DNA from: Minisyncoccota bacterium
GTDB taxonomy: Bacteria > Patescibacteriota > Minisyncoccia > Phycocordibacterales > UBA9973
Length of the DNA stretch: 59,924 nucleotides
Direction: 5' to 3'
Assembly: GCA_017991395.1 (NCBI GenBank)
Contig: JAGOQQ010000002.1
Span: forward strand, 1-59,924
The position numbers were made by a program, and so were the translations under genes. Shown here piece by piece: positions 1-59,924 of this stretch; within the stretch, counting starts at the first letter, position 1; each line of letters starts with the position of its first letter. The notes below the pieces were generated by a model, which did no database searches, was not told where the DNA came from, and saw only the letters and a program-made list of their open reading frames with translations.

Positions 1-118
1 AGTGCGTGGGGCTTTCTCCGAGCGTACGCTTTAGTTTCGCTTCACCACGCACGCGGAGCGTGCGAAGTCATTACCTCACTTTGTTTTGGAAATAGGTGCG
101 AGTTTGGTACAATAGAGA

Positions 119-166
119 CACCAAAATAAAAAACGTCATTTTAAAATGACGTTTTTTATTTTGGTG
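119..166. terminator. Perfect 48-nt palindrome with A-tract and T-tract arms; candidate bidirectional intrinsic terminator
   Basis: caccaaaataaaaaacgtcatttt / aaaatgacgttttttattttggtg is an exact inverted repeat. It separates two GC-rich non-coding blocks. Confidence 0.6.
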
Positions 167-256
167 CCCAGAGCAAGCCAGCTGCTTGGCTTGCGCGAGA
201 GGACTTGAAGACCTTGAGTATGTCGCACGAAGCGAAGCGAGTACGACACGAAAGGT

Positions 257-307
257 GTACTGCTCCTGTAAGGAGAAAGTCCTTATGCGAAAGCATTGGG
301 TGATTTA
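257..307 (+). repeat. Copy 1 of the ~50-nt repeat GTACTGCTCCTGTAAGGAGAAAGTCCTTAT(G)CGARAGCATTGGGTGATTT
   Basis: Near-identical to 493-542. Contains mutually exclusive hairpins: CTCC-tgtaa-GGAG versus TAAGGA/TCCTTA. Confidence 0.8.
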
Positions 308-492
308 TTTTATAGACCAGGAGAGGACTTGAACCGAGACGGCGCGAAGCCCACGAAGTGGTGCCGTCGAGTGGGGGTCGAGCGAATGAGGTCGTAGTGA
401 GTTTGAAGCAAAGCGTAAAACGAAACGAGACCCATGAGAGTGACCAAGTCCTCCCATATTTTTGTGAGCCTGCGAACAAAAATGGGAAACCT

Positions 493-542
493 GTACTGCT
501 CCTGTAAGGAGAAAGTCCTTATCGAGAGCATTGGGTGATTTT
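493..542 (+). repeat. Copy 2 of the ~50-nt repeat
   Basis: Direct comparison with 257-307 shows one indel and one substitution. Confidence 0.8.
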
Positions 543-594
543 TCTTACATAGAAGGAAGCTGTAAAATAGCTCATAAAATGATAAAATCATTCT

Positions 595-1350
595 ATGGAA
601 AACTTGGAAGAGAAATACCAATCAGTTTTGAGAGATTGCACCGAAAATGAAAATATCATCGGATTTTTTCTTGGTGGTTCACGAGGAAAAAGTAATGACT
701 TTATTACTCAAAACTCCGACATGGATGTTTATGTCATTTTGTCTGATTCGGCACCAAAAGAAGTAAGAGAAAAAATGGAAAGTTATTTATCCGACTGGTT
801 TGAAATCAGAGTTTTGACTTTGACTGAATTGGTTAATCACGCAATTTGGGGAAGTAGTCATGAATGGGATAGGTACAATTTTGCACACAATAAACCAATA
901 GTTGATAAAACTGGTGAACTGACAAAAATAATGGAAGAAAAAGGAACTTTACCAGAAAGTGAAAAATTGTCAGTCATTAGAGATTCACTTGATGCATACA
1001 TAAACAAAGTTTATCGTTCCGCAAAATATTTTAGAGATGGAAAAGAAAATGCCGGTTACTTAGATGCAGTGGAATCTTTACCAGTTCTTATGACTGCTTT
1101 GTATGCACTTGAAGGACGATTAAAACCATATAATAAATATTTTGAATGGGAACTTAAAAATTTTCCTCTAAAATTTTTACCTTTTAATACGGAAGAGTTC
1201 ATTTCCGATTATTTTGATATTTTAAGAACGGGTAATTTTGAAAAACAAGCAAAAATTTTTAAAGCTGTTAAAAAACTATTTATTGAGCAAGGATACAAAA
1301 ATATTTTTCATGAATGGAAGATTTACTATTTTGTTGGGGATGAAAAATAA
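595..1350 (+). CDS. Pol-beta-superfamily nucleotidyltransferase, ANT(6)/KNTase-like architecture
   Basis: N-terminal GGSRGKS...SDMDVYV (GS...DxD nucleotidyltransferase signature) followed by a helical C-terminal domain. ORF of 251 aa. Confidence 0.7.
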   Translation: MENLEEKYQSVLRDCTENENIIGFFLGGSRGKSNDFITQNSDMDVYVILSDSAPKEVREKMESYLSDWFEIRVLTLTELVNHAIWGSSHEWDRYNFAHNKPIVDKTGELTKIMEEKGTLPESEKLSVIRDSLDAYINKVYRSAKYFRDGKENAGYLDAVESLPVLMTALYALEGRLKPYNKYFEWELKNFPLKFLPFNTEEFISDYFDILRTGNFEKQAKIFKAVKKLFIEQGYKNIFHEWKIYYFVGDEK

Positions 1351-1456
1351 CTATATGAAATTTGAAGTATTTTAGTACATAGAAATAAATACAAAAATCA
1401 CTTTTTAAATTTTCTTCTCATGATATACTTTAGCTATAAGCTAATTCCTATTTTAT

Positions 1457-1642
1457 ATGGATAACAAACAAGGCAACACCACAAACATGCTTCTATCGAT
1501 TATTATTGCACTTTTGATTTGTATTTTTATATACTTGGTCACTTCACAAAAAGCGCAAGCACCAGAAATGCTCGATCAATACAGAAACAATACAATGGAA
1601 CTAGAAAGCCAAGCAGCATCTCCCGTCATAGATTTGAGATAG
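1457..1642 (+). CDS. Small hypothetical membrane protein
   Basis: 61-aa ORF with one hydrophobic helix (LLSIIIALLICIFIYLV). No recognisable family. Confidence 0.4.
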   Translation: MDNKQGNTTNMLLSIIIALLICIFIYLVTSQKAQAPEMLDQYRNNTMELESQAASPVIDLR

Positions 1643-1654
1643 TTTATTTTATAT

Positions 1655-2965
1655 ATGGTCACAGAAGAACTCCTCGCGTACATTAAAAGACAGCAGGCAA
1701 ATCGTGTTCCCGAAGAAAGCATTCGGGCTATTTTGCTTGCAAATGGATGGCTCAAGATTGATGTAGACAAGGCGTTTGATTCACTTTTCAAAGTAGAAGA
1801 GAGTAAAATTGTGACGTCACAAGAACTTCGAACAAAAGTCGCTTCACTTTCTCCAAACATGACTGCTCAGGCACGGCCTGAGATTGTCGGACAAGGAGGA
1901 GACTTTGTGTCTTCTGGTTCATCTTTGGCAAAAGACTCATATCGAGAGCCAATCGACAATAGTGTCAAAGAACAATTCACCTCAAAAAACATTGGTACTC
2001 CAATGGGAAAAGAATTGCCTGTTGATTTAAAAGAACGACTTAGAAAAATTTCATCAGATTCAATTTTTTCTCCTGAAAAGCATATTGTTAATCCAGTTTC
2101 GCCAACACAGACACAGATAAATCCAAATCCATTTATCGCACAGGCTACAGGAAGTACGCCGAGCTTCGAAGAAAAACTTGGAGATTTGTCTGATAATGCA
2201 ACATCACTTGAAGCTTCATCTCGATTTCCTATCAAGCGAGAAACAATCATGTCGCAACCACTTTCAAGTCTTCACATGATTGAGAATAACTCAATTCAGG
2301 CGCCCGAAACTCCAAACCCAAACCGTCTCTACTCGCGTTTTGGAGGTGCACAAAGTCCATACAGTCCCTCGATGGACAAGTTTAATAGCCCACTTTCTTC
2401 AGTTCCGCCGAAAAAAAGTCATTTTGGAATCGTGTTATTTTTTATTTTCATACTCATACTAGCTGGCGAGGGATACTATCTTGTAACATATCAAAAACCA
2501 TTAGTTCAATCGCTTATACAAAAACTTCAAATTAGAGAATTGATAGAAAAAGCAAAACAGGAAGTGGCACCAGAAGAAAATATTCAAACAGAAAATACTG
2601 AAAATACCCAAGAAGAACCAAGCGGGACAGCAGTGAATACACAAACAGAAAATACTACAACAGTTCCACCTGCGCCTGTTGTGAATACCGCAGAAAGCAC
2701 ACTCAAGAACATTGCAACAAAAGTTTCTTCATACACAAGCATCAAAACTACCACAAAAGGAGTGTGTTCAAATATCTCTTCAGGAATTGCAAAAGACTTA
2801 ATCGAACTAAAAAATTCGTACGGCTCATCTGCAACATGTCTTGATGATGCAAATGGATTTAGTGTGACGATTCCATATCAAACAACAGGAGAATATATGT
2901 GTGTTGATGCAAGTAGTGAAATTGTGTTGGTGAAGGCGATTCCAAAAACGGCTCGTTGTATATAA
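1655..2965 (+). CDS. Hypothetical single-pass membrane protein with a Ser/Pro/Thr-rich linker and a Cys-containing C-terminal domain
   Basis: 436-aa ORF. TM segment FGIVLFFIFILILAGEGYYLV. The C-terminal ~90 aa contain 4 Cys. Confidence 0.65.
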   Translation: MVTEELLAYIKRQQANRVPEESIRAILLANGWLKIDVDKAFDSLFKVEESKIVTSQELRTKVASLSPNMTAQARPEIVGQGGDFVSSGSSLAKDSYREPIDNSVKEQFTSKNIGTPMGKELPVDLKERLRKISSDSIFSPEKHIVNPVSPTQTQINPNPFIAQATGSTPSFEEKLGDLSDNATSLEASSRFPIKRETIMSQPLSSLHMIENNSIQAPETPNPNRLYSRFGGAQSPYSPSMDKFNSPLSSVPPKKSHFGIVLFFIFILILAGEGYYLVTYQKPLVQSLIQKLQIRELIEKAKQEVAPEENIQTENTENTQEEPSGTAVNTQTENTTTVPPAPVVNTAESTLKNIATKVSSYTSIKTTTKGVCSNISSGIAKDLIELKNSYGSSATCLDDANGFSVTIPYQTTGEYMCVDASSEIVLVKAIPKTARCI

Positions 2966-3318
2966 CAATGCGTGGTATTATGAAGAATATGTTAAGGAGT
3001 AAAAAATGTATTCCATGTCACGACAAAAACATAGAACCACTCTCACGCGAAGACACTGCACGTCTCAATGAAGAATTGTCTGGATGGACAATATCTTTAG
3101 ATAATAATCATGTAACAAAAGATTTTATGTTTGAAACATTTGAGCAATCGATAGACTTTATCAACAAAGTAGCTTCTGTTGCGTCGGCCGAGGATCATCA
3201 TCCTGATATACATTGTTTTTACAACAAGGTAACGCTGGATATTTCAACACATGCAATCTCTGGGCTTACAGAAAATGATTTTATTCTCGCATCAAAAATT
3301 GACGGAATTTTAGAATAG
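2956..3318 (+). CDS. phhB: Pterin-4-alpha-carbinolamine dehydratase (PCD/DCoH family)
   Basis: EDHHPDI...YNKVTL...TH...GLTENDF matches the PCD signature. The start is ambiguous: Met codons at 2956, 2968 and 2980. Confidence 0.8.
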   Translation: MYITMRGIMKNMLRSKKCIPCHDKNIEPLSREDTARLNEELSGWTISLDNNHVTKDFMFETFEQSIDFINKVASVASAEDHHPDIHCFYNKVTLDISTHAISGLTENDFILASKIDGILE

Positions 3319-3329
3319 TTTAAATTAAT

Positions 3330-4334
3330 ATGATTTCAATCGTAACAATAATTTCATTTTTAGGAATCGCTGGATTTTCTCTTGCGAGATATATTCACAA
3401 AAAGAAAAGTGAGAAGAAGCCACTCATTTGCCCCATGCGTACTTCGTGTGCCGAAGTCGTAACGAGTGATTACTCAAAAATGTTTGGTGTGCCGCTCGAG
3501 GTTTTTGGTATGTGGTACTACGGTGTACTTGGAGTCGTGTATGGATTCTTGGCAATATTTCCCGGTGTGCATTCGACCTTTATATCGTTTCTTCTAGTGC
3601 TTGCGTCACTTGTGGCATTTGTCGTGTCAATCTATCTGATTTGCGTGCAGGCATTTGCACTACGCGCATGGTGTACATGGTGTCTCATGTCTGCCTTTAT
3701 CTCAACGATTATATTTGCCCTATCACTAATCGCTCACGATACTGATTTTATTTCTATTCTAAAAGAATATAAGGTGTTTGTGGTGATACTTCATGCGGTG
3801 GCTGCGACAGTGGGCGTGGGTGGAGCAACGGTTACAGATATATTTTTCTTTAGATTTCTAAGTGATAGAAAGATTTCAGTATTTGAAGCCGATGTACTCA
3901 ACATTCTTTCAAAAGTTATTTGGGGTGCGCTCGGATTGCTTGTGGTGACAGGGATTGGACTTTTTCTTTCATCAGAAACCAATTTGCTTGCGTCTTCAAA
4001 ATTTGTCACCAAGATGGTTGGAGTGCTTATCTTGATCGCAAATGGTGTCGCGCTCAATCTTATTGTGTCTCCACGACTCATGCATATTTCGTTTGGAGAG
4101 TCACATCGTCACATACAAGGTGAACTTGTGCGATTGAGACGAGTAGCGTTTGCGCTCGGTGCGATCTCAATTAGCTCATGGTATATGATTTTTATTTTGG
4201 GCAGTGTGAAATCCGTCCCGCTTGCCACCACGACACTTCTGTCACTTTATATTGGAATGATTCTTGTGTCGGTTTTGATTAGTCAGTTGATGGATAGACA
4301 TTTTTCATCTCAATCGCAATCTTCAATTAGTTAA
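3330..4334 (+). CDS. Vitamin K epoxide reductase (VKOR) family protein fused to an extra multi-TM C-terminal domain
   Basis: Loop cysteines in CPMRTSCAEVVTSDYSKMFGVPLEVFG plus the CTWC redox motif in the 4th TM. About 190 further residues contain about 5 hydrophobic helices. Confidence 0.8.
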   Translation: MISIVTIISFLGIAGFSLARYIHKKKSEKKPLICPMRTSCAEVVTSDYSKMFGVPLEVFGMWYYGVLGVVYGFLAIFPGVHSTFISFLLVLASLVAFVVSIYLICVQAFALRAWCTWCLMSAFISTIIFALSLIAHDTDFISILKEYKVFVVILHAVAATVGVGGATVTDIFFFRFLSDRKISVFEADVLNILSKVIWGALGLLVVTGIGLFLSSETNLLASSKFVTKMVGVLILIANGVALNLIVSPRLMHISFGESHRHIQGELVRLRRVAFALGAISISSWYMIFILGSVKSVPLATTTLLSLYIGMILVSVLISQLMDRHFSSQSQSSIS

Positions 4335-4373
4335 ATTTTTTGAAAGCGAAATCCATCTGGTATACTTTTACGT

Positions 4374-4928
4374 ATGCTATATACAGGAAAAGGTGACGGG
4401 GGAACCAGTAAATTGTTCAACACTCCAAGCGGGGAAAGAGTTTCAAAAAGTTCAAATATTTTTGAAGCACTCGGAACTCTTGATGAACTCAATTCTTTTT
4501 TGGGTGTCTGTCGCGCGCATTGTGCAAAGACGACATACTCATTGCAGGATCAGCTATTTTTTAATATCGTTTTCAGACTCCAGCAGGATTTGTTTATTGC
4601 TCAGGCTGAACTCGCTGGTGCTGATATGTCTATGTCAAAAGAAAAAGTGGAATATCTTGAGTGGGTGACAAACGAGTCCGAAAAAAATCTTCCACCAATT
4701 ACGACATTTTTCATTCCAGGTGCAAGTGAACTCGGAGCATATTTTGATACGGCGAGAACAATCTCTCGAAGAACTGAGCGTTGTGTGATTCGCGTAAAAG
4801 AAAGTGGCGCAGTGGTTTCAGAAGAAACCCTGCGATATCTAAACCGCCTTTCAAGTGCGCTATACGCACTTGCTAGACTTAGCAACCACTTTTCTGGTAT
4901 AACTGAGACACCTCCGACGTACCAGTAG
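4374..4928 (+). CDS. ATP:cob(I)alamin adenosyltransferase, PduO type
   Basis: N-terminus YTGKGDGGTSKL...LGTLDELNSFLG is the PduO/MMAB signature. ORF of 184 aa. Confidence 0.85.
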   Translation: MLYTGKGDGGTSKLFNTPSGERVSKSSNIFEALGTLDELNSFLGVCRAHCAKTTYSLQDQLFFNIVFRLQQDLFIAQAELAGADMSMSKEKVEYLEWVTNESEKNLPPITTFFIPGASELGAYFDTARTISRRTERCVIRVKESGAVVSEETLRYLNRLSSALYALARLSNHFSGITETPPTYQ

Positions 4929-4944
4929 GGGGTCATATATTGAT

Positions 4945-5017
4945 GGGGACTATAGTTTAGTGGTAAAACTCCGGTTTGTGGAACCGGTATCGAGGGTTCA
5001 ATTCCCTCTAGTCCCCC
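4945..5017 (+). tRNA. tRNA-His (anticodon GTG), G-1 apparently encoded, CCA not encoded
   Basis: Cloverleaf built by hand. Acceptor GGGACTA/TAGTCCC with an extra 5' G opposite C73. Anticodon stem CCGGT/ACCGG with loop TTGTGGA. T arm GAGGG-TTCAATT-CCCTC. Confidence 0.9.
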
Positions 5018-5020
5018 AGA

Positions 5021-5066
5021 ATACGCATCAAAAAATCCGCCATACGGCGGATTTTTTGATGCGTAT
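5021..5066. terminator. Long palindromic intrinsic terminator after tRNA-His
   Basis: atacgcatcaaaaaatccgcc-atac-ggcggattttttgatgcgtat. Perfect stem with embedded A and T tracts. Confidence 0.8.
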
Positions 5067-5115
5067 TTGAGTACATAAAGAACATAAATCCAAAAGAATA
5101 TAAACCACTTTAATT

Positions 5116-5165
5116 AAAAAAAAGTATGCATTTTACGCTATCGCGTAAAATGCATACTTTTTTTA
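5116..5165. terminator. Palindromic terminator at the 3' end of the minus-strand methyltransferase gene
   Basis: 16-bp perfect stem agtatgcattttacgc / gcgtaaaatgcatact, flanked by A and T runs. Confidence 0.8.
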
Positions 5166-5921
5166 TTTCCTCCAATTATCAAGCAATATCCCCGTCGCAA
5201 TTGCTACATTGAGCGACTCGGCATTTCCGTATTTTGGAATTGTGACTTTGTGAGTGATGAGTGAAATGGCTGAGTCACTAATTCCGTTTGATTCGTTGCC
5301 CATCAAGAGCACACCATTTTTAGGAAATAAAAACGTGTGAGCGTTTTCTCCATCAAGAAGTGCGCCAACAATCGGCAAATTAATTTGTTTCAAAAAATCT
5401 GGAAGTTCAGTATAAAAAATCTGTACACGAGTAAATGATCCCATTGTCGCAGAAATAGTTTTCATATTATAAAACTCTGCGGTGGTAGGTGAGCAGACAA
5501 TTTTTGTTACACCATACCAATCCGCAGTTCGAATAATCGTCCCGAGGTTTCCCGGATCACGAATATCATCAAGTGCCAAAATGATGTCCGTGTCATTTAT
5601 TTCAAATGCGCGATTTTCTTTTTGCTTCACTACTGCAATTCCTGTGTCATTAAATTCAAGTGAGCTCATTTTTGCGATTTCTCCAACAGAAATAAGTTCG
5701 ATGAGATTTTTTACAGGGCCTAGTATTTCTTTGTGTTTTTCAAGAAGTTCGTGTGTTATGTATATTTTTTCTATTTCAAAATCGGAATCAATAAGTTCGA
5801 GAATGCTTTTCTCGCCCTCAACCAAAAATAGCCCTTCTTCTTTTCGGTTCTTCTTTTGGTGGAGTGATTTGATTCTTTTTGCTTCGGCGTGTGTCATAGG
5901 CCAGATTGTAGCATATTTCAA
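5163..5921 (-). CDS. TrmH/SpoU-family RNA 2'-O-methyltransferase
   Basis: DPGNLGTIIRTADWYG, LLMGNESNGIS and NVAIATGILL are the three SpoU motifs. An alternative start lies at 5897. Confidence 0.9.
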   Translation of the reverse strand: MKYATIWPMTHAEAKRIKSLHQKKNRKEEGLFLVEGEKSILELIDSDFEIEKIYITHELLEKHKEILGPVKNLIELISVGEIAKMSSLEFNDTGIAVVKQKENRAFEINDTDIILALDDIRDPGNLGTIIRTADWYGVTKIVCSPTTAEFYNMKTISATMGSFTRVQIFYTELPDFLKQINLPIVGALLDGENAHTFLFPKNGVLLMGNESNGISDSAISLITHKVTIPKYGNAESLNVAIATGILLDNWRK

Positions 5922-5950
5922 ATAGCGACAACTATTGGTATTGTATATCT

Positions 5951-7663
5951 ATGACACAAGCACAGGCACTCACAATTTTGAAAACAGGAGCAAATGTATT
6001 TTTGACAGGAGAGCCTGGTGCAGGAAAGACGTTTGTAATCAATCAGTACGTTTCGCACTTGAAAGCATGTGGTGTTGAAGTGGCGATTACTGCATCTACG
6101 GGAATTGCAGCTACTCATATCGGCGGAATGACAATTCACTCATGGAGCGGAATTGGCGTGAGAGAAATGCTTACGCCCCAAGATTTGGACAAGATTGCAT
6201 CGAGTGAATATATTTCGCGTCGCGTCCGCAGAGCAAAAGTTCTCGTGATAGATGAAATATCAATGCTTGGACCAAATACTATCGATATGGTGGATATGGT
6301 GTGTAAAGAAGTGAGGCAAAGCACAGAAGTGTTTGGAGGTCTTCAGGTGGTATTTATTGGAGATTTTTTTCAGCTTCCACCAATCGAAAAAAGAAAATGG
6401 AACGAAGATGATCAATCTGAACTTTTTGAAGATGAAGTTGCACCACGACCGAGATTTGCATACGACTCAAATTCTTGGAAATCTGCAACACCGATTGTGT
6501 GCTATTTGACCGAGCAACACAGACAAGAGGATGATATTTTTTTATCAGTGCTTTCGGCTATTCGCGCAGGATCATTTGGGGGAGCCGAGCTTGGACACAT
6601 AACAACACGCAAAATTCCTGCAGAAAAAATATCAAAAGATACACTCCGACTTTTTTCTCACAATGCAGATGTGGATAGAGTAAACAATGAAATGCTCGAG
6701 AGGATTAGTGCACCAAAAAAATTGTTTCCAATGACTTCACATGGTCATGAAATTCTCGTAGCAATTTTGAAAAAGGGGTGTATGTCACCAGAATCTCTCA
6801 TTCTCAAAGTGGGCGCTCAAGTAATGTGCACAAAAAACAATCAAAAGGCGGGGTATGTAAACGGTACTATCGGCGAGCTCGTGGGTTTTCAAAATGGCAC
6901 ACAGTATCCAATCATCAAAACACGTGATGAAAAAGAAATCGTGATTGAGCCGATGGATTGGATGGTTGAGGAAAATGGAAAAATAAAAGCAAGTATTTCA
7001 CAATTTCCACTTCGGCTTGCGTGGGCGATTACTGTACACAAAAGTCAGGGAATGAGTCTTGATGAAGCAGTGATTGATCTCTCGTCTGTGTTTGAGTTTG
7101 GACAAGGATACGTGGCACTTTCGCGCGTGAGAAGACTCGATGGTATTCATTTGATTGGATGGAACGAACGGGCATTTCAAGTACATCCAGAAATTGCCGA
7201 GATTGATGAAAAATTTAAAATGGCATCTGAAGAGGCAGAAGAAGGTTTTGAAAAACTTTCGAAAGAAGACATAGAAAAAATGCATCGCAATTTTATTTCA
7301 GCGTCTGGTGGTGTGATGAGAGAAGTCGCGGACAAATCAGAAAAACAACAATTCAAAAAGGCGCATACCACGGAAATTACTTTGGCGCTTTGGAAAGAAG
7401 GGCAGACGCTGGACCAAATTGCCAAGACACGAAAGTTAAAAAAAGAAACGATACTGTCACATGTTGAAGAATTGTTGGAAAAGAAAAAAATTGCAAAGGA
7501 TGAGCTTTCTCGACTTGTGACATCGGCACTTTCAAAAAAGATTGAGCGCATAGTCCAAGAATTCAATTCGCTCGACACACACAAACTTACCGAGGTGTTT
7601 GAGTCGCTCAAGGGAAAGTATTCATATGATGAAATACGCTTGGCGCGACTTTTTGTGGAGTAG
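5951..7663 (+). CDS. PIF1/RecD-like superfamily 1 DNA helicase with a C-terminal helical HTH-like extension
   Basis: Walker A GEPGAGKTF, VIDEISM (Walker B), FIGDFFQLPP, and TVHKSQGMSLD late motif. ORF of 570 aa. Confidence 0.9.
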   Translation: MTQAQALTILKTGANVFLTGEPGAGKTFVINQYVSHLKACGVEVAITASTGIAATHIGGMTIHSWSGIGVREMLTPQDLDKIASSEYISRRVRRAKVLVIDEISMLGPNTIDMVDMVCKEVRQSTEVFGGLQVVFIGDFFQLPPIEKRKWNEDDQSELFEDEVAPRPRFAYDSNSWKSATPIVCYLTEQHRQEDDIFLSVLSAIRAGSFGGAELGHITTRKIPAEKISKDTLRLFSHNADVDRVNNEMLERISAPKKLFPMTSHGHEILVAILKKGCMSPESLILKVGAQVMCTKNNQKAGYVNGTIGELVGFQNGTQYPIIKTRDEKEIVIEPMDWMVEENGKIKASISQFPLRLAWAITVHKSQGMSLDEAVIDLSSVFEFGQGYVALSRVRRLDGIHLIGWNERAFQVHPEIAEIDEKFKMASEEAEEGFEKLSKEDIEKMHRNFISASGGVMREVADKSEKQQFKKAHTTEITLALWKEGQTLDQIAKTRKLKKETILSHVEELLEKKKIAKDELSRLVTSALSKKIERIVQEFNSLDTHKLTEVFESLKGKYSYDEIRLARLFVE

Positions 7664-7695
7664 TTTGTGTGTTTCAAAATGATATACTTACACAT

Positions 7696-8259
7696 ATGAA
7701 ATCTTCTATTTCAACTAAAAGAAAAATTTTGCTCATTGTTGCACTCTTGGTGGTGCTGGTTGGTGCGTATGTCGTGGTGAACCGTGTACTTAAAAAGGAA
7801 ACGTATGTTCGCACTGCCCCGACTGTGTCACGCGATGTAGTTGCCGAAGCGGGTAATATGAATTTTTCTATCCAAGGCGTGGATGTAAAGTTTGATGATG
7901 GTACTGCGAGAGTTGAAGGATTGCCGGGTAGTGTAAAAATTATGTCTAAATCTCTTGAAATAGATTTCAATAGTGACCGCGTGATGGACCGTGCAGTGAT
8001 TATTAAAAATGACAGAGAGGACGGCACGGTGTATTTTTATGCAAGTGTGGTGTTGGTCGGACAAGACGGCACACTTACAAACACCAATACGATTTCACTC
8101 GGAGAAGGGTCATTGATTCAAAGGATGCTCGAATTGCCAGACAACACATTTAGTATTGAATACCTCGAGCGAAAAAATCCAAAGGACGCACCATCGATTC
8201 CCCGAAAGCGAACATTTCAAGTTGAAGGATATGCACTCAGTGAAATTGTAAAAAAATAG
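7696..8259 (+). CDS. Hypothetical membrane-anchored or secreted protein
   Basis: ATG at 7696 gives MKSSISTKRKILLIVALLVVLVGAYVV, a signal-anchor sequence. The upstream GTG at 7669 is less likely. Confidence 0.65.
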   Translation: MKSSISTKRKILLIVALLVVLVGAYVVVNRVLKKETYVRTAPTVSRDVVAEAGNMNFSIQGVDVKFDDGTARVEGLPGSVKIMSKSLEIDFNSDRVMDRAVIIKNDREDGTVYFYASVVLVGQDGTLTNTNTISLGEGSLIQRMLELPDNTFSIEYLERKNPKDAPSIPRKRTFQVEGYALSEIVKK

Positions 8260-8285
8260 CACCCCGAGAATACGGGGTGCTTTTT
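8259..8285. terminator. Bidirectional intrinsic terminator between convergent genes
   Basis: gcaccccg-agaata-cggggtgc followed by ttttt. Confidence 0.8.
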
Positions 8286-8289
8286 ATTA

Positions 8290-9141
8290 TTATGCTTCTT
8301 TTGAAATTTTGAAGGAATTGATTCCATCAACAGGGATTGTGACAATTGCTTCAGGTGTCAGACCTTCTATTGATTGAGCAATTTCACTTTTTTTGTTGTA
8401 CCAAGGTCCTTCGGCTGTCCATGCAAAATACTCTTCAGAGGTGTAGATTGATTGGAGTACTTTTTCGCTGCGTTCTTTGAAGAAAAAATCAATCGCATAC
8501 TTTGCGGTGATTTGTGGTGTGGTCACAGTTGTATCGCCATATTTATCTTTGATTTGATGTGCAGATTTACCTGCAATTGATCCAGGATGTACGGCACGAA
8601 ATGTCACGAGCGGATTTGTGTGTGCGAGTTCTATTGAGTGTCGTACTACATCGGCTTTTGTTTTGCCGTAGTGCATCGTATTTTGAAATGGTTTGCCCAG
8701 CATGTCTGCAACAACGCTCGTAGAACCGATGTCACAAAGTACAAGGTGCATACCTTTGCCTGTGACGAGATTGACCGCTGCATCTGCTAGTTTCAACGCA
8801 CTCATGTTTGTGTCGTAGAGCTGTGTCATCTCAGTGTCGCTTTTCTCAAGAACATCATCAAAATTAAATACTGCAAGGTTTGAAATCAACATATCAATTC
8901 CTCCAAGTTTCTCATATGCACGCGAGGCAATATCTTCGGGAGTTTCCTTGTTCATGTCTGCTTGGATAAAATGAAATCTTGTTTTTTGCTCATCGGTGAG
9001 CACGCCTCTTAAGAGCTCGGCTTTTGATTGGTCTCGGCCGTTTGTCACTACATGTGTGTCTTTTTTTGCGAGAACTTCTCTGACAAGGGCAGTTCCCAAG
9101 TCACCTGTGCCTCCGGTGATAAATATTTTGTGTATGTTCAT
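8290..9141 (-). CDS. SDR-family NAD(P)-dependent oxidoreductase
   Basis: N-terminal ITGGTGDLGTAL Rossmann motif and a YGKTK catalytic Y-x3-K motif. ORF of 283 aa. Confidence 0.85.
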   Translation of the reverse strand: MNIHKIFITGGTGDLGTALVREVLAKKDTHVVTNGRDQSKAELLRGVLTDEQKTRFHFIQADMNKETPEDIASRAYEKLGGIDMLISNLAVFNFDDVLEKSDTEMTQLYDTNMSALKLADAAVNLVTGKGMHLVLCDIGSTSVVADMLGKPFQNTMHYGKTKADVVRHSIELAHTNPLVTFRAVHPGSIAGKSAHQIKDKYGDTTVTTPQITAKYAIDFFFKERSEKVLQSIYTSEEYFAWTAEGPWYNKKSEIAQSIEGLTPEAIVTIPVDGINSFKISKEA

Positions 9142-9229
9142 ATGTCTAATTATTTTGGTTAAAGATTACCATATCATATCGTATATGACTACTTTCTCAT
9201 ACAATCCCAAACTGATATACTGGGGCAGT

Positions 9230-9382
9230 ATGAGTAAAAGAAATCTCGTTATATTCTTTCTTGTGCTTGTAAATGCAATACTGTTTGCTTTTGTTTTTAG
9301 TTATGTGGCAAAAGGACTCGTAGATTCAACACAAGAATCATATACTGCACGCGGGATCGACGCGTACTTGGAAGAAAAATAA
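9230..9382 (+). CDS. Small membrane protein immediately upstream of the ABC permease
   Basis: MSKRNLVIFFLVLVNAILFAFVFSYV, one TM. Stops 1 nt before the permease start. An alternative ATG lies at 9185. The longer track ORF from 8996 is antisense to the SDR gene. Confidence 0.45.
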   Translation: MSKRNLVIFFLVLVNAILFAFVFSYVAKGLVDSTQESYTARGIDAYLEEK

Positions 9383-9383
9383 T

Positions 9384-10667
9384 ATGTACAAAAAACATCA
9401 AGAGTCATTTTGGGATAGATTTCACACCGCTATTAAAGTCGGTTCTTTTTTGGCATACCGGGATATTAAGAATGCAAACAAATGGACAACTGCACTTATT
9501 GTATTTGTGATGACACTCACATTTCTCAACCTTATTGTGATTAGCGGAATTCTTGTAGGACTTATTCAAGGATCAGTTGAATCAAATAAAAAGCGATATT
9601 CAGGAGACATAATTATTTCACCACTTCTGACAAAAGAATATGTTGAAAATAGTCAGGAGATTATTTCAATCACAAAAACAATTCCGGGGTATCTTTTGCA
9701 TACATATAGATATGCTCAATCAGGTCGTGTCGAAAGTAATTACAAAGAAACACTTCTTCCAGATGAAAAAATAAATTCTGTGGGTGGCATTGTTGCGGGA
9801 ATTAACCCAGTACTTGAAGACAAAGTCACGGGTCTTTCGGAAGTGTTGATTGAAGGAACATATTTGATGCCGGGAGATACAGACAAAATTCTTATTGGTG
9901 CTGATCTTTTGTACAAATATACTCCAATTGAGTCACCAAGTTTTTCAACATTAAAAAATATTGAAGTTGGGTCACGAGTACGACTGACTGTTGGTTCGAA
10001 TGTAAAAGAGTATTACGTGAAGGGAATAATCAAATCAAAGGCAGGTGATGTGGATCAGCGCATTTTCATGATTGATAGTGAACTTAGAAAACTTGCCGGC
10101 AGAAATGATTTGAATGTTGATGAAATCGCGATTGTACTTAAAGACGATGCGTATATTTCTGTTGCAAAAGATGCACTTGTGCGAAGTGGTGTAGAAAAAT
10201 ATGCGCGCGTGCAAACTGCAGAAGATGCAGAACCAAAATTTCTCCAAGACATCAAGGCGACATTTTCGATTCTCGGAAATGTTATTGGTTCGATTGGACT
10301 TGCGGTGGCGTCAATCACCATTTTTATTGTGATATTCGTAAACGCAATTACGCGAAGACGTTTTATTGGAATCTTGAAGGGAATTGGAATCGATTCACGA
10401 GCGATTATATTCTCATATATTTTGCAATCACTTTTTTATGCACTTCTCGGAGTACTTATCGGTACAATTATAATTTTTGGTTTTCTCAAGCCGTACTTTG
10501 ATGCAAATCCAATCAATTTCCCGTTTTCGGATGGAATTCTGGTCGCGACACCTGTGGGGACATTTATACGCGCGATGATTTTGCTCGTTGCAACACTTAT
10601 CGCAGGATTTATTCCGGCGCGAATCGTGATACGACAAAATACTCTTGATGCAATTTTGGGAAGATAA
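9384..10667 (+). CDS. ABC transporter permease, FtsX/MacB-like
   Basis: 427 aa. N-terminal TM, large extracytoplasmic domain, then a C-terminal 3-TM FtsX-type bundle. Confidence 0.85.
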   Translation: MYKKHQESFWDRFHTAIKVGSFLAYRDIKNANKWTTALIVFVMTLTFLNLIVISGILVGLIQGSVESNKKRYSGDIIISPLLTKEYVENSQEIISITKTIPGYLLHTYRYAQSGRVESNYKETLLPDEKINSVGGIVAGINPVLEDKVTGLSEVLIEGTYLMPGDTDKILIGADLLYKYTPIESPSFSTLKNIEVGSRVRLTVGSNVKEYYVKGIIKSKAGDVDQRIFMIDSELRKLAGRNDLNVDEIAIVLKDDAYISVAKDALVRSGVEKYARVQTAEDAEPKFLQDIKATFSILGNVIGSIGLAVASITIFIVIFVNAITRRRFIGILKGIGIDSRAIIFSYILQSLFYALLGVLIGTIIIFGFLKPYFDANPINFPFSDGILVATPVGTFIRAMILLVATLIAGFIPARIVIRQNTLDAILGR

Positions 10668-10672
10668 ACTAT

Positions 10673-11353
10673 ATGATTAACGCAAAAAACATTGTTAAAA
10701 AATTTAAAAGTGGATCAGGTGAAATCACTGCGCTTGCGGGGATTGATTTTGCCGTCGCCGAAGGAGAGTTTGTGTCAATCACTGGACGTTCTGGTTCGGG
10801 CAAATCGACATTGCTCTATCAGCTTTCACTTCTTGATCATCCAACCGATGGCGAGATAGTCATTGATGGCGTGGAGGTCATGGGCTTATCAAGCGAAGAC
10901 AGAACTGAGTTTCGTCTTCATGAGCTCGGATATGTGTTTCAAGATTATGCAATTTTGCCGGCACTGACCGCAAAAGAAAATGTGATGCTCCCGCTTTTGA
11001 TGCAAGGTAAATCAAGTCAGTATTCAAAAGAAAAAGCGGAGATTGCGTTGATCAAAGTTGGTCTTGGTGACCGAATGGAAAATTATCCTTCACAACTCTC
11101 GGGTGGTCAGCAACAGCGTGTCGCTATTGCTCGTGCTATTGCTCATTCGCCAAAGATAATTTTCGCCGACGAACCTACTGCAAACCTCGATAGTGAGACG
11201 TCCCAAACAGTGCTCGATACATTTTTGGACTTACACAAGGAAGGGCAGACAATCGTCATGGTGACTCACGAGTCTGAGTATGCTGCACTTACCGACAGGA
11301 CAATTGTGTTGTCAGACGGAAAAATAATTAAAGACGAGAGAAATAAAAAATAA
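10673..11353 (+). CDS. ABC transporter ATP-binding protein (MacB/LolD-like)
   Basis: Walker A GRSGSGKST, signature LSGGQQQRVAIARA, Walker B IIFADEPT, and H-loop VTHE. Confidence 0.95.
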   Translation: MINAKNIVKKFKSGSGEITALAGIDFAVAEGEFVSITGRSGSGKSTLLYQLSLLDHPTDGEIVIDGVEVMGLSSEDRTEFRLHELGYVFQDYAILPALTAKENVMLPLLMQGKSSQYSKEKAEIALIKVGLGDRMENYPSQLSGGQQQRVAIARAIAHSPKIIFADEPTANLDSETSQTVLDTFLDLHKEGQTIVMVTHESEYAALTDRTIVLSDGKIIKDERNKK

Positions 11354-11375
11354 CACCGCGAGGTGTTATTTTTAT
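11351..11375 (+). terminator. Intrinsic terminator
   Basis: taacacc-gcga-ggtgtta followed by ttttt. Confidence 0.75.
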
Positions 11376-11527
11376 AAACCGAAAAGTTCACTGAGCATTG
11401 TCGACCATTGTTTGTTTAAGTAGGTTACTACTAAAAATGATGGAATAAAAATCAGCGCAAACGGTACAAATAAAATATATTTAAAAAATTTTTCCATAGG
11501 GGTATGAGTTTCCATTCGTAAGAAGTA

Positions 11528-12085
11528 ATGTGGTACGATATAAGCATGGCAGCCAAAAAAACTACACTTAAAGGTATCATTTTTGTCCTTGTGCTCATCG
11601 TACTTGCGATGGGATATAGTATGTATACCACATCGAGCAAAAACTCAAAAGAGACTTATACGCGAGTAGATTCTGTTGAAGAAAATACGACACCTGCATC
11701 TCCTGATACTGACACTACACCAAACCCACCTCAAAAAATGGAGGAAGCGTTTATTGAAGAGGAAACTACACCTGTGGTCGCCGAAGACTCATGCGAAAAG
11801 GATTTGATTGCAAAACTCAAGGCCGACAAAACTGAATACGAAAAAGGAAGAATACTTGTAGGTTTCAAGCAGGGAATCTCGTTTTCGGGCGCGCAATCAA
11901 TACTCAAAAAATACGATCTCGTACCAGTACTTGCCGGTGTGGACGAAGATTCATACAATTCGATGCGACTGCTCACCGTCAATGTGCCAACCGGACGTGA
12001 ACCATATTTTGTGTGTTACTTGAAAAGTAATTCTTCGATTCGATACACAAACGTCAACGTGCTACTTTTCACAAAGCCAATCTAG
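11528..12085 (+). CDS. Hypothetical membrane-anchored protein
   Basis: 185-aa ORF. TM segment IIFVLVLIVLAMG, then a Thr/Pro/Glu-rich linker and a ~90-aa globular C-terminus. An alternative ATG lies at 11546. Confidence 0.6.
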   Translation: MWYDISMAAKKTTLKGIIFVLVLIVLAMGYSMYTTSSKNSKETYTRVDSVEENTTPASPDTDTTPNPPQKMEEAFIEEETTPVVAEDSCEKDLIAKLKADKTEYEKGRILVGFKQGISFSGAQSILKKYDLVPVLAGVDEDSYNSMRLLTVNVPTGREPYFVCYLKSNSSIRYTNVNVLLFTKPI

Positions 12086-12142
12086 CAATAGAGAAGACTT
12101 TTCTAGCTTCTCTTTGCACTCTGTGATACTGTAGTCTACATA

Positions 12143-13048
12143 ATGCCAAATACTGATATACACAAAAATCAAAAACCACTTCAAGAAGTTCTCGTACCGC
12201 AAAAAGAGTATGAGCTTTTGGATTCAGGAAATGGCCGTAAGCTTGAGCGGTTTGGTGATGTAGTGTTGTCACGACCTGATCCGCAGGCACTGTGGACTCC
12301 GAGTATGAGTGAAGAAAAATGGAACGAAGCAGATGCGTACTTTGTGCGAAAAGGGAATTCGACAGAATGGAAATTGAACAATACACACATGCCAGAGGAA
12401 TGGACGGTCAACCTTGGAGATATTTCATTTTGGATAAAACCAACTTCATTCAAACACACGGGCGTGTTTCCAGAACAACTTTCAAACTGGAAATGGATGA
12501 GTGAAGTAATTTCAAATTCGAAAACGAAAGAAATAAAAGTACTCAATCTTTTTGGGTACACTGGTGGTGCAAGTATGGCGTGTGCCAAAGCTGGTGCTCA
12601 TGTAACTCATGTTGATGGATCAAAGGCTTCTGTTGGTTGGGCGAAAGATAACGCAAAACTTTCAGGACTTGAAGATGCGCCGATTCGATTTCTTATTGAT
12701 GATGCGCGTGCGTTTGTGGCACGCGAGATTCGACGTGGAAATACCTATCATGGAATTGTGATGGATCCGCCGTCGTTTGGCTATGGACCAAAAGATGAAC
12801 CATGGAAAATTGAAGAACACTTGCGAGAGCTTTTGGAACTTGTTTCTAGTGTGTTGGACAAAGATGCATTGTTTGTAGTGCTCAATGGATACGCATCGGG
12901 TTTCTCGTCGATTTCATATTTGAATATGCTTGTGCCAGTCGTGCAAGGGAAGAAGGGAGTATTTGAGCGCGGTGAGCTTGCTATCGAGGCGTCATCTGAC
13001 GGAAGACTGCTTCCTGCGGGAATTTTTGCTCGGTGGAAGAGTAAGTAG
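12143..13048 (+). CDS. Class I SAM-dependent methyltransferase, RlmI/RlmK-like
   Basis: LNLFGYTGGASMACAKAG (motif I), HVDGSK, and IVMDPPSFG (the DPP motif typical of rRNA m5C/m2G methyltransferases). Confidence 0.8.
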   Translation: MPNTDIHKNQKPLQEVLVPQKEYELLDSGNGRKLERFGDVVLSRPDPQALWTPSMSEEKWNEADAYFVRKGNSTEWKLNNTHMPEEWTVNLGDISFWIKPTSFKHTGVFPEQLSNWKWMSEVISNSKTKEIKVLNLFGYTGGASMACAKAGAHVTHVDGSKASVGWAKDNAKLSGLEDAPIRFLIDDARAFVAREIRRGNTYHGIVMDPPSFGYGPKDEPWKIEEHLRELLELVSSVLDKDALFVVLNGYASGFSSISYLNMLVPVVQGKKGVFERGELAIEASSDGRLLPAGIFARWKSK

Positions 13049-13057
13049 CTTTATTTC

Positions 13058-13090
13058 AAAAAGCCTACCCGTAAAGGGTGGGCTTTTTTG
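13058..13090 (+). terminator. Intrinsic terminator
   Basis: aaaaagcctaccc-gtaa-agggtgggc followed by tttttt. Confidence 0.7.
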
Positions 13091-13237
13091 TTTGGGAAAT
13101 AGGAATTTGACTATTTTGGAGGATTTTGTCAAAAAATGTTGGTATTTAAGGGTTTTCTGGGATTAATATATGGCGTCCTATAGACTATTGACAAATTAGA
13201 TATAATATGCTATTATATATATAAACATAGATAAGAC

Positions 13238-13375
13238 ATGAAAAACACAACACACACATCTGCAGCTAATGCACAGGAAATTACCATCAATCCGAACCTA
13301 GTTTACTTGGTTCTTGGAATAATCGGAATTGTTTCTTTAGCATTTATGACTGCATTTGGAAACAATCTTGGTTAA
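13238..13375 (+). CDS. Small (45 aa) hydrophobic protein; not in the ORF track
   Basis: Hand translation gives MKNTTHTSAANAQEITINPNLVYLVLGIIGIVSLAFMTAFGNNLG. A TTGACA promoter-like box lies about 45 nt upstream, and a terminator follows at 13397-13430. Confidence 0.4.
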   Translation: MKNTTHTSAANAQEITINPNLVYLVLGIIGIVSLAFMTAFGNNLG

Positions 13376-13396
13376 AATGTGAAGTTGGAAGGTGAT

Positions 13397-13430
13397 ACAC
13401 CGTACGAGTAAAATCGTGCGGTGTTTTTTT
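13397..13430. terminator. Bidirectional intrinsic terminator
   Basis: acaccgtacga-gtaaaa-tcgtgcggtgt followed by ttttttt. Confidence 0.75.
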
Positions 13431-14529
13431 ATTTTATTTTTATAACCACGATTTCAGGAGTTGTTCCGATTCGGACAGGAGACATTGCAGTACCTGCACC
13501 ACATGTGGTGATATGAAAGTTACCATTTTTTTCTACCACACCGTGCGTGTATTCTTTGTACATACTTTTAACAATCGCACTCACTGGCCAAAATTGTCCA
13601 CAATGCGTGTGTCCTGATACCGTGAGAGTGACACCAGTGTCTTGTAAAAAGTGTGAATTTTTTGGATCATGAAGCATTACAATACTAGGCATATCATCTG
13701 TAAACCCCGAGAGTTTGAGTCGAGCAAGGAATTGTTCTTCTGTTTCTTGCGCTCGGTAATCCAGTCCGACAATGTGTGTGTTGTTGATATCAAGAGTTTT
13801 GTCGATGAGTACGGTAGTCACATTTGAGATTGCAGAATAAAATTTTTGTTGGTCATTGCTATAACCTTCGTGATTTCCAGGTGTAAACACCACGCCAAAT
13901 GTTGAATTGATATCGCCAAGTGGCGCCAAGCCTTTTTCATAAGGAAATACTGGTCCATCAATAATATCTCCTGGCAAAAGTACAAGATCTGCTTTCTGTT
14001 GATTTATAAGTCGAACGACTTTCGACATAAATTTTTCTCGCCACACGACACCAAGATGTGTATCAGCGACAAGCACGATTGTTTTACCACTCCAGTCTTT
14101 TGCAAGCTTTGCTGAATCGATTTCGTAGGTGATTATTTGTGGATTTCGTGCATTCCACAACCCATATCCAATAAGTGCAGTCACAACAATAAACATTCCG
14201 AGCGCGATTTCTTTGACAGGGATACCAAGTGAAAATTTGATCGACACAAAGTAGAGTATTCCCACAATTACTGATGCGATAAAAAGATACAACAAGTAGG
14301 GAAGCCATACTGCCCCCGGTACATAGAAGTATTGCGTGACAGGGCTCCACTGTGAGCGTCCGAGTGCCATTGTGAGTACAAGAAACAATGGTAAAAGTAT
14401 CATGAGTACACCCGCAACGAGCGCGCCGGTGCCTTTGAGTAGTCCTACAGTTTGACCAACGCGAAATACCACATACGACGTGAGCCCAATCATTCCTAAA
14501 AAGCTTCCGACAAATACAACTATGTTCAT
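13429..14529 (-). CDS. Membrane-anchored metallophosphoesterase (YkuE-like)
   Basis: About four N-terminal TM helices, then the calcineurin-like motifs ADTHLG, GDIIDG, GNHE and GHTHCGQ. Confidence 0.9.
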   Translation of the reverse strand: MNIVVFVGSFLGMIGLTSYVVFRVGQTVGLLKGTGALVAGVLMILLPLFLVLTMALGRSQWSPVTQYFYVPGAVWLPYLLYLFIASVIVGILYFVSIKFSLGIPVKEIALGMFIVVTALIGYGLWNARNPQIITYEIDSAKLAKDWSGKTIVLVADTHLGVVWREKFMSKVVRLINQQKADLVLLPGDIIDGPVFPYEKGLAPLGDINSTFGVVFTPGNHEGYSNDQQKFYSAISNVTTVLIDKTLDINNTHIVGLDYRAQETEEQFLARLKLSGFTDDMPSIVMLHDPKNSHFLQDTGVTLTVSGHTHCGQFWPVSAIVKSMYKEYTHGVVEKNGNFHITTCGAGTAMSPVRIGTTPEIVVIKIK

Positions 14530-14677
14530 GGTGTCACTATATCATTTTTAAAATAAATAATTCAATTTGAATATCAACTCCGCATGTCATCTGCGTTATT
14601 TTTTGCAATTTATCCGCTTGCCCAATCCCCACTATTTCTTTTGATACTTTTGATTAATTTCGTACAATAATAGTGTA

Positions 14678-17600
14678 ATGCAATTACTTAAAAAATATTT
14701 GAAAATGAAACTGGTAGGATCACTGCTCGCGCTTTTTGTGGTTACTTGTATATTTCATTTTGGAATACTTTTAGCAGCTTACAGTTCTTCAGATGTGATT
14801 GGACAGACTGACGGAAGTGGAGGAGCTGATTATGTGGGAGGAACAAGAAATGATGGAATTGTTACTAATTCAAATTTCGGAATGGTGAATCCGGGAGGTG
14901 TTGCATTTGATCCAACAGGGCAAAAAATATTTATTGTTGATAGTGCCACACATCGTATTTTGGTGTTTAATACAGACGTTGGAGGTAACCCTCTTGATCA
15001 CTATGCCGATGCAGTTCTAGGACAGCAGGATTTTTATGGATTCGCCAGTGGTACTACTGCAGCAACTCTCAATACACCTGAAGATGTTGAATTTGACTCT
15101 GTGAGAAATTATTTGTATGTATCTGATTCCGGCAACAATCGTGTACTTGTATTTGATGTGGCTACAGTTACTACGGGTGAATCAGCTGTTAAGGTGCTCG
15201 GGCAGCCAGATTTGGTTAGTAATGATTTTAATACCACTGCTGACGGAATGGGAAATCCAAACGGTATAGATTTTTTTAATTCAACTACTGACTCATTGTT
15301 TGTGGCTGATTATGATAATAGTCGAGTTCTCATGTACTCACTTGGAACAGATGCGAGCGGTGTCACTACGGGTGAGTCAGCAACTCGAGTGTTAGGGCAA
15401 GCTGATCTAATATCATCTACTGGAACACTGACAGCTACGGGACTATATGCACCTGCCGATGTGGTGGCGTTCAATGATACAGAAAAAAATTACCTAGTAG
15501 TTGCTGATAGTGGTAATAATCGCGTTGTTGTGTACGATATTGACTCAGTCTCAAATGGTGAAGCCGGAATCCTCTTTCTAGGTCAAGAAGATGCTACGAG
15601 TTTTAATATTGATTGTGCGTTTGGTGCCAGTTCGTTTTGTATTCCTGTGTCAGTGGATATTCAAATAAAAGGCCCAACATACACACTGTGGGTGTCTGAT
15701 TCTAATCACTATAGAGTTGTTGGTTTTACGGTCAAGCCCATGCCAGAAGGACTTGAGATTGAGCGCGTGTTTGGACACACAGATATTACAGGAGAAACAC
15801 CAGGAAACACTTATTTTACAAGCACTCCTACCTATTTAAATTATTTTACCCTTACGGACTCTCTTTTTGTAAGTGGTGACAACGATCATCGTGTTGTGGT
15901 TTTTGATGCGAGTTCTGCGTGGAGTGGGGTATCTGCTGAGGATGTATTTGGACAAATCACTGATGGGAATGTTGATCTCGAAACAGTTGAAAATTATTTT
16001 CCATTTAATAATCAAATTTCAAGTACAGGTTTAGACATTATTGGTAATTCTTCACATACATATGTCGACACCGTCAATCACAAAATGTATGTTTCGGATT
16101 CGGCCAACAATCGCGTATTGGTATATAATCTTTCAAGTTCAAATATTCCACTAGACAGGACTGCAGACAATGTTCTTGGGCAGTGTGATTTTAATTCAAA
16201 TGCACCATCTGATACGGGAGCACAATACTTTGATCGCCCAACAGGTCTTGCAATGTACGACTCAGGAGCTACGCAAATGTTGTTTGTTTCGGATACTGGC
16301 AACAACCGTATTTTAGTGTTTAATGTCACATCCATTACCGATTGTGAGTCCGCAGTAAATGTGCTCGGTCAAATAAATTTCACATCAAGCACACCAAGAC
16401 TTGATGATATGGGATTTACTAGTCCAGAAGGATTGGATGTAGCAATTAAAGGTTCAGAAGTATATTTGTTTGTCTCAGACACTGGAAGCAATCGCGTGCT
16501 TGCATACAATGTTAAAACCGTCACTGATGGAGAAACTGCTGTTGCCGTAATTGGACAACCTGATTTTGTTACGAGTTCAGCTGGTACAACCATACAAAAA
16601 CTAAACTCACCAAGTGATGTCGACGCATATCTTGATTCTGAAAGCATGCTCTCACTTGTAGTGTCTGACACAGGAAATAGTCGAGTGCTTAAATATGACT
16701 TTCCGGGAGGATCCCCTGTGACAAATGAAATTGCTCGTAATGTTCTCGGGCAAACAAACTTTACAACTGGTGCACCACTAAGTACGCCGAGTGTGACAAG
16801 CTCAAATTTTGGCCAATCTGGCCCAGGAGGACTTGAGCTCAATACCAACAATAGTATTTTGTATGTTGCTGATCCAGAACAAAACAGAGTGTTGGGTTTT
16901 GATATTTCTACTCTAACTGATGGTGAGGCAGCAGTGTCAGTATTTGGTCAGGACGCATTTACTACTTCGACTGCTAGTACAACAATTAGTACGTTTGACT
17001 CACCTGTGGGTGTGTCAGTAGATACAACAAACAACAAACTTTATGTAACAGATAGTAACAATAACCGTGTTCTTATATATAGCTTGCCGTTTGTAACAAA
17101 TGTTTCAATGGCGAGAGTGGTCTGGGCAAATACCACTGCAACATACCAGGGTACACTCTCAGCAGTATTTGGTACAGGTGTATATCCTCCTGGATATAAA
17201 GAGTCATCAACTGTTCCGCAATTTTCTGGATTTGTTACATTGAATGGTTCATATTCAATAGTCACACAAGTACTCGACACGCTCGGAGGTGTTGCAGGAA
17301 ATTTTTATGCAAACAAACTCACACTTTCAAGTTCAATTTCTACTCCAACGGAAATCGCATCAGTAGGACAAACGGCTGCATTTACATCGCGGGTAGATTT
17401 TGGAGGATACACTGGAGCCACAAACTCTGTTGCAATCGGATACCCAGAAGCGATTGAGCTTGATACTACCAATAATCGTTTGTTTGTTGCTGATACATAC
17501 AACAATCGCATTATGGTGTTTAATCTTAATTCTGGAACTGGAAAAATAGATAATTACACACCTGATTATTATTTGGGTCAGTCAAATTCTTCAAATACTT

Positions 17601-20600
17601 CTGCCGCAACAACACAAGCTGGTTTGGATCGCCCGACAGCCATGGTGTTTGATTCGGGAACAAATCTTCTTTATGTTGCAGATTCTGGAAATCATCGTGT
17701 CGTTGTCTACAACACTGCATCACTTGCAACAGGAATGAGTGCGTCTTATGTGCTTGGACAAGCTACGTATACCGCAAGTGCTGTTGCAACAACACAATCA
17801 GGAATGAGATTCCCACAAGGGCTCGAGCTTGATACAGTAGGAGATAAATTGTTTGTATCCGATACTGGAAACAACCGTGTACTTGTATATGATGTTGCGT
17901 CAATCACAAATGGTGAGAATGCTCAAAATGTATTAGGACAAGCGTCGTTTGTTGCTCGAGTGTACGCAATCGCTGATTCAAACGATATGGCTTCGCCAAC
18001 AGAGCTTGAATTTGATCAAACCAATAAATTGCTCTATGTGTTGAACGAAGTGAATTCGGGAAATTCGGGACGAATTCTTCGATACGATACAAACTCAATT
18101 TCAGATAATGAAAACGCAACTCAACTAATCAGTGATGATTCAAATCTATATGGAATTCACGGATTGGGTCTTGATACAGATACAGAGACACTATATTTTT
18201 CAGTAAACGATCCACTAAGTGGTGCAAGCGGGCAAGATGTCGTGCACACGCTTGACCTTGCGTCTCTCACTGGTTCAGCTGAAGAAATAACACCAATTTC
18301 TCTTATTGGGGATACCATTGTTTCGATTATGGATGGCGATGTTGATGACAGAACATCGAGTCGTATGTTTGAACCTCGTGATATGGTAGTCAATTCAAAC
18401 ACGCGAGAATTGTATGTACTTGATTCTGGAAACAAACGTGTAATGGTGTTTGACCTTGTCGATCTGACGACAGCATCATTTTCAGCAGGAACAGAAGGGG
18501 TCGCATATTCTCAAAACCTTGCATCAACAAACAATCAAAACAACTTAGTATATCGTGGAGAAAATGTCGCTTTTGCTGCGTCTGATGCAACACAAGATTC
18601 TGATTTACCGCCAGGACTCACTCTTTCATCTGCCGGAGTATTGTCTGGAACACCAACAACAGCTGGAACATATACATTTACTGTTCGTGCATATGATACA
18701 AGTGGATCACTCGTTGCTGGTAATGTGTGGCCACTTTTGTGGGATAAAGAAACATATTCATTGACCATCAACGCAGATGCAGGACCAGATGCAGAGTGTA
18801 GTGATGGCATGGACAACGATGGAAATGGTCTCATTGACTACCCAGCAGATACTGGATGTGATAATGCAAATGATGACAGCGAAACAACCACCACAGGTGG
18901 AGGATCACCATCTGCATGTAATGATGATCTCGACAACGACGGAGATGGACTTGTGGATTTTCCCGCAGACACGAATTGCGAAAATATAAATGATGACAGT
19001 GAAGCACCAGAATGTAGTGACAGTGAAGACAACGACGGAGATGGACTTGTGGACATGTCGGATTCTGGATGTGCAAACGCAAATGACGACGATGAGGAGA
19101 ACAATGAAGCACCAGAGTGTAGTGATGGCATGGACAACGATGGTGATGAATTCACCGATTTCGGAGCAGATGATGGATGTACAAATGCCGATGATGATTC
19201 AGAATTTAGTATTGTGGTCACTCAATGTAATGACGGTATCAACAATAATGATGGTGATATATTCATTGATTACCCCGACGATATAGGGTGTGAAAATCTA
19301 AGTGATAATGACGAAAGAGATTATGCATGTAGTGATGGTAAGGACAACGACAATGATGGGCTCATTGATTATGGATTTGATCTTGGATGTTACGGACCAA
19401 CTGATCCAAGTGAGACAAACGTAATCATCGTCACGCCACCTGATGATCCTGAACCACCCGATGATCCAGTAGATGATGGTGGAGGCGGGGGAGGTATTGA
19501 TACAGAAGAGCCAGGGGACGAGGAGCCACCAGTTGATGTCGAACCGCCAGTAGAAGACGAAGAACCAGAGGATGACCCAGTTGTGTTGTCTGAAGGTGGT
19601 GGGTGTTTTAGAGAAATCACTACAATCACACCGCTTGGTGAAGTAATTGTAATTCAAGTGGAAGGAACTCTTTGTGAAGTAGAGAATATTATCGATGAGA
19701 CCACACGATATATCCAAAGTGTACTAAACAATCCATCCGGTAATTTCTTGGCGAAAATTATTGCAGTTGTGGGTCTAGTAATGGGTGCAATATTCACCGC
19801 TGTACCATACTTGTTCCTCACGCCGTTCTCGTTCTCAGAAGTTGCACTTCTTCCATATAGACTCTGGTCAATCTTGATGAGTATATTTGGACTCAAAAAA
19901 CAGGTACGTCCATGGGGTACGGTGTATGACTCAATCACGAAACAGCCTCTTGATCCTGCAATTGTAGAACTTCTTGATTTGGAAGGTAGACCAGTGGCGA
20001 CATCAACCACAGACATTGATGGAAGATATGGATTCCTCGTTGGTCCAGGTAAGTATCGCTTGCTTCCAAAAAAATCTCATTACGCGTTCCCATCACTTAA
20101 GTTGATTGGTAAAACACGAGATGAGTTGTATCTAGATTTGTATTTCGGATATGTATTTGAAATCACAAAAGAAGGAGAAGTGATTACAAAAAACATTCCT
20201 ATGGACCCTGAAAATTTTGACTGGAATGAGTTTGCAAAAAATGATCAAAAGAAAATGAGATTTTTCTCAAAGAGAGATTTCATTATTAGTCAGATTGCCG
20301 ACTTCTTGTTCTCAGTAGGATTCGTTGTTGCAGTAATCGCAATTATTTCTGCGCCAACAATCTACAACATTATTATTTTCTTGCTCTATGTAATCACTCT
20401 TATCTTGAAAGAGATGGGATTGAAGAGCTCATCGTTTGGAAGTGTCAAAGATGCTGATGGAAATCCACTTTCATTTGCCATCTTGAGAGTGAAGCTCACA
20501 GATGGAACAGAAATTTCACACAAGGTTACCAATGCGACAGGACGATTTTATTGTCTGATGCAAAATGGAACATATGTTGTGTCGATTGAGAGAAAAAATC

Positions 20601-20683
20601 CAGATGAATCATATACGAAGGTGTATGAAAATGTGCATCAAATCAAGAATGGAGTGCTGAACGGAAAAATAATAGTTAAATAA
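14678..20683 (+). CDS. Giant (2001 aa) multi-domain surface protein: signal anchor, ~17 NHL repeats, Ig-like module, six Cys-flanked DNDGDG repeats, acidic Pro-rich linker, TM segments interleaved with CarboxypepD_reg-like domains
   Basis: Recurrent SD(S/T)GNNRVLV(F/Y)D blades followed by GE(S/A)A..VLGQ.[33 protein letters not shown] is Ig-like. [22 protein letters not shown]-type units occur six times. [17 protein letters not shown] and [16 protein letters not shown] are CarboxypepD_reg-like. Confidence 0.9.
   Translation: [2001 protein letters not shown]
18786..19410 (+). repeat. Six tandem ~30-38-aa C-x-D-x2-DNDGDG-x2-D-x5-GC repeats inside the giant CDS
   Basis: 27-30-nt identical DNA stretches are shared between non-adjacent units: tgtagtgatggcatggacaacgatgg at ~18793 and ~19120, and gacaacgacggagatggacttgtgga at ~18934 and ~19030. 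Confidence 0.85.
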
Positions 20684-20710
20684 AATACGCCTCACTCGAG
20701 GCGTATTTTA
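20682..20710 (+). terminator. Intrinsic terminator after the giant gene
   Basis: aaaatacgcctc-actc-gaggcgtatttt. Confidence 0.8.
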
Positions 20711-20772
20711 TTCTCAAAAATCACTTTTTAAGGTATAGTTACTATGTTATTCGCTAATTATATTTATTTAAT

Positions 20773-21288
20773 ATGAAAACATGGTCATCTGTGCTTATTG
20801 TTATTATTGTTGGAGCGCTTGGATATTTTGTAGTCACACAGGCTCCTCAAAAGGAAAATACTACCACAACAGAAAACACAGAAGAAATGAATCAAGAGAG
20901 TGCGCAAAATGAACAATCAGATAATTCACAAGAAACAACTATGAATACACAACAAAACCTCGGCATTGAAATTACAAAAGAAGGAAGCGGGGAACCAATC
21001 AAGACTGGTCAGACTGCCGTCATGAATTATACAGGACGTCTTGAAGACGGAACGGCGTTTGATTCAAACGTTGATCCAAAATTTAATCATGTAGAACCTT
21101 TCGAATTTGTACTTGGTCAAAATCGAGTTATTCAAGGTTGGGAGCAGGGTGTGCTCGGTATGAAAATGGGAGAAAAAAGAGTACTCACTATTCCAGCAAC
21201 ACTAGGGTATGGTGCAAGTGGTATCCCAGGTGTTATCCCAGGTGGTGCAACACTCGTATTTGATATTGAGCTCGTTTCAATTAAGTAA
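20773..21288 (+). CDS. FKBP-type peptidyl-prolyl cis-trans isomerase with N-terminal membrane anchor
   Basis: YTGRLEDGTAFDS...FEFVLGQNRVIQGWEQGVLGMKMGEKRVLTIP..LGYG...IPGGATLVFDIELV is the canonical FKBP domain. Confidence 0.95.
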   Translation: MKTWSSVLIVIIVGALGYFVVTQAPQKENTTTTENTEEMNQESAQNEQSDNSQETTMNTQQNLGIEITKEGSGEPIKTGQTAVMNYTGRLEDGTAFDSNVDPKFNHVEPFEFVLGQNRVIQGWEQGVLGMKMGEKRVLTIPATLGYGASGIPGVIPGGATLVFDIELVSIK

Positions 21289-21290
21289 TT

Positions 21291-22808
21291 ATGATACAAA
21301 GTTTTTCTGAAAAAATCAGAGCATTTATACAAACACTTTTCTCTCGTAAGCGATACTGGATGAGTGTACTTTTGGTACTCATCATTGTTTTTATCGTTGT
21401 CAAAAATGGAAATTCTCGCAATGAAATTGTTGTAGAGAAAGTTGGTTATGGAGAACTCAAAAAGACTGTCGTCGCCACAGGTGAGGTGACAAGTGAGACA
21501 AATTTGGGTTTGAGCTTTGATCAAAACGGGGAAGTCAAAGATATTCGAGTGAAAGTTGGCGACAAAGTTACAAAAGGACAAATTCTTGCCACAATTGATC
21601 AGCGAGAAGAACAAGCAGAACTCACGCAGGCACGTGGGGCACTTCTCGTCGCACAAGCAAATTACAAAAAGGCATTTCGCACCCTTGAATCAGCAGAAGG
21701 CACCCTTGAAAATGTGGTGGCGCAGCAAGAAGTGTTGGTCAAAAACGCAGAGCGGAATCTTCTTTCGGATGAACTTGAGGCGGTACCAGAATCAGTCGAC
21801 AATGGATCATCTCTTCCACCTGTAATTTCAGGTGTATACAACTCAACTATTCAAGGAGACTATGTTATTACCATGTATGCATCAAATGCAAATTCAGGAT
21901 ACTCATTCAAACTCTCTGGTCTTGAAAAAGGTTCTGGTACAGTGAGTACTACATCGTCAGTCTCGCTCGGGACTCGAGGGTTGTATATCAAATGGCCCAC
22001 AGGATTTGAAGGAAGTGAGACATGGGTAGTATCAATTCCCAATAAAAGAAGTAGTACATACGCGACAAATCTAAATGCATACAATCTGGCACTCGAAACA
22101 AAGAAAACAGAAATCGAAAATGCAGAGCGAGCAATTGTTGAGAAAAAAGCAGAATTTTCAGTTGAAAATATTGAGAGTGAAATTGCATACGCCGAAGTGG
22201 TGAGTGCACAAGGAAAAGTTGAGTCAGCACTTGCAAAAGTAGAGGACAAGATTTTGCGTGCACCTGTGGACGGCACTATTACCGCAGTTGAAATCAAGAT
22301 TGGTGAAGTGGCAAAAGCAGATACTGATGTCATGGTGTTGCAGGATATTTCAAATCTTTATTTCGAAGGTCTTGTAAATGAAGAAAATATTTCTTTGATC
22401 AAAGAAGGACAAAACGCCGATGTGGTATTTGATGCATTCGGTGATTCAAAAGTCGTGAACGCAAAAGTAAAAGAGGTGAATCTTTCTTCAACAAGAGATT
22501 CTGACGTAGTGAATTATCAAATCACTGCATCGTTTGATGACGCAACAGAAATTAAAACTGGGATGACCGCGACCGCGACTATTTTGATTGATAAAAAAGA
22601 AAGCACATTGTCTGTCCCTGTCCGTGCTGTCTACGAAGAGAACGGTGTATCATTTGTATATGTCGTTACAAATCTTGATAAGAAAAAGTATGAACGACGT
22701 GATGTGTCAATCGGATTTTTGGCAGATGGAGCTCTCAGGGAAGTTATTTCTGGATTGTCAGTTTCCGACTCAGTTGTCACTTCGCTTGTAGAGCCAGAAT
22801 CAAAATAA
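21291..22808 (+). CDS. HlyD/MacA-like efflux periplasmic adaptor subunit
   Basis: TM anchor and lipoyl-like motif GEVKDIRVKVGDKVTKGQILATID. Long coiled-coil segment, second lipoyl half LRAPVDGTITAV, then a beta-barrel C-terminus. An extra ~100-aa segment is inserted in the coiled coil. Confidence 0.85.
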   Translation: MIQSFSEKIRAFIQTLFSRKRYWMSVLLVLIIVFIVVKNGNSRNEIVVEKVGYGELKKTVVATGEVTSETNLGLSFDQNGEVKDIRVKVGDKVTKGQILATIDQREEQAELTQARGALLVAQANYKKAFRTLESAEGTLENVVAQQEVLVKNAERNLLSDELEAVPESVDNGSSLPPVISGVYNSTIQGDYVITMYASNANSGYSFKLSGLEKGSGTVSTTSSVSLGTRGLYIKWPTGFEGSETWVVSIPNKRSSTYATNLNAYNLALETKKTEIENAERAIVEKKAEFSVENIESEIAYAEVVSAQGKVESALAKVEDKILRAPVDGTITAVEIKIGEVAKADTDVMVLQDISNLYFEGLVNEENISLIKEGQNADVVFDAFGDSKVVNAKVKEVNLSSTRDSDVVNYQITASFDDATEIKTGMTATATILIDKKESTLSVPVRAVYEENGVSFVYVVTNLDKKKYERRDVSIGFLADGALREVISGLSVSDSVVTSLVEPESK

Positions 22809-22869
22809 GAGTGTCACATTCACTTTGTGGATGCGTTAGATAGGTAGTTATTAGAATAATCAATATACT

Positions 22870-23664
22870 ATGGATTTACAAAACCCACTTATTAAAAAAA
22901 TCGGTAACGCACTACTCGGACTAATCGGGGTACTTACTGTAATGTTTGCGATTCAAATTATTTCAGATGTCCGTGGAAATAATGAGTTAGAACAAAGCAC
23001 AATTTCTGTCACAGGAGAGGGCGAGGTGTTCGCAGTCCCTGATACAGCTGAAATAAGTTTCTCAGTTCGAAATGATGCAAAAGTTCTTGCGGATGCTCAA
23101 AAAGTTGTAAGCGATAAAGTTGCTCAAACACTTAAACTTTTGAAGGATCTTGGAATTGAAGAAAAAAATATAAAAACACAATCTTATACATCATACCCAA
23201 AGTATGACTACGGTAATACTGAAGTGGTATGTATGGCGATTGGGTGTCCAACACCTCGACCAGGTACTCCGGTGATTGTGGGGTATGAAGTGTCACAAAT
23301 GATTACTGTAAAAATTACTGATACCGAAAACGTGAGTTCTGTATTGGAAGGTCTTGCAAAGATTGGTGTATCAGACATGAATGGTCCAAATTTCACAATC
23401 GGTGATGAAGATGGATTAAATGCACAGGCACGAAAATTGGCAATCGATGATGCAAAAGAAAAAGCAAAAGTGCTTGCAAAGGATCTCGATGTGAGACTTG
23501 TTGAAATAGTATCATTTAGTGAAGATGGTTCAACTCCATATCCAATGTACTACTCAAAGGCAGGGATGGCGGGTGATGCGGTTGCAGAATCTTCTGCACC
23601 AGAGCTCCCACGTGGTGAAAACAAACTTACTTCACGTGTGACAATCACATATAAGATTCGTTAA
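22870..23664 (+). CDS. SIMPL (DUF541) domain protein
   Basis: ISVTGEGEVFAVPDTAEISFSV ... ARKLAIDDAKEKAKVLAKDL ... ITYKI matches SIMPL family hallmarks. Confidence 0.85.
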   Translation: MDLQNPLIKKIGNALLGLIGVLTVMFAIQIISDVRGNNELEQSTISVTGEGEVFAVPDTAEISFSVRNDAKVLADAQKVVSDKVAQTLKLLKDLGIEEKNIKTQSYTSYPKYDYGNTEVVCMAIGCPTPRPGTPVIVGYEVSQMITVKITDTENVSSVLEGLAKIGVSDMNGPNFTIGDEDGLNAQARKLAIDDAKEKAKVLAKDLDVRLVEIVSFSEDGSTPYPMYYSKAGMAGDAVAESSAPELPRGENKLTSRVTITYKIR

Positions 23665-23667
23665 CTT

Positions 23668-23712
23668 AGCGCGGAACTACGCGGAATTAACGCGGAAAGA
23701 TTTCGCGGAATT
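23668..23712 (+). repeat. Array of four (A)CGCGGAA words with 10-14 bp period, starting directly after a stop codon
   Basis: agcgcggaact acgcggaatta acgcggaaagattt cgcggaatt. Confidence 0.85.
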
Positions 23713-23730
23713 GTTTGAGAATATTTGTAA

Positions 23731-23775
23731 AAATACCATAAGAGCGGCGCCGTAGGCGCCGCTCATTTGGTATTT
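23731..23775 (+). terminator. Long hairpin terminator
   Basis: aaataccataagagcggcgcc-gta-ggcgccgctcatttggtattt. Confidence 0.75.
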
Positions 23776-23795
23776 GCATTCTCCTCATTATGTTT

Positions 23796-23825
23796 GAGAT
23801 CCTGAAACAAGTTTAGAAGAACAGA
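23796..23825 (+). repeat. Degenerate or truncated copy of the dispersed hairpin element GAGATCCTGAAACAAGTTCAGGATGACAC
   Basis: gagatcctgaaacaagtttagaagaac. The left arm is intact and the right arm is decayed. Confidence 0.7.
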
Positions 23826-23835
23826 GAATTTTATG

Positions 23836-23910
23836 TTTTACGTTCTGCGTTCTACGATCAGCGTTCTGCGTATCTCCCTATCCGCTATGACCTATTCCCT
23901 AATCCCTGCC
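23836..23910 (+). repeat. Word repeats: three GCGTTCT words, then a pyrimidine-rich CTA-word block containing CCCTATCCGCT and CTATTCCCTAATCC
   Basis: acgttctgcgttctacgatcagcgttctgcgtatctccctatccgctatgacctattccctaatccctgcc. Confidence 0.75.
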
Positions 23911-23915
23911 TTTAT

Positions 23916-23944
23916 TTGACATCCGCCCATATAAAAAGTAATAT
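23916..23944 (+). promoter_or_regulatory. Sigma-70-like promoter for secE-nusG
   Basis: TTGACA, 17-nt spacer, TAATAT. Confidence 0.6.
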
Positions 23945-24012
23945 GAATATATGCCCTCCGGGGCGGTTTTTTGTAAGGGAAAACCTTTATATTACTTAAT
24001 TTTTGATACATT

Positions 24013-24192
24013 ATGGGAATTTTTAACTATTTTAGAGAGACAAAAACTGAAATGAAGCATGTTACTTGGCCAACTCGAAAGCAAGTGATTTCGTTTACTG
24101 TTATTGTTATTATACTCTCACTCATCACTGCGGTATTCTTGGGATTTTTTGACTACCTATTTGCGAATGCAATAAAACAATTAGTATCTTAA
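24013..24192 (+). CDS. secE: Preprotein translocase subunit SecE (59 aa; below the ORF-track cutoff)
   Basis: Hand translation gives MGIFNYFRETKTEMKHVTWPTRKQVISFTVIVIILSLITAVFLGFFDYLF... The KVTWPTRKE-like motif plus a single TM, placed immediately upstream of nusG, supports the call. Confidence 0.85.
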   Translation: MGIFNYFRETKTEMKHVTWPTRKQVISFTVIVIILSLITAVFLGFFDYLFANAIKQLVS

Positions 24193-24204
24193 TCAATCAA
24201 CATT

Positions 24205-24750
24205 ATGTCTAAACAAGAGCAAAATCAAGAGCGTAATTGGTATGCAATCCATACATACGCGGGATATGAAAATGCCGTTCTTCGAAATCTTCGACAGCGA
24301 ATCGACTCACTCGGAATGGAAGATAAAATATTTAATGTTATCGTTCCAACAGAGAAGAAAATCAAAATCAAAGGCGGAAAGCGTGTTGAAATTGAAGAAA
24401 AGATTTATCCTGGGTATATTCTTGTAGACATGGTGGTAACAGATGATTCATGGTTTGTTGTGCGAAATACTCCGCGTGTGACTGGGTTTGTGGGAGCAGG
24501 AGTCAACCCTGTGCCACTAAAAAAAGAAGAAGTTGATTTTCTTTTTGGACGAATGGACAAGGCTACTACACGTCACGCAATTGAAGTTGAAAAAGGTGAA
24601 ATCGTGATCATTGCAGACGGACCATTTAAAGACCTCGAAGGAAAGGTCAATGATATTGATCATGAACGAGGTAAGGTTAAAGTACTCGTTTCTATGTTCG
24701 GACGTGAGACTCCAGTTGAGCTTGATTTCTTGCAAGTGAAGAAAATGTAA
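24205..24750 (+). CDS. nusG: Transcription termination/antitermination factor NusG
   Basis: WYAIHTYAGYENAV NGN domain. C-terminal KOW motif GDIVIIADGPFKDLEGKVNDID. Confidence 0.95.
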   Translation: MSKQEQNQERNWYAIHTYAGYENAVLRNLRQRIDSLGMEDKIFNVIVPTEKKIKIKGGKRVEIEEKIYPGYILVDMVVTDDSWFVVRNTPRVTGFVGAGVNPVPLKKEEVDFLFGRMDKATTRHAIEVEKGEIVIIADGPFKDLEGKVNDIDHERGKVKVLVSMFGRETPVELDFLQVKKM

Positions 24751-24767
24751 GAATGACAACAAACAAC

Positions 24768-24797
24768 AAAAGCGGCACACTTGTGTGTCGCTTTTTG
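24768..24797 (+). terminator. Intrinsic terminator between nusG and rplK
   Basis: aaaagcggcacac-ttgt-gtgtcgc followed by ttttt. Confidence 0.7.
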
Positions 24798-24843
24798 TAT
24801 TAGACTAAAAACTAAAGTCTAAAGACTAGCTACTCTTCTCGCG

Positions 24844-24872
24844 TTGACATTTCAAGTAAATTCAAGTAATAT
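24844..24872 (+). promoter_or_regulatory. Sigma-70-like promoter for rplK
   Basis: TTGACA, 17-nt spacer, TAATAT. Followed by a CTA-word-rich leader. Confidence 0.55.
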
Positions 24873-24948
24873 ACTGTCTGTTACGCGTTTGCTTCTAGGG
24901 TCTAGTTTTCCTCTAAAAACTAACAACTATTAACTAAACACTTTTTAC

Positions 24949-25374
24949 ATGGCAAAGAAAATTATCAAAAGAGTAAAAGTGATGGCTCCAGCAGGGAAAG
25001 CTACACCAGCTCCACCACTCGGACCTACACTCGGACAGGCTGGTATCAACATCGGAGATTTTGTGACGAAGTTTAATGCTGCATCACAATCTATGGCCGG
25101 TGAAAACGTTCGTGTTCTTATCACTGTATACGAAGATCGAACATACGATTTCGTAGTGAAGACACCAAAAGCATCAGAACTTATCTTCAAAGCAGCTGGA
25201 GTTGAAAAAGGTTCAGGAAAACCAAACACTTCAAAAGTAGGTAAAATCACAAAAGCAAAGATTCGTGAAATCGCCGAAAAGAAGATGCCTGACTTGAATG
25301 CAAAAGACATCGAAGGAGCAATGAAAATCATCGAAGGTTCAGCACGAGCTGCTGGAATCACAGTGATTGACTAA
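24949..25374 (+). CDS. rplK: 50S ribosomal protein L11
   Basis: [23 protein letters not shown]...FN is the canonical L11 N-terminus. ORF of 141 aa. Confidence 0.97.
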
Positions 25375-25385
25375 GACTCATACAA

Positions 25386-25439
25386 ATAGCAAAGCCCACA
25401 CAAATGTGTGGGCTTTGCTATTTGTATGAGAATGTGTTA
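25386..25439. terminator. ~25-bp perfect-stem hairpin directly after rplK
   Basis: ctcatacaaatagcaaagcccacac-aaa-tgtgtgggctttgctatttgtatgag. Confidence 0.7.
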
Positions 25440-25487
25440 TACTGATATTCCCCCAAAAAATGTACATTCTAAAAATAAATATAAAAA

Positions 25488-25988
25488 ATGAACCTTAAAC
25501 AACAAAATAAGAAAATGAAGAAAACAACAGTATTGCTTAGTAAGAGAAACAAGGAATTGTATAATGAGCAACTCGATATTTTAAATACTATTTGCAGGGA
25601 ATACAAAAATTGCCCAATAACACTCAATCGAATCGACGAATACGAGATGGGCAATGTTGCACTCAAGGAACTTGTCAAAAGACTTGTTGCAGATAGCGAG
25701 ATTATAGTTATAGATTTTTCATCAGTTATAGAAAATGATATACGCCTCAGGTTTATAAGAGAAATCAAAACCGTCAAGAATCTAATACCGGAAGTTGTAG
25801 CCTGCATGAAATCTGGATTTGCAACTGAATCTGAAAACAGTAAAAAAATGATGAGTGATGCACTTTGCCCCATATTGCAACCGGCAAACATCGTACTTTA
25901 CAATGACACTCAGGATTTTGGGCGCAAACTCTCAAGCATTTTCAAAGGAGAGTTTAATTTTAAGGAATTAGAAGGAGCTCTAGTATAG
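25488..25988 (+). CDS. Hypothetical protein (very AT-rich, Lys/Asn-rich)
   Basis: 166-aa ORF with no recognisable motif. First gene of the block between rplK and argS. Confidence 0.55.
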   Translation: MNLKQQNKKMKKTTVLLSKRNKELYNEQLDILNTICREYKNCPITLNRIDEYEMGNVALKELVKRLVADSEIIVIDFSSVIENDIRLRFIREIKTVKNLIPEVVACMKSGFATESENSKKMMSDALCPILQPANIVLYNDTQDFGRKLSSIFKGEFNFKELEGALV

Positions 25989-25995
25989 TGTGACA

Positions 25996-26024
25996 CCCCG
26001 CCATTTTTGGCGGGCTTTTCTTTT
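25996..26024 (+). terminator. Intrinsic terminator
   Basis: ccccgcc-attttt-ggcgggc followed by ttttctttt. Confidence 0.7.
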
Positions 26025-26069
26025 GTCCGGAATGTGTGGTAGGGTAGAGGAAACTTAAAACTGAACATT

Positions 26070-26642
26070 ATGATTCTATCTAGAATTGACATTGAAAAAG
26101 GGCTAGGCACCCATGACATCGTAATAAAGCCATTTATTGAAGAGTTTCTTGGACCAAGTTCATATGACTTACATCTGGCGCGAACGCTAAGATTGTTTAG
26201 CACAATAGACGCGTATCATGATTTTAAAAAACATGGCAGGTATGAATTAAAAGCAGGAGATTTTGTGCTCGGTACGACTGTTGAATTGATTGGAGTTCCG
26301 ACTGGAAAATATGAAGGGAGAATAGACGGTACGTCATCGCTTGGCCGAGCCGGAATTACAAGTCATGTGACTGCGAGTAAGTTAAATCCTGGCCATGTAC
26401 TTCATTTGACCATGGAAATAAAAAATCTTTCAAATGGACCGGTGTATTTATATTGGGGAATGCCAATAGGACAAATAACTTTTGAGGAATTAAAAAGTCC
26501 TCTAAATGGAGCAAGTGAAAAAAGGTCTTATGGTTCGTATGAGTGGTCCAATAATCCAATTCCAGAACAATCAAAACTTATTGAGAAAACGGAGATGGCA
26601 CGAAAACTGTTGAGAAATACCACAGACTTTGATTTTGAATAA
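26070..26642 (+). CDS. dcd: dCTP deaminase family protein (dUTPase superfamily)
   Basis: GPSSYDLHL...G..VLG.T.E.I..P....G.IDG.SSLGR.GI. This is the characteristic Dcd N-terminus and beta-barrel core. Confidence 0.85.
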   Translation: MILSRIDIEKGLGTHDIVIKPFIEEFLGPSSYDLHLARTLRLFSTIDAYHDFKKHGRYELKAGDFVLGTTVELIGVPTGKYEGRIDGTSSLGRAGITSHVTASKLNPGHVLHLTMEIKNLSNGPVYLYWGMPIGQITFEELKSPLNGASEKRSYGSYEWSNNPIPEQSKLIEKTEMARKLLRNTTDFDFE

Positions 26643-26645
26643 AAT

Positions 26646-26680
26646 AATCCCCCGAACGAATTTAGTTCGGGGGATTTTTA
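26646..26680. terminator. Bidirectional terminator between convergent dcd and the thyX-like gene
   Basis: aatcccccgaac-gaattta-gttcgggggatt followed by ttt. Confidence 0.8.
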
Positions 26681-26693
26681 ATTCATAAAGTTG

Positions 26694-28049
26694 TTATGAT
26701 TCCTTTTTTACAATATCTTGTGTGCCACGTCGCAGACTCCATTCATCTTCTGAGTAGTCGCAATGAAGACTATATTTTTCACCAAGGGCTTGTGCAAGAT
26801 GATGTTCAATGTTTCGTCCCATTTGTTTCGCCACTATTCTCAGGGTTGGATGAACTGTTTGTTTTGTGCGTAATTCGCATGCATATATTGCAGCTGATAT
26901 CGGACCACGAACTTCACATGGGGTTCTGTATCCCATAGGAATATAATATTGACGATCTTCATTTGAACATTCAAGATTGTTGACTCTAGTTTCCATTTCA
27001 GAAATAAATCTTTCAGCATATTTTCTAGTTTCAGTGTCTCTAATTTGATTAAGATACCATTTTTCAAATCCAAAATTTGTGCTTAGTAACGGCATTGCAG
27101 TAGTCACCGCACGCTGTCTTTGCCAGTCCCTAAATGATCCAAAGTCTAGAAGAAATTTGAATGTTACATCACCACACAATCTTGCCTGTTTAGGAAGCTC
27201 TGAATTTTCAGGTCTCAGTAGAAACAATGATTTGTATTTTTTGATAAAATCAGTATCTATTGATATTGTCGCAGAAAGCTCATCATGCCCGTCATTGAAA
27301 AGCATGTCATCATTGAATGATACAATGGGTATTACTTTTTCCAAATACTCTTCATCTTTATCATACCGTTTGTGTCCAAAGCTACTCGGATACTTTTCTT
27401 TGAGCGTCGCGGTAATTTTTTCTGCAACTTCCCGAATTTCTCTAAGTGGATGATAACGCATTTCTTTTAAATGATCTGCTGCTTGGCGAAGATTTGTGTG
27501 CCAACTCACATATGTCGTCACACCCGCTGGTAGGAATCCACGTGCAATATCAAAAGCTTTTGCTTTGATTGTTTTGTTGTAGATTTTCTCATCCTCAGAA
27601 TCGTATCTTGGATATTCTTCAGGTAGTTGTCGGATTAGGGTTTCAAGTAAGTCACTATAAAATTTCATTTGATCAACAAGGATATTCTTTCCCTCGTCTG
27701 TGTCCAATATATTTATCACGGGCTGTGCTCCCATGTCTAAATATCGCGTGCTTGCTTCTTGCCCTGAATACAGTGGCCAATCCTGGATTGCTTTTGCGGT
27801 GAACATACTTACGTTTTCAACGCATAGAGTAATCGTGCCGCAATCACCGATTGACTTATGTCCATACCCAACATAGTAACTTGACATAAACTTCTCAGCT
27901 CCGCCTTCTTTAATGTTCTGTATATGTATTAGTACAGAGCGCGGATCTCTTGAATAGAGTGCTTGTAGCATCGCTACCACCTCAGGTGAAAAATCATCTA
28001 AGCAGATGATTTCCATAGGCGAATTCGGAATAATTGATTTCTTGTTCAT
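26694..28049 (-). CDS. Tandem-duplicated (pseudo-dimeric) ThyX-like flavin-dependent thymidylate synthase homolog
   Basis: The first half has GHKSIGDCG...QDWPLYSGQEASTRY, where the S..QE.S.RY part is kept but RHR is replaced by QDW. The second half has FGSFRDWQRQR, an RHR-like RQR. 451 aa, about twice the canonical ThyX length. Confidence 0.75.
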   Translation of the reverse strand: MNKKSIIPNSPMEIICLDDFSPEVVAMLQALYSRDPRSVLIHIQNIKEGGAEKFMSSYYVGYGHKSIGDCGTITLCVENVSMFTAKAIQDWPLYSGQEASTRYLDMGAQPVINILDTDEGKNILVDQMKFYSDLLETLIRQLPEEYPRYDSEDEKIYNKTIKAKAFDIARGFLPAGVTTYVSWHTNLRQAADHLKEMRYHPLREIREVAEKITATLKEKYPSSFGHKRYDKDEEYLEKVIPIVSFNDDMLFNDGHDELSATISIDTDFIKKYKSLFLLRPENSELPKQARLCGDVTFKFLLDFGSFRDWQRQRAVTTAMPLLSTNFGFEKWYLNQIRDTETRKYAERFISEMETRVNNLECSNEDRQYYIPMGYRTPCEVRGPISAAIYACELRTKQTVHPTLRIVAKQMGRNIEHHLAQALGEKYSLHCDYSEDEWSLRRGTQDIVKKES

Positions 28050-28066
28050 TTTTTTAAGAATTTAAG

Positions 28067-28104
28067 TTTGAGCTAATACTACGTATTTTCAGGTATTAGT
28101 CAAA
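28067..28104. promoter_or_regulatory. Inverted repeat (candidate operator) in the divergent thyX-like/DUF1599 promoter region
   Basis: TTTGA(G)CTAATAC, 13 nt, GTATTAGTCAAA. A TTGCGT-17 nt-TACTAT promoter-like element lies just downstream. Confidence 0.4.
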
Positions 28105-28154
28105 CTTTGCGTTATGTCGCAAAATTGGGTACTATGAGGAAAAATCGTTAGAAA

Positions 28155-28718
28155 ATGGGAAATAAAAAATTTACTACAGAAGAGTACTTTGACGAAATAT
28201 CACAAAAGATACTTGAAATTATTGAAAGCAAAAAAGCTGATTATGGATTGAGCATTCTCGTGTATCGTCCAGGTGCAATTACAACAAGAATTTACACAAA
28301 AATATTGCGTGTACAATCAATTCAAGAAGTTGGAGGTCAGAAAGTAGATGAACCAATTGAAGACACACTCCAAGAGTCACTGGGATATATACTTTTTCGA
28401 ATTGAAAGATGCTTCGAAAAAAAGCCAAAGTCTATAGAAGTTGAAAAACTTAAAAGTTACATTTCTAAAGTCAGAGATACCATGATTAGGAAAAATCATG
28501 ATTATGGTGAGGCATGGCGAGAAATGCGTATTTCTGATATTACTGACGAGATTCTTTCAAAGCTGGTGAGGATTCGAAAAATGGAAGATGATATCAAAAA
28601 AGATTCTTCAAAAACAGAAGATTTGTCACCTAAGATTATTGACGCGATTATAGATACATACAATTATGTTGTGTTTGCGCTAGTACATTTTAAAGAGAAA
28701 GTTAATCCTATGTTGTAG
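28155..28718 (+). CDS. DUF1599-like (nucleotide-modification-associated domain 1) protein, two internal repeats
   Basis: KADYGLS...RIYTKILRVQSI and KNHDYGEAWREMRISDITDEILSKLVRIRKME ... DTYNYVVFALV match my recollection of the DUF1599 pattern K..DYG.aw...DiL.Kl.Ri...NY..fal. Confidence 0.65.
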   Translation: MGNKKFTTEEYFDEISQKILEIIESKKADYGLSILVYRPGAITTRIYTKILRVQSIQEVGGQKVDEPIEDTLQESLGYILFRIERCFEKKPKSIEVEKLKSYISKVRDTMIRKNHDYGEAWREMRISDITDEILSKLVRIRKMEDDIKKDSSKTEDLSPKIIDAIIDTYNYVVFALVHFKEKVNPML

Positions 28719-28774
28719 TGCAGATACAAAGTTCCGAGTTTTCGGGACTTTTCTTTTTCTGTTAGAATAGCGGT

Positions 28775-29200
28775 ATGAACCTCAACTTCAAAAAACTTCA
28801 CCCTGATGCCAAGGTGCCCATGTATGCGCATTCTCATGATGCGGGTTTTGATATGTATGCGACAGAGGATGTGCATTTTGAGGCTGGTGCAAAAATGCGC
28901 GTACCGACAGGAATTGCGCTTGAGATACCTGATGGGTATGTCGGACTAGTGTGGGACAAATCATCCATTTCTTTTAATCATGGACTGAAAACCATGGGTG
29001 GCGTGATTGACGCTGGATATCGTGGAGAAATTATTATTGGACTTTATAATTTTTCAATTACTCCGTACACAATTAAAAAAGGAGAGAAAGTGGCGCAAAT
29101 ACTTATTCAGAAAATCGAACATGTAACTTTTTCAGAAGTCGAAGAACTCTCAGATACAACTCGTGGAGAAAGTGGGTGGGGGAGTACAGGTAAGGAATAG
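28775..29200 (+). CDS. dut: dUTP diphosphatase (trimeric dUTPase)
   Basis: AGFDMYA, GVIDAGYRGEI, and C-terminal RGESGWGSTG motifs. Confidence 0.95.
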   Translation: MNLNFKKLHPDAKVPMYAHSHDAGFDMYATEDVHFEAGAKMRVPTGIALEIPDGYVGLVWDKSSISFNHGLKTMGGVIDAGYRGEIIIGLYNFSITPYTIKKGEKVAQILIQKIEHVTFSEVEELSDTTRGESGWGSTGKE

Positions 29201-29202
29201 TG

Positions 29203-29231
29203 TTGACTATTGTGCCAGGAGAGAGTATTGT
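29203..29231 (+). promoter_or_regulatory. Sigma-70-like promoter
   Basis: TTGACT, 17-nt spacer, TATTGT. Lies 18 nt upstream of the ATG at 29249. Confidence 0.5.
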
Positions 29232-29248
29232 GCAATCAAAACAGAACA

Positions 29249-29722
29249 ATGGAAAAGAATCTCGTAGTGACTGATACAACAAATGAGAGAACGTTGATTG
29301 TTGAAAGCTTGAATAAATATCTTTCTGAGTATTACAACAAACACAAAACGAATATTCTTTTTCCTAATAACAGGAAGGAAGAAGCCGCGGATGTGCTCAT
29401 TGATATAGCCAACTTTAACAGAGTTTCAGTAAAAGTGATTATTTCAAGGAAAAGAGACACGGAATCATGTCATGTAAGGTCAATACTATACCTTGAGCTT
29501 ATACGACTTAGATATGGCAAAAACCAGATTGGAGCATTGGTTAATCGTAACCACGCGACGGTTTTGCATGGACTGAAAAAACATTCTTTGTTTATTGAAA
29601 CAAAAGATAAGGAATATCAGGACTACATTTGGAAGTATAGAGAGTATTTACGACAAAAGGGAATTAAAAGAGTACTCATTGTTGATAAGCCGTCAGAAAA
29701 AGAATTATTGTTTTTTGTATGA
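29249..29722 (+). CDS. Stand-alone DnaA-domain-IV-like (Bac_DnaA_C) helix-turn-helix protein
   Basis: ISRKRDTESCHVRSILYLELIRLRYGKNQIGALVNRNHATVLHGLKKH parallels the DnaA C-terminal pattern R....aR.iaMYL...IG..f.rdHtTVlha..ki. The start was chosen after the promoter. Confidence 0.6.
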   Translation: MEKNLVVTDTTNERTLIVESLNKYLSEYYNKHKTNILFPNNRKEEAADVLIDIANFNRVSVKVIISRKRDTESCHVRSILYLELIRLRYGKNQIGALVNRNHATVLHGLKKHSLFIETKDKEYQDYIWKYREYLRQKGIKRVLIVDKPSEKELLFFV

Positions 29723-29786
29723 AAATAAGCCTCGAATTTTCGAGGCTTTTGACTTTTGTGTGAATTATTTATAAAGTTATCAGAAA

Positions 29787-30164
29787 ATGCTCTACAAAGA
29801 AAATCTAACCACCATCCTTATGTCGCGAGCCGAAAGATTTAATGACAGAGTAGCTCGTTATGATAATACTCTTGATGAAGACGATGTTGAGTTTGTGATC
29901 TGGATTGCACATGAAGCAGCTATTCATTTCAAAGTTGACATACTTGAGATTTTTACGAGTTGCAGAAATAACAAAAATAGAAGTTTAGAGTTGGCTCGCA
30001 GAACACTCCGTGAAATATTACTGAAGAAAGAATATGAAGATGCGCAAGTTAGGGCGTTGATTAAAACAAGCATTGATTATCATTTAGACCTAGAAAAGTT
30101 ATCATTGCAAGATAATCATCCAAAGTTTGAACTATATCGAGTATTTAAAGAACGATTTATTTAA
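29787..30164 (+). CDS. Second, more divergent DnaA-domain-IV-like small protein
   Basis: FKVDILEIFTSCRNNKNRSLELARRTLREILLKK resembles the first two helices of the DnaA_C fold. ORF of 125 aa. Confidence 0.45.
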   Translation: MLYKENLTTILMSRAERFNDRVARYDNTLDEDDVEFVIWIAHEAAIHFKVDILEIFTSCRNNKNRSLELARRTLREILLKKEYEDAQVRALIKTSIDYHLDLEKLSLQDNHPKFELYRVFKERFI

Positions 30165-30214
30165 CCCGAAATATATAATAGTATGGCGGGTTTTTTTATT
30201 ACCTATTTTTTGCT

Positions 30215-31939
30215 ATGATGGGCGAAGTGATGAAAGATACTCTAGTGGGCGCAATCAAAGACGTACTTGGGGAGCTTGGGATAGAAAATCCGAAGGTGGT
30301 ATTGTCGTACCCGGAAGATCTTTCGTTTGGTGAATTTACCACAAATGTGGCGATGGCATATGCAAAAGAACTTGGAAAGAATCCAAAAGAACTCGCTGAA
30401 GAAATCTGTGAAAAATTGTCGGCCCGTTCTATTTCATATATTTCAAAAATAGAAGTCGCGGGTCCCGGCTTCATCAACTTCTCACTTTCTCGTGAATATT
30501 ATTCAAATATACTCAAAGAAATAATAGAAAAAGGAAATGAGTTTGGTCAAAGCACAGAGCTTTCTGGAAAGAAGGTGATGATTGAATACACTCAGCCTAA
30601 TCCATTTAAACCATTTCATATTGGGCATTTGATGTCGAATGCGATTGGTGAATCAATTTCAAGAATTATTGAATCTCAAGGTGCACAAGTAATCCGCGCA
30701 AACTATCAAGGCGATATTGGTCCGCATGTGGCCAAAGCTATTTATGGAATTATTAAAAAAGGGAAACCAGATGCGACCATTCCGCTTTTTGAACAAGCGC
30801 AAATAATAGGCGAGTATTATGCGTGGGGAAATAATGAGTACGAGACAAACGAAGACGCGAAGACCGAAATTGATCGAATCAACAAAGCTATCTATGAAAA
30901 AAGTGATGAATCAGTAAACGAGCTCTATGTGTGGGGAAGAGAAGTGACACTCAAGGCATTTGAGATATTGTATACATTGCTTGGAACAAGGTTTGACTAT
31001 TATTTTTTTGAAAGTGATACGGCCGTCTCCGGAAAGAAAATAGTTGAAGAAGGATTGAAAAATGGTGTGTTTGAAAATAGTGATGGAGCAGTGGTTTTTC
31101 ATGGAGAGAAATACGACCCAACACTTCACACCAGAGTCTTTGTTAATTCTCAAGGCCTGCCAACATATGAGGCAAAAGAACTTGGACTCACCAAGAAAAA
31201 ATTTGATGTAGAAAATCCTGACCTTTCTATTGTGACGACTGCGGTGGAACAAAAGGAATATATGCGTGTTGTGCTCAAGGCTGTTGAAATACTTTATCCA
31301 GAATATTCTGGGAAAATAATGCACATCAATCACGGAATGATGCGTTTTGCGACTGGAAAAATGTCTTCTCGAAAAGGCAACGTGATCACTGGTGAATCAT
31401 TGGTAGGTGATGCTGTGTCTGTAGTGAGTGAAATAATGAAAGAGCGAGATATGTCAGAAGAGGAGAGAAAAACAATTTCAGAAATTGTAGCAGTTTCGGC
31501 AATCAAATTTTCAATTCTTCGCCAGGCGACCGGAGGTGATATTGTATTTGATTTTGAAAACTCGATTTCATTTGAGGGAGATTCAGGACCATATTTACTC
31601 TATAGTGTCACACGTGCAAAATCCGCAATCGCCAAAGCTCTTGAAGCAGGAATTGAAGAATCTGTACAAAACCCAGTTTCAAAACTCACACCACTCGAAC
31701 AACTTCTCGGACGATTTCCGTCTGTTGTTTCTCGAGCACACGAAGAATTCGCACCACACCATATCGTCACATATCTACTTGCTCTTTCTGGTGCATTCAA
31801 TGCATTTTATGCTCACAACCCAATCGCACAAAAAGAAAATCTTGATTCGCCATACAACCTGATGATCACAAAATCGTTTGTGGAGATTATGAAAAATGGT
31901 CTCACACTACTTGGGATACGAACACCAGAAAAGATGTAA
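30215..31939 (+). CDS. argS: Arginine--tRNA ligase
   Basis: IEYTQPNPFKPFHIGHL (HIGH region), MSSRKG (KMSK-like), and the C-terminal DALR anticodon-binding domain. ORF of 574 aa. Confidence 0.95.
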   Translation: MMGEVMKDTLVGAIKDVLGELGIENPKVVLSYPEDLSFGEFTTNVAMAYAKELGKNPKELAEEICEKLSARSISYISKIEVAGPGFINFSLSREYYSNILKEIIEKGNEFGQSTELSGKKVMIEYTQPNPFKPFHIGHLMSNAIGESISRIIESQGAQVIRANYQGDIGPHVAKAIYGIIKKGKPDATIPLFEQAQIIGEYYAWGNNEYETNEDAKTEIDRINKAIYEKSDESVNELYVWGREVTLKAFEILYTLLGTRFDYYFFESDTAVSGKKIVEEGLKNGVFENSDGAVVFHGEKYDPTLHTRVFVNSQGLPTYEAKELGLTKKKFDVENPDLSIVTTAVEQKEYMRVVLKAVEILYPEYSGKIMHINHGMMRFATGKMSSRKGNVITGESLVGDAVSVVSEIMKERDMSEEERKTISEIVAVSAIKFSILRQATGGDIVFDFENSISFEGDSGPYLLYSVTRAKSAIAKALEAGIEESVQNPVSKLTPLEQLLGRFPSVVSRAHEEFAPHHIVTYLLALSGAFNAFYAHNPIAQKENLDSPYNLMITKSFVEIMKNGLTLLGIRTPEKM

Positions 31940-31950
31940 AAACGTAAACA

Positions 31951-31984
31951 AAATAGAGCGAGCCACAGGCTCGCTCTTTTTTGT
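31951..31984 (+). terminator. Intrinsic terminator after argS
   Basis: aaaatagagcgagcc-aca-ggctcgctc followed by tttttt. Confidence 0.85.
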
Positions 31985-32033
31985 TTTTGACAACACAGCA
32001 AGGATTATATACTATGAACAAAAAATAGAACAA

Positions 32034-32705
32034 ATGGGAAACTTAAGCATAGTACTTAGAAATCAAAATTTATTTAATATTGAAAATCAGACTCAGGATG
32101 AAATAGTTAAAATACTGACACTGGTTGCTCTTGTCTGGGTTTGTTTTTTCATTGTAACAATAATTAAAAAATTTATTGATTCTAAAAAAAGACCGTATCA
32201 TGAATGGTGGGTTAGAGTGTATCTAGATGAGATTAAGAAAATTAAACTTAATAATTCTGAAATCGATGGAAAATTGAGAAAAATTAGAAATTATTCTTCT
32301 CGCCAGATAAAACATGAGATGCATCTTTTTTCAATCCACGTGAGGAAAAGATCAGAAAAAGATACACAGAAAATGTTCAATAAGTATTTCTTTGAGATAA
32401 TCGGTGAGTCTTTAGTGTGTATTGAAAATAGTGTAAATGCGAATAGAAATTTGAAGGTATATTTTGATACGAGTACTGTCGATAATTATTTGGAGCAAAT
32501 ATCAAACACTGTTCGGTGTTACTCACCAAGAGTGTTGAGATGTCATCAAGGTTGTTATTGTGAATGTTATGAATCGCTGAAGAAAAATTTTGTTGCACTG
32601 ATGGACTCTCTTGAAAAATCAAAGTTAGAATTTACAAAAGCACGAGTCAGTGAATTGATAGGAGTGTTTGAGTCATGTATATATGATTTTAAACATCAGC
32701 ATTGA
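32034..32705 (+). CDS. Hypothetical membrane protein with a Cys-rich C-terminal region
   Basis: The ATG at 32034 lies downstream of the argS terminator. TM segment ILTLVALVWVCFFIVTII. A CHQGCYCECYES cluster is present. TGA stop followed by a terminator. Confidence 0.6.
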   Translation: MGNLSIVLRNQNLFNIENQTQDEIVKILTLVALVWVCFFIVTIIKKFIDSKKRPYHEWWVRVYLDEIKKIKLNNSEIDGKLRKIRNYSSRQIKHEMHLFSIHVRKRSEKDTQKMFNKYFFEIIGESLVCIENSVNANRNLKVYFDTSTVDNYLEQISNTVRCYSPRVLRCHQGCYCECYESLKKNFVALMDSLEKSKLEFTKARVSELIGVFESCIYDFKHQH

Positions 32706-32711
32706 AAATGT

Positions 32712-32736
32712 AACCCGGCGTTTGCCGGGTTTTTTA
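32712..32736 (+). terminator. Intrinsic terminator
   Basis: aacccggc-gttt-gccgggtt followed by ttttt. Confidence 0.85.
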
Positions 32737-32779
32737 ATTTGCGTATTTTGCCATTTTTGACTATGATGAATATACACGC

Positions 32780-33105
32780 ATCGATGAGACTAATCACCTC
32801 GGAGCACTAGAGAGAAATCCACAAGGGTGGACGTAGAATCTAGCGGGTACGCCCGTCATAGCAGTAATGAGAATCTATAAGTTTATCTTTTCGCATGGTG
32901 TCATTCCGGACGCAGTGTACTCACGGAGGTCCGGAATCTAGGTGCATAGATCCTGAAACAAGTTCAGGATGACACGATGCAAATTTCTTATAGCTAAAAC
33001 AAGGTGGTACCACGAGAACCCTAAAGCACCAAAAATGGTGATCGGGTAGAAGACTCGTCCTTGTATGACATTTTTTGTTATACAGCGACGAGTTTTTTAT
33101 TTTAC
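32780..33105 (+). promoter_or_regulatory. T-box riboswitch leader of ileS
   Basis: GA/K-turn GATGAGA (32783). AG-bay AGAGA (32809). Distal loop GGGTGGA (32825). T-box core AAGGTGGTACCACGAG (33001-33016), whose UGGU would match an A73 tRNA. Conserved CTCGTCCTT. Terminator ACTCGTC...GACGAGT followed by a T run (33053-33099), which competes with the T-box 3' half. Confidence 0.8.
32893..32980 (+). repeat. ~88-nt composite inverted-repeat element embedded in the T-box leader; includes a full copy of the dispersed hairpin element
   Basis: Outer arms GCATGGTGTCAT / ATGACACGATGC. Inner hairpins TTCCGGAC...GTCCGGAA and ATCCTGAA-acaag-TTCAGGAT. Confidence 0.75.
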
Positions 33106-33121
33106 TAATTATTTATAAATT

Positions 33122-36100
33122 ATGAACAACGACCAAGAAAACAAATCACCAGGAGCGCTTCGCGAAGAAAAGATTCTCGCACAATGGAAAGAAAAAGATA
33201 TTTTCAAAAAGTCTCTTGAAAAAAACAAAGACAAAAAAGAGTTTGTCTTTTTCGAAGGTCCTCCGACTGCAAATGCAAAGCCCGCACTCCACCATCTCGA
33301 AGCGCGTGCGTTCAAGGATGTGATTCCACGGTTCAAAACAATGCAAGGATACAATGTTCGCCGAAAAGCGGGATGGGACACTCACGGACTTCCTGTGGAG
33401 CTTCAGATTGAAAAAGCACTTGGACTCACTTCAAAAAAAGATATTGAGAAATATGGAATTGCAAAGTTCAATGCAAAATGTCGTGAAAGCGTTTTTGAGT
33501 TCATTAAAGACTGGGAAGATTTTACTGACAGAATTGGCTATTGGGTAGACAAAGATGATGCATACTTTACTTTTGACTCACATTACGTCGAAGCTCTTTG
33601 GGGTGTGGTAAAAAAAATAAATGACAGAGGGTTGCTCTACAAAGATTATCGTATTGTGCCGTGGTGTGCACGTTGTGGTACAGGACTTTCTTCTCACGAA
33701 CTTGCACAAGGATATTTGGATGTAAAAGATTTGAGCGTAACTGCAAAATTTAAGCTGACCGCGGAATCGACGCGGAAATTACGCGGAACTGACGCGGAAA
33801 ATACTTATTTTCTCGCGTGGACTACTACACCATGGACACTTCCAGGAAATGTCGCACTTGCAGTCGGAGCTGATATCGAATACGTAGAAATAAAAGTGGG
33901 GGAAGAAATTTTGGTTCTTGCAAAAGAGCGATTGAGTGTGATTGCAGATCCATATGAAATTATTGCAACCCACAAGGGAAGTGAAATGGTGGGAATGAAG
34001 TACGAACCACTTTACCCATTTTTCTCTGAGCTAGCTGCGAGTAGTCAATCGCTAGACACTGCATTCAAAGTGTATGTCGCGGATTTTGTGACCACAGAAG
34101 ATGGAACAGGAATTGTGCACACGGCGGTGATGTATGGTGCAGATGACTTTGCACTCGGAACATCGCTTGGTTTGCCAAAATTTCACGTAGTAAAAGAGGA
34201 TGGACATTTCTTGGATGGAATGGATTTTCTATCTGCTCGTTTTGTAAAAGATGAGGAAGTGGCGATTGATATCATCAAAGACCTTGCACACAGGGGACTC
34301 CTTTTCAAAAAAGAAAAATACGAACACTCATATCCGCATTGTTGGAGATGTAAAACTCCGCTTTTGTACTATGCGCGGGATTCTTGGTATGTTGCGATGT
34401 CAAAACTTAGGAATGTTTTGGTCAGTGAAAATGAAAAAATAAATTGGGAACCAACACATATTAAAGATGGACGATTTGGTGAGTGGATTCGTGAAGCCAA
34501 AGATTGGGCATTTTCTCGTGAGAGATATTGGGGAACACCACTTCCTGTGTGGAAGAAAACTGACGGAACATTTGTAGTACTTGGAAATCTTGATGAAATA
34601 AAAAGACACACAAAAAAATCTGGCAACACATATTTTGTCATGCGCCACGGTGAGACAAAGAGTAATGTCGAGGGACGTATCGACTCGCTTCTTTCAAATG
34701 GCACAACACTCACAGAAAATGGTGTTGATCAGGTGCTCAAGAGTTCTCAGTTTTTCCAAGATAAAAATATTGATTTGATTTTCACGTCACCACTTGCTCG
34801 CACAAAAGAGACCGCAGAAATTGTCCAAAAAGATCTCGGACTTTCTGATGAGTGTGTGATTGCTGAGAATAGAATAATAGAAATGCAGGTAGGAACATAC
34901 GAAGGGAAAACTTGGGAAGAATACCACAACGATTTTCCGAAGACAGTCGAAAATTTTGATCAGAAGAAAGAGAATGATGAATCGTATGAAGATGTAAAGA
35001 AGCGCGTGGGAGAATTTCTTTATGACATTGAATCAAAATATCAAAATAAAAATATTTTGATTGTGACACACGGCGCGCCTGCATGGATGCTCTTTTCTGT
35101 GGCATCTGGAAAAAATAGAGAGGATACACTAGGGATGATTAAAGATATATCGGAATTTCATTATTTTCAAAATGCTGAAATCAAGCAATTGTCGTTTGTC
35201 CCACTTTCTCACAACGAAAAATATGAATTTGATCCGCACAGACCATTTATAGATGATCTGCAACTTGTCGATGAAAAGGGCGAGCCAATGATTCGCGAAA
35301 ATGTGGTGATGGATGTGTGGTTTGATAGTGGTGCGATGCCTTTCGCTCAGTACGCGGATGAACGCAGATTTGACGCCGATGGTCGCGGATATGAATCATT
35401 TGAGGATTTGTGGAAACGGACTCCGTATCCAGCGGATTTTATTTCTGAAGCTATCGATCAGACTCGTGGGTGGTTCTACACGCTTCTTGCAGTAGGAGTA
35501 CTTATGGAGCGAGGAACTCCATACAAAAACGTGATTTGTCTCGGACACCTTCTTGATAAAGACGGAAAGAAAATGTCGAAATCTATCGGGAATGTCGTTG
35601 AACCATGGGAACAAATGGCAAAGTATGGCGTTGATACAATTCGACTTTGGATGTACTCGGTCAATCAGCCAGGCGAAGGGAAGAATTATGATGAGAAAAT
35701 TATCCTTGAACTTTCACGAAAAGTATTTGCGCTACTCGACAACTGCTATACATTTTATGATCAGTATAAAAATGATTCAAACATTTCTAGTTCAAGCTTT
35801 GAGCTTCCGAATACTTCTCATGTCTTGGACAAATGGATTGTTTCGTTGCTTCACAAAATGATTAAAGAGGGAACAGATGCACTTGAGAAATATGATTTGT
35901 TTACTGCGTCACGACTCATCAAAGATTTCGTGAATGATTTTTCAACGTGGTATATCCGAAGATCACGCGACCGATTCAAGTCTGATGATGTTGAAGACAA
36001 AAACAATGCACTTGCGACAACTCGCTATGTGATACTTGAACTCGCAAAATATATGGCACCATTTACGCCATTTTATGCAGATGATTTGTATCAAAAGATT

Positions 36101-36637
36101 GGCGGAACAAAAGAGTCAGTTCATCTTGAGGATTGGAGCACAGAACATGGAACATGGGACACTCAAATTCTTTCTGATATGGAAATGGTGCGTGATATTG
36201 TGACAAAAGGACTTGAGGCTCGGCAAAAATCTGGAATCAAAGTTCGTCAGCCACTTGGCACACTCAAGGTGAAAAGTGAAAAATTGAAAGAAGAATATTT
36301 TGAAATTCTCAAGGATGAATTGAACCTTAAAGAAATTGTTGAAGATATGTCACTAGAAGCTGACGTTATTCTTGATACCGAAATAACTCCCGAATTAAAA
36401 ATGGAAGGGGATTTTCGCGAACTCGCACGAGGAATTCAAGATTTACGAAAAACGAGTGGACTTACTCCAAACGACCGTATCAATCTTTCAATCGAAACAA
36501 ACGAAGAAGGAAAGAAGGTTGTCGAAACATTTATGAACGAACTTAAAAAAATTGTCCAAGCTGATTCGGTGGTATTTGAAAACAATAACGGACAAGAAAT
36601 TAAAGTCGACGAAAATGTGTTTAAGATTAAAATATAA
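33122..36637 (+). CDS. ileS: Isoleucine--tRNA ligase with an inserted histidine-phosphatase-superfamily domain
   Basis: PPTANAKPALHH (HIGH region), WTTTPWTLPGN, CP1 editing domain, WAFSRERYWGTPLPVW, DVWFDSGAMPFAQ, DQTRGWFYTL and KMSKS. Residues ~504-700 read YFVMRHGETKSN ... SPLARTKETA ... THGAPAWML. Confidence 0.95.
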   Translation: MNNDQENKSPGALREEKILAQWKEKDIFKKSLEKNKDKKEFVFFEGPPTANAKPALHHLEARAFKDVIPRFKTMQGYNVRRKAGWDTHGLPVELQIEKALGLTSKKDIEKYGIAKFNAKCRESVFEFIKDWEDFTDRIGYWVDKDDAYFTFDSHYVEALWGVVKKINDRGLLYKDYRIVPWCARCGTGLSSHELAQGYLDVKDLSVTAKFKLTAESTRKLRGTDAENTYFLAWTTTPWTLPGNVALAVGADIEYVEIKVGEEILVLAKERLSVIADPYEIIATHKGSEMVGMKYEPLYPFFSELAASSQSLDTAFKVYVADFVTTEDGTGIVHTAVMYGADDFALGTSLGLPKFHVVKEDGHFLDGMDFLSARFVKDEEVAIDIIKDLAHRGLLFKKEKYEHSYPHCWRCKTPLLYYARDSWYVAMSKLRNVLVSENEKINWEPTHIKDGRFGEWIREAKDWAFSRERYWGTPLPVWKKTDGTFVVLGNLDEIKRHTKKSGNTYFVMRHGETKSNVEGRIDSLLSNGTTLTENGVDQVLKSSQFFQDKNIDLIFTSPLARTKETAEIVQKDLGLSDECVIAENRIIEMQVGTYEGKTWEEYHNDFPKTVENFDQKKENDESYEDVKKRVGEFLYDIESKYQNKNILIVTHGAPAWMLFSVASGKNREDTLGMIKDISEFHYFQNAEIKQLSFVPLSHNEKYEFDPHRPFIDDLQLVDEKGEPMIRENVVMDVWFDSGAMPFAQYADERRFDADGRGYESFEDLWKRTPYPADFISEAIDQTRGWFYTLLAVGVLMERGTPYKNVICLGHLLDKDGKKMSKSIGNVVEPWEQMAKYGVDTIRLWMYSVNQPGEGKNYDEKIILELSRKVFALLDNCYTFYDQYKNDSNISSSSFELPNTSHVLDKWIVSLLHKMIKEGTDALEKYDLFTASRLIKDFVNDFSTWYIRRSRDRFKSDDVEDKNNALATTRYVILELAKYMAPFTPFYADDLYQKIGGTKESVHLEDWSTEHGTWDTQILSDMEMVRDIVTKGLEARQKSGIKVRQPLGTLKVKSEKLKEEYFEILKDELNLKEIVEDMSLEADVILDTEITPELKMEGDFRELARGIQDLRKTSGLTPNDRINLSIETNEEGKKVVETFMNELKKIVQADSVVFENNNGQEIKVDENVFKIKI
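33759..33800 (+). repeat. Four ACGCGGAA words with an exact 11-bp period, in frame inside ileS
   Basis: ccgcggaatcg acgcggaaatt acgcggaactg acgcggaaaat, encoding TAESTRKLRGTDAEN in a variable loop just before WTTTPWT. Confidence 0.85.
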
Positions 36638-36639
36638 AT

Positions 36640-37173
36640 ATGGAACAAGTTCATACAAATGAGAACAAAATAGAAAAACCGCCCATGCTCTATCATGGTT
36701 CTTCAAATAAAAACATTGAAGAATTTGAACCGAGACCAACAACTTTTAATCACTCAATCAAGGATAATTTTATTGTTGCCACTCCATATTATAAAAAGGC
36801 ATTACCTTATTTGTTTGATGGAGAAATAAACGGCGAGAGAAAAAGTTGGAATTCTGGAGTTTTTGGTGACGGTGAGATATTTGCTGTGATTCCTGTGAGT
36901 GAGGAAGATTTTCGCAGAAATGACAAAGGTGGCGCAATCTATAAAATGTCACCAGAGTTTTTTGACTCAAGCGAAGACAGAAAGGAATATGAATGGTTTT
37001 CTACGGTACCAGTTAAACCACTAGAAGTGGAGATCTTTGAATCAATTCTTGAAACGTGGAAAGATGAGGGGATAAATGCGTATTTTCTTACGGAAGAACA
37101 ATATCAATTTTTCCGAACAATTTCTACTGGTGATGAGAAGCAAAAATACTTGCACTCAGTTAAAGAATTATAA
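36640..37173 (+). CDS. Hypothetical protein closely following ileS (start 2 nt after the stop codon)
   Basis: 177-aa ORF. Contains LYHGSS, ATPYY and KEYEWF segments. No confident family assignment. Confidence 0.65.
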   Translation: MEQVHTNENKIEKPPMLYHGSSNKNIEEFEPRPTTFNHSIKDNFIVATPYYKKALPYLFDGEINGERKSWNSGVFGDGEIFAVIPVSEEDFRRNDKGGAIYKMSPEFFDSSEDRKEYEWFSTVPVKPLEVEIFESILETWKDEGINAYFLTEEQYQFFRTISTGDEKQKYLHSVKEL

Positions 37174-37243
37174 TAATTGACGCAATGTTGAGTTTTATGT
37201 AAGGCGAAGAATAAAAATAGTGTATTTAATAATAAATATAACC

Positions 37244-37807
37244 ATGTCAAAAAAAGTATTTATAATTCATGGATTTCAAAGTACACCAGAAAGTGATTGG
37301 CGTCCGTGGCTCAAAGAGAATCTAGAAGCACAAGGTGACGTCGTGGAGCTTTTGAAAATGCCCACTCCAAATGATCCTGTGCGAGATGAATGGGTCAAAT
37401 CAATTTCCGATGCTGTGCAAAATCCAAATGAAGATGTTTACCTGGTAGGGCACAGCCTTGGAGTCCCAACGATTTTGAATTATCTTGAATCATTAAACGA
37501 AGGCGAAAAAATTGGTGGGGCGGTGCTCGTTTCTGGATTCTACAAACCACTTCTTGAAGATGAAGAGCCAGAAGAAAGAAAGATTGACCATTTTGCTGAT
37601 CATGAATTTGATTGGGATAAAATAAAAAGCGTATGCGGAAAGTGTGTGGTGATTCACGGAGATGACGATGACGTGGTCCCTCTCTATCATGCAGAACATA
37701 TTTCAAAAATGCTCGGCTGTGAACTCGTCATAGTGAAAGGTGGCGGACATCTGAATACTGAAAGCAACTGGAACCAACTTCACGAGGTGCTTGATTTTCT
37801 GGAATAG
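37244..37807 (+). CDS. Alpha/beta serine hydrolase, YdeN/RBBP9-like
   Basis: IIHGFQSTPESDWRPWL, nucleophile elbow GHSLG, and late D...GGH. ATG at 37244 preferred. Confidence 0.8.
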   Translation: MSKKVFIIHGFQSTPESDWRPWLKENLEAQGDVVELLKMPTPNDPVRDEWVKSISDAVQNPNEDVYLVGHSLGVPTILNYLESLNEGEKIGGAVLVSGFYKPLLEDEEPEERKIDHFADHEFDWDKIKSVCGKCVVIHGDDDDVVPLYHAEHISKMLGCELVIVKGGGHLNTESNWNQLHEVLDFLE

Positions 37808-37811
37808 CAAT

Positions 37812-37839
37812 AAAAAAGCCTCAAACTTGAGGATTTTTT
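37812..37839 (+). terminator. Intrinsic terminator
   Basis: aaaaagcctcaa-act-tgagg followed by atttttt. Confidence 0.75.
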
Positions 37840-37916
37840 GACATTTTTTTGAATAATCGGTGAGTGTTTCAAGAAACTAGCTAAAATTAAAATACTATGG
37901 TATAGTATTGAAAGTG

Positions 37917-37946
37917 CTGAAATGCCAAACATTTCAGACTTTTTTT
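37917..37946 (+). promoter_or_regulatory. Terminator-like hairpin plus U-run immediately 5' of the glycosyltransferase ATG (possible attenuator)
   Basis: CTGAAATG-ccaaa-CATTTCAG followed by acttttttt, then the ATG at 37947. Preceded by the palindrome AATACTAT-ggt-ATAGTATT. Confidence 0.35.
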
Positions 37947-39254
37947 ATGAAAAAAATACTAAGTATGGACAAGATTACAATCGGAAGCTTCCTCGCGGCT
38001 GCGGGATTTTTTGTAATTTTTGAAGTGATATTTTTCTATAAATTGATTCAAGTTTTTGATATCTCACATTCTTATCTTGTGATATTGTATGTAATTTTCT
38101 CTACACTATTCTTGCTGTCTCGTCCAATACTCGCTTTTTTCTATAAAGACAAACATGGAATTTTTGACTTGAGTGGAAAATCTCAAAGTCTTCCAACGGT
38201 ATCTTTTATTATTGCTGGAAAAAATGAAGAAGACTCAATATATAAGACAATAAAGGCGTGCATGGATTCGGAATATAATGGAAAGTTTGAATGTATAATT
38301 GTTGATGACGGCTCAACTGATAACACACTGGCTGAAATGATGCGTGCAAAAAAGGATTTATCGACGAGAAAAAACTCAGTCAAGGTAATTACTTTTGAAA
38401 AAAATAAGGGCAAGCGTGAAGGAATGGTCGCGGGTATGCAGGTAGCAAGAGGTGAGTTGTTTGTATTTATTGACTCCGATAGCTTTATTAGAAAGGATGC
38501 GCTAAATCATGTGGTGGAACATTTTATGAGTGATGAAAATGTTGGTGCAGTTTCGGGAAATACTCTCGTTGAAAATCACGACGCAAACTTGCTTACTAAA
38601 ATGCAGTCAGCACGATATGGAATTTCTTTTGATTTATTTAAGTCATGTGAAAGTATTTTTGGTGCGGTAACGTGTTGCCCGGGATGTTTTTCGGCATATC
38701 GTTCTGAAGTGGTCCTTCGTGTTGCTGAGGATTGGAGAAACAGAAAAGTCTTTGGTACAACAAGTACTTTTGGAGACGATAGAAGTCTTACGAATTTTGT
38801 TCTTAAGGAGGATATGAAGGTAATTTATTGCAGAGAGGCAAAGGCTTCTACAATCGTACCAGAGGAATACCCAAAATTTATAAAACAACAACTCCGATGG
38901 AAGAAGTCTTGGATTAGAGAGGGTATGTTTGGTGCAGCATATTTTATGTGGAAGAAACACCCGATTGCATCTGTAGCGTTTTACATAAACTTAATAATTC
39001 CAATCGTAGGCCCATTTATTGTGCTTTATGGTTTGTTTGGAAAAATTTTGTCGGGTGAATGGGTTTCGACACTTTTGTTTTGCCTGAGCCTGTCTCTCAT
39101 GAGTCTTGCGTATGGTTTTTATCATTATGCACAAACAAAACATAAAGATTTTCTCTATTCGATTCCATTCACTCTTTTTTATTCGGTTGTACTTGTATGG
39201 CAAATGCCTTGGGCAATAATTAAACTTAATGATAATTCTTGGGGAACCAGATAA
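37947..39254 (+). CDS. Processive family-2 glycosyltransferase (NodC/HasA/chitin-synthase-like)
   Basis: VDDGSTDNT, IDSDS, GDDRSLT and the QQLRWKKSW (QxxRW) motif. TM helices lie before and after the catalytic domain. Confidence 0.9.
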   Translation: MKKILSMDKITIGSFLAAAGFFVIFEVIFFYKLIQVFDISHSYLVILYVIFSTLFLLSRPILAFFYKDKHGIFDLSGKSQSLPTVSFIIAGKNEEDSIYKTIKACMDSEYNGKFECIIVDDGSTDNTLAEMMRAKKDLSTRKNSVKVITFEKNKGKREGMVAGMQVARGELFVFIDSDSFIRKDALNHVVEHFMSDENVGAVSGNTLVENHDANLLTKMQSARYGISFDLFKSCESIFGAVTCCPGCFSAYRSEVVLRVAEDWRNRKVFGTTSTFGDDRSLTNFVLKEDMKVIYCREAKASTIVPEEYPKFIKQQLRWKKSWIREGMFGAAYFMWKKHPIASVAFYINLIIPIVGPFIVLYGLFGKILSGEWVSTLLFCLSLSLMSLAYGFYHYAQTKHKDFLYSIPFTLFYSVVLVWQMPWAIIKLNDNSWGTR

Positions 39255-39260
39255 TACAAC

Positions 39261-40787
39261 ATGAAAGAAAATAATCTCAATACATACATGGGTGCATTTT
39301 TAGGGACATTGGTACTTGTCGGTACAGGTCTTGGGTTTTATTTTTTTGCAGGCAACAAGGTGGTAGGTGAAATTTCAAAGTATAGAATTTCGTACTATCA
39401 CTATACTATGCCAAGCGGTTTGGTTTCAAAAGATGTCTCAATGCTTCCACCAGCAGAATCTGTACCAGTTTTGATGTACCACGGTGTTACTTACAAAGAA
39501 GACAACGAAAATACTTCTTTAGAAAATTTTATTAATACAATGGAGCTTTTGAAGAAAGAAGGGTATGAGACAATTTCAGTGCAAGAATTTGATTTGTTCC
39601 GAAAAGGAAAATCCACTCTTCCAAAAAAGCCAATATTGATTACTTTTGATGATGGTCGGAAAGATAGCTATTATACAACCGACAGTGTGTTTGAAAAGTT
39701 GGGGTATAAGGCTACTTTATTTCTTGCGTCAGGTCCTGTATACACTGGAAATACATTTTACTTAAACAATAGTGAGTTGGCAGTACTACGTGATTCTGGA
39801 CGCTGGGAAATTCAAGCTCATGGCAGACACTCGCACGATCATATACAAATATCAGAAAATTCAAATGATGAATTCGGGAGGTTTCTTTCTTCAAAGATGT
39901 ATATTGTTCCAGAAAGAAGACTTGAGACTGATGATGAATTTTTGAATAGAATAAAAAAAGATTACGAAGAAGGAGATGAAGATGTAGAAGCTATCAATGG
40001 TAGTAAGCCAAAATACTTTGCAATACCATTGAATGATTATGGAGAATTTCCTGTATCCAATTATCCTGAATCTATTGCTCTAAATAATGAGATTGTTAAA
40101 AATCGATACGAACTCGCATTTATCCAGTCAAACGATACTGATGCGGTGTCTAAAATAATTTCAACACCTTATAATTTTCAAAAAGGTAATCCATATAAAA
40201 TTCGCCGACTTGAGGTTAAAAATCTTTCAGCACAAGAAATTATCAATATACTAGATTATACAAAGCCCGGGAGTATTGAGTATGTTCTTGATGGTGTCGC
40301 GCTCTCACGAATACCTGACGCACACCTTTCTGGAACAATGACACATGAACAGGAAGGTTTTGACCTTACTGCTGATGAGGTTGGATTAAATGGACTTTTT
40401 GTTGTAGGAGAAGAGTTTTGGAAAGATTATTCGGTTTATTCTTTATTTACCAATTTTGGGACACGTTCAGTATCAGTAGTTGGGCGATATAAAGATGAAA
40501 AAAATTATGTAATGTGCGGTAAGGACATTCATGGATTTTTTATTCGAGAACTTGTTGATGGAAAAATTATTAGCCGTGGTGAGAATTTGAGCAGATCAAA
40601 CCCAATAGAAGAAAAATTTACAATAACTCTTTCATTTGATGGGCAGTATGCCACTTGTGCATCAAATAAAAAAAATATTTTTAGCGAGATTTATATTACC
40701 CAGCGGGAAGGATTTGCGGGAATGAAAATCTGGGATGATGTCAAAAATGCCAATATCGTAATCAATGACTTTAAAATTTGGGAGTAG
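39261..40787 (+). CDS. Polysaccharide deacetylase (NodB homology domain) with a large C-terminal extension
   Basis: TM anchor, VLMYHGV, ILITFDDGRKDSYY (TFDDG motif), and HGRHSHDH. ORF of 508 aa. Confidence 0.85.
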   Translation: MKENNLNTYMGAFLGTLVLVGTGLGFYFFAGNKVVGEISKYRISYYHYTMPSGLVSKDVSMLPPAESVPVLMYHGVTYKEDNENTSLENFINTMELLKKEGYETISVQEFDLFRKGKSTLPKKPILITFDDGRKDSYYTTDSVFEKLGYKATLFLASGPVYTGNTFYLNNSELAVLRDSGRWEIQAHGRHSHDHIQISENSNDEFGRFLSSKMYIVPERRLETDDEFLNRIKKDYEEGDEDVEAINGSKPKYFAIPLNDYGEFPVSNYPESIALNNEIVKNRYELAFIQSNDTDAVSKIISTPYNFQKGNPYKIRRLEVKNLSAQEIINILDYTKPGSIEYVLDGVALSRIPDAHLSGTMTHEQEGFDLTADEVGLNGLFVVGEEFWKDYSVYSLFTNFGTRSVSVVGRYKDEKNYVMCGKDIHGFFIRELVDGKIISRGENLSRSNPIEEKFTITLSFDGQYATCASNKKNIFSEIYITQREGFAGMKIWDDVKNANIVINDFKIWE

Positions 40788-40799
40788 TATACTGTATAT

Positions 40800-41792
40800 A
40801 TGAATAAAAAAATACTAGGATATATACTTATTTCAGCGGTGTCGTTTTGTCTCGGGTGGTTTTTTTCGAGCGAAAAGAAATACGATACAGGGTATGGATT
40901 GAGTGAGTCCGAGGTTGATAAAAAAATAACTCAAAGTGAAGAAAAAGGCTTTTTCTTGAAAAATTTTCAAGGACTTGCATTTGATGCTGACTCACTGACT
41001 GCAGCTGCTTCAAAGTCACGTAAAAAAAACACAATACCTACTTCTTCTGTGGGAACAACAACCAGTGATTCTTTTTCTTCTGTTGTAACAATTGATGAGA
41101 CCGGTGCAATTGGTTCAAGCAGCAGTTCTCGTTGGTGGGTAAATTCTGGAGGACGATTTGTTGTTAACAACAATGTCGGGAAAACATTATTTGGCAATCT
41201 TTCGTCAAATGATTTGTGGTACAAAGAGTATCTTTCTTCAAACCCTGTTGATACTGACAATGGACTTCATCCTCAAAATATTTTTCGTTTAGTAGAAAGA
41301 GAATATTGGAAAAATTATACTCAACAAGTATATTTTAATATTTCAAAAATAAACGTAAGTGCAAGTCCAAACAGAAACGCATCAAACGGAGTTCTATTGT
41401 TCAACCGTTATCAATCAGGTGATAATCTTTATTATGTGGGTGTTCGGGTCGATGGTGCTGCGGTGATAAAGAAAAAGCTCAATGGTATTTACTATACGAT
41501 GGCGTACACAAAGATTTTTAATGGAACTTATAATCAAAATACCAACGAAAACTTAATACCTTTAAATTCTTGGATTGGAGTTAAGTCTGAAGTGAAGGAT
41601 CTCTCGAATGGGGATGTTTCAATTAAACTGTTTGTTGATAATCAGAGAAGTGGCACGTGGACTGAGGTTTTAAGTACCATCGATTCTCCTGGGCTTTTTG
41701 GTCCATCGGTCGTATCTTCTCAAGGGTATGCTGGAATTCGAACCGATTTTATGGATGTTGCATTTGACGACTACTTAATAAAAGCTATATAG
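40800..41792 (+). CDS. Hypothetical secreted protein; C-terminal domain possibly concanavalin/LamG-like
   Basis: Signal anchor ILISAVSFCLGWFF, then a Ser-rich linker and a beta-rich C-terminus. Third gene of the GT2-deacetylase cluster. Confidence 0.6.
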   Translation: MNKKILGYILISAVSFCLGWFFSSEKKYDTGYGLSESEVDKKITQSEEKGFFLKNFQGLAFDADSLTAAASKSRKKNTIPTSSVGTTTSDSFSSVVTIDETGAIGSSSSSRWWVNSGGRFVVNNNVGKTLFGNLSSNDLWYKEYLSSNPVDTDNGLHPQNIFRLVEREYWKNYTQQVYFNISKINVSASPNRNASNGVLLFNRYQSGDNLYYVGVRVDGAAVIKKKLNGIYYTMAYTKIFNGTYNQNTNENLIPLNSWIGVKSEVKDLSNGDVSIKLFVDNQRSGTWTEVLSTIDSPGLFGPSVVSSQGYAGIRTDFMDVAFDDYLIKAI

Positions 41793-41793
41793 G

Positions 41794-41828
41794 AAAAAAC
41801 CCCAACTCTTGAGTTGGGTTTTTTTTGA
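41794..41828 (+). terminator. Intrinsic terminator
   Basis: aaaaaaccccaactc-tt-gagttgggtt followed by ttttttt. Confidence 0.85.
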
Positions 41829-41855
41829 TATAATAATTTTTGTAGTGAGTATTTT

Positions 41856-41891
41856 CTATCCGCTAATCCCTACTCCCTAATTTACTATCCC
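41856..41891 (+). repeat. Pyrimidine-rich CTA-word block abutting the recO start codon
   Basis: ctatccgctaatccctactccctaatttactatccc followed by ATG. Shares CTATCCGCT with 23877 and 53611. Confidence 0.7.
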
Positions 41892-42476
41892 ATGCACCCC
41901 ATCTACCACACCGAAGCCATAATTTTAGAAAGCAAAAATAGAGGTGAAGCAAATCGCTCATTCACGCTTTTTACGCGTGACCTCGGAGTAATCAACGCTC
42001 AAGCTCAAGGTGTGAGACATTTGAAATCAAAATTGCGCTATGCACTTCAAGATATGAATTTGGTAAAAGTAGATTTGGTTCGCGGAAAAGAAGTGTGGCG
42101 TATCACGAGTGCGACATGGCTTCATTCATATGATGATATCAAAAAAGTAAATCACACATTTGCATGTGTCGTAAAAATATCACAACTACTAAAAAGACTT
42201 TGTGCAGGAGAAGGTGAGAACACGCCGCTGTACGAAAAGTTTAAAGCAGGACTTTCATTTTTTGAAAAAAATAATTTTACCATGGAAGAGATTGCAGATG
42301 CAGAAGTGGCACTCGTACTCTCGCTGTTGTATGAACTTGGGTATGTTGAGAAAACACACATCACAAATCCGTTCATCGGAACACTCTTTGATCATGAGAT
42401 CATATCGAAGGTGAGGCCAATAAAGAAAGCGCTGGTCGCAGAGGTCAATCGGGGAATCCACGAATCACATATGTAG
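41892..42476 (+). CDS. recO: DNA repair protein RecO
   Basis: The N-terminal OB fold TEAIILESKNRGEANRSFTLFTRDLGVINAQAQGVR is typical of RecO. ORF of 194 aa. Confidence 0.85.
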   Translation: MHPIYHTEAIILESKNRGEANRSFTLFTRDLGVINAQAQGVRHLKSKLRYALQDMNLVKVDLVRGKEVWRITSATWLHSYDDIKKVNHTFACVVKISQLLKRLCAGEGENTPLYEKFKAGLSFFEKNNFTMEEIADAEVALVLSLLYELGYVEKTHITNPFIGTLFDHEIISKVRPIKKALVAEVNRGIHESHM

Positions 42477-42497
42477 CTCGTGGTATACTGACTCTAT

Positions 42498-44408
42498 ATG
42501 TTGGAAGAAGAAAAAAAGCCCGTCGATAGAATCGAGGCACTCAAACACAAAATATACACTACTAGCAATGACGTCGTCAGGAAGACAAAAGAAGGAGTAC
42601 TTCATGTCAAAAACAATGTCAAAATACCTGACACGTGGGCACCTCGTGTACAAGAGCATGTAGCCACCACCACACGCGTTATGTCAAAACCATCTTTATT
42701 CAAAAAGTTTTTTCTTTTCTCACTTATCTTTTTTGCGGGTGCAGTAGGTTTTGCGGTATACAAATTTTACGGTGGAGGCAATGCGGTTTCAAGTGAAAAA
42801 ATTGAAATAGAAATTCTTGGAAATTCATTTACGGGTGGAGGAGAAGCACTGCCGCTTCAGATTGCAGTAACCAACAAAAATTCTGTACCACTTGAACTTG
42901 CTGATATGATTGTCGAATATCCAAAAGGTTCAGACGACACTGTGCTTGAACGTCGTCGAATTGAGTTTGGCGAAATATCTTCTGGAAAAACTATTGCCGA
43001 AAATGTTGAGGTTACGTTGTTTGGGGAGCAAGGAAGTGAAAAAACAATCAAGGCAATACTCGAATACCGCGTCCGTGGATCAAATGCGATTTTTACAAAA
43101 GAATATTCTCACATAGTAAGTATCAATGCAGCACCACTTGTACTTTCAGTTGAAGCACCAACAGATGTCTCATCAAATCAAGAAATGACACTTCGCTTCA
43201 AGGCGGTACTCAATTCGCAAACTCCCGCAGAAAACTTGATGATCAAAGTCAATTATCCTCCTGGATTTGTATTCAAAAGCGCAACTCCATCTCCATCACT
43301 TTCAAATAATATTTGGATTCTTGGTGATATTGCAAAGGGTGGTGAAAAGACAGTTGAAATCAAGGGAGTGGTGGTGGCACAAGACGGCGAAGAGAGAGCA
43401 TTTCAGGCATTTGCCGGAACTCAAGACAGTGCTGACGAAGCCAAGATTGGTGTGACCTACAATTCACTTCTCCATACAGTTTCTGTGAAGCGACCGTTTG
43501 TGGAGACGAGCATTGCGGTAAACGGTCAAAAAGGGGATACCGTCGTGATTGGAAGTCAGGGACGTGTGACCGCAGAAGTGGAATGGTCAAACAATCTTCC
43601 AAGTCGAGTCGACAATCTTGAAATTAAAGCAAAAATTTCTGGTAGCGCATTCAATGAATCAAGTCTCTCGACACTTTCAGGATTTTACGATTCTGTTCAA
43701 AATGAAATAATTTGGGATAGAAATACAAACGATGATTTTGCATCAGTCTCACCAGGAGACAGAGGAAGACTCGCGTTTAATTTCACTCCACAAGTTCTCT
43801 CGGGTGCAAGCGGTGAACCAGCTATCACTATCGAAGTGTCAGTAAAAGGCACTCAACCATCTGAAGGAAATATTGTAAAAGAAATAAATAATACCGAAAA
43901 AATTGTGGTGAAAATTAGTTCAAGTTTCCAACTTGCAGTAAAGGCAGTACACACCACTGGTCCATTTCAAAACACAGGATCACTTCCGCCTGTTGCAGAA
44001 CAACCAACGTCATATACTGTAGTGTGGACAGCCACAAATTCATCAAACAGAATCAACAATGGTGAAGTCAGAGCAACACTTCCAACGTATGTAAAATGGG
44101 TTGGTTCAGTGTCTCCTACGAGCGAGGATGTATCGTACCTGCCTGCAACCCGTGAAGTGGTATGGAAAGTAGGAACAATTGCGCAGGGTGCAGGATTTAA
44201 TACCGATCCGAAGGAAATTGCATTCCAGATTGAACTCACGCCATCACTGTCTCAAGTTGGATCAGCACCAGTGCTCGTTAATGATGCAAATGCGCAAGGT
44301 GTGGATCAGTTTACAGGTCAGACTGTGAAAGTGACGAAGTCAAAAGTCACTACGCGAATCAACCAAGATCCGGGCTTTGTTTCTGGTAATGAAATTGTTA
44401 TAAGATAA
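42498..44408 (+). CDS. Hypothetical large membrane-anchored protein built of repeated beta-sandwich-like modules
   Basis: 636 aa. TM segment FFLFSLIFFAGAVGFAVY. Recurring V.V.N.....L....V.Y-type segments. Confidence 0.65.
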   Translation: MLEEEKKPVDRIEALKHKIYTTSNDVVRKTKEGVLHVKNNVKIPDTWAPRVQEHVATTTRVMSKPSLFKKFFLFSLIFFAGAVGFAVYKFYGGGNAVSSEKIEIEILGNSFTGGGEALPLQIAVTNKNSVPLELADMIVEYPKGSDDTVLERRRIEFGEISSGKTIAENVEVTLFGEQGSEKTIKAILEYRVRGSNAIFTKEYSHIVSINAAPLVLSVEAPTDVSSNQEMTLRFKAVLNSQTPAENLMIKVNYPPGFVFKSATPSPSLSNNIWILGDIAKGGEKTVEIKGVVVAQDGEERAFQAFAGTQDSADEAKIGVTYNSLLHTVSVKRPFVETSIAVNGQKGDTVVIGSQGRVTAEVEWSNNLPSRVDNLEIKAKISGSAFNESSLSTLSGFYDSVQNEIIWDRNTNDDFASVSPGDRGRLAFNFTPQVLSGASGEPAITIEVSVKGTQPSEGNIVKEINNTEKIVVKISSSFQLAVKAVHTTGPFQNTGSLPPVAEQPTSYTVVWTATNSSNRINNGEVRATLPTYVKWVGSVSPTSEDVSYLPATREVVWKVGTIAQGAGFNTDPKEIAFQIELTPSLSQVGSAPVLVNDANAQGVDQFTGQTVKVTKSKVTTRINQDPGFVSGNEIVIR

Positions 44409-44462
44409 GGGTACACTTTTGCTTTGCTCAGGGTACACTTATGCAATACTAGATAAATCACT

Positions 44463-45842
44463 ATGGAAAAAATGAACAACAATGTAGATATGGAAACTTT
44501 GGTATCTCTGGCAAAGAGACGCGGCTTTGTGTTTCAAGGTTCAGAGATATACGGAGGACTTGGTGGAACATGGGACTTTGGTCCATATGGTGTGGCACTG
44601 AAAAATAATATCAAAGAATCTTGGCGAAAAAAGTTTGTACACAATCGAGAAGATATGTACGAAGTGGATGCCGCGATATTGATGAATCCAAAGGTGTGGG
44701 AATCGAGTGGGCACGTCGGGGGATTTTCTGATCCACTCGTCGAAGACTTGAAAACTCAAAAGCGTTTTCGTGCGGACACTCTTCTTGAAGACAATGGAGT
44801 CAATCCAACAGGAATGTCGCTTTCTGATATGACACAAGCAATTAAAGAAAAAAATCTTCTAAGTCCTGAGGGAAATCCTCTCGGTGAAGTTCGACAATTT
44901 AATATGATGTTTAGTACTTCAATTGGTGCGATGGAAGATTCTGCATCGACCATATATCTTCGCCCTGAAACTGCGCAGGGAATGTTTGTAAATTATAAAA
45001 ATATCATTGATTCGATTCACCCAAAAATTCCATTCGGAATGGCACAAATAGGTAAAGCATTTCGAAATGAAATAACTCCACGAGATTATCTTTTTCGTGT
45101 AAGAGAATTTGAGCAAATGGAAATTGAATATTTTGTCAAAGAGGGAGATTGGCAAAAGTACTTTGAATTTTTTAAAGATGAAATGCGTGAATGGTTTGAA
45201 GAAGTGGGAATAGATGGCACAAAGCTTGTAGAAATTGAAAAAGCACCAGAAGATCTCGCCCATTACTCAAAGCGAACTGTAGACTACGAATTTCATTTTC
45301 CGTTTGGACAAAAAGAACTTTCTGGTCTTGCGTATCGAACAAATTTTGATTTGAGTGTTCATCAAAAAGGAAGTACTCAAAATCTTGAATATTTCGATGA
45401 AGAAACAAAAGAAAAATATCTACCACACGTTATTGAGCCATCATTTGGACTCGATCGTGCACTACTCGCACTTCTCGTGTCTGCATATACCGAAGTTCCT
45501 GACAAGGAGGGTACTCGTGTCTATTTGAAATTCAAACCAAGTATCGCACCTGTGATTGCATGTGTCTCACCGCTACTTAAAAACAAACCAGAACTCGTGA
45601 CAAAAGCCCGCGAGGTGTTTGGTGCACTCAAATCTCAATTTGGACGAATCGCATGGGATGACAATGGAAATATCGGAAAGCGTTATCGTCGACAAGACGA
45701 AATCGGAACACCGTGGTGTATCGTGATTGACTTCGACTCACTCACTGATGAGAGTGTGACTGTGCGTGATCGAGATACAGGCGAACAAGAGCGAATCAAA
45801 ATTTCAGAACTTTCAACATATATTTCATCTCGAATTTCATAA
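44463..45842 (+). CDS. glyQS: Glycine--tRNA ligase (dimeric class II GlyQS type)
   Basis: LAKRRGFVFQGSEIYGGLGGTWDFGPYG, LRPETAQG, FRNEITPR, and EPSFGLDRALLA motifs. Confidence 0.95.
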   Translation: MEKMNNNVDMETLVSLAKRRGFVFQGSEIYGGLGGTWDFGPYGVALKNNIKESWRKKFVHNREDMYEVDAAILMNPKVWESSGHVGGFSDPLVEDLKTQKRFRADTLLEDNGVNPTGMSLSDMTQAIKEKNLLSPEGNPLGEVRQFNMMFSTSIGAMEDSASTIYLRPETAQGMFVNYKNIIDSIHPKIPFGMAQIGKAFRNEITPRDYLFRVREFEQMEIEYFVKEGDWQKYFEFFKDEMREWFEEVGIDGTKLVEIEKAPEDLAHYSKRTVDYEFHFPFGQKELSGLAYRTNFDLSVHQKGSTQNLEYFDEETKEKYLPHVIEPSFGLDRALLALLVSAYTEVPDKEGTRVYLKFKPSIAPVIACVSPLLKNKPELVTKAREVFGALKSQFGRIAWDDNGNIGKRYRRQDEIGTPWCIVIDFDSLTDESVTVRDRDTGEQERIKISELSTYISSRIS

Positions 45843-45844
45843 TT

Positions 45845-47017
45845 ATGGAATCACCAAAAAATCCAGTAAAACTTCTCTACATCACAAAAGACACATCTGT
45901 GTTGAAAGAGTCTTCGGCGTTTCGAAGGACGATCATGGAGTATGCACAGGGACTTGAAGAAATTCATGTGATTGTACTTGGGAATGCACTTCATGGCGAA
46001 AAGGTGATACATCCTCACGAAAGAGTGTGGATATATCCGACATCGGTATTCGGCGGATTGTTCCATATAGTGAAAGCATTTCATATTGCATATTCACAGT
46101 TGACGTGGAAATTTCACTTAAGACCAAATGTTATTTTTGGTGATACGCCATTTCTCTCAGGGCTTGTTGCAGTGCTTCTCGGAAAAAGATTTAAAAAGCG
46201 AGTGTATATACACACAGAAAATTATACAAAGTCACATCCGTCACTATTTGCACTTAGTGAGTATGTTCGAGAATTTTGTGTGCAGTATGTATTTCGACAT
46301 GCAGCAAAAATTCGAGTAACAAACGACGCATCACGCGATATGCTCGAGCAACAATGTTTTGTGAAGCCCGAAAAAATTTCTATTGTACCGCTGTATGTGG
46401 ACGTAAATGATTTTATAAACAATCGAGAAATCGTCAATTTTCAAAAAGAATTTCCTCACTTGGGATTTATTATACTAATTCATCCAACTTCATTTACAAA
46501 TGAGTTGTCTGAACTTATTTCAATTACCAAGCGTCTCATTATGTCGTATCCTAAAACTGGAATTGCAGTTATGGGAGCCAAGGGTGCACTTCGAAGAAAA
46601 ATTTCATTTCGCGCACGGATGTCAGGTATTTCAAAAAATGTTATCTTTATACAACCCGAGAAAAATATGGCCTCATATTATCGTGGCGCACACCTCTACT
46701 TTGATGTACATACACACTCTTCAGGCGATAGATATTTGATCGAAGCACTTGCTTCAAGTTCTGCAGTCATCACCAACCCGTCCGGCATAGGTGGAACACT
46801 GTTTGAAGGTACGCCATACACTACATATGTATGCGCGTTGGGAGATAAAGAATGTATAGAAAGTCGAATACGACATTTGATGGAAAAACCAGGAGCACGC
46901 GATGATATGCGAGTAAATGCGAAGTTTATTGTTGAAAAACATATTGCACTCGATAGAGCAGGGTATATTTCAAAAATGCTCAAAGAATGGAGAGATGTGC
47001 TGACAGTAGATAAATAA
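45845..47017 (+). CDS. GT-B fold (GT4-like) glycosyltransferase, divergent
   Basis: C-terminal SSGDRYLIEALASSSAVITNPSGIGGTLFEG resembles the GT4 E-x7-E region. ORF of 390 aa. Confidence 0.5.
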   Translation: MESPKNPVKLLYITKDTSVLKESSAFRRTIMEYAQGLEEIHVIVLGNALHGEKVIHPHERVWIYPTSVFGGLFHIVKAFHIAYSQLTWKFHLRPNVIFGDTPFLSGLVAVLLGKRFKKRVYIHTENYTKSHPSLFALSEYVREFCVQYVFRHAAKIRVTNDASRDMLEQQCFVKPEKISIVPLYVDVNDFINNREIVNFQKEFPHLGFIILIHPTSFTNELSELISITKRLIMSYPKTGIAVMGAKGALRRKISFRARMSGISKNVIFIQPEKNMASYYRGAHLYFDVHTHSSGDRYLIEALASSSAVITNPSGIGGTLFEGTPYTTYVCALGDKECIESRIRHLMEKPGARDDMRVNAKFIVEKHIALDRAGYISKMLKEWRDVLTVDK

Positions 47018-47019
47018 CC

Positions 47020-48270
47020 ATGAAGATTCAAAAGAAAACATTACCAAATGGATTGCGTGTACTTTTTGTGTCACTTCCTGAGAGTCCAACTGTGACTGTG
47101 CAGATTCTTGTGCGTACTGGTTCACGAGATGAAAAAGAACGCGAACATGGTATTTCGCATTTCCTTGAACACATGTGTTTCAAGGGTACAAAAGTGCGAC
47201 CAAGTGCACTTCATATTTCAAAAGAATTGGAAGGACTCGGTGCACAGTCAAATGCATTTACTTCATATGAATACACAGGATACTATGCAAAAAGTCAGGC
47301 ATCACACGCGCTACTACTCGTTGATATTATTTCAGATATATATTTGAACTCAACATTTCCAGAGAGTGAAATACAAAAAGAAAAAGGAGTGGTGATTGAA
47401 GAAATAAATATGTACAAGGATCGTCCTGATCATGAAGTGCATGAAGACTGGCGAAGAATATTTTTTGAACAAGGTCCACTTTCTCGTCCGATTATTGGTA
47501 CAAAAGAGTCAGTCACTTCATTTTCTCGCAAAGACCTACTTCTCTATCAAAAAAAGCATTATATCCCCAAAAATACCGTCGTTGTGGTATCAGGTACGTT
47601 TGATGAAAATAAGATTTACAAAGAAATAAAAAGCCGGTTTGAAAATATAGATTCGAAAACTCCCGCAAAAAGAGTTCGTCCAAAAATTTCTTCTTCAACA
47701 ATTCGCAATTTTGTAAAAGAGAAAAAGACCGATCAGGCGCATCTTGTGATTGGTGTTCCTGCATACGATTCATTCAAACCTGAAAAATATGCACTCGCTG
47801 TACTCTCAACAATTTTGGGTGGGGGAATGAGTTCAAGGCTTTTTCAACTTTTGCGTGAAGAAATGGGGGTCGCGTATTATGTGTACGCTCATTCGTCATA
47901 TTTGACTGATCATGGATACTTTGAGATTGGTGCCGGAGTAGACAAAAACAGGGTACAGGAAGTGCTCGAGGTCATAAAGAAGGAAATAGCGTCGGTGGTT
48001 GAAAATGGCGTTACAGACGAGGAATTGCATCGCGCAAAGGAATATATGATTGGCTCAATGTATCTTGATCTTGAATCGTCTGATGCGTTTGGGGCGTATT
48101 ATGGCATGCAGGAAGTACTCGGAAGACCGATAGAGTCTCCAAAAGAGAAGGAAAAACTACTTCGAAAAGTGTCTCTTTCTGACGTCTCGCGAGTTGCAAA
48201 GAAAATACTTTCTCAGCCACTGACTACTGCCCTCATTGGTGATTTTCCAAAAGATTTTCTCAAAAAATAG
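47020..48270 (+). CDS. M16-family (pitrilysin-like) zinc peptidase
   Basis: Inverted zinc motif HFLEHMCFKGT (HxxEH) plus a downstream E. ORF of 416 aa. Confidence 0.9.
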   Translation: MKIQKKTLPNGLRVLFVSLPESPTVTVQILVRTGSRDEKEREHGISHFLEHMCFKGTKVRPSALHISKELEGLGAQSNAFTSYEYTGYYAKSQASHALLLVDIISDIYLNSTFPESEIQKEKGVVIEEINMYKDRPDHEVHEDWRRIFFEQGPLSRPIIGTKESVTSFSRKDLLLYQKKHYIPKNTVVVVSGTFDENKIYKEIKSRFENIDSKTPAKRVRPKISSSTIRNFVKEKKTDQAHLVIGVPAYDSFKPEKYALAVLSTILGGGMSSRLFQLLREEMGVAYYVYAHSSYLTDHGYFEIGAGVDKNRVQEVLEVIKKEIASVVENGVTDEELHRAKEYMIGSMYLDLESSDAFGAYYGMQEVLGRPIESPKEKEKLLRKVSLSDVSRVAKKILSQPLTTALIGDFPKDFLKK

Positions 48271-48307
48271 TATTGAAAGATATACTCTCATGGTACTATG
48301 AGAGTAT

Positions 48308-49378
48308 ATGAAGAAAGACTCCTCAAAAGAAAAGACAGTCATTTCGATTAGTACCGGGTCACTACTTAAAATCGTACTGTTTGGTTTTTTGGTGCTCGCA
48401 CTGATAAAGCTCTACGAGTTGCTCCTCGTACTTTTGACTGCAATTGTACTCGCGACATTTGTCGAAGGTGGTGTTCAGCGTTTTAGAAAGTATAGAATGG
48501 GCCGGACATTTTCAGTAGTAGTGATTTTTGGATTACTCGCAGTGTTTGTTGCTGGAATGTTTTATCTGTTTGTACCGCTGTTGGTCAATGAACTTTCGAG
48601 CGTGGTTACCATTGTGTCAAAATATATTCCACAAGGTACAGAAATAATTAGTCAAAACAATCTCAGTGATGCAAATGCTGTCATCTCATCTTTCTCAGAC
48701 AAAGGTTCGCTCGCAGATATCGCAAAATCTCTCCAAGTCGTATCAACAAAGATTTCAGGAGGATTTCTCAATGTACTTTCAAGTGCCTTTGGTGGTTTGG
48801 TAAACTTTGCGTTGATTTTCATAATTTCGTTTTATCTTTCAATCCAAGAAAAGGGAATCGAAAAATTTTTGCGTATCGTGACACCACTTAAAAACGAAGC
48901 CTACATTATTGATTTGTGGGGACGTTCGCAAAGAAAAATTGGACTATGGATTCGAGGGCAACTCGTACTTGGATTGATTATTGCAGTACTGACATATCTT
49001 GGACTTGCGATATTTGGTGTTCCAAATGCACTCCTCCTCGCACTTTTGACAGGAGTATTTGAACTCATTCCGTTTGGAATTTTCCTTGCAGTTATTCCCG
49101 CGCTCTCTTTTGCATTTATCGAGGGAGGAATTTCTCTTGCACTTATGGTCGCGGGATTTTATCTCATTGTGCAACAGTTTGAAAGCTACCTTATCCAACC
49201 TCTTGTGGTAAAAAAGGTAATTGGAATTTCTCCTTTAGTTGTGATACTCTCAGTACTTATAGGGGCAATATTGGCAGGATTTTGGGGTCTAATACTTGCA
49301 GTACCTGTCGCAGTGTCATTGATTGAGTATATGAATGATGTTGAGAAAGAGAAGATAGGGGAACTAGAAAGTAGGTAG
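48308..49378 (+). CDS. AI-2E family transporter (PerM/UPF0118)
   Basis: 356 aa with ~8 TM helices. ELIPFGIFLAVIP and QQFESYLIQPLVV are typical of the family. Confidence 0.8.
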   Translation: MKKDSSKEKTVISISTGSLLKIVLFGFLVLALIKLYELLLVLLTAIVLATFVEGGVQRFRKYRMGRTFSVVVIFGLLAVFVAGMFYLFVPLLVNELSSVVTIVSKYIPQGTEIISQNNLSDANAVISSFSDKGSLADIAKSLQVVSTKISGGFLNVLSSAFGGLVNFALIFIISFYLSIQEKGIEKFLRIVTPLKNEAYIIDLWGRSQRKIGLWIRGQLVLGLIIAVLTYLGLAIFGVPNALLLALLTGVFELIPFGIFLAVIPALSFAFIEGGISLALMVAGFYLIVQQFESYLIQPLVVKKVIGISPLVVILSVLIGAILAGFWGLILAVPVAVSLIEYMNDVEKEKIGELESR

Positions 49379-49460
49379 TAGTAAGTAGATAGTAGGGGAA
49401 TCATTTAATACTTTTAATTTTGTGTCTTTCCTACTTTCTACTACCTACTTATTACTTACT
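49366..49460. repeat. Imperfect inverted pair of TAG/CTA-word repeats between the transporter stop and the metG start
   Basis: Left arm gaaagtaggtagtagtaagtagatagtagggg. Right arm ttcctactttctactacctacttattacttactg. The reverse complement of the left arm matches 57992-58019 at about 27 of 28 positions. Confidence 0.8.
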
Positions 49461-49469
49461 GTTTACAAT

Positions 49470-51026
49470 ATGGATAAAAAAACATTTTATATTACAACCA
49501 CATTACCGTATGTGAATGCAGATCCGCATGTGGGTTTTGCGATGGAAATTATTCGCGCTGATGCGATTGCACGCATCAAAAAGAAAGCAGGGTACGAAGT
49601 CTTTTTCAACACGGGTACCGATGAACACGGAGTAAAGATTTTGGAGAAAGCTCAATCAGAAGGCAAAGACGTAAAAGTGTATGTCGATGAATACGCCGAA
49701 AAGTTTAAGGGACTCAAAGAGTCTTTAGGGCTTTCTTCAGATATACATTTTATTCGCACTACAGATGAACACCACGAAAAGGCAGCACAGGAATTTTGGA
49801 AACGATGCAATGACAATGGATATATTTACAAAAAGAATTATCAGGTGAAATATTGTGTCGGATGCGAACTTGAAAAAACTGATAGTGAATTAAATGACAA
49901 AGGAGAATGTGAATTTCATCCAGGGAAACCACTTGAGCTAATCGATGAAGAAAATTATTTTTTCAAGTTTTCAGCATTTCAGCAAGAACTTCTCGCACTT
50001 TATAATGGACGTCCAGATTTCGTACTTCCAGAAAGTAGGTTTAATGAGATTCGAGCATTTGTGGAGCGTGGACTTCAGGATTTTTCTATTTCACGTCTGA
50101 AGTCAAAAATGCCATGGGGTGTTTCTGTTCCAGGGGATGATACACAGGTGATGTATGTATGGTTTGATGCGTTGGTGAATTATATTTCTACACTGGGATG
50201 GCCGGGAAATAATGAGCAGTTTGAAAAGTTTTGGCCGGGAGTACAAATTTGTGGAAAGGATAATTTGCGTCAACAAAGTGCAATGTGGCAGGCAATGCTT
50301 TTGTCTGTAAATGTTGCGCCGTCTGAAAAAATTCTTGTAAATGGATTTATAAATGTTGATGGACAAAAAATGTCCAAGTCTTTGGGCAATGTCATCAATC
50401 CATCTGATTTGGTAAAAGAATACGGAGTAGATGCAACCCGACTATTTTTCTTGAAAGAGCTTTCTCAATGGGAAGATTCTGATATGACACTTGCTCGTTT
50501 CAAATCAGCGTACAATTCAAATCTCGCAAATGGACTTGGAAATCTAGTCTCACGACTTAGCAAGATGTCGCTGTCATATTTTAATGGAGAGCTCACAGAG
50601 GGCGATTTTGTGGCGTTTCCTATTAAGATGTCAGTTGATTTTGGTGTTCACACAACAAAGAGTGACGGAGAGAATTTGCACGAATATATCAAAGAGATAA
50701 GAAAGAAATACGAACTCGCAATTTCTACATATGACATTACTTTGGCAACAGGATACATTTGGGAACTTATCGGAACTATTGATAAGTACATTCAAGATTA
50801 TGAACCCTTTAAAATGGTCAAGACAGACGAGGGCGCAACTCGAAAATTTCTCTGGAATGCGACATATGGTTTGATGCATGTTGCTGATTTGCTGGAACCA
50901 TTTATGCCAGATACTGCTCAAAAAATTCAACACACACTCGGACTCAATACTAGTGAAAGTATCAAAGAAAACCCGGTATTCGCCATCAAGGAGCTTGAAG
51001 TGGGCTTGTTTATGAGAAAGGAATAA
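49470..51026 (+). CDS. metG: Methionine--tRNA ligase
   Basis: ITTTLPYVNADPHVGF (HIGH region), the CVGCE...CEFH zinc knuckle, and KMSKSLGN. ATG at 49470 preferred over the track start. Confidence 0.95.
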   Translation: MDKKTFYITTTLPYVNADPHVGFAMEIIRADAIARIKKKAGYEVFFNTGTDEHGVKILEKAQSEGKDVKVYVDEYAEKFKGLKESLGLSSDIHFIRTTDEHHEKAAQEFWKRCNDNGYIYKKNYQVKYCVGCELEKTDSELNDKGECEFHPGKPLELIDEENYFFKFSAFQQELLALYNGRPDFVLPESRFNEIRAFVERGLQDFSISRLKSKMPWGVSVPGDDTQVMYVWFDALVNYISTLGWPGNNEQFEKFWPGVQICGKDNLRQQSAMWQAMLLSVNVAPSEKILVNGFINVDGQKMSKSLGNVINPSDLVKEYGVDATRLFFLKELSQWEDSDMTLARFKSAYNSNLANGLGNLVSRLSKMSLSYFNGELTEGDFVAFPIKMSVDFGVHTTKSDGENLHEYIKEIRKKYELAISTYDITLATGYIWELIGTIDKYIQDYEPFKMVKTDEGATRKFLWNATYGLMHVADLLEPFMPDTAQKIQHTLGLNTSESIKENPVFAIKELEVGLFMRKE

Positions 51027-51038
51027 CTTTCACAAAGT

Positions 51039-51863
51039 ATGGAAATTCGATATTTTGATATACATTCTCACTTAAATCTCAAACCTCTTTTTAGCACAAA
51101 AGAAGAGGTGATTTCTCGAATGAAAGAAAAGGGAGTTGGTACGATCACTGTGGGGACTGATCTTGAGACTTCAAAAGAGGCAGTCAAAATTTCGCACACA
51201 AATGAATACTTTTTTGCGACTGTTGGACTTCATCCATCAGAACACAGAGAAGATTTTGACTACGATATGTTTTTGGAGTTGGCAAAAGATGAAAACGTGG
51301 TGGCACTTGGAGAGACTGGACTGGATTATTATAGATTAGGGGATAGTGATAAGGGACTAGGGAATAGGGAGGATGCGATTGAAAGGCAAAAAGAAATTAA
51401 GAATAATCAGAAAGATATTTTTTTGAAACATATTGAAATCGCAAAAAAAGTAGGTAAGCCACTTATGATTCACGCCCGTCCGTCAAAGGGAAGTATGGAT
51501 GCGTACCACGACGTACTTGATATTCTTGAGGATGAAAATGTGCGAGCAAACTTTCATTTTTTTGTTGGTGATATGGATGTTCTTGGACGGATTTTGAAAG
51601 GCGGACATACTGTGTCGTTTGACGGTCCAATTACATTTACGGAAGAATATAATGAGGTTATACAAAATGCTCCGATTGGTTCAGTGATGGTAGAGACTGA
51701 CGCCCCGTTTGCAGCACCTGTGCCGTATCGAGGCAAAACATGTGAGCCGTGGATGGTGGTGCATGTTGTCGAAGCGATAGCTCGCATTAAAAATATGAAT
51801 GAAGAGATTGTAAGAAAGCAACTTTTGGAGAATGTACGGGCTTTTTTCAAGATTTCATTTTAA
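51039..51863 (+). CDS. tatD: TatD-family metal-dependent hydrolase
   Basis: FDIHSHLN, GETGLDYY, MIHAR, and ETDAPF motifs. ORF of 274 aa. Confidence 0.9.
   Translation: MEIRYFDIHSHLNLKPLFSTKEEVISRMKEKGVGTITVGTDLETSKEAVKISHTNEYFFATVGLHPSEHREDFDYDMFLELAKDENVVALGETGLDYYRLGDSDKGLGNREDAIERQKEIKNNQKDIFLKHIEIAKKVGKPLMIHARPSKGSMDAYHDVLDILEDENVRANFHFFVGDMDVLGRILKGGHTVSFDGPITFTEEYNEVIQNAPIGSVMVETDAPFAAPVPYRGKTCEPWMVVHVVEAIARIKNMNEEIVRKQLLENVRAFFKISF
51335..51376 (+). repeat. TAG-word repeat in purine-rich orientation, lying in frame inside tatD
   Basis: ttaggggatagtgataagggactagggaatagggaggatgcg encodes LGDSDKGLGNREDA between GETGLDYYR and the Q..F..H helix. Its reverse complement shares (C)CTATTCCCTA with 23891-23901, extended to CTATTCCCTAATC in 23892-23904 and the reverse complement of 53224-53236. 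Confidence 0.75.
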
Positions 51864-51905
51864 CGCGAACGAAATGCGAACTTAACGCTGACTAAGCGCA
51901 GACAC
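51864..51905 (+). repeat. CGCGAA/GCGAAC word array starting at the tatD stop codon
   Basis: cgcgaacgaaatgcgaacttaacgctgactaagcgcag. Confidence 0.65.
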
Positions 51906-51995
51906 ACAATAAATGATTTTTGAAACTGAATTGTTGCCTCCCCTGGAGGGGAGGTGCCCGAAGGGCGGAGGGGTAAGAATCAACTGTAGGAAATT

Positions 51996-52023
51996 GAGAT
52001 CCTGAAACAAGTTCAGGATGACC
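51996..52023 (+). repeat. Dispersed hairpin element copy
   Basis: gagatcctgaaacaagttcaggatgacc. Confidence 0.85.
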
Positions 52024-52212
52024 AATTTCTTCTTTTAGCTTTAAGCTTGTGCGGTGGACTTTTGTGGTCTGGTATGTTATATTTGCTCTGTATCCCGTTG
52101 GACACACGCATAGACGATGTGTCCCCAAGGTCCGAAGCGGGTTTATGCATTTTGTTGATACATAATGCAGTCATTATTTATTTCGGCCGAAAGGCCTATT
52201 TTTTATTTTAGT

Positions 52213-52695
52213 ATGAGTACAGAAAAAGACATGCGAGTATATGAACTTGGATTTCTCCTTGTTCCAACTATCGCAGATGAGCATATTTCAGAAAAGTTCC
52301 AAGCATTAAAAGATTTGATCAGTTCACATGGTGGTCAATTTATTGCTGAAGATTTTCCTAAAATGATTCCACTTCAGTACGAAATGTTGAAAGTGATTTC
52401 AAACAAAAATCACCGATTCAATGATGCGTATTTTGGTTGGATAAAGTTTGACATGGAACCAGAACAAATCACTCTTCTTGATGAAGAAATAAAGCGTTCA
52501 GTTGATGTCATCAGATTTCTACTTATCAAAACAGTACGAGAAAATACTGTTGTTGGAAAGAAAACTATTGGAAAAACAGATGGAAAGAAGCGAGTACATT
52601 CAAAAGGTGATGAAGAAGCACCAGTAGGAGATGTCACACCAGAACAAATCGACAAAGAAATCGACGCACTTGTAGAAGAAACACCCGTGGTATAA
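52213..52695 (+). CDS. rpsF: 30S ribosomal protein S6 with an acidic C-terminal extension
   Basis: MRVYELGFLLVP matches the S6 N-terminus. The start could be 52213 or 52231. Confidence 0.9.
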   Translation: MSTEKDMRVYELGFLLVPTIADEHISEKFQALKDLISSHGGQFIAEDFPKMIPLQYEMLKVISNKNHRFNDAYFGWIKFDMEPEQITLLDEEIKRSVDVIRFLLIKTVRENTVVGKKTIGKTDGKKRVHSKGDEEAPVGDVTPEQIDKEIDALVEETPVV

Positions 52696-52750
52696 TCGAA
52701 GATGAAATGTGTCGATTACTACATTAAGATGGCGAAAGCCTATACGAACT

Positions 52751-53206
52751 ATGTATTTAAACAAGGTTCAACTTATCGGAAATCTTACGAAAGACCCAGA
52801 GCTCAAATCTCTTCCGTCTGGAATCAAGGTGACCAGTTTCGCACTCGCAACAAATCGTTCTTGGAAGGATCAAAATGGTCAAAAACAAGAAGCAGTAGAA
52901 TATCACAATATTGTGTCATTTGGTAAACCCGCAGAATTGATTGCGCAGTACATGAAGAAGGGCAATTCAATCTATGTCGAAGGAAGAATTCAAACACGAA
53001 GTTGGGACGATAAAACTAGTGGAGAAAAAAAGTATCGTACAGAAATCGTAGTTGAAAATTTCCAATTTGGTCCAAAGAGTGGATACAGTGCAGGTGGTGA
53101 ATCTCATTCTCCAACAGCATCTACTCCTGCAAAAGCACCTTCTGAAAATGCGGATAGTATTAATTACCCAGAAGACGATATTAATCCCGAGGACATACCT
53201 TTTTAG
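52751..53206 (+). CDS. ssb: Single-stranded DNA-binding protein
   Basis: MYLNKVQLIGNLTKDPELKSLPSG..V..F.LATNR.W OB fold. C-terminal acidic tip DDINPEDIPF. Confidence 0.95.
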   Translation: MYLNKVQLIGNLTKDPELKSLPSGIKVTSFALATNRSWKDQNGQKQEAVEYHNIVSFGKPAELIAQYMKKGNSIYVEGRIQTRSWDDKTSGEKKYRTEIVVENFQFGPKSGYSAGGESHSPTASTPAKAPSENADSINYPEDDINPEDIPF

Positions 53207-53238
53207 GGAATAGTGAACAGTGATTAGGGAATAGTGAG
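53204..53238 (+). repeat. Direct repeat of TAGGGAATAGTGA, two copies 20 nt apart, starting at the ssb stop codon
   Basis: tagggaatagtgaacagtgattagggaatagtgag. Confidence 0.8.
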
Positions 53239-53250
53239 AACACGATACAA

Positions 53251-53607
53251 ATGCAAATTAATTCTTTTAAGGATTTATATGTATGGCAAAAATCAATGGA
53301 GCTCGCAAAGCTTTGTTATTTAGTCGCCAATTCATTACCGAACCATGAAGTATATGGACTTGGTTCTCAGTTGCGAAGAAGTGCTATTTCTATTCCTTCA
53401 AACATCGCTGAAGGTCACAAAAGAGGAACCAAAGATTTTTTGAGATTTCTACTCATTTCTTTTGGCTCAGCAGCGGAACTCGAAACGCAATTATTGCTCT
53501 TGAAAGAGATCTACCCAGACATTTCTGTAGAAAAAGAAATGGAATTGGTTCAAGAGATTGAGAAGATGATATCAGTGCTCATCAAGAAGCTTAAACAAAA
53601 ATTGTAA
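53251..53607 (+). CDS. Four-helix-bundle protein of the 23S rRNA intervening-sequence / Avd-like family
   Basis: FKDLYVWQKSMELAKLCY...LGSQLRRSAISIPSNIAEGHKRGTKDFLRFL.IS.GSAAELETQL is the family signature. Confidence 0.85.
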   Translation: MQINSFKDLYVWQKSMELAKLCYLVANSLPNHEVYGLGSQLRRSAISIPSNIAEGHKRGTKDFLRFLLISFGSAAELETQLLLLKEIYPDISVEKEMELVQEIEKMISVLIKKLKQKL

Positions 53608-53608
53608 A

Positions 53609-53645
53609 TCCCTATCCGCTTATTACTTATTACTAACCACTAATT
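53609..53645 (+). repeat. Pyrimidine-rich CTA-word block abutting the rpsR start codon
   Basis: tccctatccgcttattacttattactaaccactaatt followed by ATG. Confidence 0.7.
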
Positions 53646-53846
53646 ATGAAGCAAGATTATTTTTCAGCAAACAACATCAAGCATATCGACTACAAAGATA
53701 TTGATATCTTGAAAAAGTTTATAAACGCGAATGCGCGAATCACAGGAAAGCGACGAACTGGCATTATTGCCAAAAATCAACGCTCTCTTGCACTCGCAAT
53801 TAAGCGTGCACGATTTATGGGACTTCTCCCATACGTACAAAAATAA
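53646..53846 (+). CDS. rpsR: 30S ribosomal protein S18
   Basis: [13 protein letters not shown]....RI..KRRTG..AK.QR.LA.AIKRAR.MGLLPY. Confidence 0.95.
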
Positions 53847-53870
53847 AAAACACCCGAAAGGGTGTTTTTT
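53845..53870 (+). terminator. Intrinsic terminator after rpsR
   Basis: aaaaaacaccc-gaaa-gggtg followed by tttttt. Confidence 0.85.
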
Positions 53871-53896
53871 ATTTTATAGGGTGATACAATTTACTC

Positions 53897-54646
53897 ATGG
53901 AGCCAAATAATCAAGAAGGAGTATTTGATAAAAAACCAGAATCAGATTTTAATGGGAATCATTTTGTATTAATTATATTAATAATAATATCTGCATTTTT
54001 AATTTATACAATAATATCAAAAGATAAAAGTAATGAAGTACAGGAGGTTTTGACATCAGAATCCGAAGAAGATTTATATTCCGGAAATGAAAATGTGGAT
54101 GTTACAACTCAAAATAATATTGAGTATTCAAATGCAGAAGAAATACCCGATGAATCAGTTGATGATGTAGTAACTCCCCTTGTTGTTAAAAGTATTTATA
54201 AGAAAAATAATACATGGTGGGCAGACGTTGATTATGTTACAAAGTTAACAGGATATCAATTGCTTGAAAATGCAATAAATAATGGAACGTGTGAAGTTTC
54301 AGGAATGACTAAAGAAGAGTTAATTGCATACTCTAGAGGATTAACAATTAATACAATTTTATCCAGTTTGGTTTCAGGTTGCTTAAATGATCCTGTTATT
54401 ACAATTGAGTTTGGGCAAGAAATAAATCAGAACCCGAAAATTAGATCACTGCAATTTGATGATAATTTTTTAGCTGTTAATTTTTGTCCAGATAGTATTG
54501 TGGGGATCTCAGAGATTAAAGAAAGTGTTGATCGACAAGAATATAAATACTTGTACGTTGGGACTCAAGGATATTTTGTGATGAATGCAACTATTTCAGA
54601 TGGAAAAATTTTAAAATTTGATCAAATAAATGGTTGTGCTGGGTAA
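53897..54646 (+). CDS. Hypothetical membrane-anchored protein
   Basis: 249-aa ORF. TM segment FVLIILIIISAFLIYTII, an acidic linker, and a Cys-containing C-terminal domain. Confidence 0.6.
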   Translation: MEPNNQEGVFDKKPESDFNGNHFVLIILIIISAFLIYTIISKDKSNEVQEVLTSESEEDLYSGNENVDVTTQNNIEYSNAEEIPDESVDDVVTPLVVKSIYKKNNTWWADVDYVTKLTGYQLLENAINNGTCEVSGMTKEELIAYSRGLTINTILSSLVSGCLNDPVITIEFGQEINQNPKIRSLQFDDNFLAVNFCPDSIVGISEIKESVDRQEYKYLYVGTQGYFVMNATISDGKILKFDQINGCAG

Positions 54647-54685
54647 AATTAGATTACATATAAAAATGTGACAATAGAATATCTT

Positions 54686-54715
54686 AAAAAACCTCCCAAT
54701 TGTGGGAGGTTTTTA
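54686..54715. terminator. Bidirectional intrinsic terminator
   Basis: aaaaaacctccca-attg-tgggagg followed by ttttt. Confidence 0.85.
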
Positions 54716-54750
54716 TTGAGTGAACATATTAGCTCAAATCTGAAAGAATT

Positions 54751-54779
54751 GAGATCCTGAAACAAGTTCAGGATGACAC
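54751..54779 (+). repeat. Dispersed hairpin element copy
   Basis: gagatcctgaaacaagttcaggatgacac. Confidence 0.85.
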
Positions 54780-54782
54780 AAT

Positions 54783-54838
54783 ACTAAATTCACACTGACG
54801 CGAAATTTTTCAGCGTCCAGTCCGCGTAGTTCCGCGTT
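54783..54838 (-). repeat. ACGCGGA-word array immediately 3' of the efp stop codon
   Basis: The minus strand reads taataacgcggaactacgcggactggacgctgaaaaatttcgcgtcag. Confidence 0.75.
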
Positions 54839-54839
54839 A

Positions 54840-55418
54840 TTAGACTCGTTCTACATACTCACTTGTATCTGTGTTCACAATAATCTTATCGCCTTCACTT
54901 AGAAACATTGGGCCGTTGATGACTGTACCGTTTTCAAGTGTGAGCTGTTTGTTTGAGTTTGTCGCAGAATTTCCTTTGATGTTTGGGGGACATTCTTTGA
55001 TGGTGTACTCTACTTTGATTGGAAGTTTGACCTGAATAGTTTTTTCTTCACCGTCTTCGTCTTCCCATACGAGGGCAGAGACAATCAAGTTTTCTTTTAG
55101 GAATTTGACCGTTTGATCACCGAGAAGCTTCTCTTCAAACTTGAATCGATTTTTTGGATCTTGTGGATCAGCAAACCAGAATTCATTTTTTGTTCGATAA
55201 AGAAATTTTACTTCTTTTTTTGAAATATCAGCTTCGACGGCAGTGTCCGATGCATGAAATACTGTCGTAAATGTACGACCCGACATAAGTGAACGCATTT
55301 TTACCTGATTTTGAGGTTTGCGTTGTTGTGTGCGAGCTACGTGACTTTCGGTGACTTCGCAAGGTTCATTTTCGTAAATAATTATTTTTTTCTCGCGGAT
55401 TTCGCTGTATTCGAGCAT
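54840..55418 (-). CDS. efp: Elongation factor P with an atypical beta3-beta4 loop
   Basis: MLEYSEIREKKIIIYENEPCEVTESHV..., three OB/KOW-like domains. ATG at 55418 preferred. The loop reads ARTQQRKPQNQV instead of KPGKG. Confidence 0.85.
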   Translation of the reverse strand: MLEYSEIREKKIIIYENEPCEVTESHVARTQQRKPQNQVKMRSLMSGRTFTTVFHASDTAVEADISKKEVKFLYRTKNEFWFADPQDPKNRFKFEEKLLGDQTVKFLKENLIVSALVWEDEDGEEKTIQVKLPIKVEYTIKECPPNIKGNSATNSNKQLTLENGTVINGPMFLSEGDKIIVNTDTSEYVERV

Positions 55419-55565
55419 AAATAGGTATGAGGTGAGATTAAAGGGAATAGTAGAAGACAAAAATTGCACTTCCTTTCCCACGCTATTAAAAATAAGCCTT
55501 ATAATCGGCCAATGTGTTTACTATACCAAACAAAAAAGAGATGGTCTACTTTTCCACTTTCAGTA

Positions 55566-55593
55566 TTGACAAATTTTCTTAAAGTAGTATAAT
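55566..55593 (+). promoter_or_regulatory. Sigma-70-like promoter
   Basis: TTGACA, 16-nt spacer, TATAAT. Confidence 0.65.
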
Positions 55594-55621
55594 TTGACAC
55601 GAACCTTAAAAACATGTTCTT

Positions 55622-56278
55622 ATGAGCACAAAAACTAACCTCGGCCACGTGGGCCTCAATCATGTTACTTTTAACGCCGAAGAAGACAGCCGGCTTGTCG
55701 AATGGAATGACAGACGCAATAAAGAGCGTCGCGAAAAGAATGAAAAGAATCTACCTTTTTATGATCCGCTTATAGCGGAGTTTGAAGAAAAGCGGATTCT
55801 CGATAGCGTTGTATTAGCCCACCAAAAAGAAACCCCGATTGAATTATTCGGAGAGCCTTGTCCGGAATGCAAAGCCGTCAAAGTAGATTTTGCTGTTCCG
55901 GGCTGTGCGTGCGTGTCTCCGATTTTAGATCAGAAGAAAGTATCTTCAAATGAGATTCAGATTAATCACGAAGGTGCAACGCGAAAGCAAAATCGTATTA
56001 AGACGTGCACTGAAAAGAAAAATATTGGCAAGGGTGGTTTTGACAATCAGACCAGTCCGCATCTCACCGGTAAGGGATGGAAGCCAGTAATGGCAGTTGT
56101 TCAAAATGTAATGAAAATTAGTTCAACAGAAGCACGTTTTGACGACGATGAACTTCAGAGGAAATTGAAGGAATCTGGTCTTAAAAAAATGCGCAAGAAT
56201 ACAATTGCGAAAATATCGGAGCTAGAAAGAAGAAAAAGCGAAAGAGTTATAGTTTCAAAACTTAAATGCAAATTATAA
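55622..56278 (+). CDS. Hypothetical basic protein with a CPEC...C.C cysteine cluster
   Basis: 218-aa ORF with its own promoter and terminator. Lys/Arg/Glu-rich. Confidence 0.6.
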   Translation: MSTKTNLGHVGLNHVTFNAEEDSRLVEWNDRRNKERREKNEKNLPFYDPLIAEFEEKRILDSVVLAHQKETPIELFGEPCPECKAVKVDFAVPGCACVSPILDQKKVSSNEIQINHEGATRKQNRIKTCTEKKNIGKGGFDNQTSPHLTGKGWKPVMAVVQNVMKISSTEARFDDDELQRKLKESGLKKMRKNTIAKISELERRKSERVIVSKLKCKL

Positions 56279-56292
56279 AGTCAAAAGTATAT

Positions 56293-56322
56293 ATCCCGCC
56301 GAAAGGCGGGATTTTTTTATTT
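56293..56322 (+). terminator. Intrinsic terminator
   Basis: atcccgcc-gaaa-ggcgggat followed by ttttttatttt. Confidence 0.85.
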
Positions 56323-56330
56323 TGATACGT

Positions 56331-56359
56331 TTGCAAAATAAAATAAAAGGGTGTACGAT
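56331..56359 (+). promoter_or_regulatory. Sigma-70-like promoter
   Basis: TTGCAA, 17-nt spacer, TACGAT. Followed by the same CGAACCTTAAA leader motif as the preceding gene. Confidence 0.45.
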
Positions 56360-56386
56360 TTACTTTCGAACCTTAAACAAAAGAAT

Positions 56387-56710
56387 ATGAGAAAAACAGC
56401 GAATTCAAGAAGTGCAACGACAGACAAACCAGTCGCAACCGTAAAATTAAAGGACTATAAAATATTATTAAAAAATGCAGGCTTTGGAAAGCATGAGTAT
56501 TTAACAGGTGAAGGGATTGAGCTTGTTGAGTCCAGTACGACTGTCAAAAATTCATCTTTAGGTGATGCGCATCGCGCACTAGAAATGAAGAAAAAGGAAG
56601 AGAGTTTCGAACGTCATCATTTATCAAGTGACAAATTAAGAATTGGAGTAAAGAAGCTGACAGAATTTTTGTACAATTACAAAGATTGCAAGGAACAAAA
56701 ATCCAAGTAA
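56387..56710 (+). CDS. Hypothetical small basic protein
   Basis: ATG at 56387 was chosen because the upstream leader is homologous to that of 55622. 107 aa, Lys-rich. Confidence 0.55.
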   Translation: MRKTANSRSATTDKPVATVKLKDYKILLKNAGFGKHEYLTGEGIELVESSTTVKNSSLGDAHRALEMKKKEESFERHHLSSDKLRIGVKKLTEFLYNYKDCKEQKSK

Positions 56711-56716
56711 AACCAC

Positions 56717-56760
56717 AATTGCCTTGCGCCGACGGCGCAAGGCAATTTTTTTGTGTTTTT
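56717..56760 (+). terminator. Intrinsic terminator
   Basis: aattgccttgcgcc-gac-ggcgcaaggcaatt followed by tttttgtgttttt. Confidence 0.85.
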
Positions 56761-56762
56761 TT

Positions 56763-56814
56763 GAGATCCTGAAACAATACTGAAATAAATTCAGCACAAG
56801 GCACAGGATGACAC
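56763..56814 (+). repeat. Dispersed hairpin element copy with an expanded, restructured loop
   Basis: gagatcctgaaacaatactgaaataaattcagcacaaggcacaggatgacac. Confidence 0.7.
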
Positions 56815-56821
56815 AATAAAA

Positions 56822-56876
56822 ACCGTATTCTTTCCGCGTTAAGTCCGCGTTTAGTCTGCGATAGTCCGCGTCTTGT
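56822..56876 (-). repeat. ACGCGGA-word array immediately 3' of the recA stop codon
   Basis: The minus strand reads tagacaagacgcggactatcgcagactaaacgcggacttaacgcggaaagaatacgg. Confidence 0.8.
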
Positions 56877-57935
56877 CTATTCTCCTCCGCTTTCCATCAC
56901 CACTTCTTTCATTCGCTTTCGAACTTCTTTCATTATTTCATCACGTAGTTTTGGATCAGCACGCATAAATTGTCGTGTCGCATCGTATCCTCGTCCAAGC
57001 TTCACTTCTTCACCATCTTTTTCTCCTTTACCTGGTCGCATATATGAATATGATGTTCCACTTTTTGAAATGATACCGAGTTTTTCTCCAAGTGCCATGA
57101 GCTCACCTTCAAGTGAAATTCCTTCACCATAGATAATATCAAACTCAGTTTGTTTGAATGGTGCAGCAACTTTGTTTTTGACTACTTTCACACGAGTTCT
57201 GCTTCCCACTACTTCTTCTCCTTTTTTGATTTGAGCAATACGTCGAATATCAAGACGGACTGAAGTATAGAACTTGAGTGCTTTTCCTCCTGGAGTTGTT
57301 TCAGGATTACCAAACATCACGCCGATTTGCATACGAATTTGGTTTATGAAAATAACCACAGTCTTTGAATGCGCCACAATCGCAGTGAGTTTGCGAAGTG
57401 CTTGAGACATAAGTCGAGCTTGTTTACCCATGTGTTGCTGTCCCATATCACCTTCGATTTCATCTTTTGGAGTAAGTGCTGCTACAGAGTCCACCACTAC
57501 CACATCAATCTTTCCAGACCGCACGAGAGATTCGGTGATTTCAAGACCTTGTTCTCCGGTGTCTGGCTGTGCAATTAGAAGGTCGTTGATTTTGACACCG
57601 AGCTTTGCCGCATATTCTGGATCCATTGCGTGTTCTGCGTCAATATACGCACACACACCGCCAGCCTTTTGAGCCTCTGCGACGATATGAAGCGCGAGGG
57701 TTGTTTTACCAGAAGATTCTGGTCCAAATATTTCAATAATACGTCCACGTGGCACACCTCCGATACCAAGTGCGATATCAAGCCCTATTGAGCCTGTAGG
57801 AATCACACCAATATCCACCTTGGGTGCATCTCCCAATTTCATGATTGCACCTTCGCCAAATTTTGTCTGAATAGACTTGATTGTGTCTTCAATCGCTCCG
57901 CCAATTTCTTTTGGGACTTTTACTTTCTTTGCCAT
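56877..57935 (-). CDS. recA: Recombinase RecA
   Basis: [20 protein letters not shown] (Walker A), VVVDSVAAL, and the [23 protein letters not shown]2 loop. Confidence 0.98.
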
Positions 57936-57942
57936 AAATAAA

Positions 57943-58026
57943 ATAGGTTATAGGTGATAGTGAATAGGCTATAGAAAATGAATTATGAATTCCTACTATC
58001 TACTTACTACTATCTACTAACTAGTT
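57943..58026. repeat. TAG/CTA-word repeats in the recA upstream region
   Basis: ataggttataggtgatagtgaataggctatag and tcctactatctacttactactatctactaactag. The second is about 27 of 28 identical to the reverse complement of 49369-49396. Confidence 0.8.
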
Positions 58027-58027
58027 G

Positions 58028-58447
58028 TTAATTTGTAATCAATGACCGTGTGCTTGTCTCAGGTATTGAGAGTGCAGTGCTCGGGTCTTTTTTGTATACG
58101 ACGCGATATTGCTGACTTATGTGTTTGCCAAATTTATCATCGCCTTTGATACTTACTATATTATACCCCGGGGAAAGAATAAGTGAATCTCGAAATTCAC
58201 CATCTTCACTCACTCCGACGACACGGTCGTTTATAGTGAGAACTTCTATGTTACGAGCATTTCCCTCAAGTGTTATTTTTGGTTCAGTGACAGTCTCTCC
58301 ATCAATCACACCTCGTACTGTTACTTGTACACCCCAAATTACATCTTTCATTTTCATGACAGTATAAATTCCAATCACCACAAAAAGTCCAATACCGATT
58401 GTGGTGAGAAGTATTTTTTTGAAGTTGTAGGCGATTGATTCTGGCAT
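58028..58447 (-). CDS. Hypothetical membrane-anchored protein downstream of ftsK
   Basis: 139 aa. TM segment ILLTTIGIGLFVVIGIYTV and a beta-rich ectodomain. Its start lies 2 nt after the ftsK stop. Confidence 0.65.
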   Translation of the reverse strand: MPESIAYNFKKILLTTIGIGLFVVIGIYTVMKMKDVIWGVQVTVRGVIDGETVTEPKITLEGNARNIEVLTINDRVVGVSEDGEFRDSLILSPGYNIVSIKGDDKFGKHISQQYRVVYKKDPSTALSIPETSTRSLITN

Positions 58448-58449
58448 TG

Positions 58450-59924
58450 TTATTGCATTTCACTAGTACTTTCAGCACCCGCACCAGGTTTTTCGTACAC
58501 ATCGCGAGGCTTTGATCCGTTTGCAGGACCAACCACTCCATGCGATTCAAGTCTATCGATTATTTTTGCTGCACGTCCATATCCAAGTCCCATTTTTCGC
58601 ATTAGAAGTGAAGTCGATGCTTTGCCGTTTTCGATAACCACCAGTCGTGCTTCTTCGTATTTTTCGTCTTCAGCGTCTTCGTCTTCGATTGTTGATTCAA
58701 ATACTGATCTGTCGGCACTAATGCCACCTGTCATTTCGATAGTCGACGGTACTTCGTCTTTGTATGCATCCGCGAGGAATTTTACAATTTTCTTTACTTC
58801 ATCTTCTGATACGAATGCTGATTGAATACGTTTTGGAGCGCCTTCTCCATCAGAAAAGAGCATGTCTCCGGCACCAAGAAGTTTTTCGGCACCCGCTGTG
58901 TCGAGGATTGTTCGAGAGTCGACTTGTGTAGGCACACGTAGTGCGACACGAGTAGGTACGTTTGCTTTGATGAGACCTGTAATAACGTTTACCTCAGGTC
59001 GTTGAGTTGAAAGGATGAGGTGAATACCCACCGCTCGAGACATTTGGGCGAGTCGAACAATAGATGCTTCAAGTTCACGAGGGTATGTCTGCATAATGTC
59101 AGCAAGTTCGTCGATAATGATGACAATGTATGGCATACGAGGCATTTCATCGCCCACTTCATCTTCATGACCTTTCACCACATTGTTGTGGTACGACTCA
59201 ATATCTCGCACTGAAAATTTTTCGAGTACGTCATATCGCTTACTCATTTCTGTTGCAGCCCATTTGAGAGCTTGGATACATTTTTTTGCATCAGTAATTA
59301 CCGGTACGAGAAGGTGCGGAATTTTGTTGTACAGTGTGAGCTCAACGCGCTTTGGATCCACCATGATGAACTTCAAATCTTCAGGTCCATTGCGATAGAG
59401 AAGCGAAGTGATGATTGAGTGAATGGTGACAGATTTTCCAGACCCAGTCGTACCTGCAATAAGCCCGTGTGGCATTTTTGCAAGATTTGGAAAGTGTGCC
59501 TTGCCTGCAATATCTCGTCCAATTGCAACAGTGAGTGGCTTCGATGCATTTTGGAATTTTTCATCTTCAAGAAGAGATCCAAGTGATACGGTAGCTTTTG
59601 ATTTGTTTGGAATTTCTACACCCACGAGAGATTTTCCAGGAATCGGTGCTTCGATACGAATAGGGTGAGCCGCAAGTGAAAGGGCGAGATCATTTTGAAG
59701 TCCCACAATTCTTGAGAGCTTCACACCTTCTGCAGGTTTCAATGCATATCGTGTGACAGTCGGTCCAATTGTGATTTCATCCATTTCAACAAGAATGCCA
59801 AAATTTTGAAGTGTGCGTTTGATGATGTTTGAGTTTGATTTGATGTCACCGACATTTGGTTTGCCTTTGTCGCGTTCGAGAAGCGAGAGCGGTGGCGGTG
59901 TGTATTTTGTTGAAACATATTTAT
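58450..59924 (-). CDS. ftsK: DNA translocase FtsK/SpoIIIE (5'-partial; reading frame stays open to the window edge)
   Basis: GPTVTRY, Walker A GTTGSGKS, IIIDELADIM, TQRPEVNVITG, and a C-terminal winged-helix gamma domain. The frame upstream of the track Met translates as KYVSTKYTPPPLSLLERDKGKP... with no stop. Confidence 0.95.
   Translation of the reverse strand, partial: KYVSTKYTPPPLSLLERDKGKPNVGDIKSNSNIIKRTLQNFGILVEMDEITIGPTVTRYALKPAEGVKLSRIVGLQNDLALSLAAHPIRIEAPIPGKSLVGVEIPNKSKATVSLGSLLEDEKFQNASKPLTVAIGRDIAGKAHFPNLAKMPHGLIAGTTGSGKSVTIHSIITSLLYRNGPEDLKFIMVDPKRVELTLYNKIPHLLVPVITDAKKCIQALKWAATEMSKRYDVLEKFSVRDIESYHNNVVKGHEDEVGDEMPRMPYIVIIIDELADIMQTYPRELEASIVRLAQMSRAVGIHLILSTQRPEVNVITGLIKANVPTRVALRVPTQVDSRTILDTAGAEKLLGAGDMLFSDGEGAPKRIQSAFVSEDEVKKIVKFLADAYKDEVPSTIEMTGGISADRSVFESTIEDEDAEDEKYEEARLVVIENGKASTSLLMRKMGLGYGRAAKIIDRLESHGVVGPANGSKPRDVYEKPGAGAESTSEMQ

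Follow-up and report, generated by a model that had tools for sequence, protein, structure and literature searches.

A 2001-residue NHL-propeller surface protein of a Patescibacteria bacterium ends in a phylum-wide C-terminal module

The window, i.e., the whole stretch of DNA analyzed here, comprises 59,924 nt. One tenth of it (6006 of 59,924 nt, 10.0%) is occupied by a single ORF on the plus strand (14678..20683), which starts with ATG and encodes 2001 aa plus a stop codon. Both the coordinates and the length given in a preliminary description of this DNA are thereby borne out, as is the assignment to a small-genome organism: the gene is real, and its product of 2001 residues is a cell-surface protein of a Patescibacteria bacterium with a tiny genome. 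Upstream of it lies a promoter-like site, TTGATA-16-TACAAT (14641..14668, plus strand), a consensus match only, with 10 of 12 positions agreeing and a joint best score among the plus-strand sites. The ATG begins 10 nt past its end; hence, the mRNA would have little or no leader. At the other end of the gene, a stem-loop overlaps the stop codon (20678..20713, plus strand) and consists of a 16-pair stem with a G+C core and the loop ACTC, followed by TTTTATT. Judged by its sequence, it looks like an intrinsic terminator, and with such a putative terminator the gene appears monocistronic. The stem-loop is a palindrome and was flagged on the minus strand by the tool.

The protein begins with a basic stretch and a 23-residue hydrophobic segment (aa 1–37, 14678..14788), recognized by hydropathy, structure prediction, and comparison with orthologues. 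Its Kyte–Doolittle peak is 2.55, the AlphaFold2 model shows a helix at residues 2–28, and the motif (I/L)FAA(F/Y)S is conserved among orthologues. It is thus a putative Sec signal peptide, with LLA|A as the candidate cleavage site, or else a signal anchor that stays uncleaved. Three predicted NHL β-propellers follow, delimited by a blade HMM, AlphaFold2, and Foldseek: propeller 1 with blades 1–6 (aa 38–440, 14789..15997), propeller 2 with blades 7–12 (aa 441–806, 15998..17095), and, after an insert, propeller 3 with blades 13–18 (aa 916–1262, 17423..18463). The Pfam NHL family (PF01436) matches with 165.9 bits against a cut-off of 20 (E 3.8e-50, eight stretches reported), an HMM made from the blades of the protein itself finds 17 NHL units, and one more blade, a degenerate one, is seen at about aa 1160–1193 in the AlphaFold2 secondary structure, giving 18 in total. 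In the models, 12 four-stranded blades lie within aa 72–800, with a break at 425–460, and six within aa 923–1259. The mean pLDDT of the aa 1–801 model is 85.8, and this part matches tandem propellers in Foldseek. In propeller 3, blades 13–15 mostly exceed a pLDDT of 90 and the degenerate blades 16–17 are lower; its matches include the NHL domains of SOQ1 (7djj, TM score 0.67) and Mei-P26 (7nyq, 0.75), PAL (3fvz, 0.68), and the archaeal S-layer propeller–PKD structure 1l0q. The blade count and the AlphaFold2 and Foldseek results agree with the earlier estimate of about 17 blades in about three six-bladed propellers; as modeled, 17 clear blades and one degenerate blade form three propellers of 6 + 6 + 6 four-stranded blades. 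The inter-blade motif with the core VLGQxDF is real as well, with eight full-length occurrences under a relaxed pattern and an [LIVF]GQ core in 13 blades as read from the blade alignment. It had been taken as lineage-specific, which it is not, as NGE(N/S)A..VLGQ.DF is also found in NHL proteins of records labeled Pseudomonadota and Bacteroidota. Long bacterial NHL blades carry this motif in general.

The insert between propellers 2 and 3 (aa 807–915, 17096..17422) has no Pfam match, and its pLDDT stays below 50 up to aa 902. Compared by hhalign with the He_PIG block described next, this poorly modeled insert reaches a probability of 40% (E 2.9e-4) and could be an Ig domain of a degenerate He_PIG-like type. 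The He_PIG (dystroglycan/cadherin-like) Ig domain proper directly follows propeller 3 (aa 1263–1367, 18464..18778). It is not picked up when the whole protein is searched, but aa 1265–1400 run alone match PF05345 with 47.1 bits against a curated cut-off of 24 (E 3.3e-12), and AlphaFold2 predicts a β-sandwich with a pLDDT of about 90; the Ig module named in the preliminary description is thereby supported.

Next come six acidic repeats (aa 1368–1602, 18779..19483), recognized by NF033662 and a repeat alignment and following the pattern C-x-D-x-x-DNDGDGLxD-x3-D-x2-C. Each holds one of six cysteine pairs (1374/1394 to 1551/1571, spaced by 19–21 residues), which account for 12 cysteines. The NCBIfam model acid_disulf_rpt (NF033662), which describes acidic units of about 32 aa whose cysteines are paired, matches in five stretches with 59.7 bits against a cut-off of 41. 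The core D-N-D-G-D-G-L-x-D-x3-D is kept in all six repeats, with minor substitutions in repeats 1, 4, 5, and 6. By phmmer, the repeats match the C-rich domain of Teneurin-4 (7PLP, E 0.005). The calcium-ligand pattern of the thrombospondin type-3/teneurin C-rich motif, DxDxDGxxDxxD (PMC9058538), is present in every repeat. Hence, the six calcium-binding-like repeats proposed before are confirmed in number and family, and their calcium motif by sequence. The six-cysteine 1–3, 2–5, 4–6 pattern of teneurins is absent because each repeat holds only two cysteines. AlphaFold2 models the repeats with low confidence, and the same applies to the subsequent linker or stalk (aa 1603–1640, 19484..19597), an acidic region rich in Gly, Pro, Glu, and Asp by composition, in which orthologues are 22 to 47% identical.

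The tail, a module of 330 aa, is the most distinctive and most conserved part of the protein and consists of two hydrophobic helix pairs with a CarboxypepD_reg (transthyretin-like) sandwich after each. Its first part (19598..19738), seen by hydropathy, model, and alignment, comprises the cysteines 1643/1666 as a pair and an extended helix (aa 1653–1684) that would lead into the membrane. The first helix pair (19739..19894), defined by hydropathy, model, and alignment, comprises the strongly hydrophobic TM1 (aa 1688–1712) and the weakly hydrophobic TM2 (aa 1720–1738; summed Hessa free energy +6.3, Kyte–Doolittle 1.31), which bears invariant Glu, Pro, Arg, and Trp residues and is followed by a KKxxR stretch. 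The first sandwich with its conserved extension spans aa 1740–1863 (19895..20266), the second helix pair, TM3 and TM4, as seen by hydropathy and model, aa 1864–1914 (20267..20419), and the second sandwich aa 1915–2001 (20420..20680), the extreme C terminus. CarboxypepD_reg (PF13620) matches twice, with 55.3 bits against a cut-off of 32.3 and the best stretch in the second sandwich (1921–1974, pLDDT 85–93); together with NHL, He_PIG, and acid_disulf_rpt, it passes its curated cut-off. AlphaFold2 predicts the sandwiches at aa 1761–1831 and 1921–1999, and the protein thus ends in a predicted folded domain with the residues NGKIIVK. Across the family alignments, the motifs RPWGxVYD..TK.P.DP, TDxDGRYGF (TD.DGR.GF), and NIPxDPxxFDWNEF (NIP.DP..(F)DWNE) of the first sandwich and its extension are invariant.

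What had been noted as an unusual anchor holds up but was underestimated: it is a C-terminal module found throughout the phylum on many other ectodomains and apparently undescribed. The module occurs in at least 860 clusters (50% identity, E ≤ 1e-30), in proteins of 382 to 3040 aa, and in nearly all of the best 150 of the 860 representatives it ends at the C terminus or a few residues before it. Among species-representative genomes, 454 stretches contain it, and these are essentially all from Patescibacteria. It is fused to NHL, Sortilin/BNR, fn3, FG-GAP, VWA, RCC1, and Big_5 ectodomains. Neither a Pfam or NCBIfam model for it nor a description in the literature was found. Patescibacterial proteins of about 600 aa, annotated as carboxypeptidase regulatory-like domain-containing proteins (e.g., P0126 from Ca. 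Nomurabacteria, P0163, and P0235), have the same 330-aa tail with 45 to 58% identity and the same invariant motifs. Their ectodomains of 150 to 250 aa carry G(Y/W)AWxENxGWINF or short cysteine repeats and lack propellers.

The combination of modules had not been recognized as a described one but is not unique. The same order of signal, NHL propellers, He_PIG domain, acidic repeats, linker, and tail is found in four full-architecture orthologues of 1766 to 1950 aa (P0001, P0004, P0241, and P0242) and, in a shorter version, in P0024 and P0027 (1384–1386 aa); all six are uncharacterized proteins annotated as hypothetical only. Three of the four orthologues and two contig-truncated copies share the gene order Metallophos, giant NHL gene, FKBP, MFP, SIMPL, SecE, and NusG. 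The window protein has six acidic repeats and its relatives have 5, 4, 5, 4, and 3; the length of the inter-propeller insert also varies. In global alignments, P0001 and P0004 are about 45 to 50% identical to the window protein overall, yet this identity is unevenly distributed. At the closer locus (P0001), the neighboring genes are 72 to 95% identical and the propellers about 40%, whereas the first tail sandwich is 95% identical to that of P0001 and 88% to that of the more distant P0004.

These orthologues also bear on whether the long ORF could be false, the product of repeats that were collapsed or joined chimerically in assembly. The gene is interrupted in three independent MAG assemblies (one contig starts at window position 19041, and in two others the contig end cuts the gene); assembling it from short reads is clearly difficult. 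Its repeat copies, however, share only 60 to 82% DNA identity over at most 88 nt, and the DNA repeat comparison reveals no tandem arrays in the gene. Three full-length orthologues, which derive from independent assemblies and separate sequencing runs, align end to end with 99 to 100% coverage and the same domain order, and a MAG contig of 97.7% DNA identity is colinear without gaps with window positions 19041–23773. Collapse or chimerism is therefore unlikely, to the point that an artefact hardly comes into consideration.

Several known systems resemble the window protein in part. In teneurins, too, the acidic DNDGDGLVD calcium motif occurs together with a six-bladed NHL propeller and a transthyretin-like sandwich. 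The window protein differs from them in lacking the YD shell/RHS repeats, the FN-plug, the toxin domain, and the EGF repeats, in its domain order, in having two instead of six cysteines per repeat, and in its sandwiches being interleaved with membrane helices. Membership in the teneurin/bacterial YD (RHS) toxin family was rejected, as no RHS, YD-shell, or toxin family matches the whole protein at E ≤ 1 or its segments at E ≤ 10. Such features are present in some distant NHL homologues (P0051, P0072, and P0081). In one of the top structural matches, the surface-layer protein fragment 1l0q from Methanosarcina, a cell-surface β-propeller is also directly followed by an Ig-like domain; this archaeal propeller, however, is seven-bladed and of the YVTN type, shares 12% identity, and comes without calcium repeats or a comparable tail. 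Stalk-and-tip adhesins of Gram-positive bacteria, such as the MSCRAMM-type SdrD, have the same layout of a distal binding region, calcium-dependent rigid stalk repeats, and a C-terminal anchor, and the tail sandwiches weakly match SdrD B-type domains (PF17210, E 7.5e-6; PDB 10ps, E 8.7e-4). Herein, propellers take the place of the DEv-IgG folds, and an integral membrane module serves as the anchor. A sortase-anchored surface protein was rejected as well, since no LPXTG-like motif occurs anywhere in the protein and its C terminus is a predicted folded sandwich.

Taken together, the gene product is probably a membrane-anchored, adhesin-like surface protein of a Patescibacteria (Paceibacteria-type) bacterium, a function to which we assign a probability of roughly 0.6. 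The resemblance to 1l0q, a tandem β-propeller–PKD fragment among the best Foldseek matches (E 3.7e-15) with the same propeller-then-Ig order, would also fit a structural, S-layer-like coat subunit, many tail-anchored copies of which would tile the cell and serve envelope architecture or protection more than specific attachment. Archaeal S-layer proteins are typically anchored via a C-terminal membrane segment, fast sequence divergence is typical of S-layer proteins, too, and the gene is flanked by a promoter-like site and a terminator-like stem-loop of its own. Neither the whole protein nor its segments, however, match an SLH or other recognized S-layer anchoring domain in Pfam. Moreover, the closest relatives hold at least two different NHL-plus-tail paralogues (L004/L007 and L005/L006), and the same tail bears many unrelated ectodomains, to which a repertoire of binders is better suited than one lattice protein. 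A coat subunit is hence considered unlikely. Enzymatic function, with lactonase-, arylesterase-, or PAL-like catalysis by NHL/SGL-type propellers of a secreted or surface enzyme, is much less probable still. The Pfam families Arylesterase (60.3 bits), SGL (49.5 bits), and Lactonase do exceed their cut-offs, and PAL 3fvz is among the structural matches, but the aligned parts cover only profile positions 41–81 of 86, 133–212 of 246, and 291–333 of 344, respectively. This corresponds to one or two blades and thus to generic blade similarity, not to a full catalytic domain. The NCBIfam lactonase and YncE equivalogs score 16 to 27 bits against cut-offs of 370 to 500, and three tandem propellers that are about 40% identical among orthologues are unlike a conserved active site.

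The topology of the tail matters for a further alternative, as TM2 is weak and basic segments flank both sandwiches. Family-wide, the net charge is +3.9 after TM2, +3.0 before TM3, and +1.7 after TM4; the two short loops bear no charge. If the positive-inside rule is applied, the two sandwiches could lie in the cytoplasm instead of outside, in which case the protein would resemble a receptor more than a passive anchor. TM1 would then span the membrane, TM2 with its invariant Glu and Arg would lie at the interface, and TM3 and TM4 would form a hairpin; the propellers would detect a ligand outside the cell, and the sandwiches would be coupled to a conserved partner inside it, by signaling or mechanically. 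The near-constant first sandwich beneath a divergent ectodomain has the pattern of a receptor whose internal face is constrained, and about 39 of 80 loci have the tail relative of roughly 600 aa beside rpsL–rpsG–fusA, a setting like that of a core gene. On the other hand, sandwiches of the CarboxypepD_reg and SdrD_B types nearly always lie outside the cytoplasm, and the nearest solved relatives by sequence (SdrD and carboxypeptidase M) are extracellular. AlphaFold2 predicts a helix of 24 residues for TM1 and one of 21 for TM2, which would be consistent with a hairpin, and neither a signaling domain nor a conserved partner gene was found. A transmembrane receptor or signal transducer is accordingly rated as rather improbable.

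For the adhesin-like protein, export and anchoring are indicated by the N-terminal hydrophobic segment, the 12 paired cysteines of the repeats, and the four predicted hydrophobic tail helices in two pairs. The Sec-type segment would export an ectodomain of 1600 residues, and the conserved 330-residue module would hold it in the cytoplasmic membrane. The He_PIG domain, the six calcium-type acidic disulfide repeats, and the acidic Pro-rich linker may form a calcium-stiffened stalk that pushes the propellers away from the cell. At the distal end, three six-bladed propellers would offer large binding faces for a ligand on a host cell or substrate. Their divergence suggests diversifying pressure, with the tail docking to a conserved part of the cell's own envelope or cytoplasm; alternatively, constraint could be relaxed, or a structural surface coat could be under pressure of a phage or immune type. 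The role in host or substrate attachment proposed in the preliminary description is a reasonable inference. It fits the account of very large surface-targeted proteins with adhesion domains as candidates for host recognition in Patescibacteria (PMC13059738). Within this phylum, the tail module may serve as a reusable base for many different binding ectodomains.

The giant NHL protein is encoded by a single, uninterrupted ORF (window 14678–20683, +) that starts with ATG, yields 2001 amino acids and, as the preliminary description had put it, takes up 10.0% of the window. There is no competing long ORF on the other strand over the gene, the longest overlapping one comprising 160 aa, and neither the tail nor the NHL region recurs elsewhere in the window. 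Internal DNA repeats of the gene are 60–82% identical between copies over at most 88 nt—meaning that they are old and diverged—and Tandem Repeats Finder returned nothing meaningful. Hence, a short-read collapse of the repeats is unlikely. Three full-length relatives, P0001 (1935 aa), P0004 (1950 aa), and P0242 (1915 aa), align over 99–100% of the protein and keep its module order, with P0001 and P0004 originating from separate public sequencing runs; a fourth relative, P0241 (1766 aa), apparently lacks part of the N-terminal region. In addition, the MAG contig JAUPUX010000063.1 (GCA_030917345.1; locus L084) is colinear with window 19041–23773 without gaps and at 97.7% DNA identity. With such diverged repeats, full-length relatives, and a gapless colinear contig, the collapsed or chimeric assembly that the preliminary description had named as a possible refutation is unlikely. 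The same contig starts (position 1 corresponding to window 19041) within the acidic-repeat region of the gene, and contig ends also cut the orthologous gene in the close relatives L004 (position 1) and L005 (end), so that three independent short-read MAGs break inside it. The gene is hard to assemble, and nothing suggests that the copy in the window is wrong. Because of these breaks, public genomes of the lineage under-report the gene, which is annotated there as the 489-aa fragment P0121. This fragment stems from a MAG labelled "Patescibacteria group bacterium" and is 99% identical to the giant NHL protein. Together with relatives labelled Paceibacterota, it places the window in a Patescibacteria genome. 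An exact-sequence look-up of the protein gave no identical record.

The N terminus consists of a basic stretch and a 23-residue hydrophobic segment (aa 1–37), predicted to be a signal peptide or signal anchor. It is followed by 12 NHL blades (aa 38–806), an insert without family match (aa 807–915), and six further NHL blades (aa 916–1262). The Pfam NHL model reaches 165.9 bits (cut-off 20). An HMM built from the blades of the protein itself detects 17 units, and the secondary structure of the AlphaFold2 model adds a degenerate 18th blade at approximately aa 1160–1193. The original estimate of about 17 blades, or about three six-bladed propellers, was thus right by HMM, and 18 (3 × 6) is the better count once AlphaFold2 is included. 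The model of aa 1–801 (mean pLDDT of 85.8) shows 12 four-stranded blades and a low-confidence break at 425–460, and its best structural matches in Foldseek are tandem double propellers, namely UTP proteins, LRP4/LRP6, and EML1. In the model of aa 802–2001, the third propeller is mostly predicted with a pLDDT above 90 and matches the six-bladed NHL propellers of Mei-P26 (7nyq, TM 0.75), PAL (3fvz, 0.68), SOQ1 (7djj, 0.67), and NHLRC2 (6g7w, 0.63). The insert has no Pfam family and is left unmodelled by AlphaFold2. It carries a YPPGY...SG...GSYS...D pattern and aligns with the He_PIG block in hhalign with a probability of 40% (E 2.9e-4); it could represent a degenerate Ig domain of He_PIG type.

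The inter-blade motif V(T/S)xGE(S/A)AxxVLGQxDF is real, occurring in eight copies in its relaxed form, and by our reading of the blade alignment its GQ core is present in 13 blades. Its supposed lineage specificity does not hold. The motif is the consensus over forty Patescibacteria homologues as well, and NHL proteins whose records carry the labels Pseudomonadota (P0118) and Bacteroidota (P0119) plainly contain it too, as does P0063. It is the second half of a long (approximately 60-residue) bacterial NHL blade and not a lineage marker.

The propellers are followed by a He_PIG domain (aa 1263–1367), which was missed when the whole protein was scanned with Pfam and recovered when the segment was scanned alone (PF05345, 47.1 bits, cut-off 24). 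It is modelled at a pLDDT of approximately 90, which bears out the dystroglycan/cadherin-like Ig module proposed earlier. Next come six acidic repeats (aa 1368–1602) with one cysteine pair each and the pattern C-x-D-x-x-DNDGDGLxD-x3-D-x2-C. Pfam gives no match herein; matches come solely from the NCBIfam model NF033662, "acidic double-disulfide repeat" (59.7 bits, cut-off 41), and, among solved structures, from the C-rich domain of Teneurin-4 (7PLP, E 0.005). In that domain, exactly these acidic positions hold three calcium ions, two of the sites being of the thrombospondin type-3 kind (PMC9058538). Because of both matches and the shared ligand positions, the label "Ca-binding-like" is, at the level of sequence, well founded. 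A difference is that each repeat of the giant protein holds two cysteines instead of the six of the Teneurin-4 domain. The number of repeats varies among relatives, with six in the window and 5, 4, 5, 4, and 3 in others. An acidic linker in which Gly, Pro, Glu, and Asp are abundant (aa 1603–1640) connects the repeats to the tail.

The tail (residues 1641–2001) is the distinctive part of the protein and corresponds to what had been called an unusual anchor. It starts with two paired cysteines and a long helix, followed by the strongly hydrophobic TM1 and the weak TM2, which contains invariant Glu, Pro, Arg, and Trp. Thereafter comes a first CarboxypepD_reg sandwich, which bears a conserved extension. 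Two further hydrophobic helices (TM3 and TM4) lead to a second CarboxypepD_reg sandwich that ends the protein. Pfam recognizes only the two sandwiches (55.3 bits, cut-off 32.3). For the module as a whole there is neither a Pfam nor an NCBIfam model, the best NCBIfam match being a NikL-type one of 28 residues with an E of 0.019. A tail profile searched against PDB sequences gave weak sandwich matches alone, and the Foldseek results, obtained with models spanning aa 1–801 and aa 802–2001, are dominated by the propellers. Invariant motifs of the tail include [17 protein letters not shown], TDxDGRYGF, and NIPxDPxxFDWNEF.

With only the tail as query, 455 proteins were retrieved, most of them Patescibacteria proteins of approximately 600 aa with 45–58% identity over approximately 330 residues, annotated as "hypothetical" or "carboxypeptidase regulatory-like domain-containing protein". 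When 1.84 billion cluster representatives were scanned exhaustively with HMMER, 860 clusters showed the module at E ≤ 1e-30. Among the best 150 of these, the proteins range from 382 to 3040 aa, and in all but a few the module lies at most a few residues from the C terminus. In a one-genome-per-species set, 454 stretches encode the module. The best 80 of them are essentially all from Patescibacteria, with labels including Paceibacterota, Nomurabacteria, Parcubacteria, Taylorbacteria, Minisyncoccia, and "uncultured Ca. Saccharibacteria"; the exception is a 1.6-kb contig labelled Gammaproteobacteria, which is probably mis-binned. Two copies each come from at least seven genomes. Thirty-two long members of the family bear very different ectodomains, including NHL, Sortilin/BNR, fn3, FG-GAP, VWA, RCC1, DUF5122 propellers, and Big_5, all of which are binding or adhesion types; NHL repeats stand upstream of the module in 8 of 80 loci.

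The short form of approximately 600 aa lies directly upstream of rpsL–rpsG–fusA in about 39 of 80 loci (L004–L083), among them L019, L029, and L055 (8111–12082). A gene for an M50 (site-2 type) membrane protease is near the tail-module gene in 44 of 80. With both neighbours, the short form has the behaviour of a core gene in these lineages. The conserved surroundings of tail-module genes comprise the M50 protease, L28, a ComEC-like gene, and rpsL–rpsG–fusA, which is housekeeping synteny alone; no dedicated partner gene was found conserved beside them. In the short members P0126, P0163, P0134, and P0218, the ectodomain (N-terminal 150–250 aa) is built of repeats with G(Y/W)AWxENxGWINF. Since this domain has no Pfam match, it is apparently unnamed.

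The giant gene itself looks monocistronic. The best promoter-like site of the preceding region (window 14641–14677), a predicted TTGATA-16-TACAAT in a genome of approximately 39% G+C, ends 10 nt 5' of the ATG, and no Shine-Dalgarno-like sequence precedes this codon, which together suggest a leaderless or nearly leaderless transcript. Another start may lie at Met10 (14705). A hairpin with a G+C core, followed by T's, overlaps the stop codon. A metallophosphoesterase is encoded upstream on the opposite strand; downstream follow a membrane-anchored FKBP prolyl isomerase, a YknX/HlyD-type adaptor, SIMPL, SecE, NusG, and L11. This order is kept in the orthologous loci L001, L002, L004, L005, and L084, and in the more distant L009 and L012 the NHL-plus-tail gene is found within this neighbourhood too, shifted upstream by one gene. 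We saw no sign of a functional tie between the gene and its neighbours. The FKBP-type isomerase (window 20773–21288) follows it in each of the five orthologous loci. Because of its N-terminal membrane helix and acidic low-complexity linker, it is probably extracytoplasmic, and by position alone it is a plausible folding helper of the giant protein.

Several other features of the neighbourhood were observed. The FtsX-type permease and ABC ATPase (MacB-like pair; 9384–11353) and the YknX/HlyD-type membrane-fusion protein (21291–22808) are separated by approximately 10 kb that include the giant gene, an arrangement shared by L001. Even so, these proteins may belong to a single efflux or export system. 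A 185-aa ORF (11528–12085) has weak matches alone, SpoIIIAH-like (E 0.004) and fervidolysin-prodomain-like, without a significant family, and in L001 its position is taken by a 161-aa ORF with no recorded family. The ThyX gene (26694–28049, −) encodes 451 aa (526 aa in L001, 19491–21071), of which only residues 24–222 form the Thy1 domain, and the approximately 230 C-terminal residues belong to no family. As the more distant L002 has a ThyA plus a DUF1599 gene in the same position (15884–17496), the type of thymidylate synthase has been swapped at a fixed locus.

Compared with L001, which holds the closest full-length orthologue, the neighbouring genes are 72–95% identical, whereas the giant protein reaches 50% overall. 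Herein, the propellers show 40–42%, He_PIG 45%, and the acidic repeats 57% identity, as opposed to 88% for TM1–TM2, 95% for the first sandwich, and 79% for the second. From these identities, the outer part is judged to evolve much faster than the surrounding genome and the tail more slowly.

By its sequence, the giant NHL protein is assigned as a bona fide member of the NHL, He_PIG, acid_disulf_rpt, and CarboxypepD_reg families, with unnamed Patescibacteria proteins as its nearest relatives. The module combination, not recognized as described by the preliminary description, is not unique; the protein is one member of a sizeable uncharacterized family. Three of its domain types also occur in the core of the teneurin ectodomain, but membership among teneurins or YD toxins is ruled out by the absence of YD and RHS repeats. 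Likewise, sortase anchoring is ruled out by the lack of an LPXTG motif, and an SLH-type S-layer protein by the lack of an SLH domain. No paper describing the tail module was found in the Patescibacteria/Parcubacteria/CPR literature, in a search that was incomplete and gives absence of evidence only, and nothing relevant was found there on NHL, CarboxypepD_reg, or "acidic double-disulfide repeat" proteins. The family, above all its tail module, appears to be undescribed.

The predicted features point to an exported, membrane-held protein. Its stalk would be formed by the Ig domain, the calcium-type repeats, and the acidic linker, with the three large propellers at the far end. We infer that the propellers have a binding partner on a host cell or a substrate and diversify under this interaction, and that the tail would dock to a conserved element of the cell. 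Both the divergence pattern and the reuse of the tail on many adhesion-type ectodomains support this. Very large surface proteins have been proposed to mediate host recognition in Patescibacteria, which fits an adhesin (PMC13059738). A structural surface coat remains as an alternative, since Foldseek also matches the third propeller to 1l0q, a propeller plus PKD fragment of a Methanosarcina S-layer protein. A propeller enzyme is disfavoured, as the matches to SGL, arylesterase, and lactonase are partial and cover one or two blades only.

How the tail sits in the membrane bears on a further alternative. The simple reading is that of two helical hairpins with both sandwiches outside. Over 87 family members, however, the flanks are strongly basic, with a net charge of +3.9 after TM2, +3.0 before TM3, and +1.7 after TM4, while the two short inter-helix loops are essentially uncharged, and the hydrophobicity of TM2 is marginal only. 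By the positive-inside rule, such flanks and loops would place the sandwiches in the cytoplasm, with TM2 not spanning the membrane. The charge pattern favours a receptor with cytoplasmic sandwiches, a less likely alternative to the adhesin. This topology is contradicted in part, as domains with a CarboxypepD_reg-type fold are nearly always extracytoplasmic; the nearest solved relatives of the sandwiches by sequence (weak matches of a profile search against PDB sequences) are SdrD and carboxypeptidase M, both of which are extracellular. We give a chance of roughly one in four to the boldest reading, in which the tail is an undescribed Patescibacteria-wide membrane module derived from a core gene beside the str operon and reused as a base for display or transduction, with the sandwiches being cytoplasmic and the giant protein a host-sensing receptor.

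A large part of bacterial diversity belongs to the Patescibacteria, and the cultivated ones live attached to other microbes. To our knowledge, the means by which they recognize and hold a host have been established only in a few Saccharibacteria, namely type IV pili. The original observation of the giant gene is confirmed, and its interpretation in attachment is partly supported. Taken at face value, the giant NHL protein adds one large adhesin-like surface protein to a phylum already known for them. It is a concrete attachment candidate in Paceibacteria-type lineages, combining a fast-diverging triple-propeller array with a calcium-type stalk. The tail module reaches further by marking a whole repertoire of surface proteins of the phylum, with at least 860 clusters and many ectodomain types. 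Hence, it is a possible practical search handle for cataloguing such proteins, a target for localization, and a test case for the anchoring of very large proteins without an LPXTG-type signal. If the sandwiches are cytoplasmic, a fast-evolving external binding array would be coupled to a near-invariant internal domain, and a true receptor would represent a new kind of link between surface and interior in these ultra-small episymbiotic bacteria.

Follow-up and report, generated by a model that had tools for sequence, protein, structure and literature searches.

A Histidine Phosphatase Nested in the CP3 Loop of Type-2 Isoleucyl-tRNA Synthetase in the Candidate Phyla Radiation

The ileS gene (positions 33122–36637, plus strand) located in the analysed stretch of DNA from a Minisyncoccota bacterium (59,924 nt in total, hereafter the window) encodes, in a single ORF of 1171 aa, a type-2 isoleucyl-tRNA synthetase (IleRS) with a nested branch-1 histidine phosphatase. 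It is very likely that the nested phosphatase is real and active, and that the IleRS carrying it is functional. The original prediction had placed a complete branch-1 histidine phosphatase inside IleRS, and Pfam, NCBIfam, IleRS structures, structure prediction, and recurrence in the Candidate Phyla Radiation (CPR) agree on it; the profile search, ortholog alignment, structure prediction and CPR search suggested as checks all came out in its favour. Few enzymes are as conserved as the aminoacyl-tRNA synthetases (aaRS), whose catalytic cores are generally regarded as leaving little room for alteration. In this case, a foreign enzyme with a strictly conserved active site is found inside the core insertions of IleRS across a large part of the CPR. 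A full-text literature search returned no description of an IleRS– or aaRS–phosphatase fusion, and the word "phosphatase" is absent from the main text of a 2026 survey of 96,219 IleRS domain architectures.

Identity of the Host Synthetase

The reading frame of ileS is continuous, as claimed originally, with neither internal stops nor in-frame TGA codons. The encoded protein scores above the cutoff of the ileS equivalog TIGR00392 (848.2 vs. 621.4 bits; NCBIfam), and Pfam searches revealed a tRNA-synt_1 match (PF00133; E-value, 2 × 10−107) in two stretches, as well as the Anticodon_1 (aa 903–1045) and DUF5915 (aa 1051–1171) domains. The C-terminal organisation is that of type-2 enzymes, namely Anticodon_1 plus DUF5915 without the C-terminal Zn-binding domain of IleRS1. 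The best PDB matches are IleRS2 (8c8w; E-value, 3 × 10−230) and Thermus thermophilus IleRS, both well above IleRS1. Outside the insert, the protein is collinear with IleRS2 of Priestia megaterium (8C8U/8C8W) and T. thermophilus IleRS (1ILE), and its full-length AF2 model (pLDDT 88, pTM 0.79) matches IleRS structures in Foldseek with TM values of 0.76–0.85.

The original prediction that the IleRS motifs are intact was borne out for the CP1 editing motifs and KMSKS; HIGH is present in a variant form. The editing motifs (W233-TTTPWT, G328/G330/V332/H333, and D342) are invariant in an alignment of 73 sequences, and the CP1 region matches the isolated IleRS editing-domain structures 1WK8/1UE0. The KMSKS loop (K817–S821; 35570–35584, plus strand) is likewise invariant in the 73 sequences. 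The class I signature, as read from the sequence, is the non-canonical A55-L56-H57-H58 of the A/GXHH type (33284–33295, plus strand), and this motif varies among carriers of the nested phosphatase. G/AXHH is a variant known only from IleRS2 and is linked to mupirocin hyper-resistance (PMC10485003). The window protein thus shares its editing domain, KMSKS, Anticodon_1 plus DUF5915, and A/GXHH motif with the eukaryote-like, mupirocin-resistant type-2 enzymes; judged by its motifs, it is a type-2 IleRS that keeps all those for synthesis and editing. It differs from an ordinary IleRS2 in about 198 extra residues, a foreign enzyme domain placed in the CP3 loop.

Phosphatase Domain

His_Phos_1 (PF00300) was detected at aa 505–667 (E-value, 1 × 10−35), with 123.6 bits for the whole protein and 127.6 bits for the insert alone against a cutoff of 21.7. 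All four of the phosphatase motifs cited in the original prediction are present: the phosphate-binding Arg and nucleophilic His in R508-H509-G510 (34643–34651), the second phosphate-pocket Arg, R560 (34799–34801), the general acid/base Glu, E587 (34880–34882), and the second catalytic His, H650 (35069–35071), all on the plus strand. Each of these is 100% invariant among 65 full-length genes. Mean identity among carriers is 37% for the insert vs. 53% for the IleRS core, and the catalytic residues, being invariant despite such divergence of the insert, appear to be under purifying selection. In a phospho-histidine mechanism, R508, R560 and H650 would form the phosphate pocket, with H509 as the nucleophile and E587 as the acid/base.

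The insert is predicted to fold confidently as an independent unit. Its stand-alone AF2 model has a pLDDT of 94.3 and a pTM of 0.91, pLDDT of the same region within the full-length model is 90–97, and Foldseek matched the insert model (probability, 1.00; TM, 0.71–0.79) to 4IJ5, 1H2E, 4QIH, 6E4B, and 6M1X. The fold and length (about 200 aa) are those of PhoE/YhfR (1H2E, 1EBB), the phosphoserine phosphatase iPSP1 (4IJ5), GpgP Rv2419c (4QIH), and CobC (6E4B, 6NRU). PhoE, iPSP1, GpgP, and CobC share the RHG, R, E, and H residues with the insert at 22–27% identity, but they are free-standing, whereas the window phosphatase is nested in another enzyme. By both sequence and fold, the nearest relatives of the insert are, without exception, phosphomonoesterases of about 200 aa that act on small molecules, and a similarity to fructose-2,6-bisphosphatase domains was also detectable. 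The nested domains are neutral to acidic (mean net charge, −2.6; window copy, −9), unlike typical RNA-binding modules.

None of the equivalog models reached its cutoff on the insert (CobC, 88.1 of 162.9 bits; PspA, 81 of 350; SixA, 38.1 of 74.5), and therefore a substrate is not transferable from CobC, PspA or SixA. The models of phosphoglycerate mutase proper (dPGM) also scored below cutoff (dPGM_arch, 82.5 of 225 bits; pgm_1, 22.3 of 81.7; GpmB, 53.9 of 261), and the insert has about 195 aa vs. the about 250-aa dPGM architecture. The label "PGM family" fits the insert only at the level of the broad superfamily. The best NCBIfam match of the insert is NF005567 (bifunctional RNase H/CobC-like acid phosphatase of the Rv2228c type; 93.6 bits, far below the cutoff of 326), in which a phosphatase of the same subgroup is fused to a nucleic-acid enzyme. 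That fusion is terminal and has another partner enzyme, whereas the window phosphatase is nested.

Insertion Site and Boundaries

Based on PF00300, the alignment to 8c8w, AF2 and Foldseek, the nested domain spans aa ~497–694 (34610–35203, plus strand), including a conserved "KKSGNxY" entry linker. The originally proposed limits (34631–35220, aa 504–700) were essentially right and required only this refinement. Residues 12–496 of the window protein align to residues 11–477 of the P. megaterium IleRS2 chain (8c8w), and residues 695–1073 to residues 478–848; since chain residues 477 and 478 are contiguous across the gap, the ~198 residues in between represent a clean insertion. According to the alignments, the N-terminal half of CP3 (WGTPLPVW...LGNLDEIKRH; 34529–34609, plus strand) includes what was once the first strand of the Zn knuckle. 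The C-terminal half (PLSHNEKYEFDPHRPFIDD...MDVWFDSG; 35204–35332, plus strand) is native IleRS2 sequence again, the alignment to 8c8w restarting at aa 695, and the "PLP..DLHRPYID" sequence of the kind that follows the insert is also found in insert-free IleRS2. The spacing from WxxPxxW to DxWFDSG is 253 aa in the window protein vs. 52–65 aa in insert-free relatives. The insertion point is hence the zinc-knuckle loop of CP3 (as defined in PMC7191050), which is a peripheral and structurally variable module. The original prediction located the insertion in the catalytic core; it is indeed nested in insertions of that core, but not in the Rossmann core proper.

The entry and exit linkers of the insert are conserved in the alignment and confidently modelled by AF2. 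CP3 of T. thermophilus forms a Cys4 knuckle, as in many relatives, whereas the Zn-ligand cysteines are gone from CP3 of the window copy. Among 65 carriers, the 2+2 cysteines are kept in 21 and lost in 42. Since about half of the insert-free relatives have lost these ligands too, the loss is not tied to insertion, and the idea that the insert replaced the Zn knuckle is weakened. The same figures bear on the view of the domain as a silent structural or regulatory module, which would stabilise CP3 in place of the knuckle, oligomerise, or sense a phosphorylated metabolite allosterically. The loss of Zn ligands in most carriers and the ordered, conserved linkers would fit such a role, as would the fact that many homologues (PhoE, iPSP1, GpgP) are dimers. 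The frequent loss in insert-free relatives speaks against it, and a purely structural part would not be expected to keep its nucleophile, acid/base residue and entire phosphate pocket unchanged across very deep divergence, which makes this explanation highly improbable.

An intein was also considered and rejected: no HINT/intein match was found in Pfam, the fold is that of a histidine phosphatase, and, as read from the sequence, "PLSHN" is followed by Glu and the N-terminal junction has no nucleophile.

Recurrence and Inheritance

The IleRS–phosphatase architecture was found in at least 125 species-representative CPR genomes, of which 64 contain it as a complete single ORF; about a dozen partial fusions were found at 33–47% identity. 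Both PF00133 and PF00300 are present in each of the 120 best homologues. Of 60 loci with sufficient sequence ahead of ileS, 56 have argS upstream in the same orientation; in the window, argS is found at 30215–31939 (arginyl-tRNA synthetase; plus strand; Pfam tRNA-synt_1d, Arg_tRNA_synt_N, and DALR_1). The nested architecture is vertically inherited in at least 125 species with conserved argS–ileS synteny, and, far from being rare, it is how ileS is normally built in a large CPR clade.

These data leave next to no room for an assembly chimera, a frameshift or a gene-calling artefact that would have joined IleRS to an unrelated phosphatase. Downstream of the insert, the IleRS sequence continues in frame, a 98%-identical protein is present in an independent MAG, identical junctions recur in hundreds of diverged homologues, and the architecture is also found on Mb-scale contigs and a CP-accession chromosome. 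Moreover, GC content across the insert (0.34–0.41, vs. about 0.40 for the whole gene) shows no compositional break. The only sign in the opposite direction is a long-read contig (L085) with a fragmented ileS, but the whole region there is broken by frameshift-like errors. The artefact explanation is effectively refuted by the recurrence of the junctions in diverged genes and on Mb-scale contigs. P0021, a fragment of 199 aa encoded on a long-read contig of 166 kb, resembled a split gene but was set aside, the entire ileS region there being shattered into small ORFs.

Divergence of the insert is correlated with that of the IleRS core (Mantel r = 0.25; 0 of 2000 permutations); the correlation is significant but weak because of saturation, and it weakly suggests co-evolution of the two. 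A single origin of the nested copies was not recovered: in neighbour-joining (NJ) analysis, nested and free-standing phosphatases were cleanly split in 36 of 200 bootstraps, with a "free" set that may include fragments of nested copies. Copies preceding KMSKS were intermixed with free ones, and the copies located after KMSKS formed the sole clade.

CPR IleRS as a Host of Several Domains

The window phosphatase is one instance of a broader tendency of CPR IleRS to host nested domains. In different lineages, His-phosphatase domains occupy three different, well-separated loops (A, B, and C), with one to four copies per protein and the catalytic residues intact in nearly all of them: the RHGNREH signature was found in 188 of 213 pre-KMSKS and 64 of 65 post-KMSKS copies. 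Copies within one protein are only 22–37% identical to each other.

In relatives, the same slots also hold HAD phosphatases, GNAT, P-loop kinase, serine hydrolase, DUF559, and Y1 transposase domains, and some of this cargo is without an obvious role in aminoacylation. Slot B, as set by sequence landmarks for HAD, Ser_hydrolase and the other cargo, contains two HAD phosphatases with an intact nucleophile Asp in P0372 and a Ser_hydrolase domain with intact GHSLG in P0362. In P0373, P0393, and P0396, His_Phos_1 is directly followed by a P-loop kinase of the AAA_33/AAA_18 type, and in P0388 and P0394 phosphatase and kinase sit in different slots; such kinase-bearing variants are a small minority. 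Additionally, P0239 combines IleRS with Y1_Tnp, phosphatase, and GNAT; this singleton ends before KMSKS and was not relied on, and the placement of Y1_Tnp in CP1 was seen again in the full-length P0394.

A curated precedent of IleRS with an extra catalytic domain is NF040702 (IleRS, N-acetyltransferase domain-containing), and CPR relatives of the window protein likewise bear GNAT. NF040702 comes from another lineage. Against its cutoff of 1999 bits, the window protein and GNAT-bearing CPR IleRS score 245–319 bits, the window protein itself having 319 bits and no GNAT match in Pfam. Eukaryotic aaRS have also received lineage-specific additions (UNE-I, WHEP, and GST-like domains) that leave the core function intact, and an INS insertion has been described in the ARD2 domain of IleRS2 (bioRxiv 10.64898/2026.02.03.703510). 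These additions are non-catalytic and mostly terminal or in the anticodon-binding region, whereas a complete enzyme is nested in the catalytic-domain insertions of the window protein.

Possible Function of the Nested Phosphatase

The reading preferred here, which falls only a little short of probable, is that IleRS acts as a permissive scaffold for a phosphomonoesterase that works autonomously on small molecules. The protein encoded by ileS is very likely bifunctional, a working type-2 IleRS that also carries an active phosphatase. This autonomous phosphatase would hydrolyse phosphomonoesters via a phospho-His509 intermediate. Its substrate would most likely be a diffusible small molecule (a nucleotide, a sugar phosphate or a phospho-amino acid), as suggested by the small-molecule phosphomonoesterases among which its nearest relatives fall and by the neutral to acidic character of the domain. 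Its action would not depend on exact placement with respect to the active site of IleRS, given that similar phosphatases occupy three well-separated loops, and permissiveness of the scaffold is indicated by the unrelated cargo held in the same slots. IleRS would serve mainly as an insertion-tolerant, constitutively expressed scaffold, the two activities being linked by co-expression or co-localisation and not by shared chemistry, and the phosphatase would have been retained after nesting because the cell needs its activity.

Some observations count against a mere scaffold. The recurrence of phosphatases (three slots, one to four copies, and the HAD pair) is what a specific phosphatase–IleRS link would predict, and the ordered, conserved linkers suggest a fixed orientation and not a loose tether. 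Furthermore, no host other than IleRS was found in the 146 closest representative clusters, despite the presence of homologous loops in ValRS and LeuRS. Less probably, CPR IleRS may instead be a modular platform of accessory enzymes that act on IleRS substrates or on IleRS itself, for example, by healing phosphorylated tRNA ends, clearing products, or reversing or pre-empting toxin or antibiotic attack. The window phosphatase would then be no passenger but the original and most widely distributed part of a repair/defence toolbox embedded in an aaRS.

The original prediction had suggested that the phosphatase could act on a phosphorylated nucleotide or a tRNA-end species, or link charging to a signalling nucleotide. 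One specific possibility is tRNA end-healing, in which the phosphatase would strip a 3′- (or 2′-) phosphate from damaged tRNA, e.g., after cleavage by a ribotoxin, for repair and recharging, with IleRS as the tRNA-binding platform and the P-loop kinase of relatives completing a PNKP-like pair. T4 and bacterial PNKP are built on such a pairing of kinase and phosphatase, and the five kinase-bearing proteins named above combine the two; His_Phos_1 and P-loop kinase in one polypeptide also resemble PFK-2/FBPase-2. In both comparisons the domain order and context differ, and no kinase domain was found by Pfam in the window protein, AAA_33/AAA_18 being confined to some relatives. The restriction to IleRS as host would suit this role, and the NF005567 match, made through the phosphatase half of that family, indicates that fusions of such phosphatases to nucleic-acid enzymes exist. 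In addition, the CCA pocket for tRNA is lined by the CP2–CP3 linker, which directly precedes the insert (PMC7955072). The IleRS studies consulted describe no tRNA contact by CP3, however, and the acidic to neutral domain, the close structural relatives that all act on small molecules, the three distant slots, and the rarity of kinase-bearing variants all speak against end-healing. There is also no reason for tRNA-Ile alone to need repair, and histidine phosphatases are not known to act as RNA 3′-phosphatases. Altogether, end-healing is considered unlikely.

Distinctly unlikely is also the clearance of products or ligands, whereby the tethered phosphatase would hydrolyse PPi, AMP or a phosphorylated regulatory nucleotide at IleRS and so pull or tune amino-acid activation in organisms with minimal metabolism. 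Phosphatase cargo seems to have been selected repeatedly on IleRS, including the unrelated HAD-type pair, and some HAD enzymes are inorganic pyrophosphatases. Up to four copies would fit a benefit of dosage or local concentration, insensitivity to geometry would fit diffusible products, and the fructose-2,6-bisphosphatase domains that the insert resembles occur together with a P-loop kinase in PFKFB. On the other hand, branch-1 histidine phosphatases are phosphomonoesterases for which PPi hydrolysis is not established, hydrolysis of AMP would waste adenylate, and the low identity of copies within one protein suggests different specificities more than dosage. Nor is it obvious why IleRS alone, among about 20 aaRS, would require such clearance.

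Protection of the target, with phosphatase, GNAT, kinase and esterase cargo reversing phosphorylation of IleRS by kinase toxins or modifying inhibitors, is given a smaller chance still. The enzymes carried as cargo (acetyltransferase, P-loop kinase, serine hydrolase/esterase, and phosphatase) belong to classic inhibitor-modifying enzyme classes, and IleRS is a well-known target of natural products, with the A/GXHH motif of the window protein being associated with mupirocin hyper-resistance. Kinases of the HipA family phosphorylate aaRS and thereby inactivate them, mimics of aminoacyl-adenylates are detoxified by MccE/RimL GNATs, and mupirocin, for its part, is an ester. The case is made wholly by analogy, however: searches of the PADLOC defence-system libraries gave no match, DUF559 and Y1 transposase do not fit such cargo, known IleRS inhibitors are without a phosphomonoester, and the closest relatives of the insert are metabolic phosphatases.

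If the phosphatase is coupled to charging, it would represent a new kind of aaRS accessory function (tRNA repair, product clearance or target protection) and offer a handle on translation upkeep in minimal symbionts. If it is uncoupled, as in the preferred reading, it would still be a striking natural case of domain nesting and scaffold permissiveness. In related lineages, up to four IleRS loops are filled with phosphatases, kinases, acetyltransferases, and hydrolases, and the three loops of this class I aaRS that tolerate insertions may be of use in protein engineering. The finding also matters for annotation, as many such proteins bear no more specific name than "class I tRNA ligase family protein" or are even called "GNAT family N-acetyltransferase".

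Gene Surroundings

Rfam and tRNA scans of the window revealed nothing near ileS, with no T-box or leader in the 417-bp gap upstream of the gene, and no free-standing paralogue of the phosphatase is encoded in the 60-kb window. The gene neighbourhoods of free-standing phosphatase relatives gave no functional hint. Two ORFs downstream of ileS, a Ser_hydrolase gene was identified (37220–37807, plus strand; PF06821; E-value, 6 × 10−31), and such a gene is found near ileS in 7 of 80 loci. In the relative P0362, this family occurs as a domain nested within IleRS.

Domain Organization of the Window IleRS

The ileS gene of the window (33122..36637, forward strand) is an uninterrupted ORF of 1171 aa. 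No in-frame TGA or other stop was found within it, in agreement with the continuous reading frame of the original prediction. Pfam analysis revealed a class I synthetase catalytic domain divided into two separate stretches, Anticodon_1 and DUF5915 domains, and a significant His_Phos_1 match at aa 505–667 (E = 1e-35; 123.6 bits vs. a gathering score of 21.7). In NCBIfam, the protein scores above the cutoff of the curated ileS equivalog (848 bits vs. 621). All of the testable sequence- and fold-level features that define type 2 IleRS (IleRS2) were found in the protein, and all of those that define the branch-1 histidine phosphatase superfamily were found in the insert.

Alignment with Priestia megaterium IleRS2 (8c8w) delimited the insertion: aa 12–496 of the window IleRS correspond to residues 11–477, and aa 695–1073 correspond to residues 478–848. 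Thus, an insertion of ~198 residues (aa ~497–694, nt ~34610–35203) separates two positions that neighbour each other in normal IleRS2. The spacing between the WxxPxxW and DxWFDSG motifs is 253 residues in the window protein, compared with 52–65 in insert-free relatives, and no compositional discontinuity was observed across the insert. In P0411, one of the insert-free relatives, a loop of ~12 aa takes the place of aa 497–694. Membership of the protein in the NCBI IleRS-with-GNAT family was rejected, as was an intein as the identity of the insert.

The IleRS motifs had been predicted to be intact. This is the case for the synthetic and editing motifs, all of which are invariant in a 73-sequence alignment, but the class I "HIGH" motif is actually a non-canonical A55-L-H-H58 (ALHH, of the G/AXHH type; 33284–33295, forward strand). 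The G/AXHH motif is tolerated in IleRS2 only and is tied to mupirocin hyper-resistance (PMC10485003). Among the insert-bearing relatives, GIHH/ALHH, canonical HYGH and unusual HAGS/HSGS variants are found.

Predicted Fold and Nearest Relatives of the Insert

AlphaFold2 modelled the whole window IleRS with a mean pLDDT of 88 and a pTM of 0.79, the insert and both junctions reaching a pLDDT of ~90–97; the IleRS part of the model matches IleRS structures with TM scores of 0.76–0.85. Modelled alone, the insert also folds confidently (pLDDT, 94.3; pTM, 0.91), and it is predicted to be able to fold independently. Together with the Pfam match, the 8c8w alignment and the recurrence in relatives described below, these models support the interpretation of the inserted segment as a complete histidine phosphatase inside IleRS.

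The top structural matches of the insert (TM, 0.71–0.79; 22–27% identity) are all compact small-molecule phosphomonoesterases, namely phosphoserine phosphatase iPSP1, PhoE, GpgP (Rv2419c), E. histolytica PSP, a riboflavin-pathway histidine-family phosphatase and CobC. Dimers are common among the homologues of the domain. Weaker NCBIfam matches were to CobC, PspA, dPGM, SixA and the phosphatase half of RNase H/acid phosphatase; since every score fell below the cutoff, assignment of the insert as a dPGM, CobC, PspA or SixA equivalog was rejected. In three related loci (L036, L052 and L076) the insert is shorter (~160 aa) and lacks the segment equivalent to window aa ~590–617. This segment belongs to the variable "cap" region, which usually shapes substrate specificity in this superfamily.

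Among the closest free relatives of the insert is a free-standing phosphatase with 36% identity (P0015; locus L081, 5001–5603), whose contig also holds archaeal-type ribosomal genes (L21e, DUF655, RNA_pol_L). The phosphatase subgroup of the insert may therefore be common to CPR bacteria and archaea, possibly of the DPANN-like kind.

Insertion Site in the CP3 Zinc Knuckle

The insertion point lies within CP3, a small class Ia synthetase insertion module that bridges CP2 and the latter half of the Rossmann fold; in T. thermophilus IleRS it is a zinc knuckle rich in Cys, and its topology differs in each solved IleRS (PMC7191050; PMC10810186). Immediately upstream of the insertion is the CP2–CP3 linker "...SRxRYWG"; in yeast IleRS, this linker lines the pocket for tRNA CCA and reveromycin (PMC7955072). 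In several carriers of the insert, the CxxC...CxC ligands are still present on either side of it, which places the domain in the loop of the knuckle. All four Zn-ligand cysteines are kept in 21 of 65 carriers and lost in 42 of 65, including the window copy (ligand positions 34553–34570 and 35267–35281). They are also gone in about half of the insert-free relatives; thus, the loss is not a consequence of insertion.

Recurrence of the Architecture and Genomic Context

A search with the junction region retrieved roughly twelve partial protein sequences from Patescibacteria/Paceibacterota metagenomes that combine PF00133 and PF00300 with identical junctions (33–47% identity). With one genome per GTDB species, equivalent insertions were found in at least 125 genomes, belonging to Nomura-, Adler-, Zambryski-, Taylor- and Wolfebacteria and other Parcubacteria-type CPR. 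The nested insert is the common state of ileS in this large CPR clade. Among the 80 loci kept, 64 contain a complete single-ORF ileS with the insert (1088–1339 codons). The best 120 matches to the full-length query (55–98% identity) all share the Pfam composition of the window IleRS, and their source records use no names other than "isoleucyl-tRNA synthetase" and "class I tRNA ligase family protein".

In the window, argS (30215–31939, forward strand) forms a conserved gene pair with ileS. Sixty of the loci L001–L080 extend far enough upstream for a comparison, and 56 of these have argS ahead of ileS in the same orientation, at an ArgRS identity of only 25–58%, which indicates a stable, vertically inherited chromosomal locus. 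An artefact as the origin of the IleRS–phosphatase architecture is excluded.

On a 166-kb long-read contig (L085, 5099–8187), ileS with its insert is split into six or more small ORFs, and the neighbouring genes are likewise broken. This fragmentation looks like uncorrected indel errors and calls for caution in counting "split" IleRS genes.

No paper describing or discussing the architecture was found in the openly accessible full-text literature, and the word "phosphatase" is absent from the main text of a 2026 survey of 96,219 IleRS domain architectures. The architecture is already visible in databases, as in the JGI automatic name [quoted passage not shown]. Synthetases with accessory domains are a known kind; what we rate as new here is the nesting of a foreign enzyme in CP3.

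Conservation of the Nested Phosphatase

In 65 full-length genes, the mean identity is 37% for the insert and 53% for the IleRS core. The four phosphatase motifs that were predicted for the insert are present, and the residues to which they correspond (R508-H509-G510, R560, E587 and H650) are 100% invariant in this set, as are G534, S556 and R628; N515 and E620 are 97% conserved. The junctions are conserved as well, with the entry linker KKSGNxY (N502 invariant) and the exit PLPHNE. Judged from the sequences, purifying selection for catalysis probably acts on both the IleRS and the phosphatase halves.

CPR IleRS as a Multi-Slot Host

An exhaustive search that used the insert itself as query, without a profile, yielded 13,859 matches at E ≤ 1e-3. 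The best 146 representative clusters comprise 88 IleRS-linked ones, 51 short phosphatase-only proteins or fragments, and seven longer proteins without IleRS homology, four of which are tandem phosphatases; no host protein family other than IleRS was found among these 146. Some IleRS contain two to four phosphatase domains, either in tandem in CP3 or distributed over three different loops (P0291, P0300, P0269, P0237, P0171, P0313, P0316). These multi-copy proteins are real; the P0300 cluster has six members, whose contigs reach 1.06 Mb. Every copy keeps the catalytic signature, and copies within one protein are only 22–37% identical.

The wider context was unexpected: in CPR bacteria, IleRS hosts enzymes in several slots. 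A search seeded with a two-copy protein retrieved IleRS of the Gracilibacteria, Peregrinibacteria and Peribacteria type in many additional architectures, up to 1859 aa in length and with up to four extra domains per protein. Mapping of the cargo against sequence landmarks defined three slots. Slot A, the CP3 loop, contains His_Phos_1 of the window type (171 of 242 full-length proteins), tandem His_Phos_1, DUF559 or GNAT. Slot B, between DxWFDSG..MPFAQ and PADFI..DQxRGW, contains His_Phos_1, GNAT, a P-loop kinase (AAA_33/AAA_18), two tandem HAD phosphatases with an intact nucleophile motif, or a Ser_hydrolase with an intact GHSLG. Slot C, after KMSKS and before the anticodon-binding domain, contains His_Phos_1 or a kinase; in 37 proteins His_Phos_1 is found solely in slot C, with CP3 unoccupied.

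Carriers of other enzymes are P0372 (L086, 4001–8515), P0362, P0311, P0392 (L087, 4001–8257; CP065009.1), P0373, P0388, P0393, P0394, P0396, P0324 and P0366, whose nested cargo comprises two HAD phosphatases, Ser_hydrolase, GNAT, AAA_33/AAA_18/Zeta-like P-loop kinase and DUF559. Under code 11, both the HAD variant and a His_Phos+GNAT variant read as single open frames; the second of these is encoded on a 1.56-Mb chromosome (CP065009.1). The related proteins P0111, P0307, P0320 and P0352 are encoded on contigs of 0.8–1.6 Mb.

In some relatives, the CP1 editing domain also contains in-frame domains of mobile-element type, either an IS200/RAYT-like Y1 transposase or a DUF559/Vsr-like endonuclease (P0394, aa 346–470; P0239, aa 326–472; P0388, aa 294–399); the Y1 domain of P0239 matches NF047646 with 81 bits vs. 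a cutoff of 80.

The RHGNREH catalytic signature is found in 188 of 213 phosphatase copies located before KMSKS and in 64 of 65 located after it. The post-KMSKS copies form one clade, which is no nearer to the CP3 copies than free-standing enzymes are. These sequence relationships are compatible with, but do not prove, at least two independent nesting events.

Possible Role of the Nested Phosphatase

The established mechanism of the histidine phosphatase family proceeds via a phospho-His intermediate. By analogy, the insert would hydrolyze phosphomonoesters via phospho-His509, with R508, R560 and H650 binding the phosphate and E587 acting as acid/base. The sequences and models show a complete domain with an intact active site, ordered junctions, an intact IleRS and deep conservation. 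A purely structural role of the insert is unlikely given the invariant nucleophile.

Somewhat short of even confidence, we favour an autonomous small-molecule phosphatase riding on an unusually insertion-tolerant IleRS scaffold, because every one of its nearest relatives is a metabolite phosphatase, its charge is neutral to acidic, unlike that of RNA-binding modules, and it is found in three spatially distinct loops, which also take cargo implausible for aminoacylation (Y1 transposase, DUF559). Alternatively, the phosphatase could be coupled to IleRS function through tRNA end-healing, clearance of PPi, AMP or a regulatory nucleotide, or shielding of IleRS as a target of kinase toxins or inhibitors; jointly, these roles are a tentative, minority possibility. 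IleRS is the sole host seen among the best 146 representative clusters, phosphatase cargo recurs across several slots and copy numbers, and an unrelated HAD phosphatase occupies slot B, a pattern that a specific benefit of phosphatase activity at IleRS would produce. Pairs of kinase and phosphatase speak for end-healing in particular. Whether autonomous or coupled, the function of the nested phosphatase is experimentally tractable.

Other Features of the Window

A Ser_hydrolase (PF06821) gene (37220–37807, forward strand) is located two ORFs downstream of ileS. This family is nested in slot B of P0362 and occurs near ileS in seven of 80 related loci; the combination of nested domain and neighbouring gene hints at a functional link of the Rosetta-stone type. 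Most of the argS–ileS spacer is occupied by a very AT-rich (GC, 0.28–0.33) 269-aa ORF (31896–32705, forward strand), whose first 44 nt overlap the end of argS. Neither a Pfam match nor a homologue across the 80 related loci was found for this ORF, which may not be a real gene.

A probable large surface protein of 2001 aa (14678–20683, forward strand) combines NHL/beta-propeller repeats with a CarboxypepD_reg domain at its C terminus. At 26694–28718, a ThyX-like protein on the minus strand, unusually long at 450 aa, has a DUF1599 ("nucleotide modification associated domain 1") protein as its neighbour. The sole RNA gene detected in the window is tRNA-His(GTG) (4946–5017, forward strand), and a third synthetase gene, of class II (tRNA-synt_2b and HGTP_anticodon; 44463–45842, forward strand), is located ~8 kb downstream of ileS.
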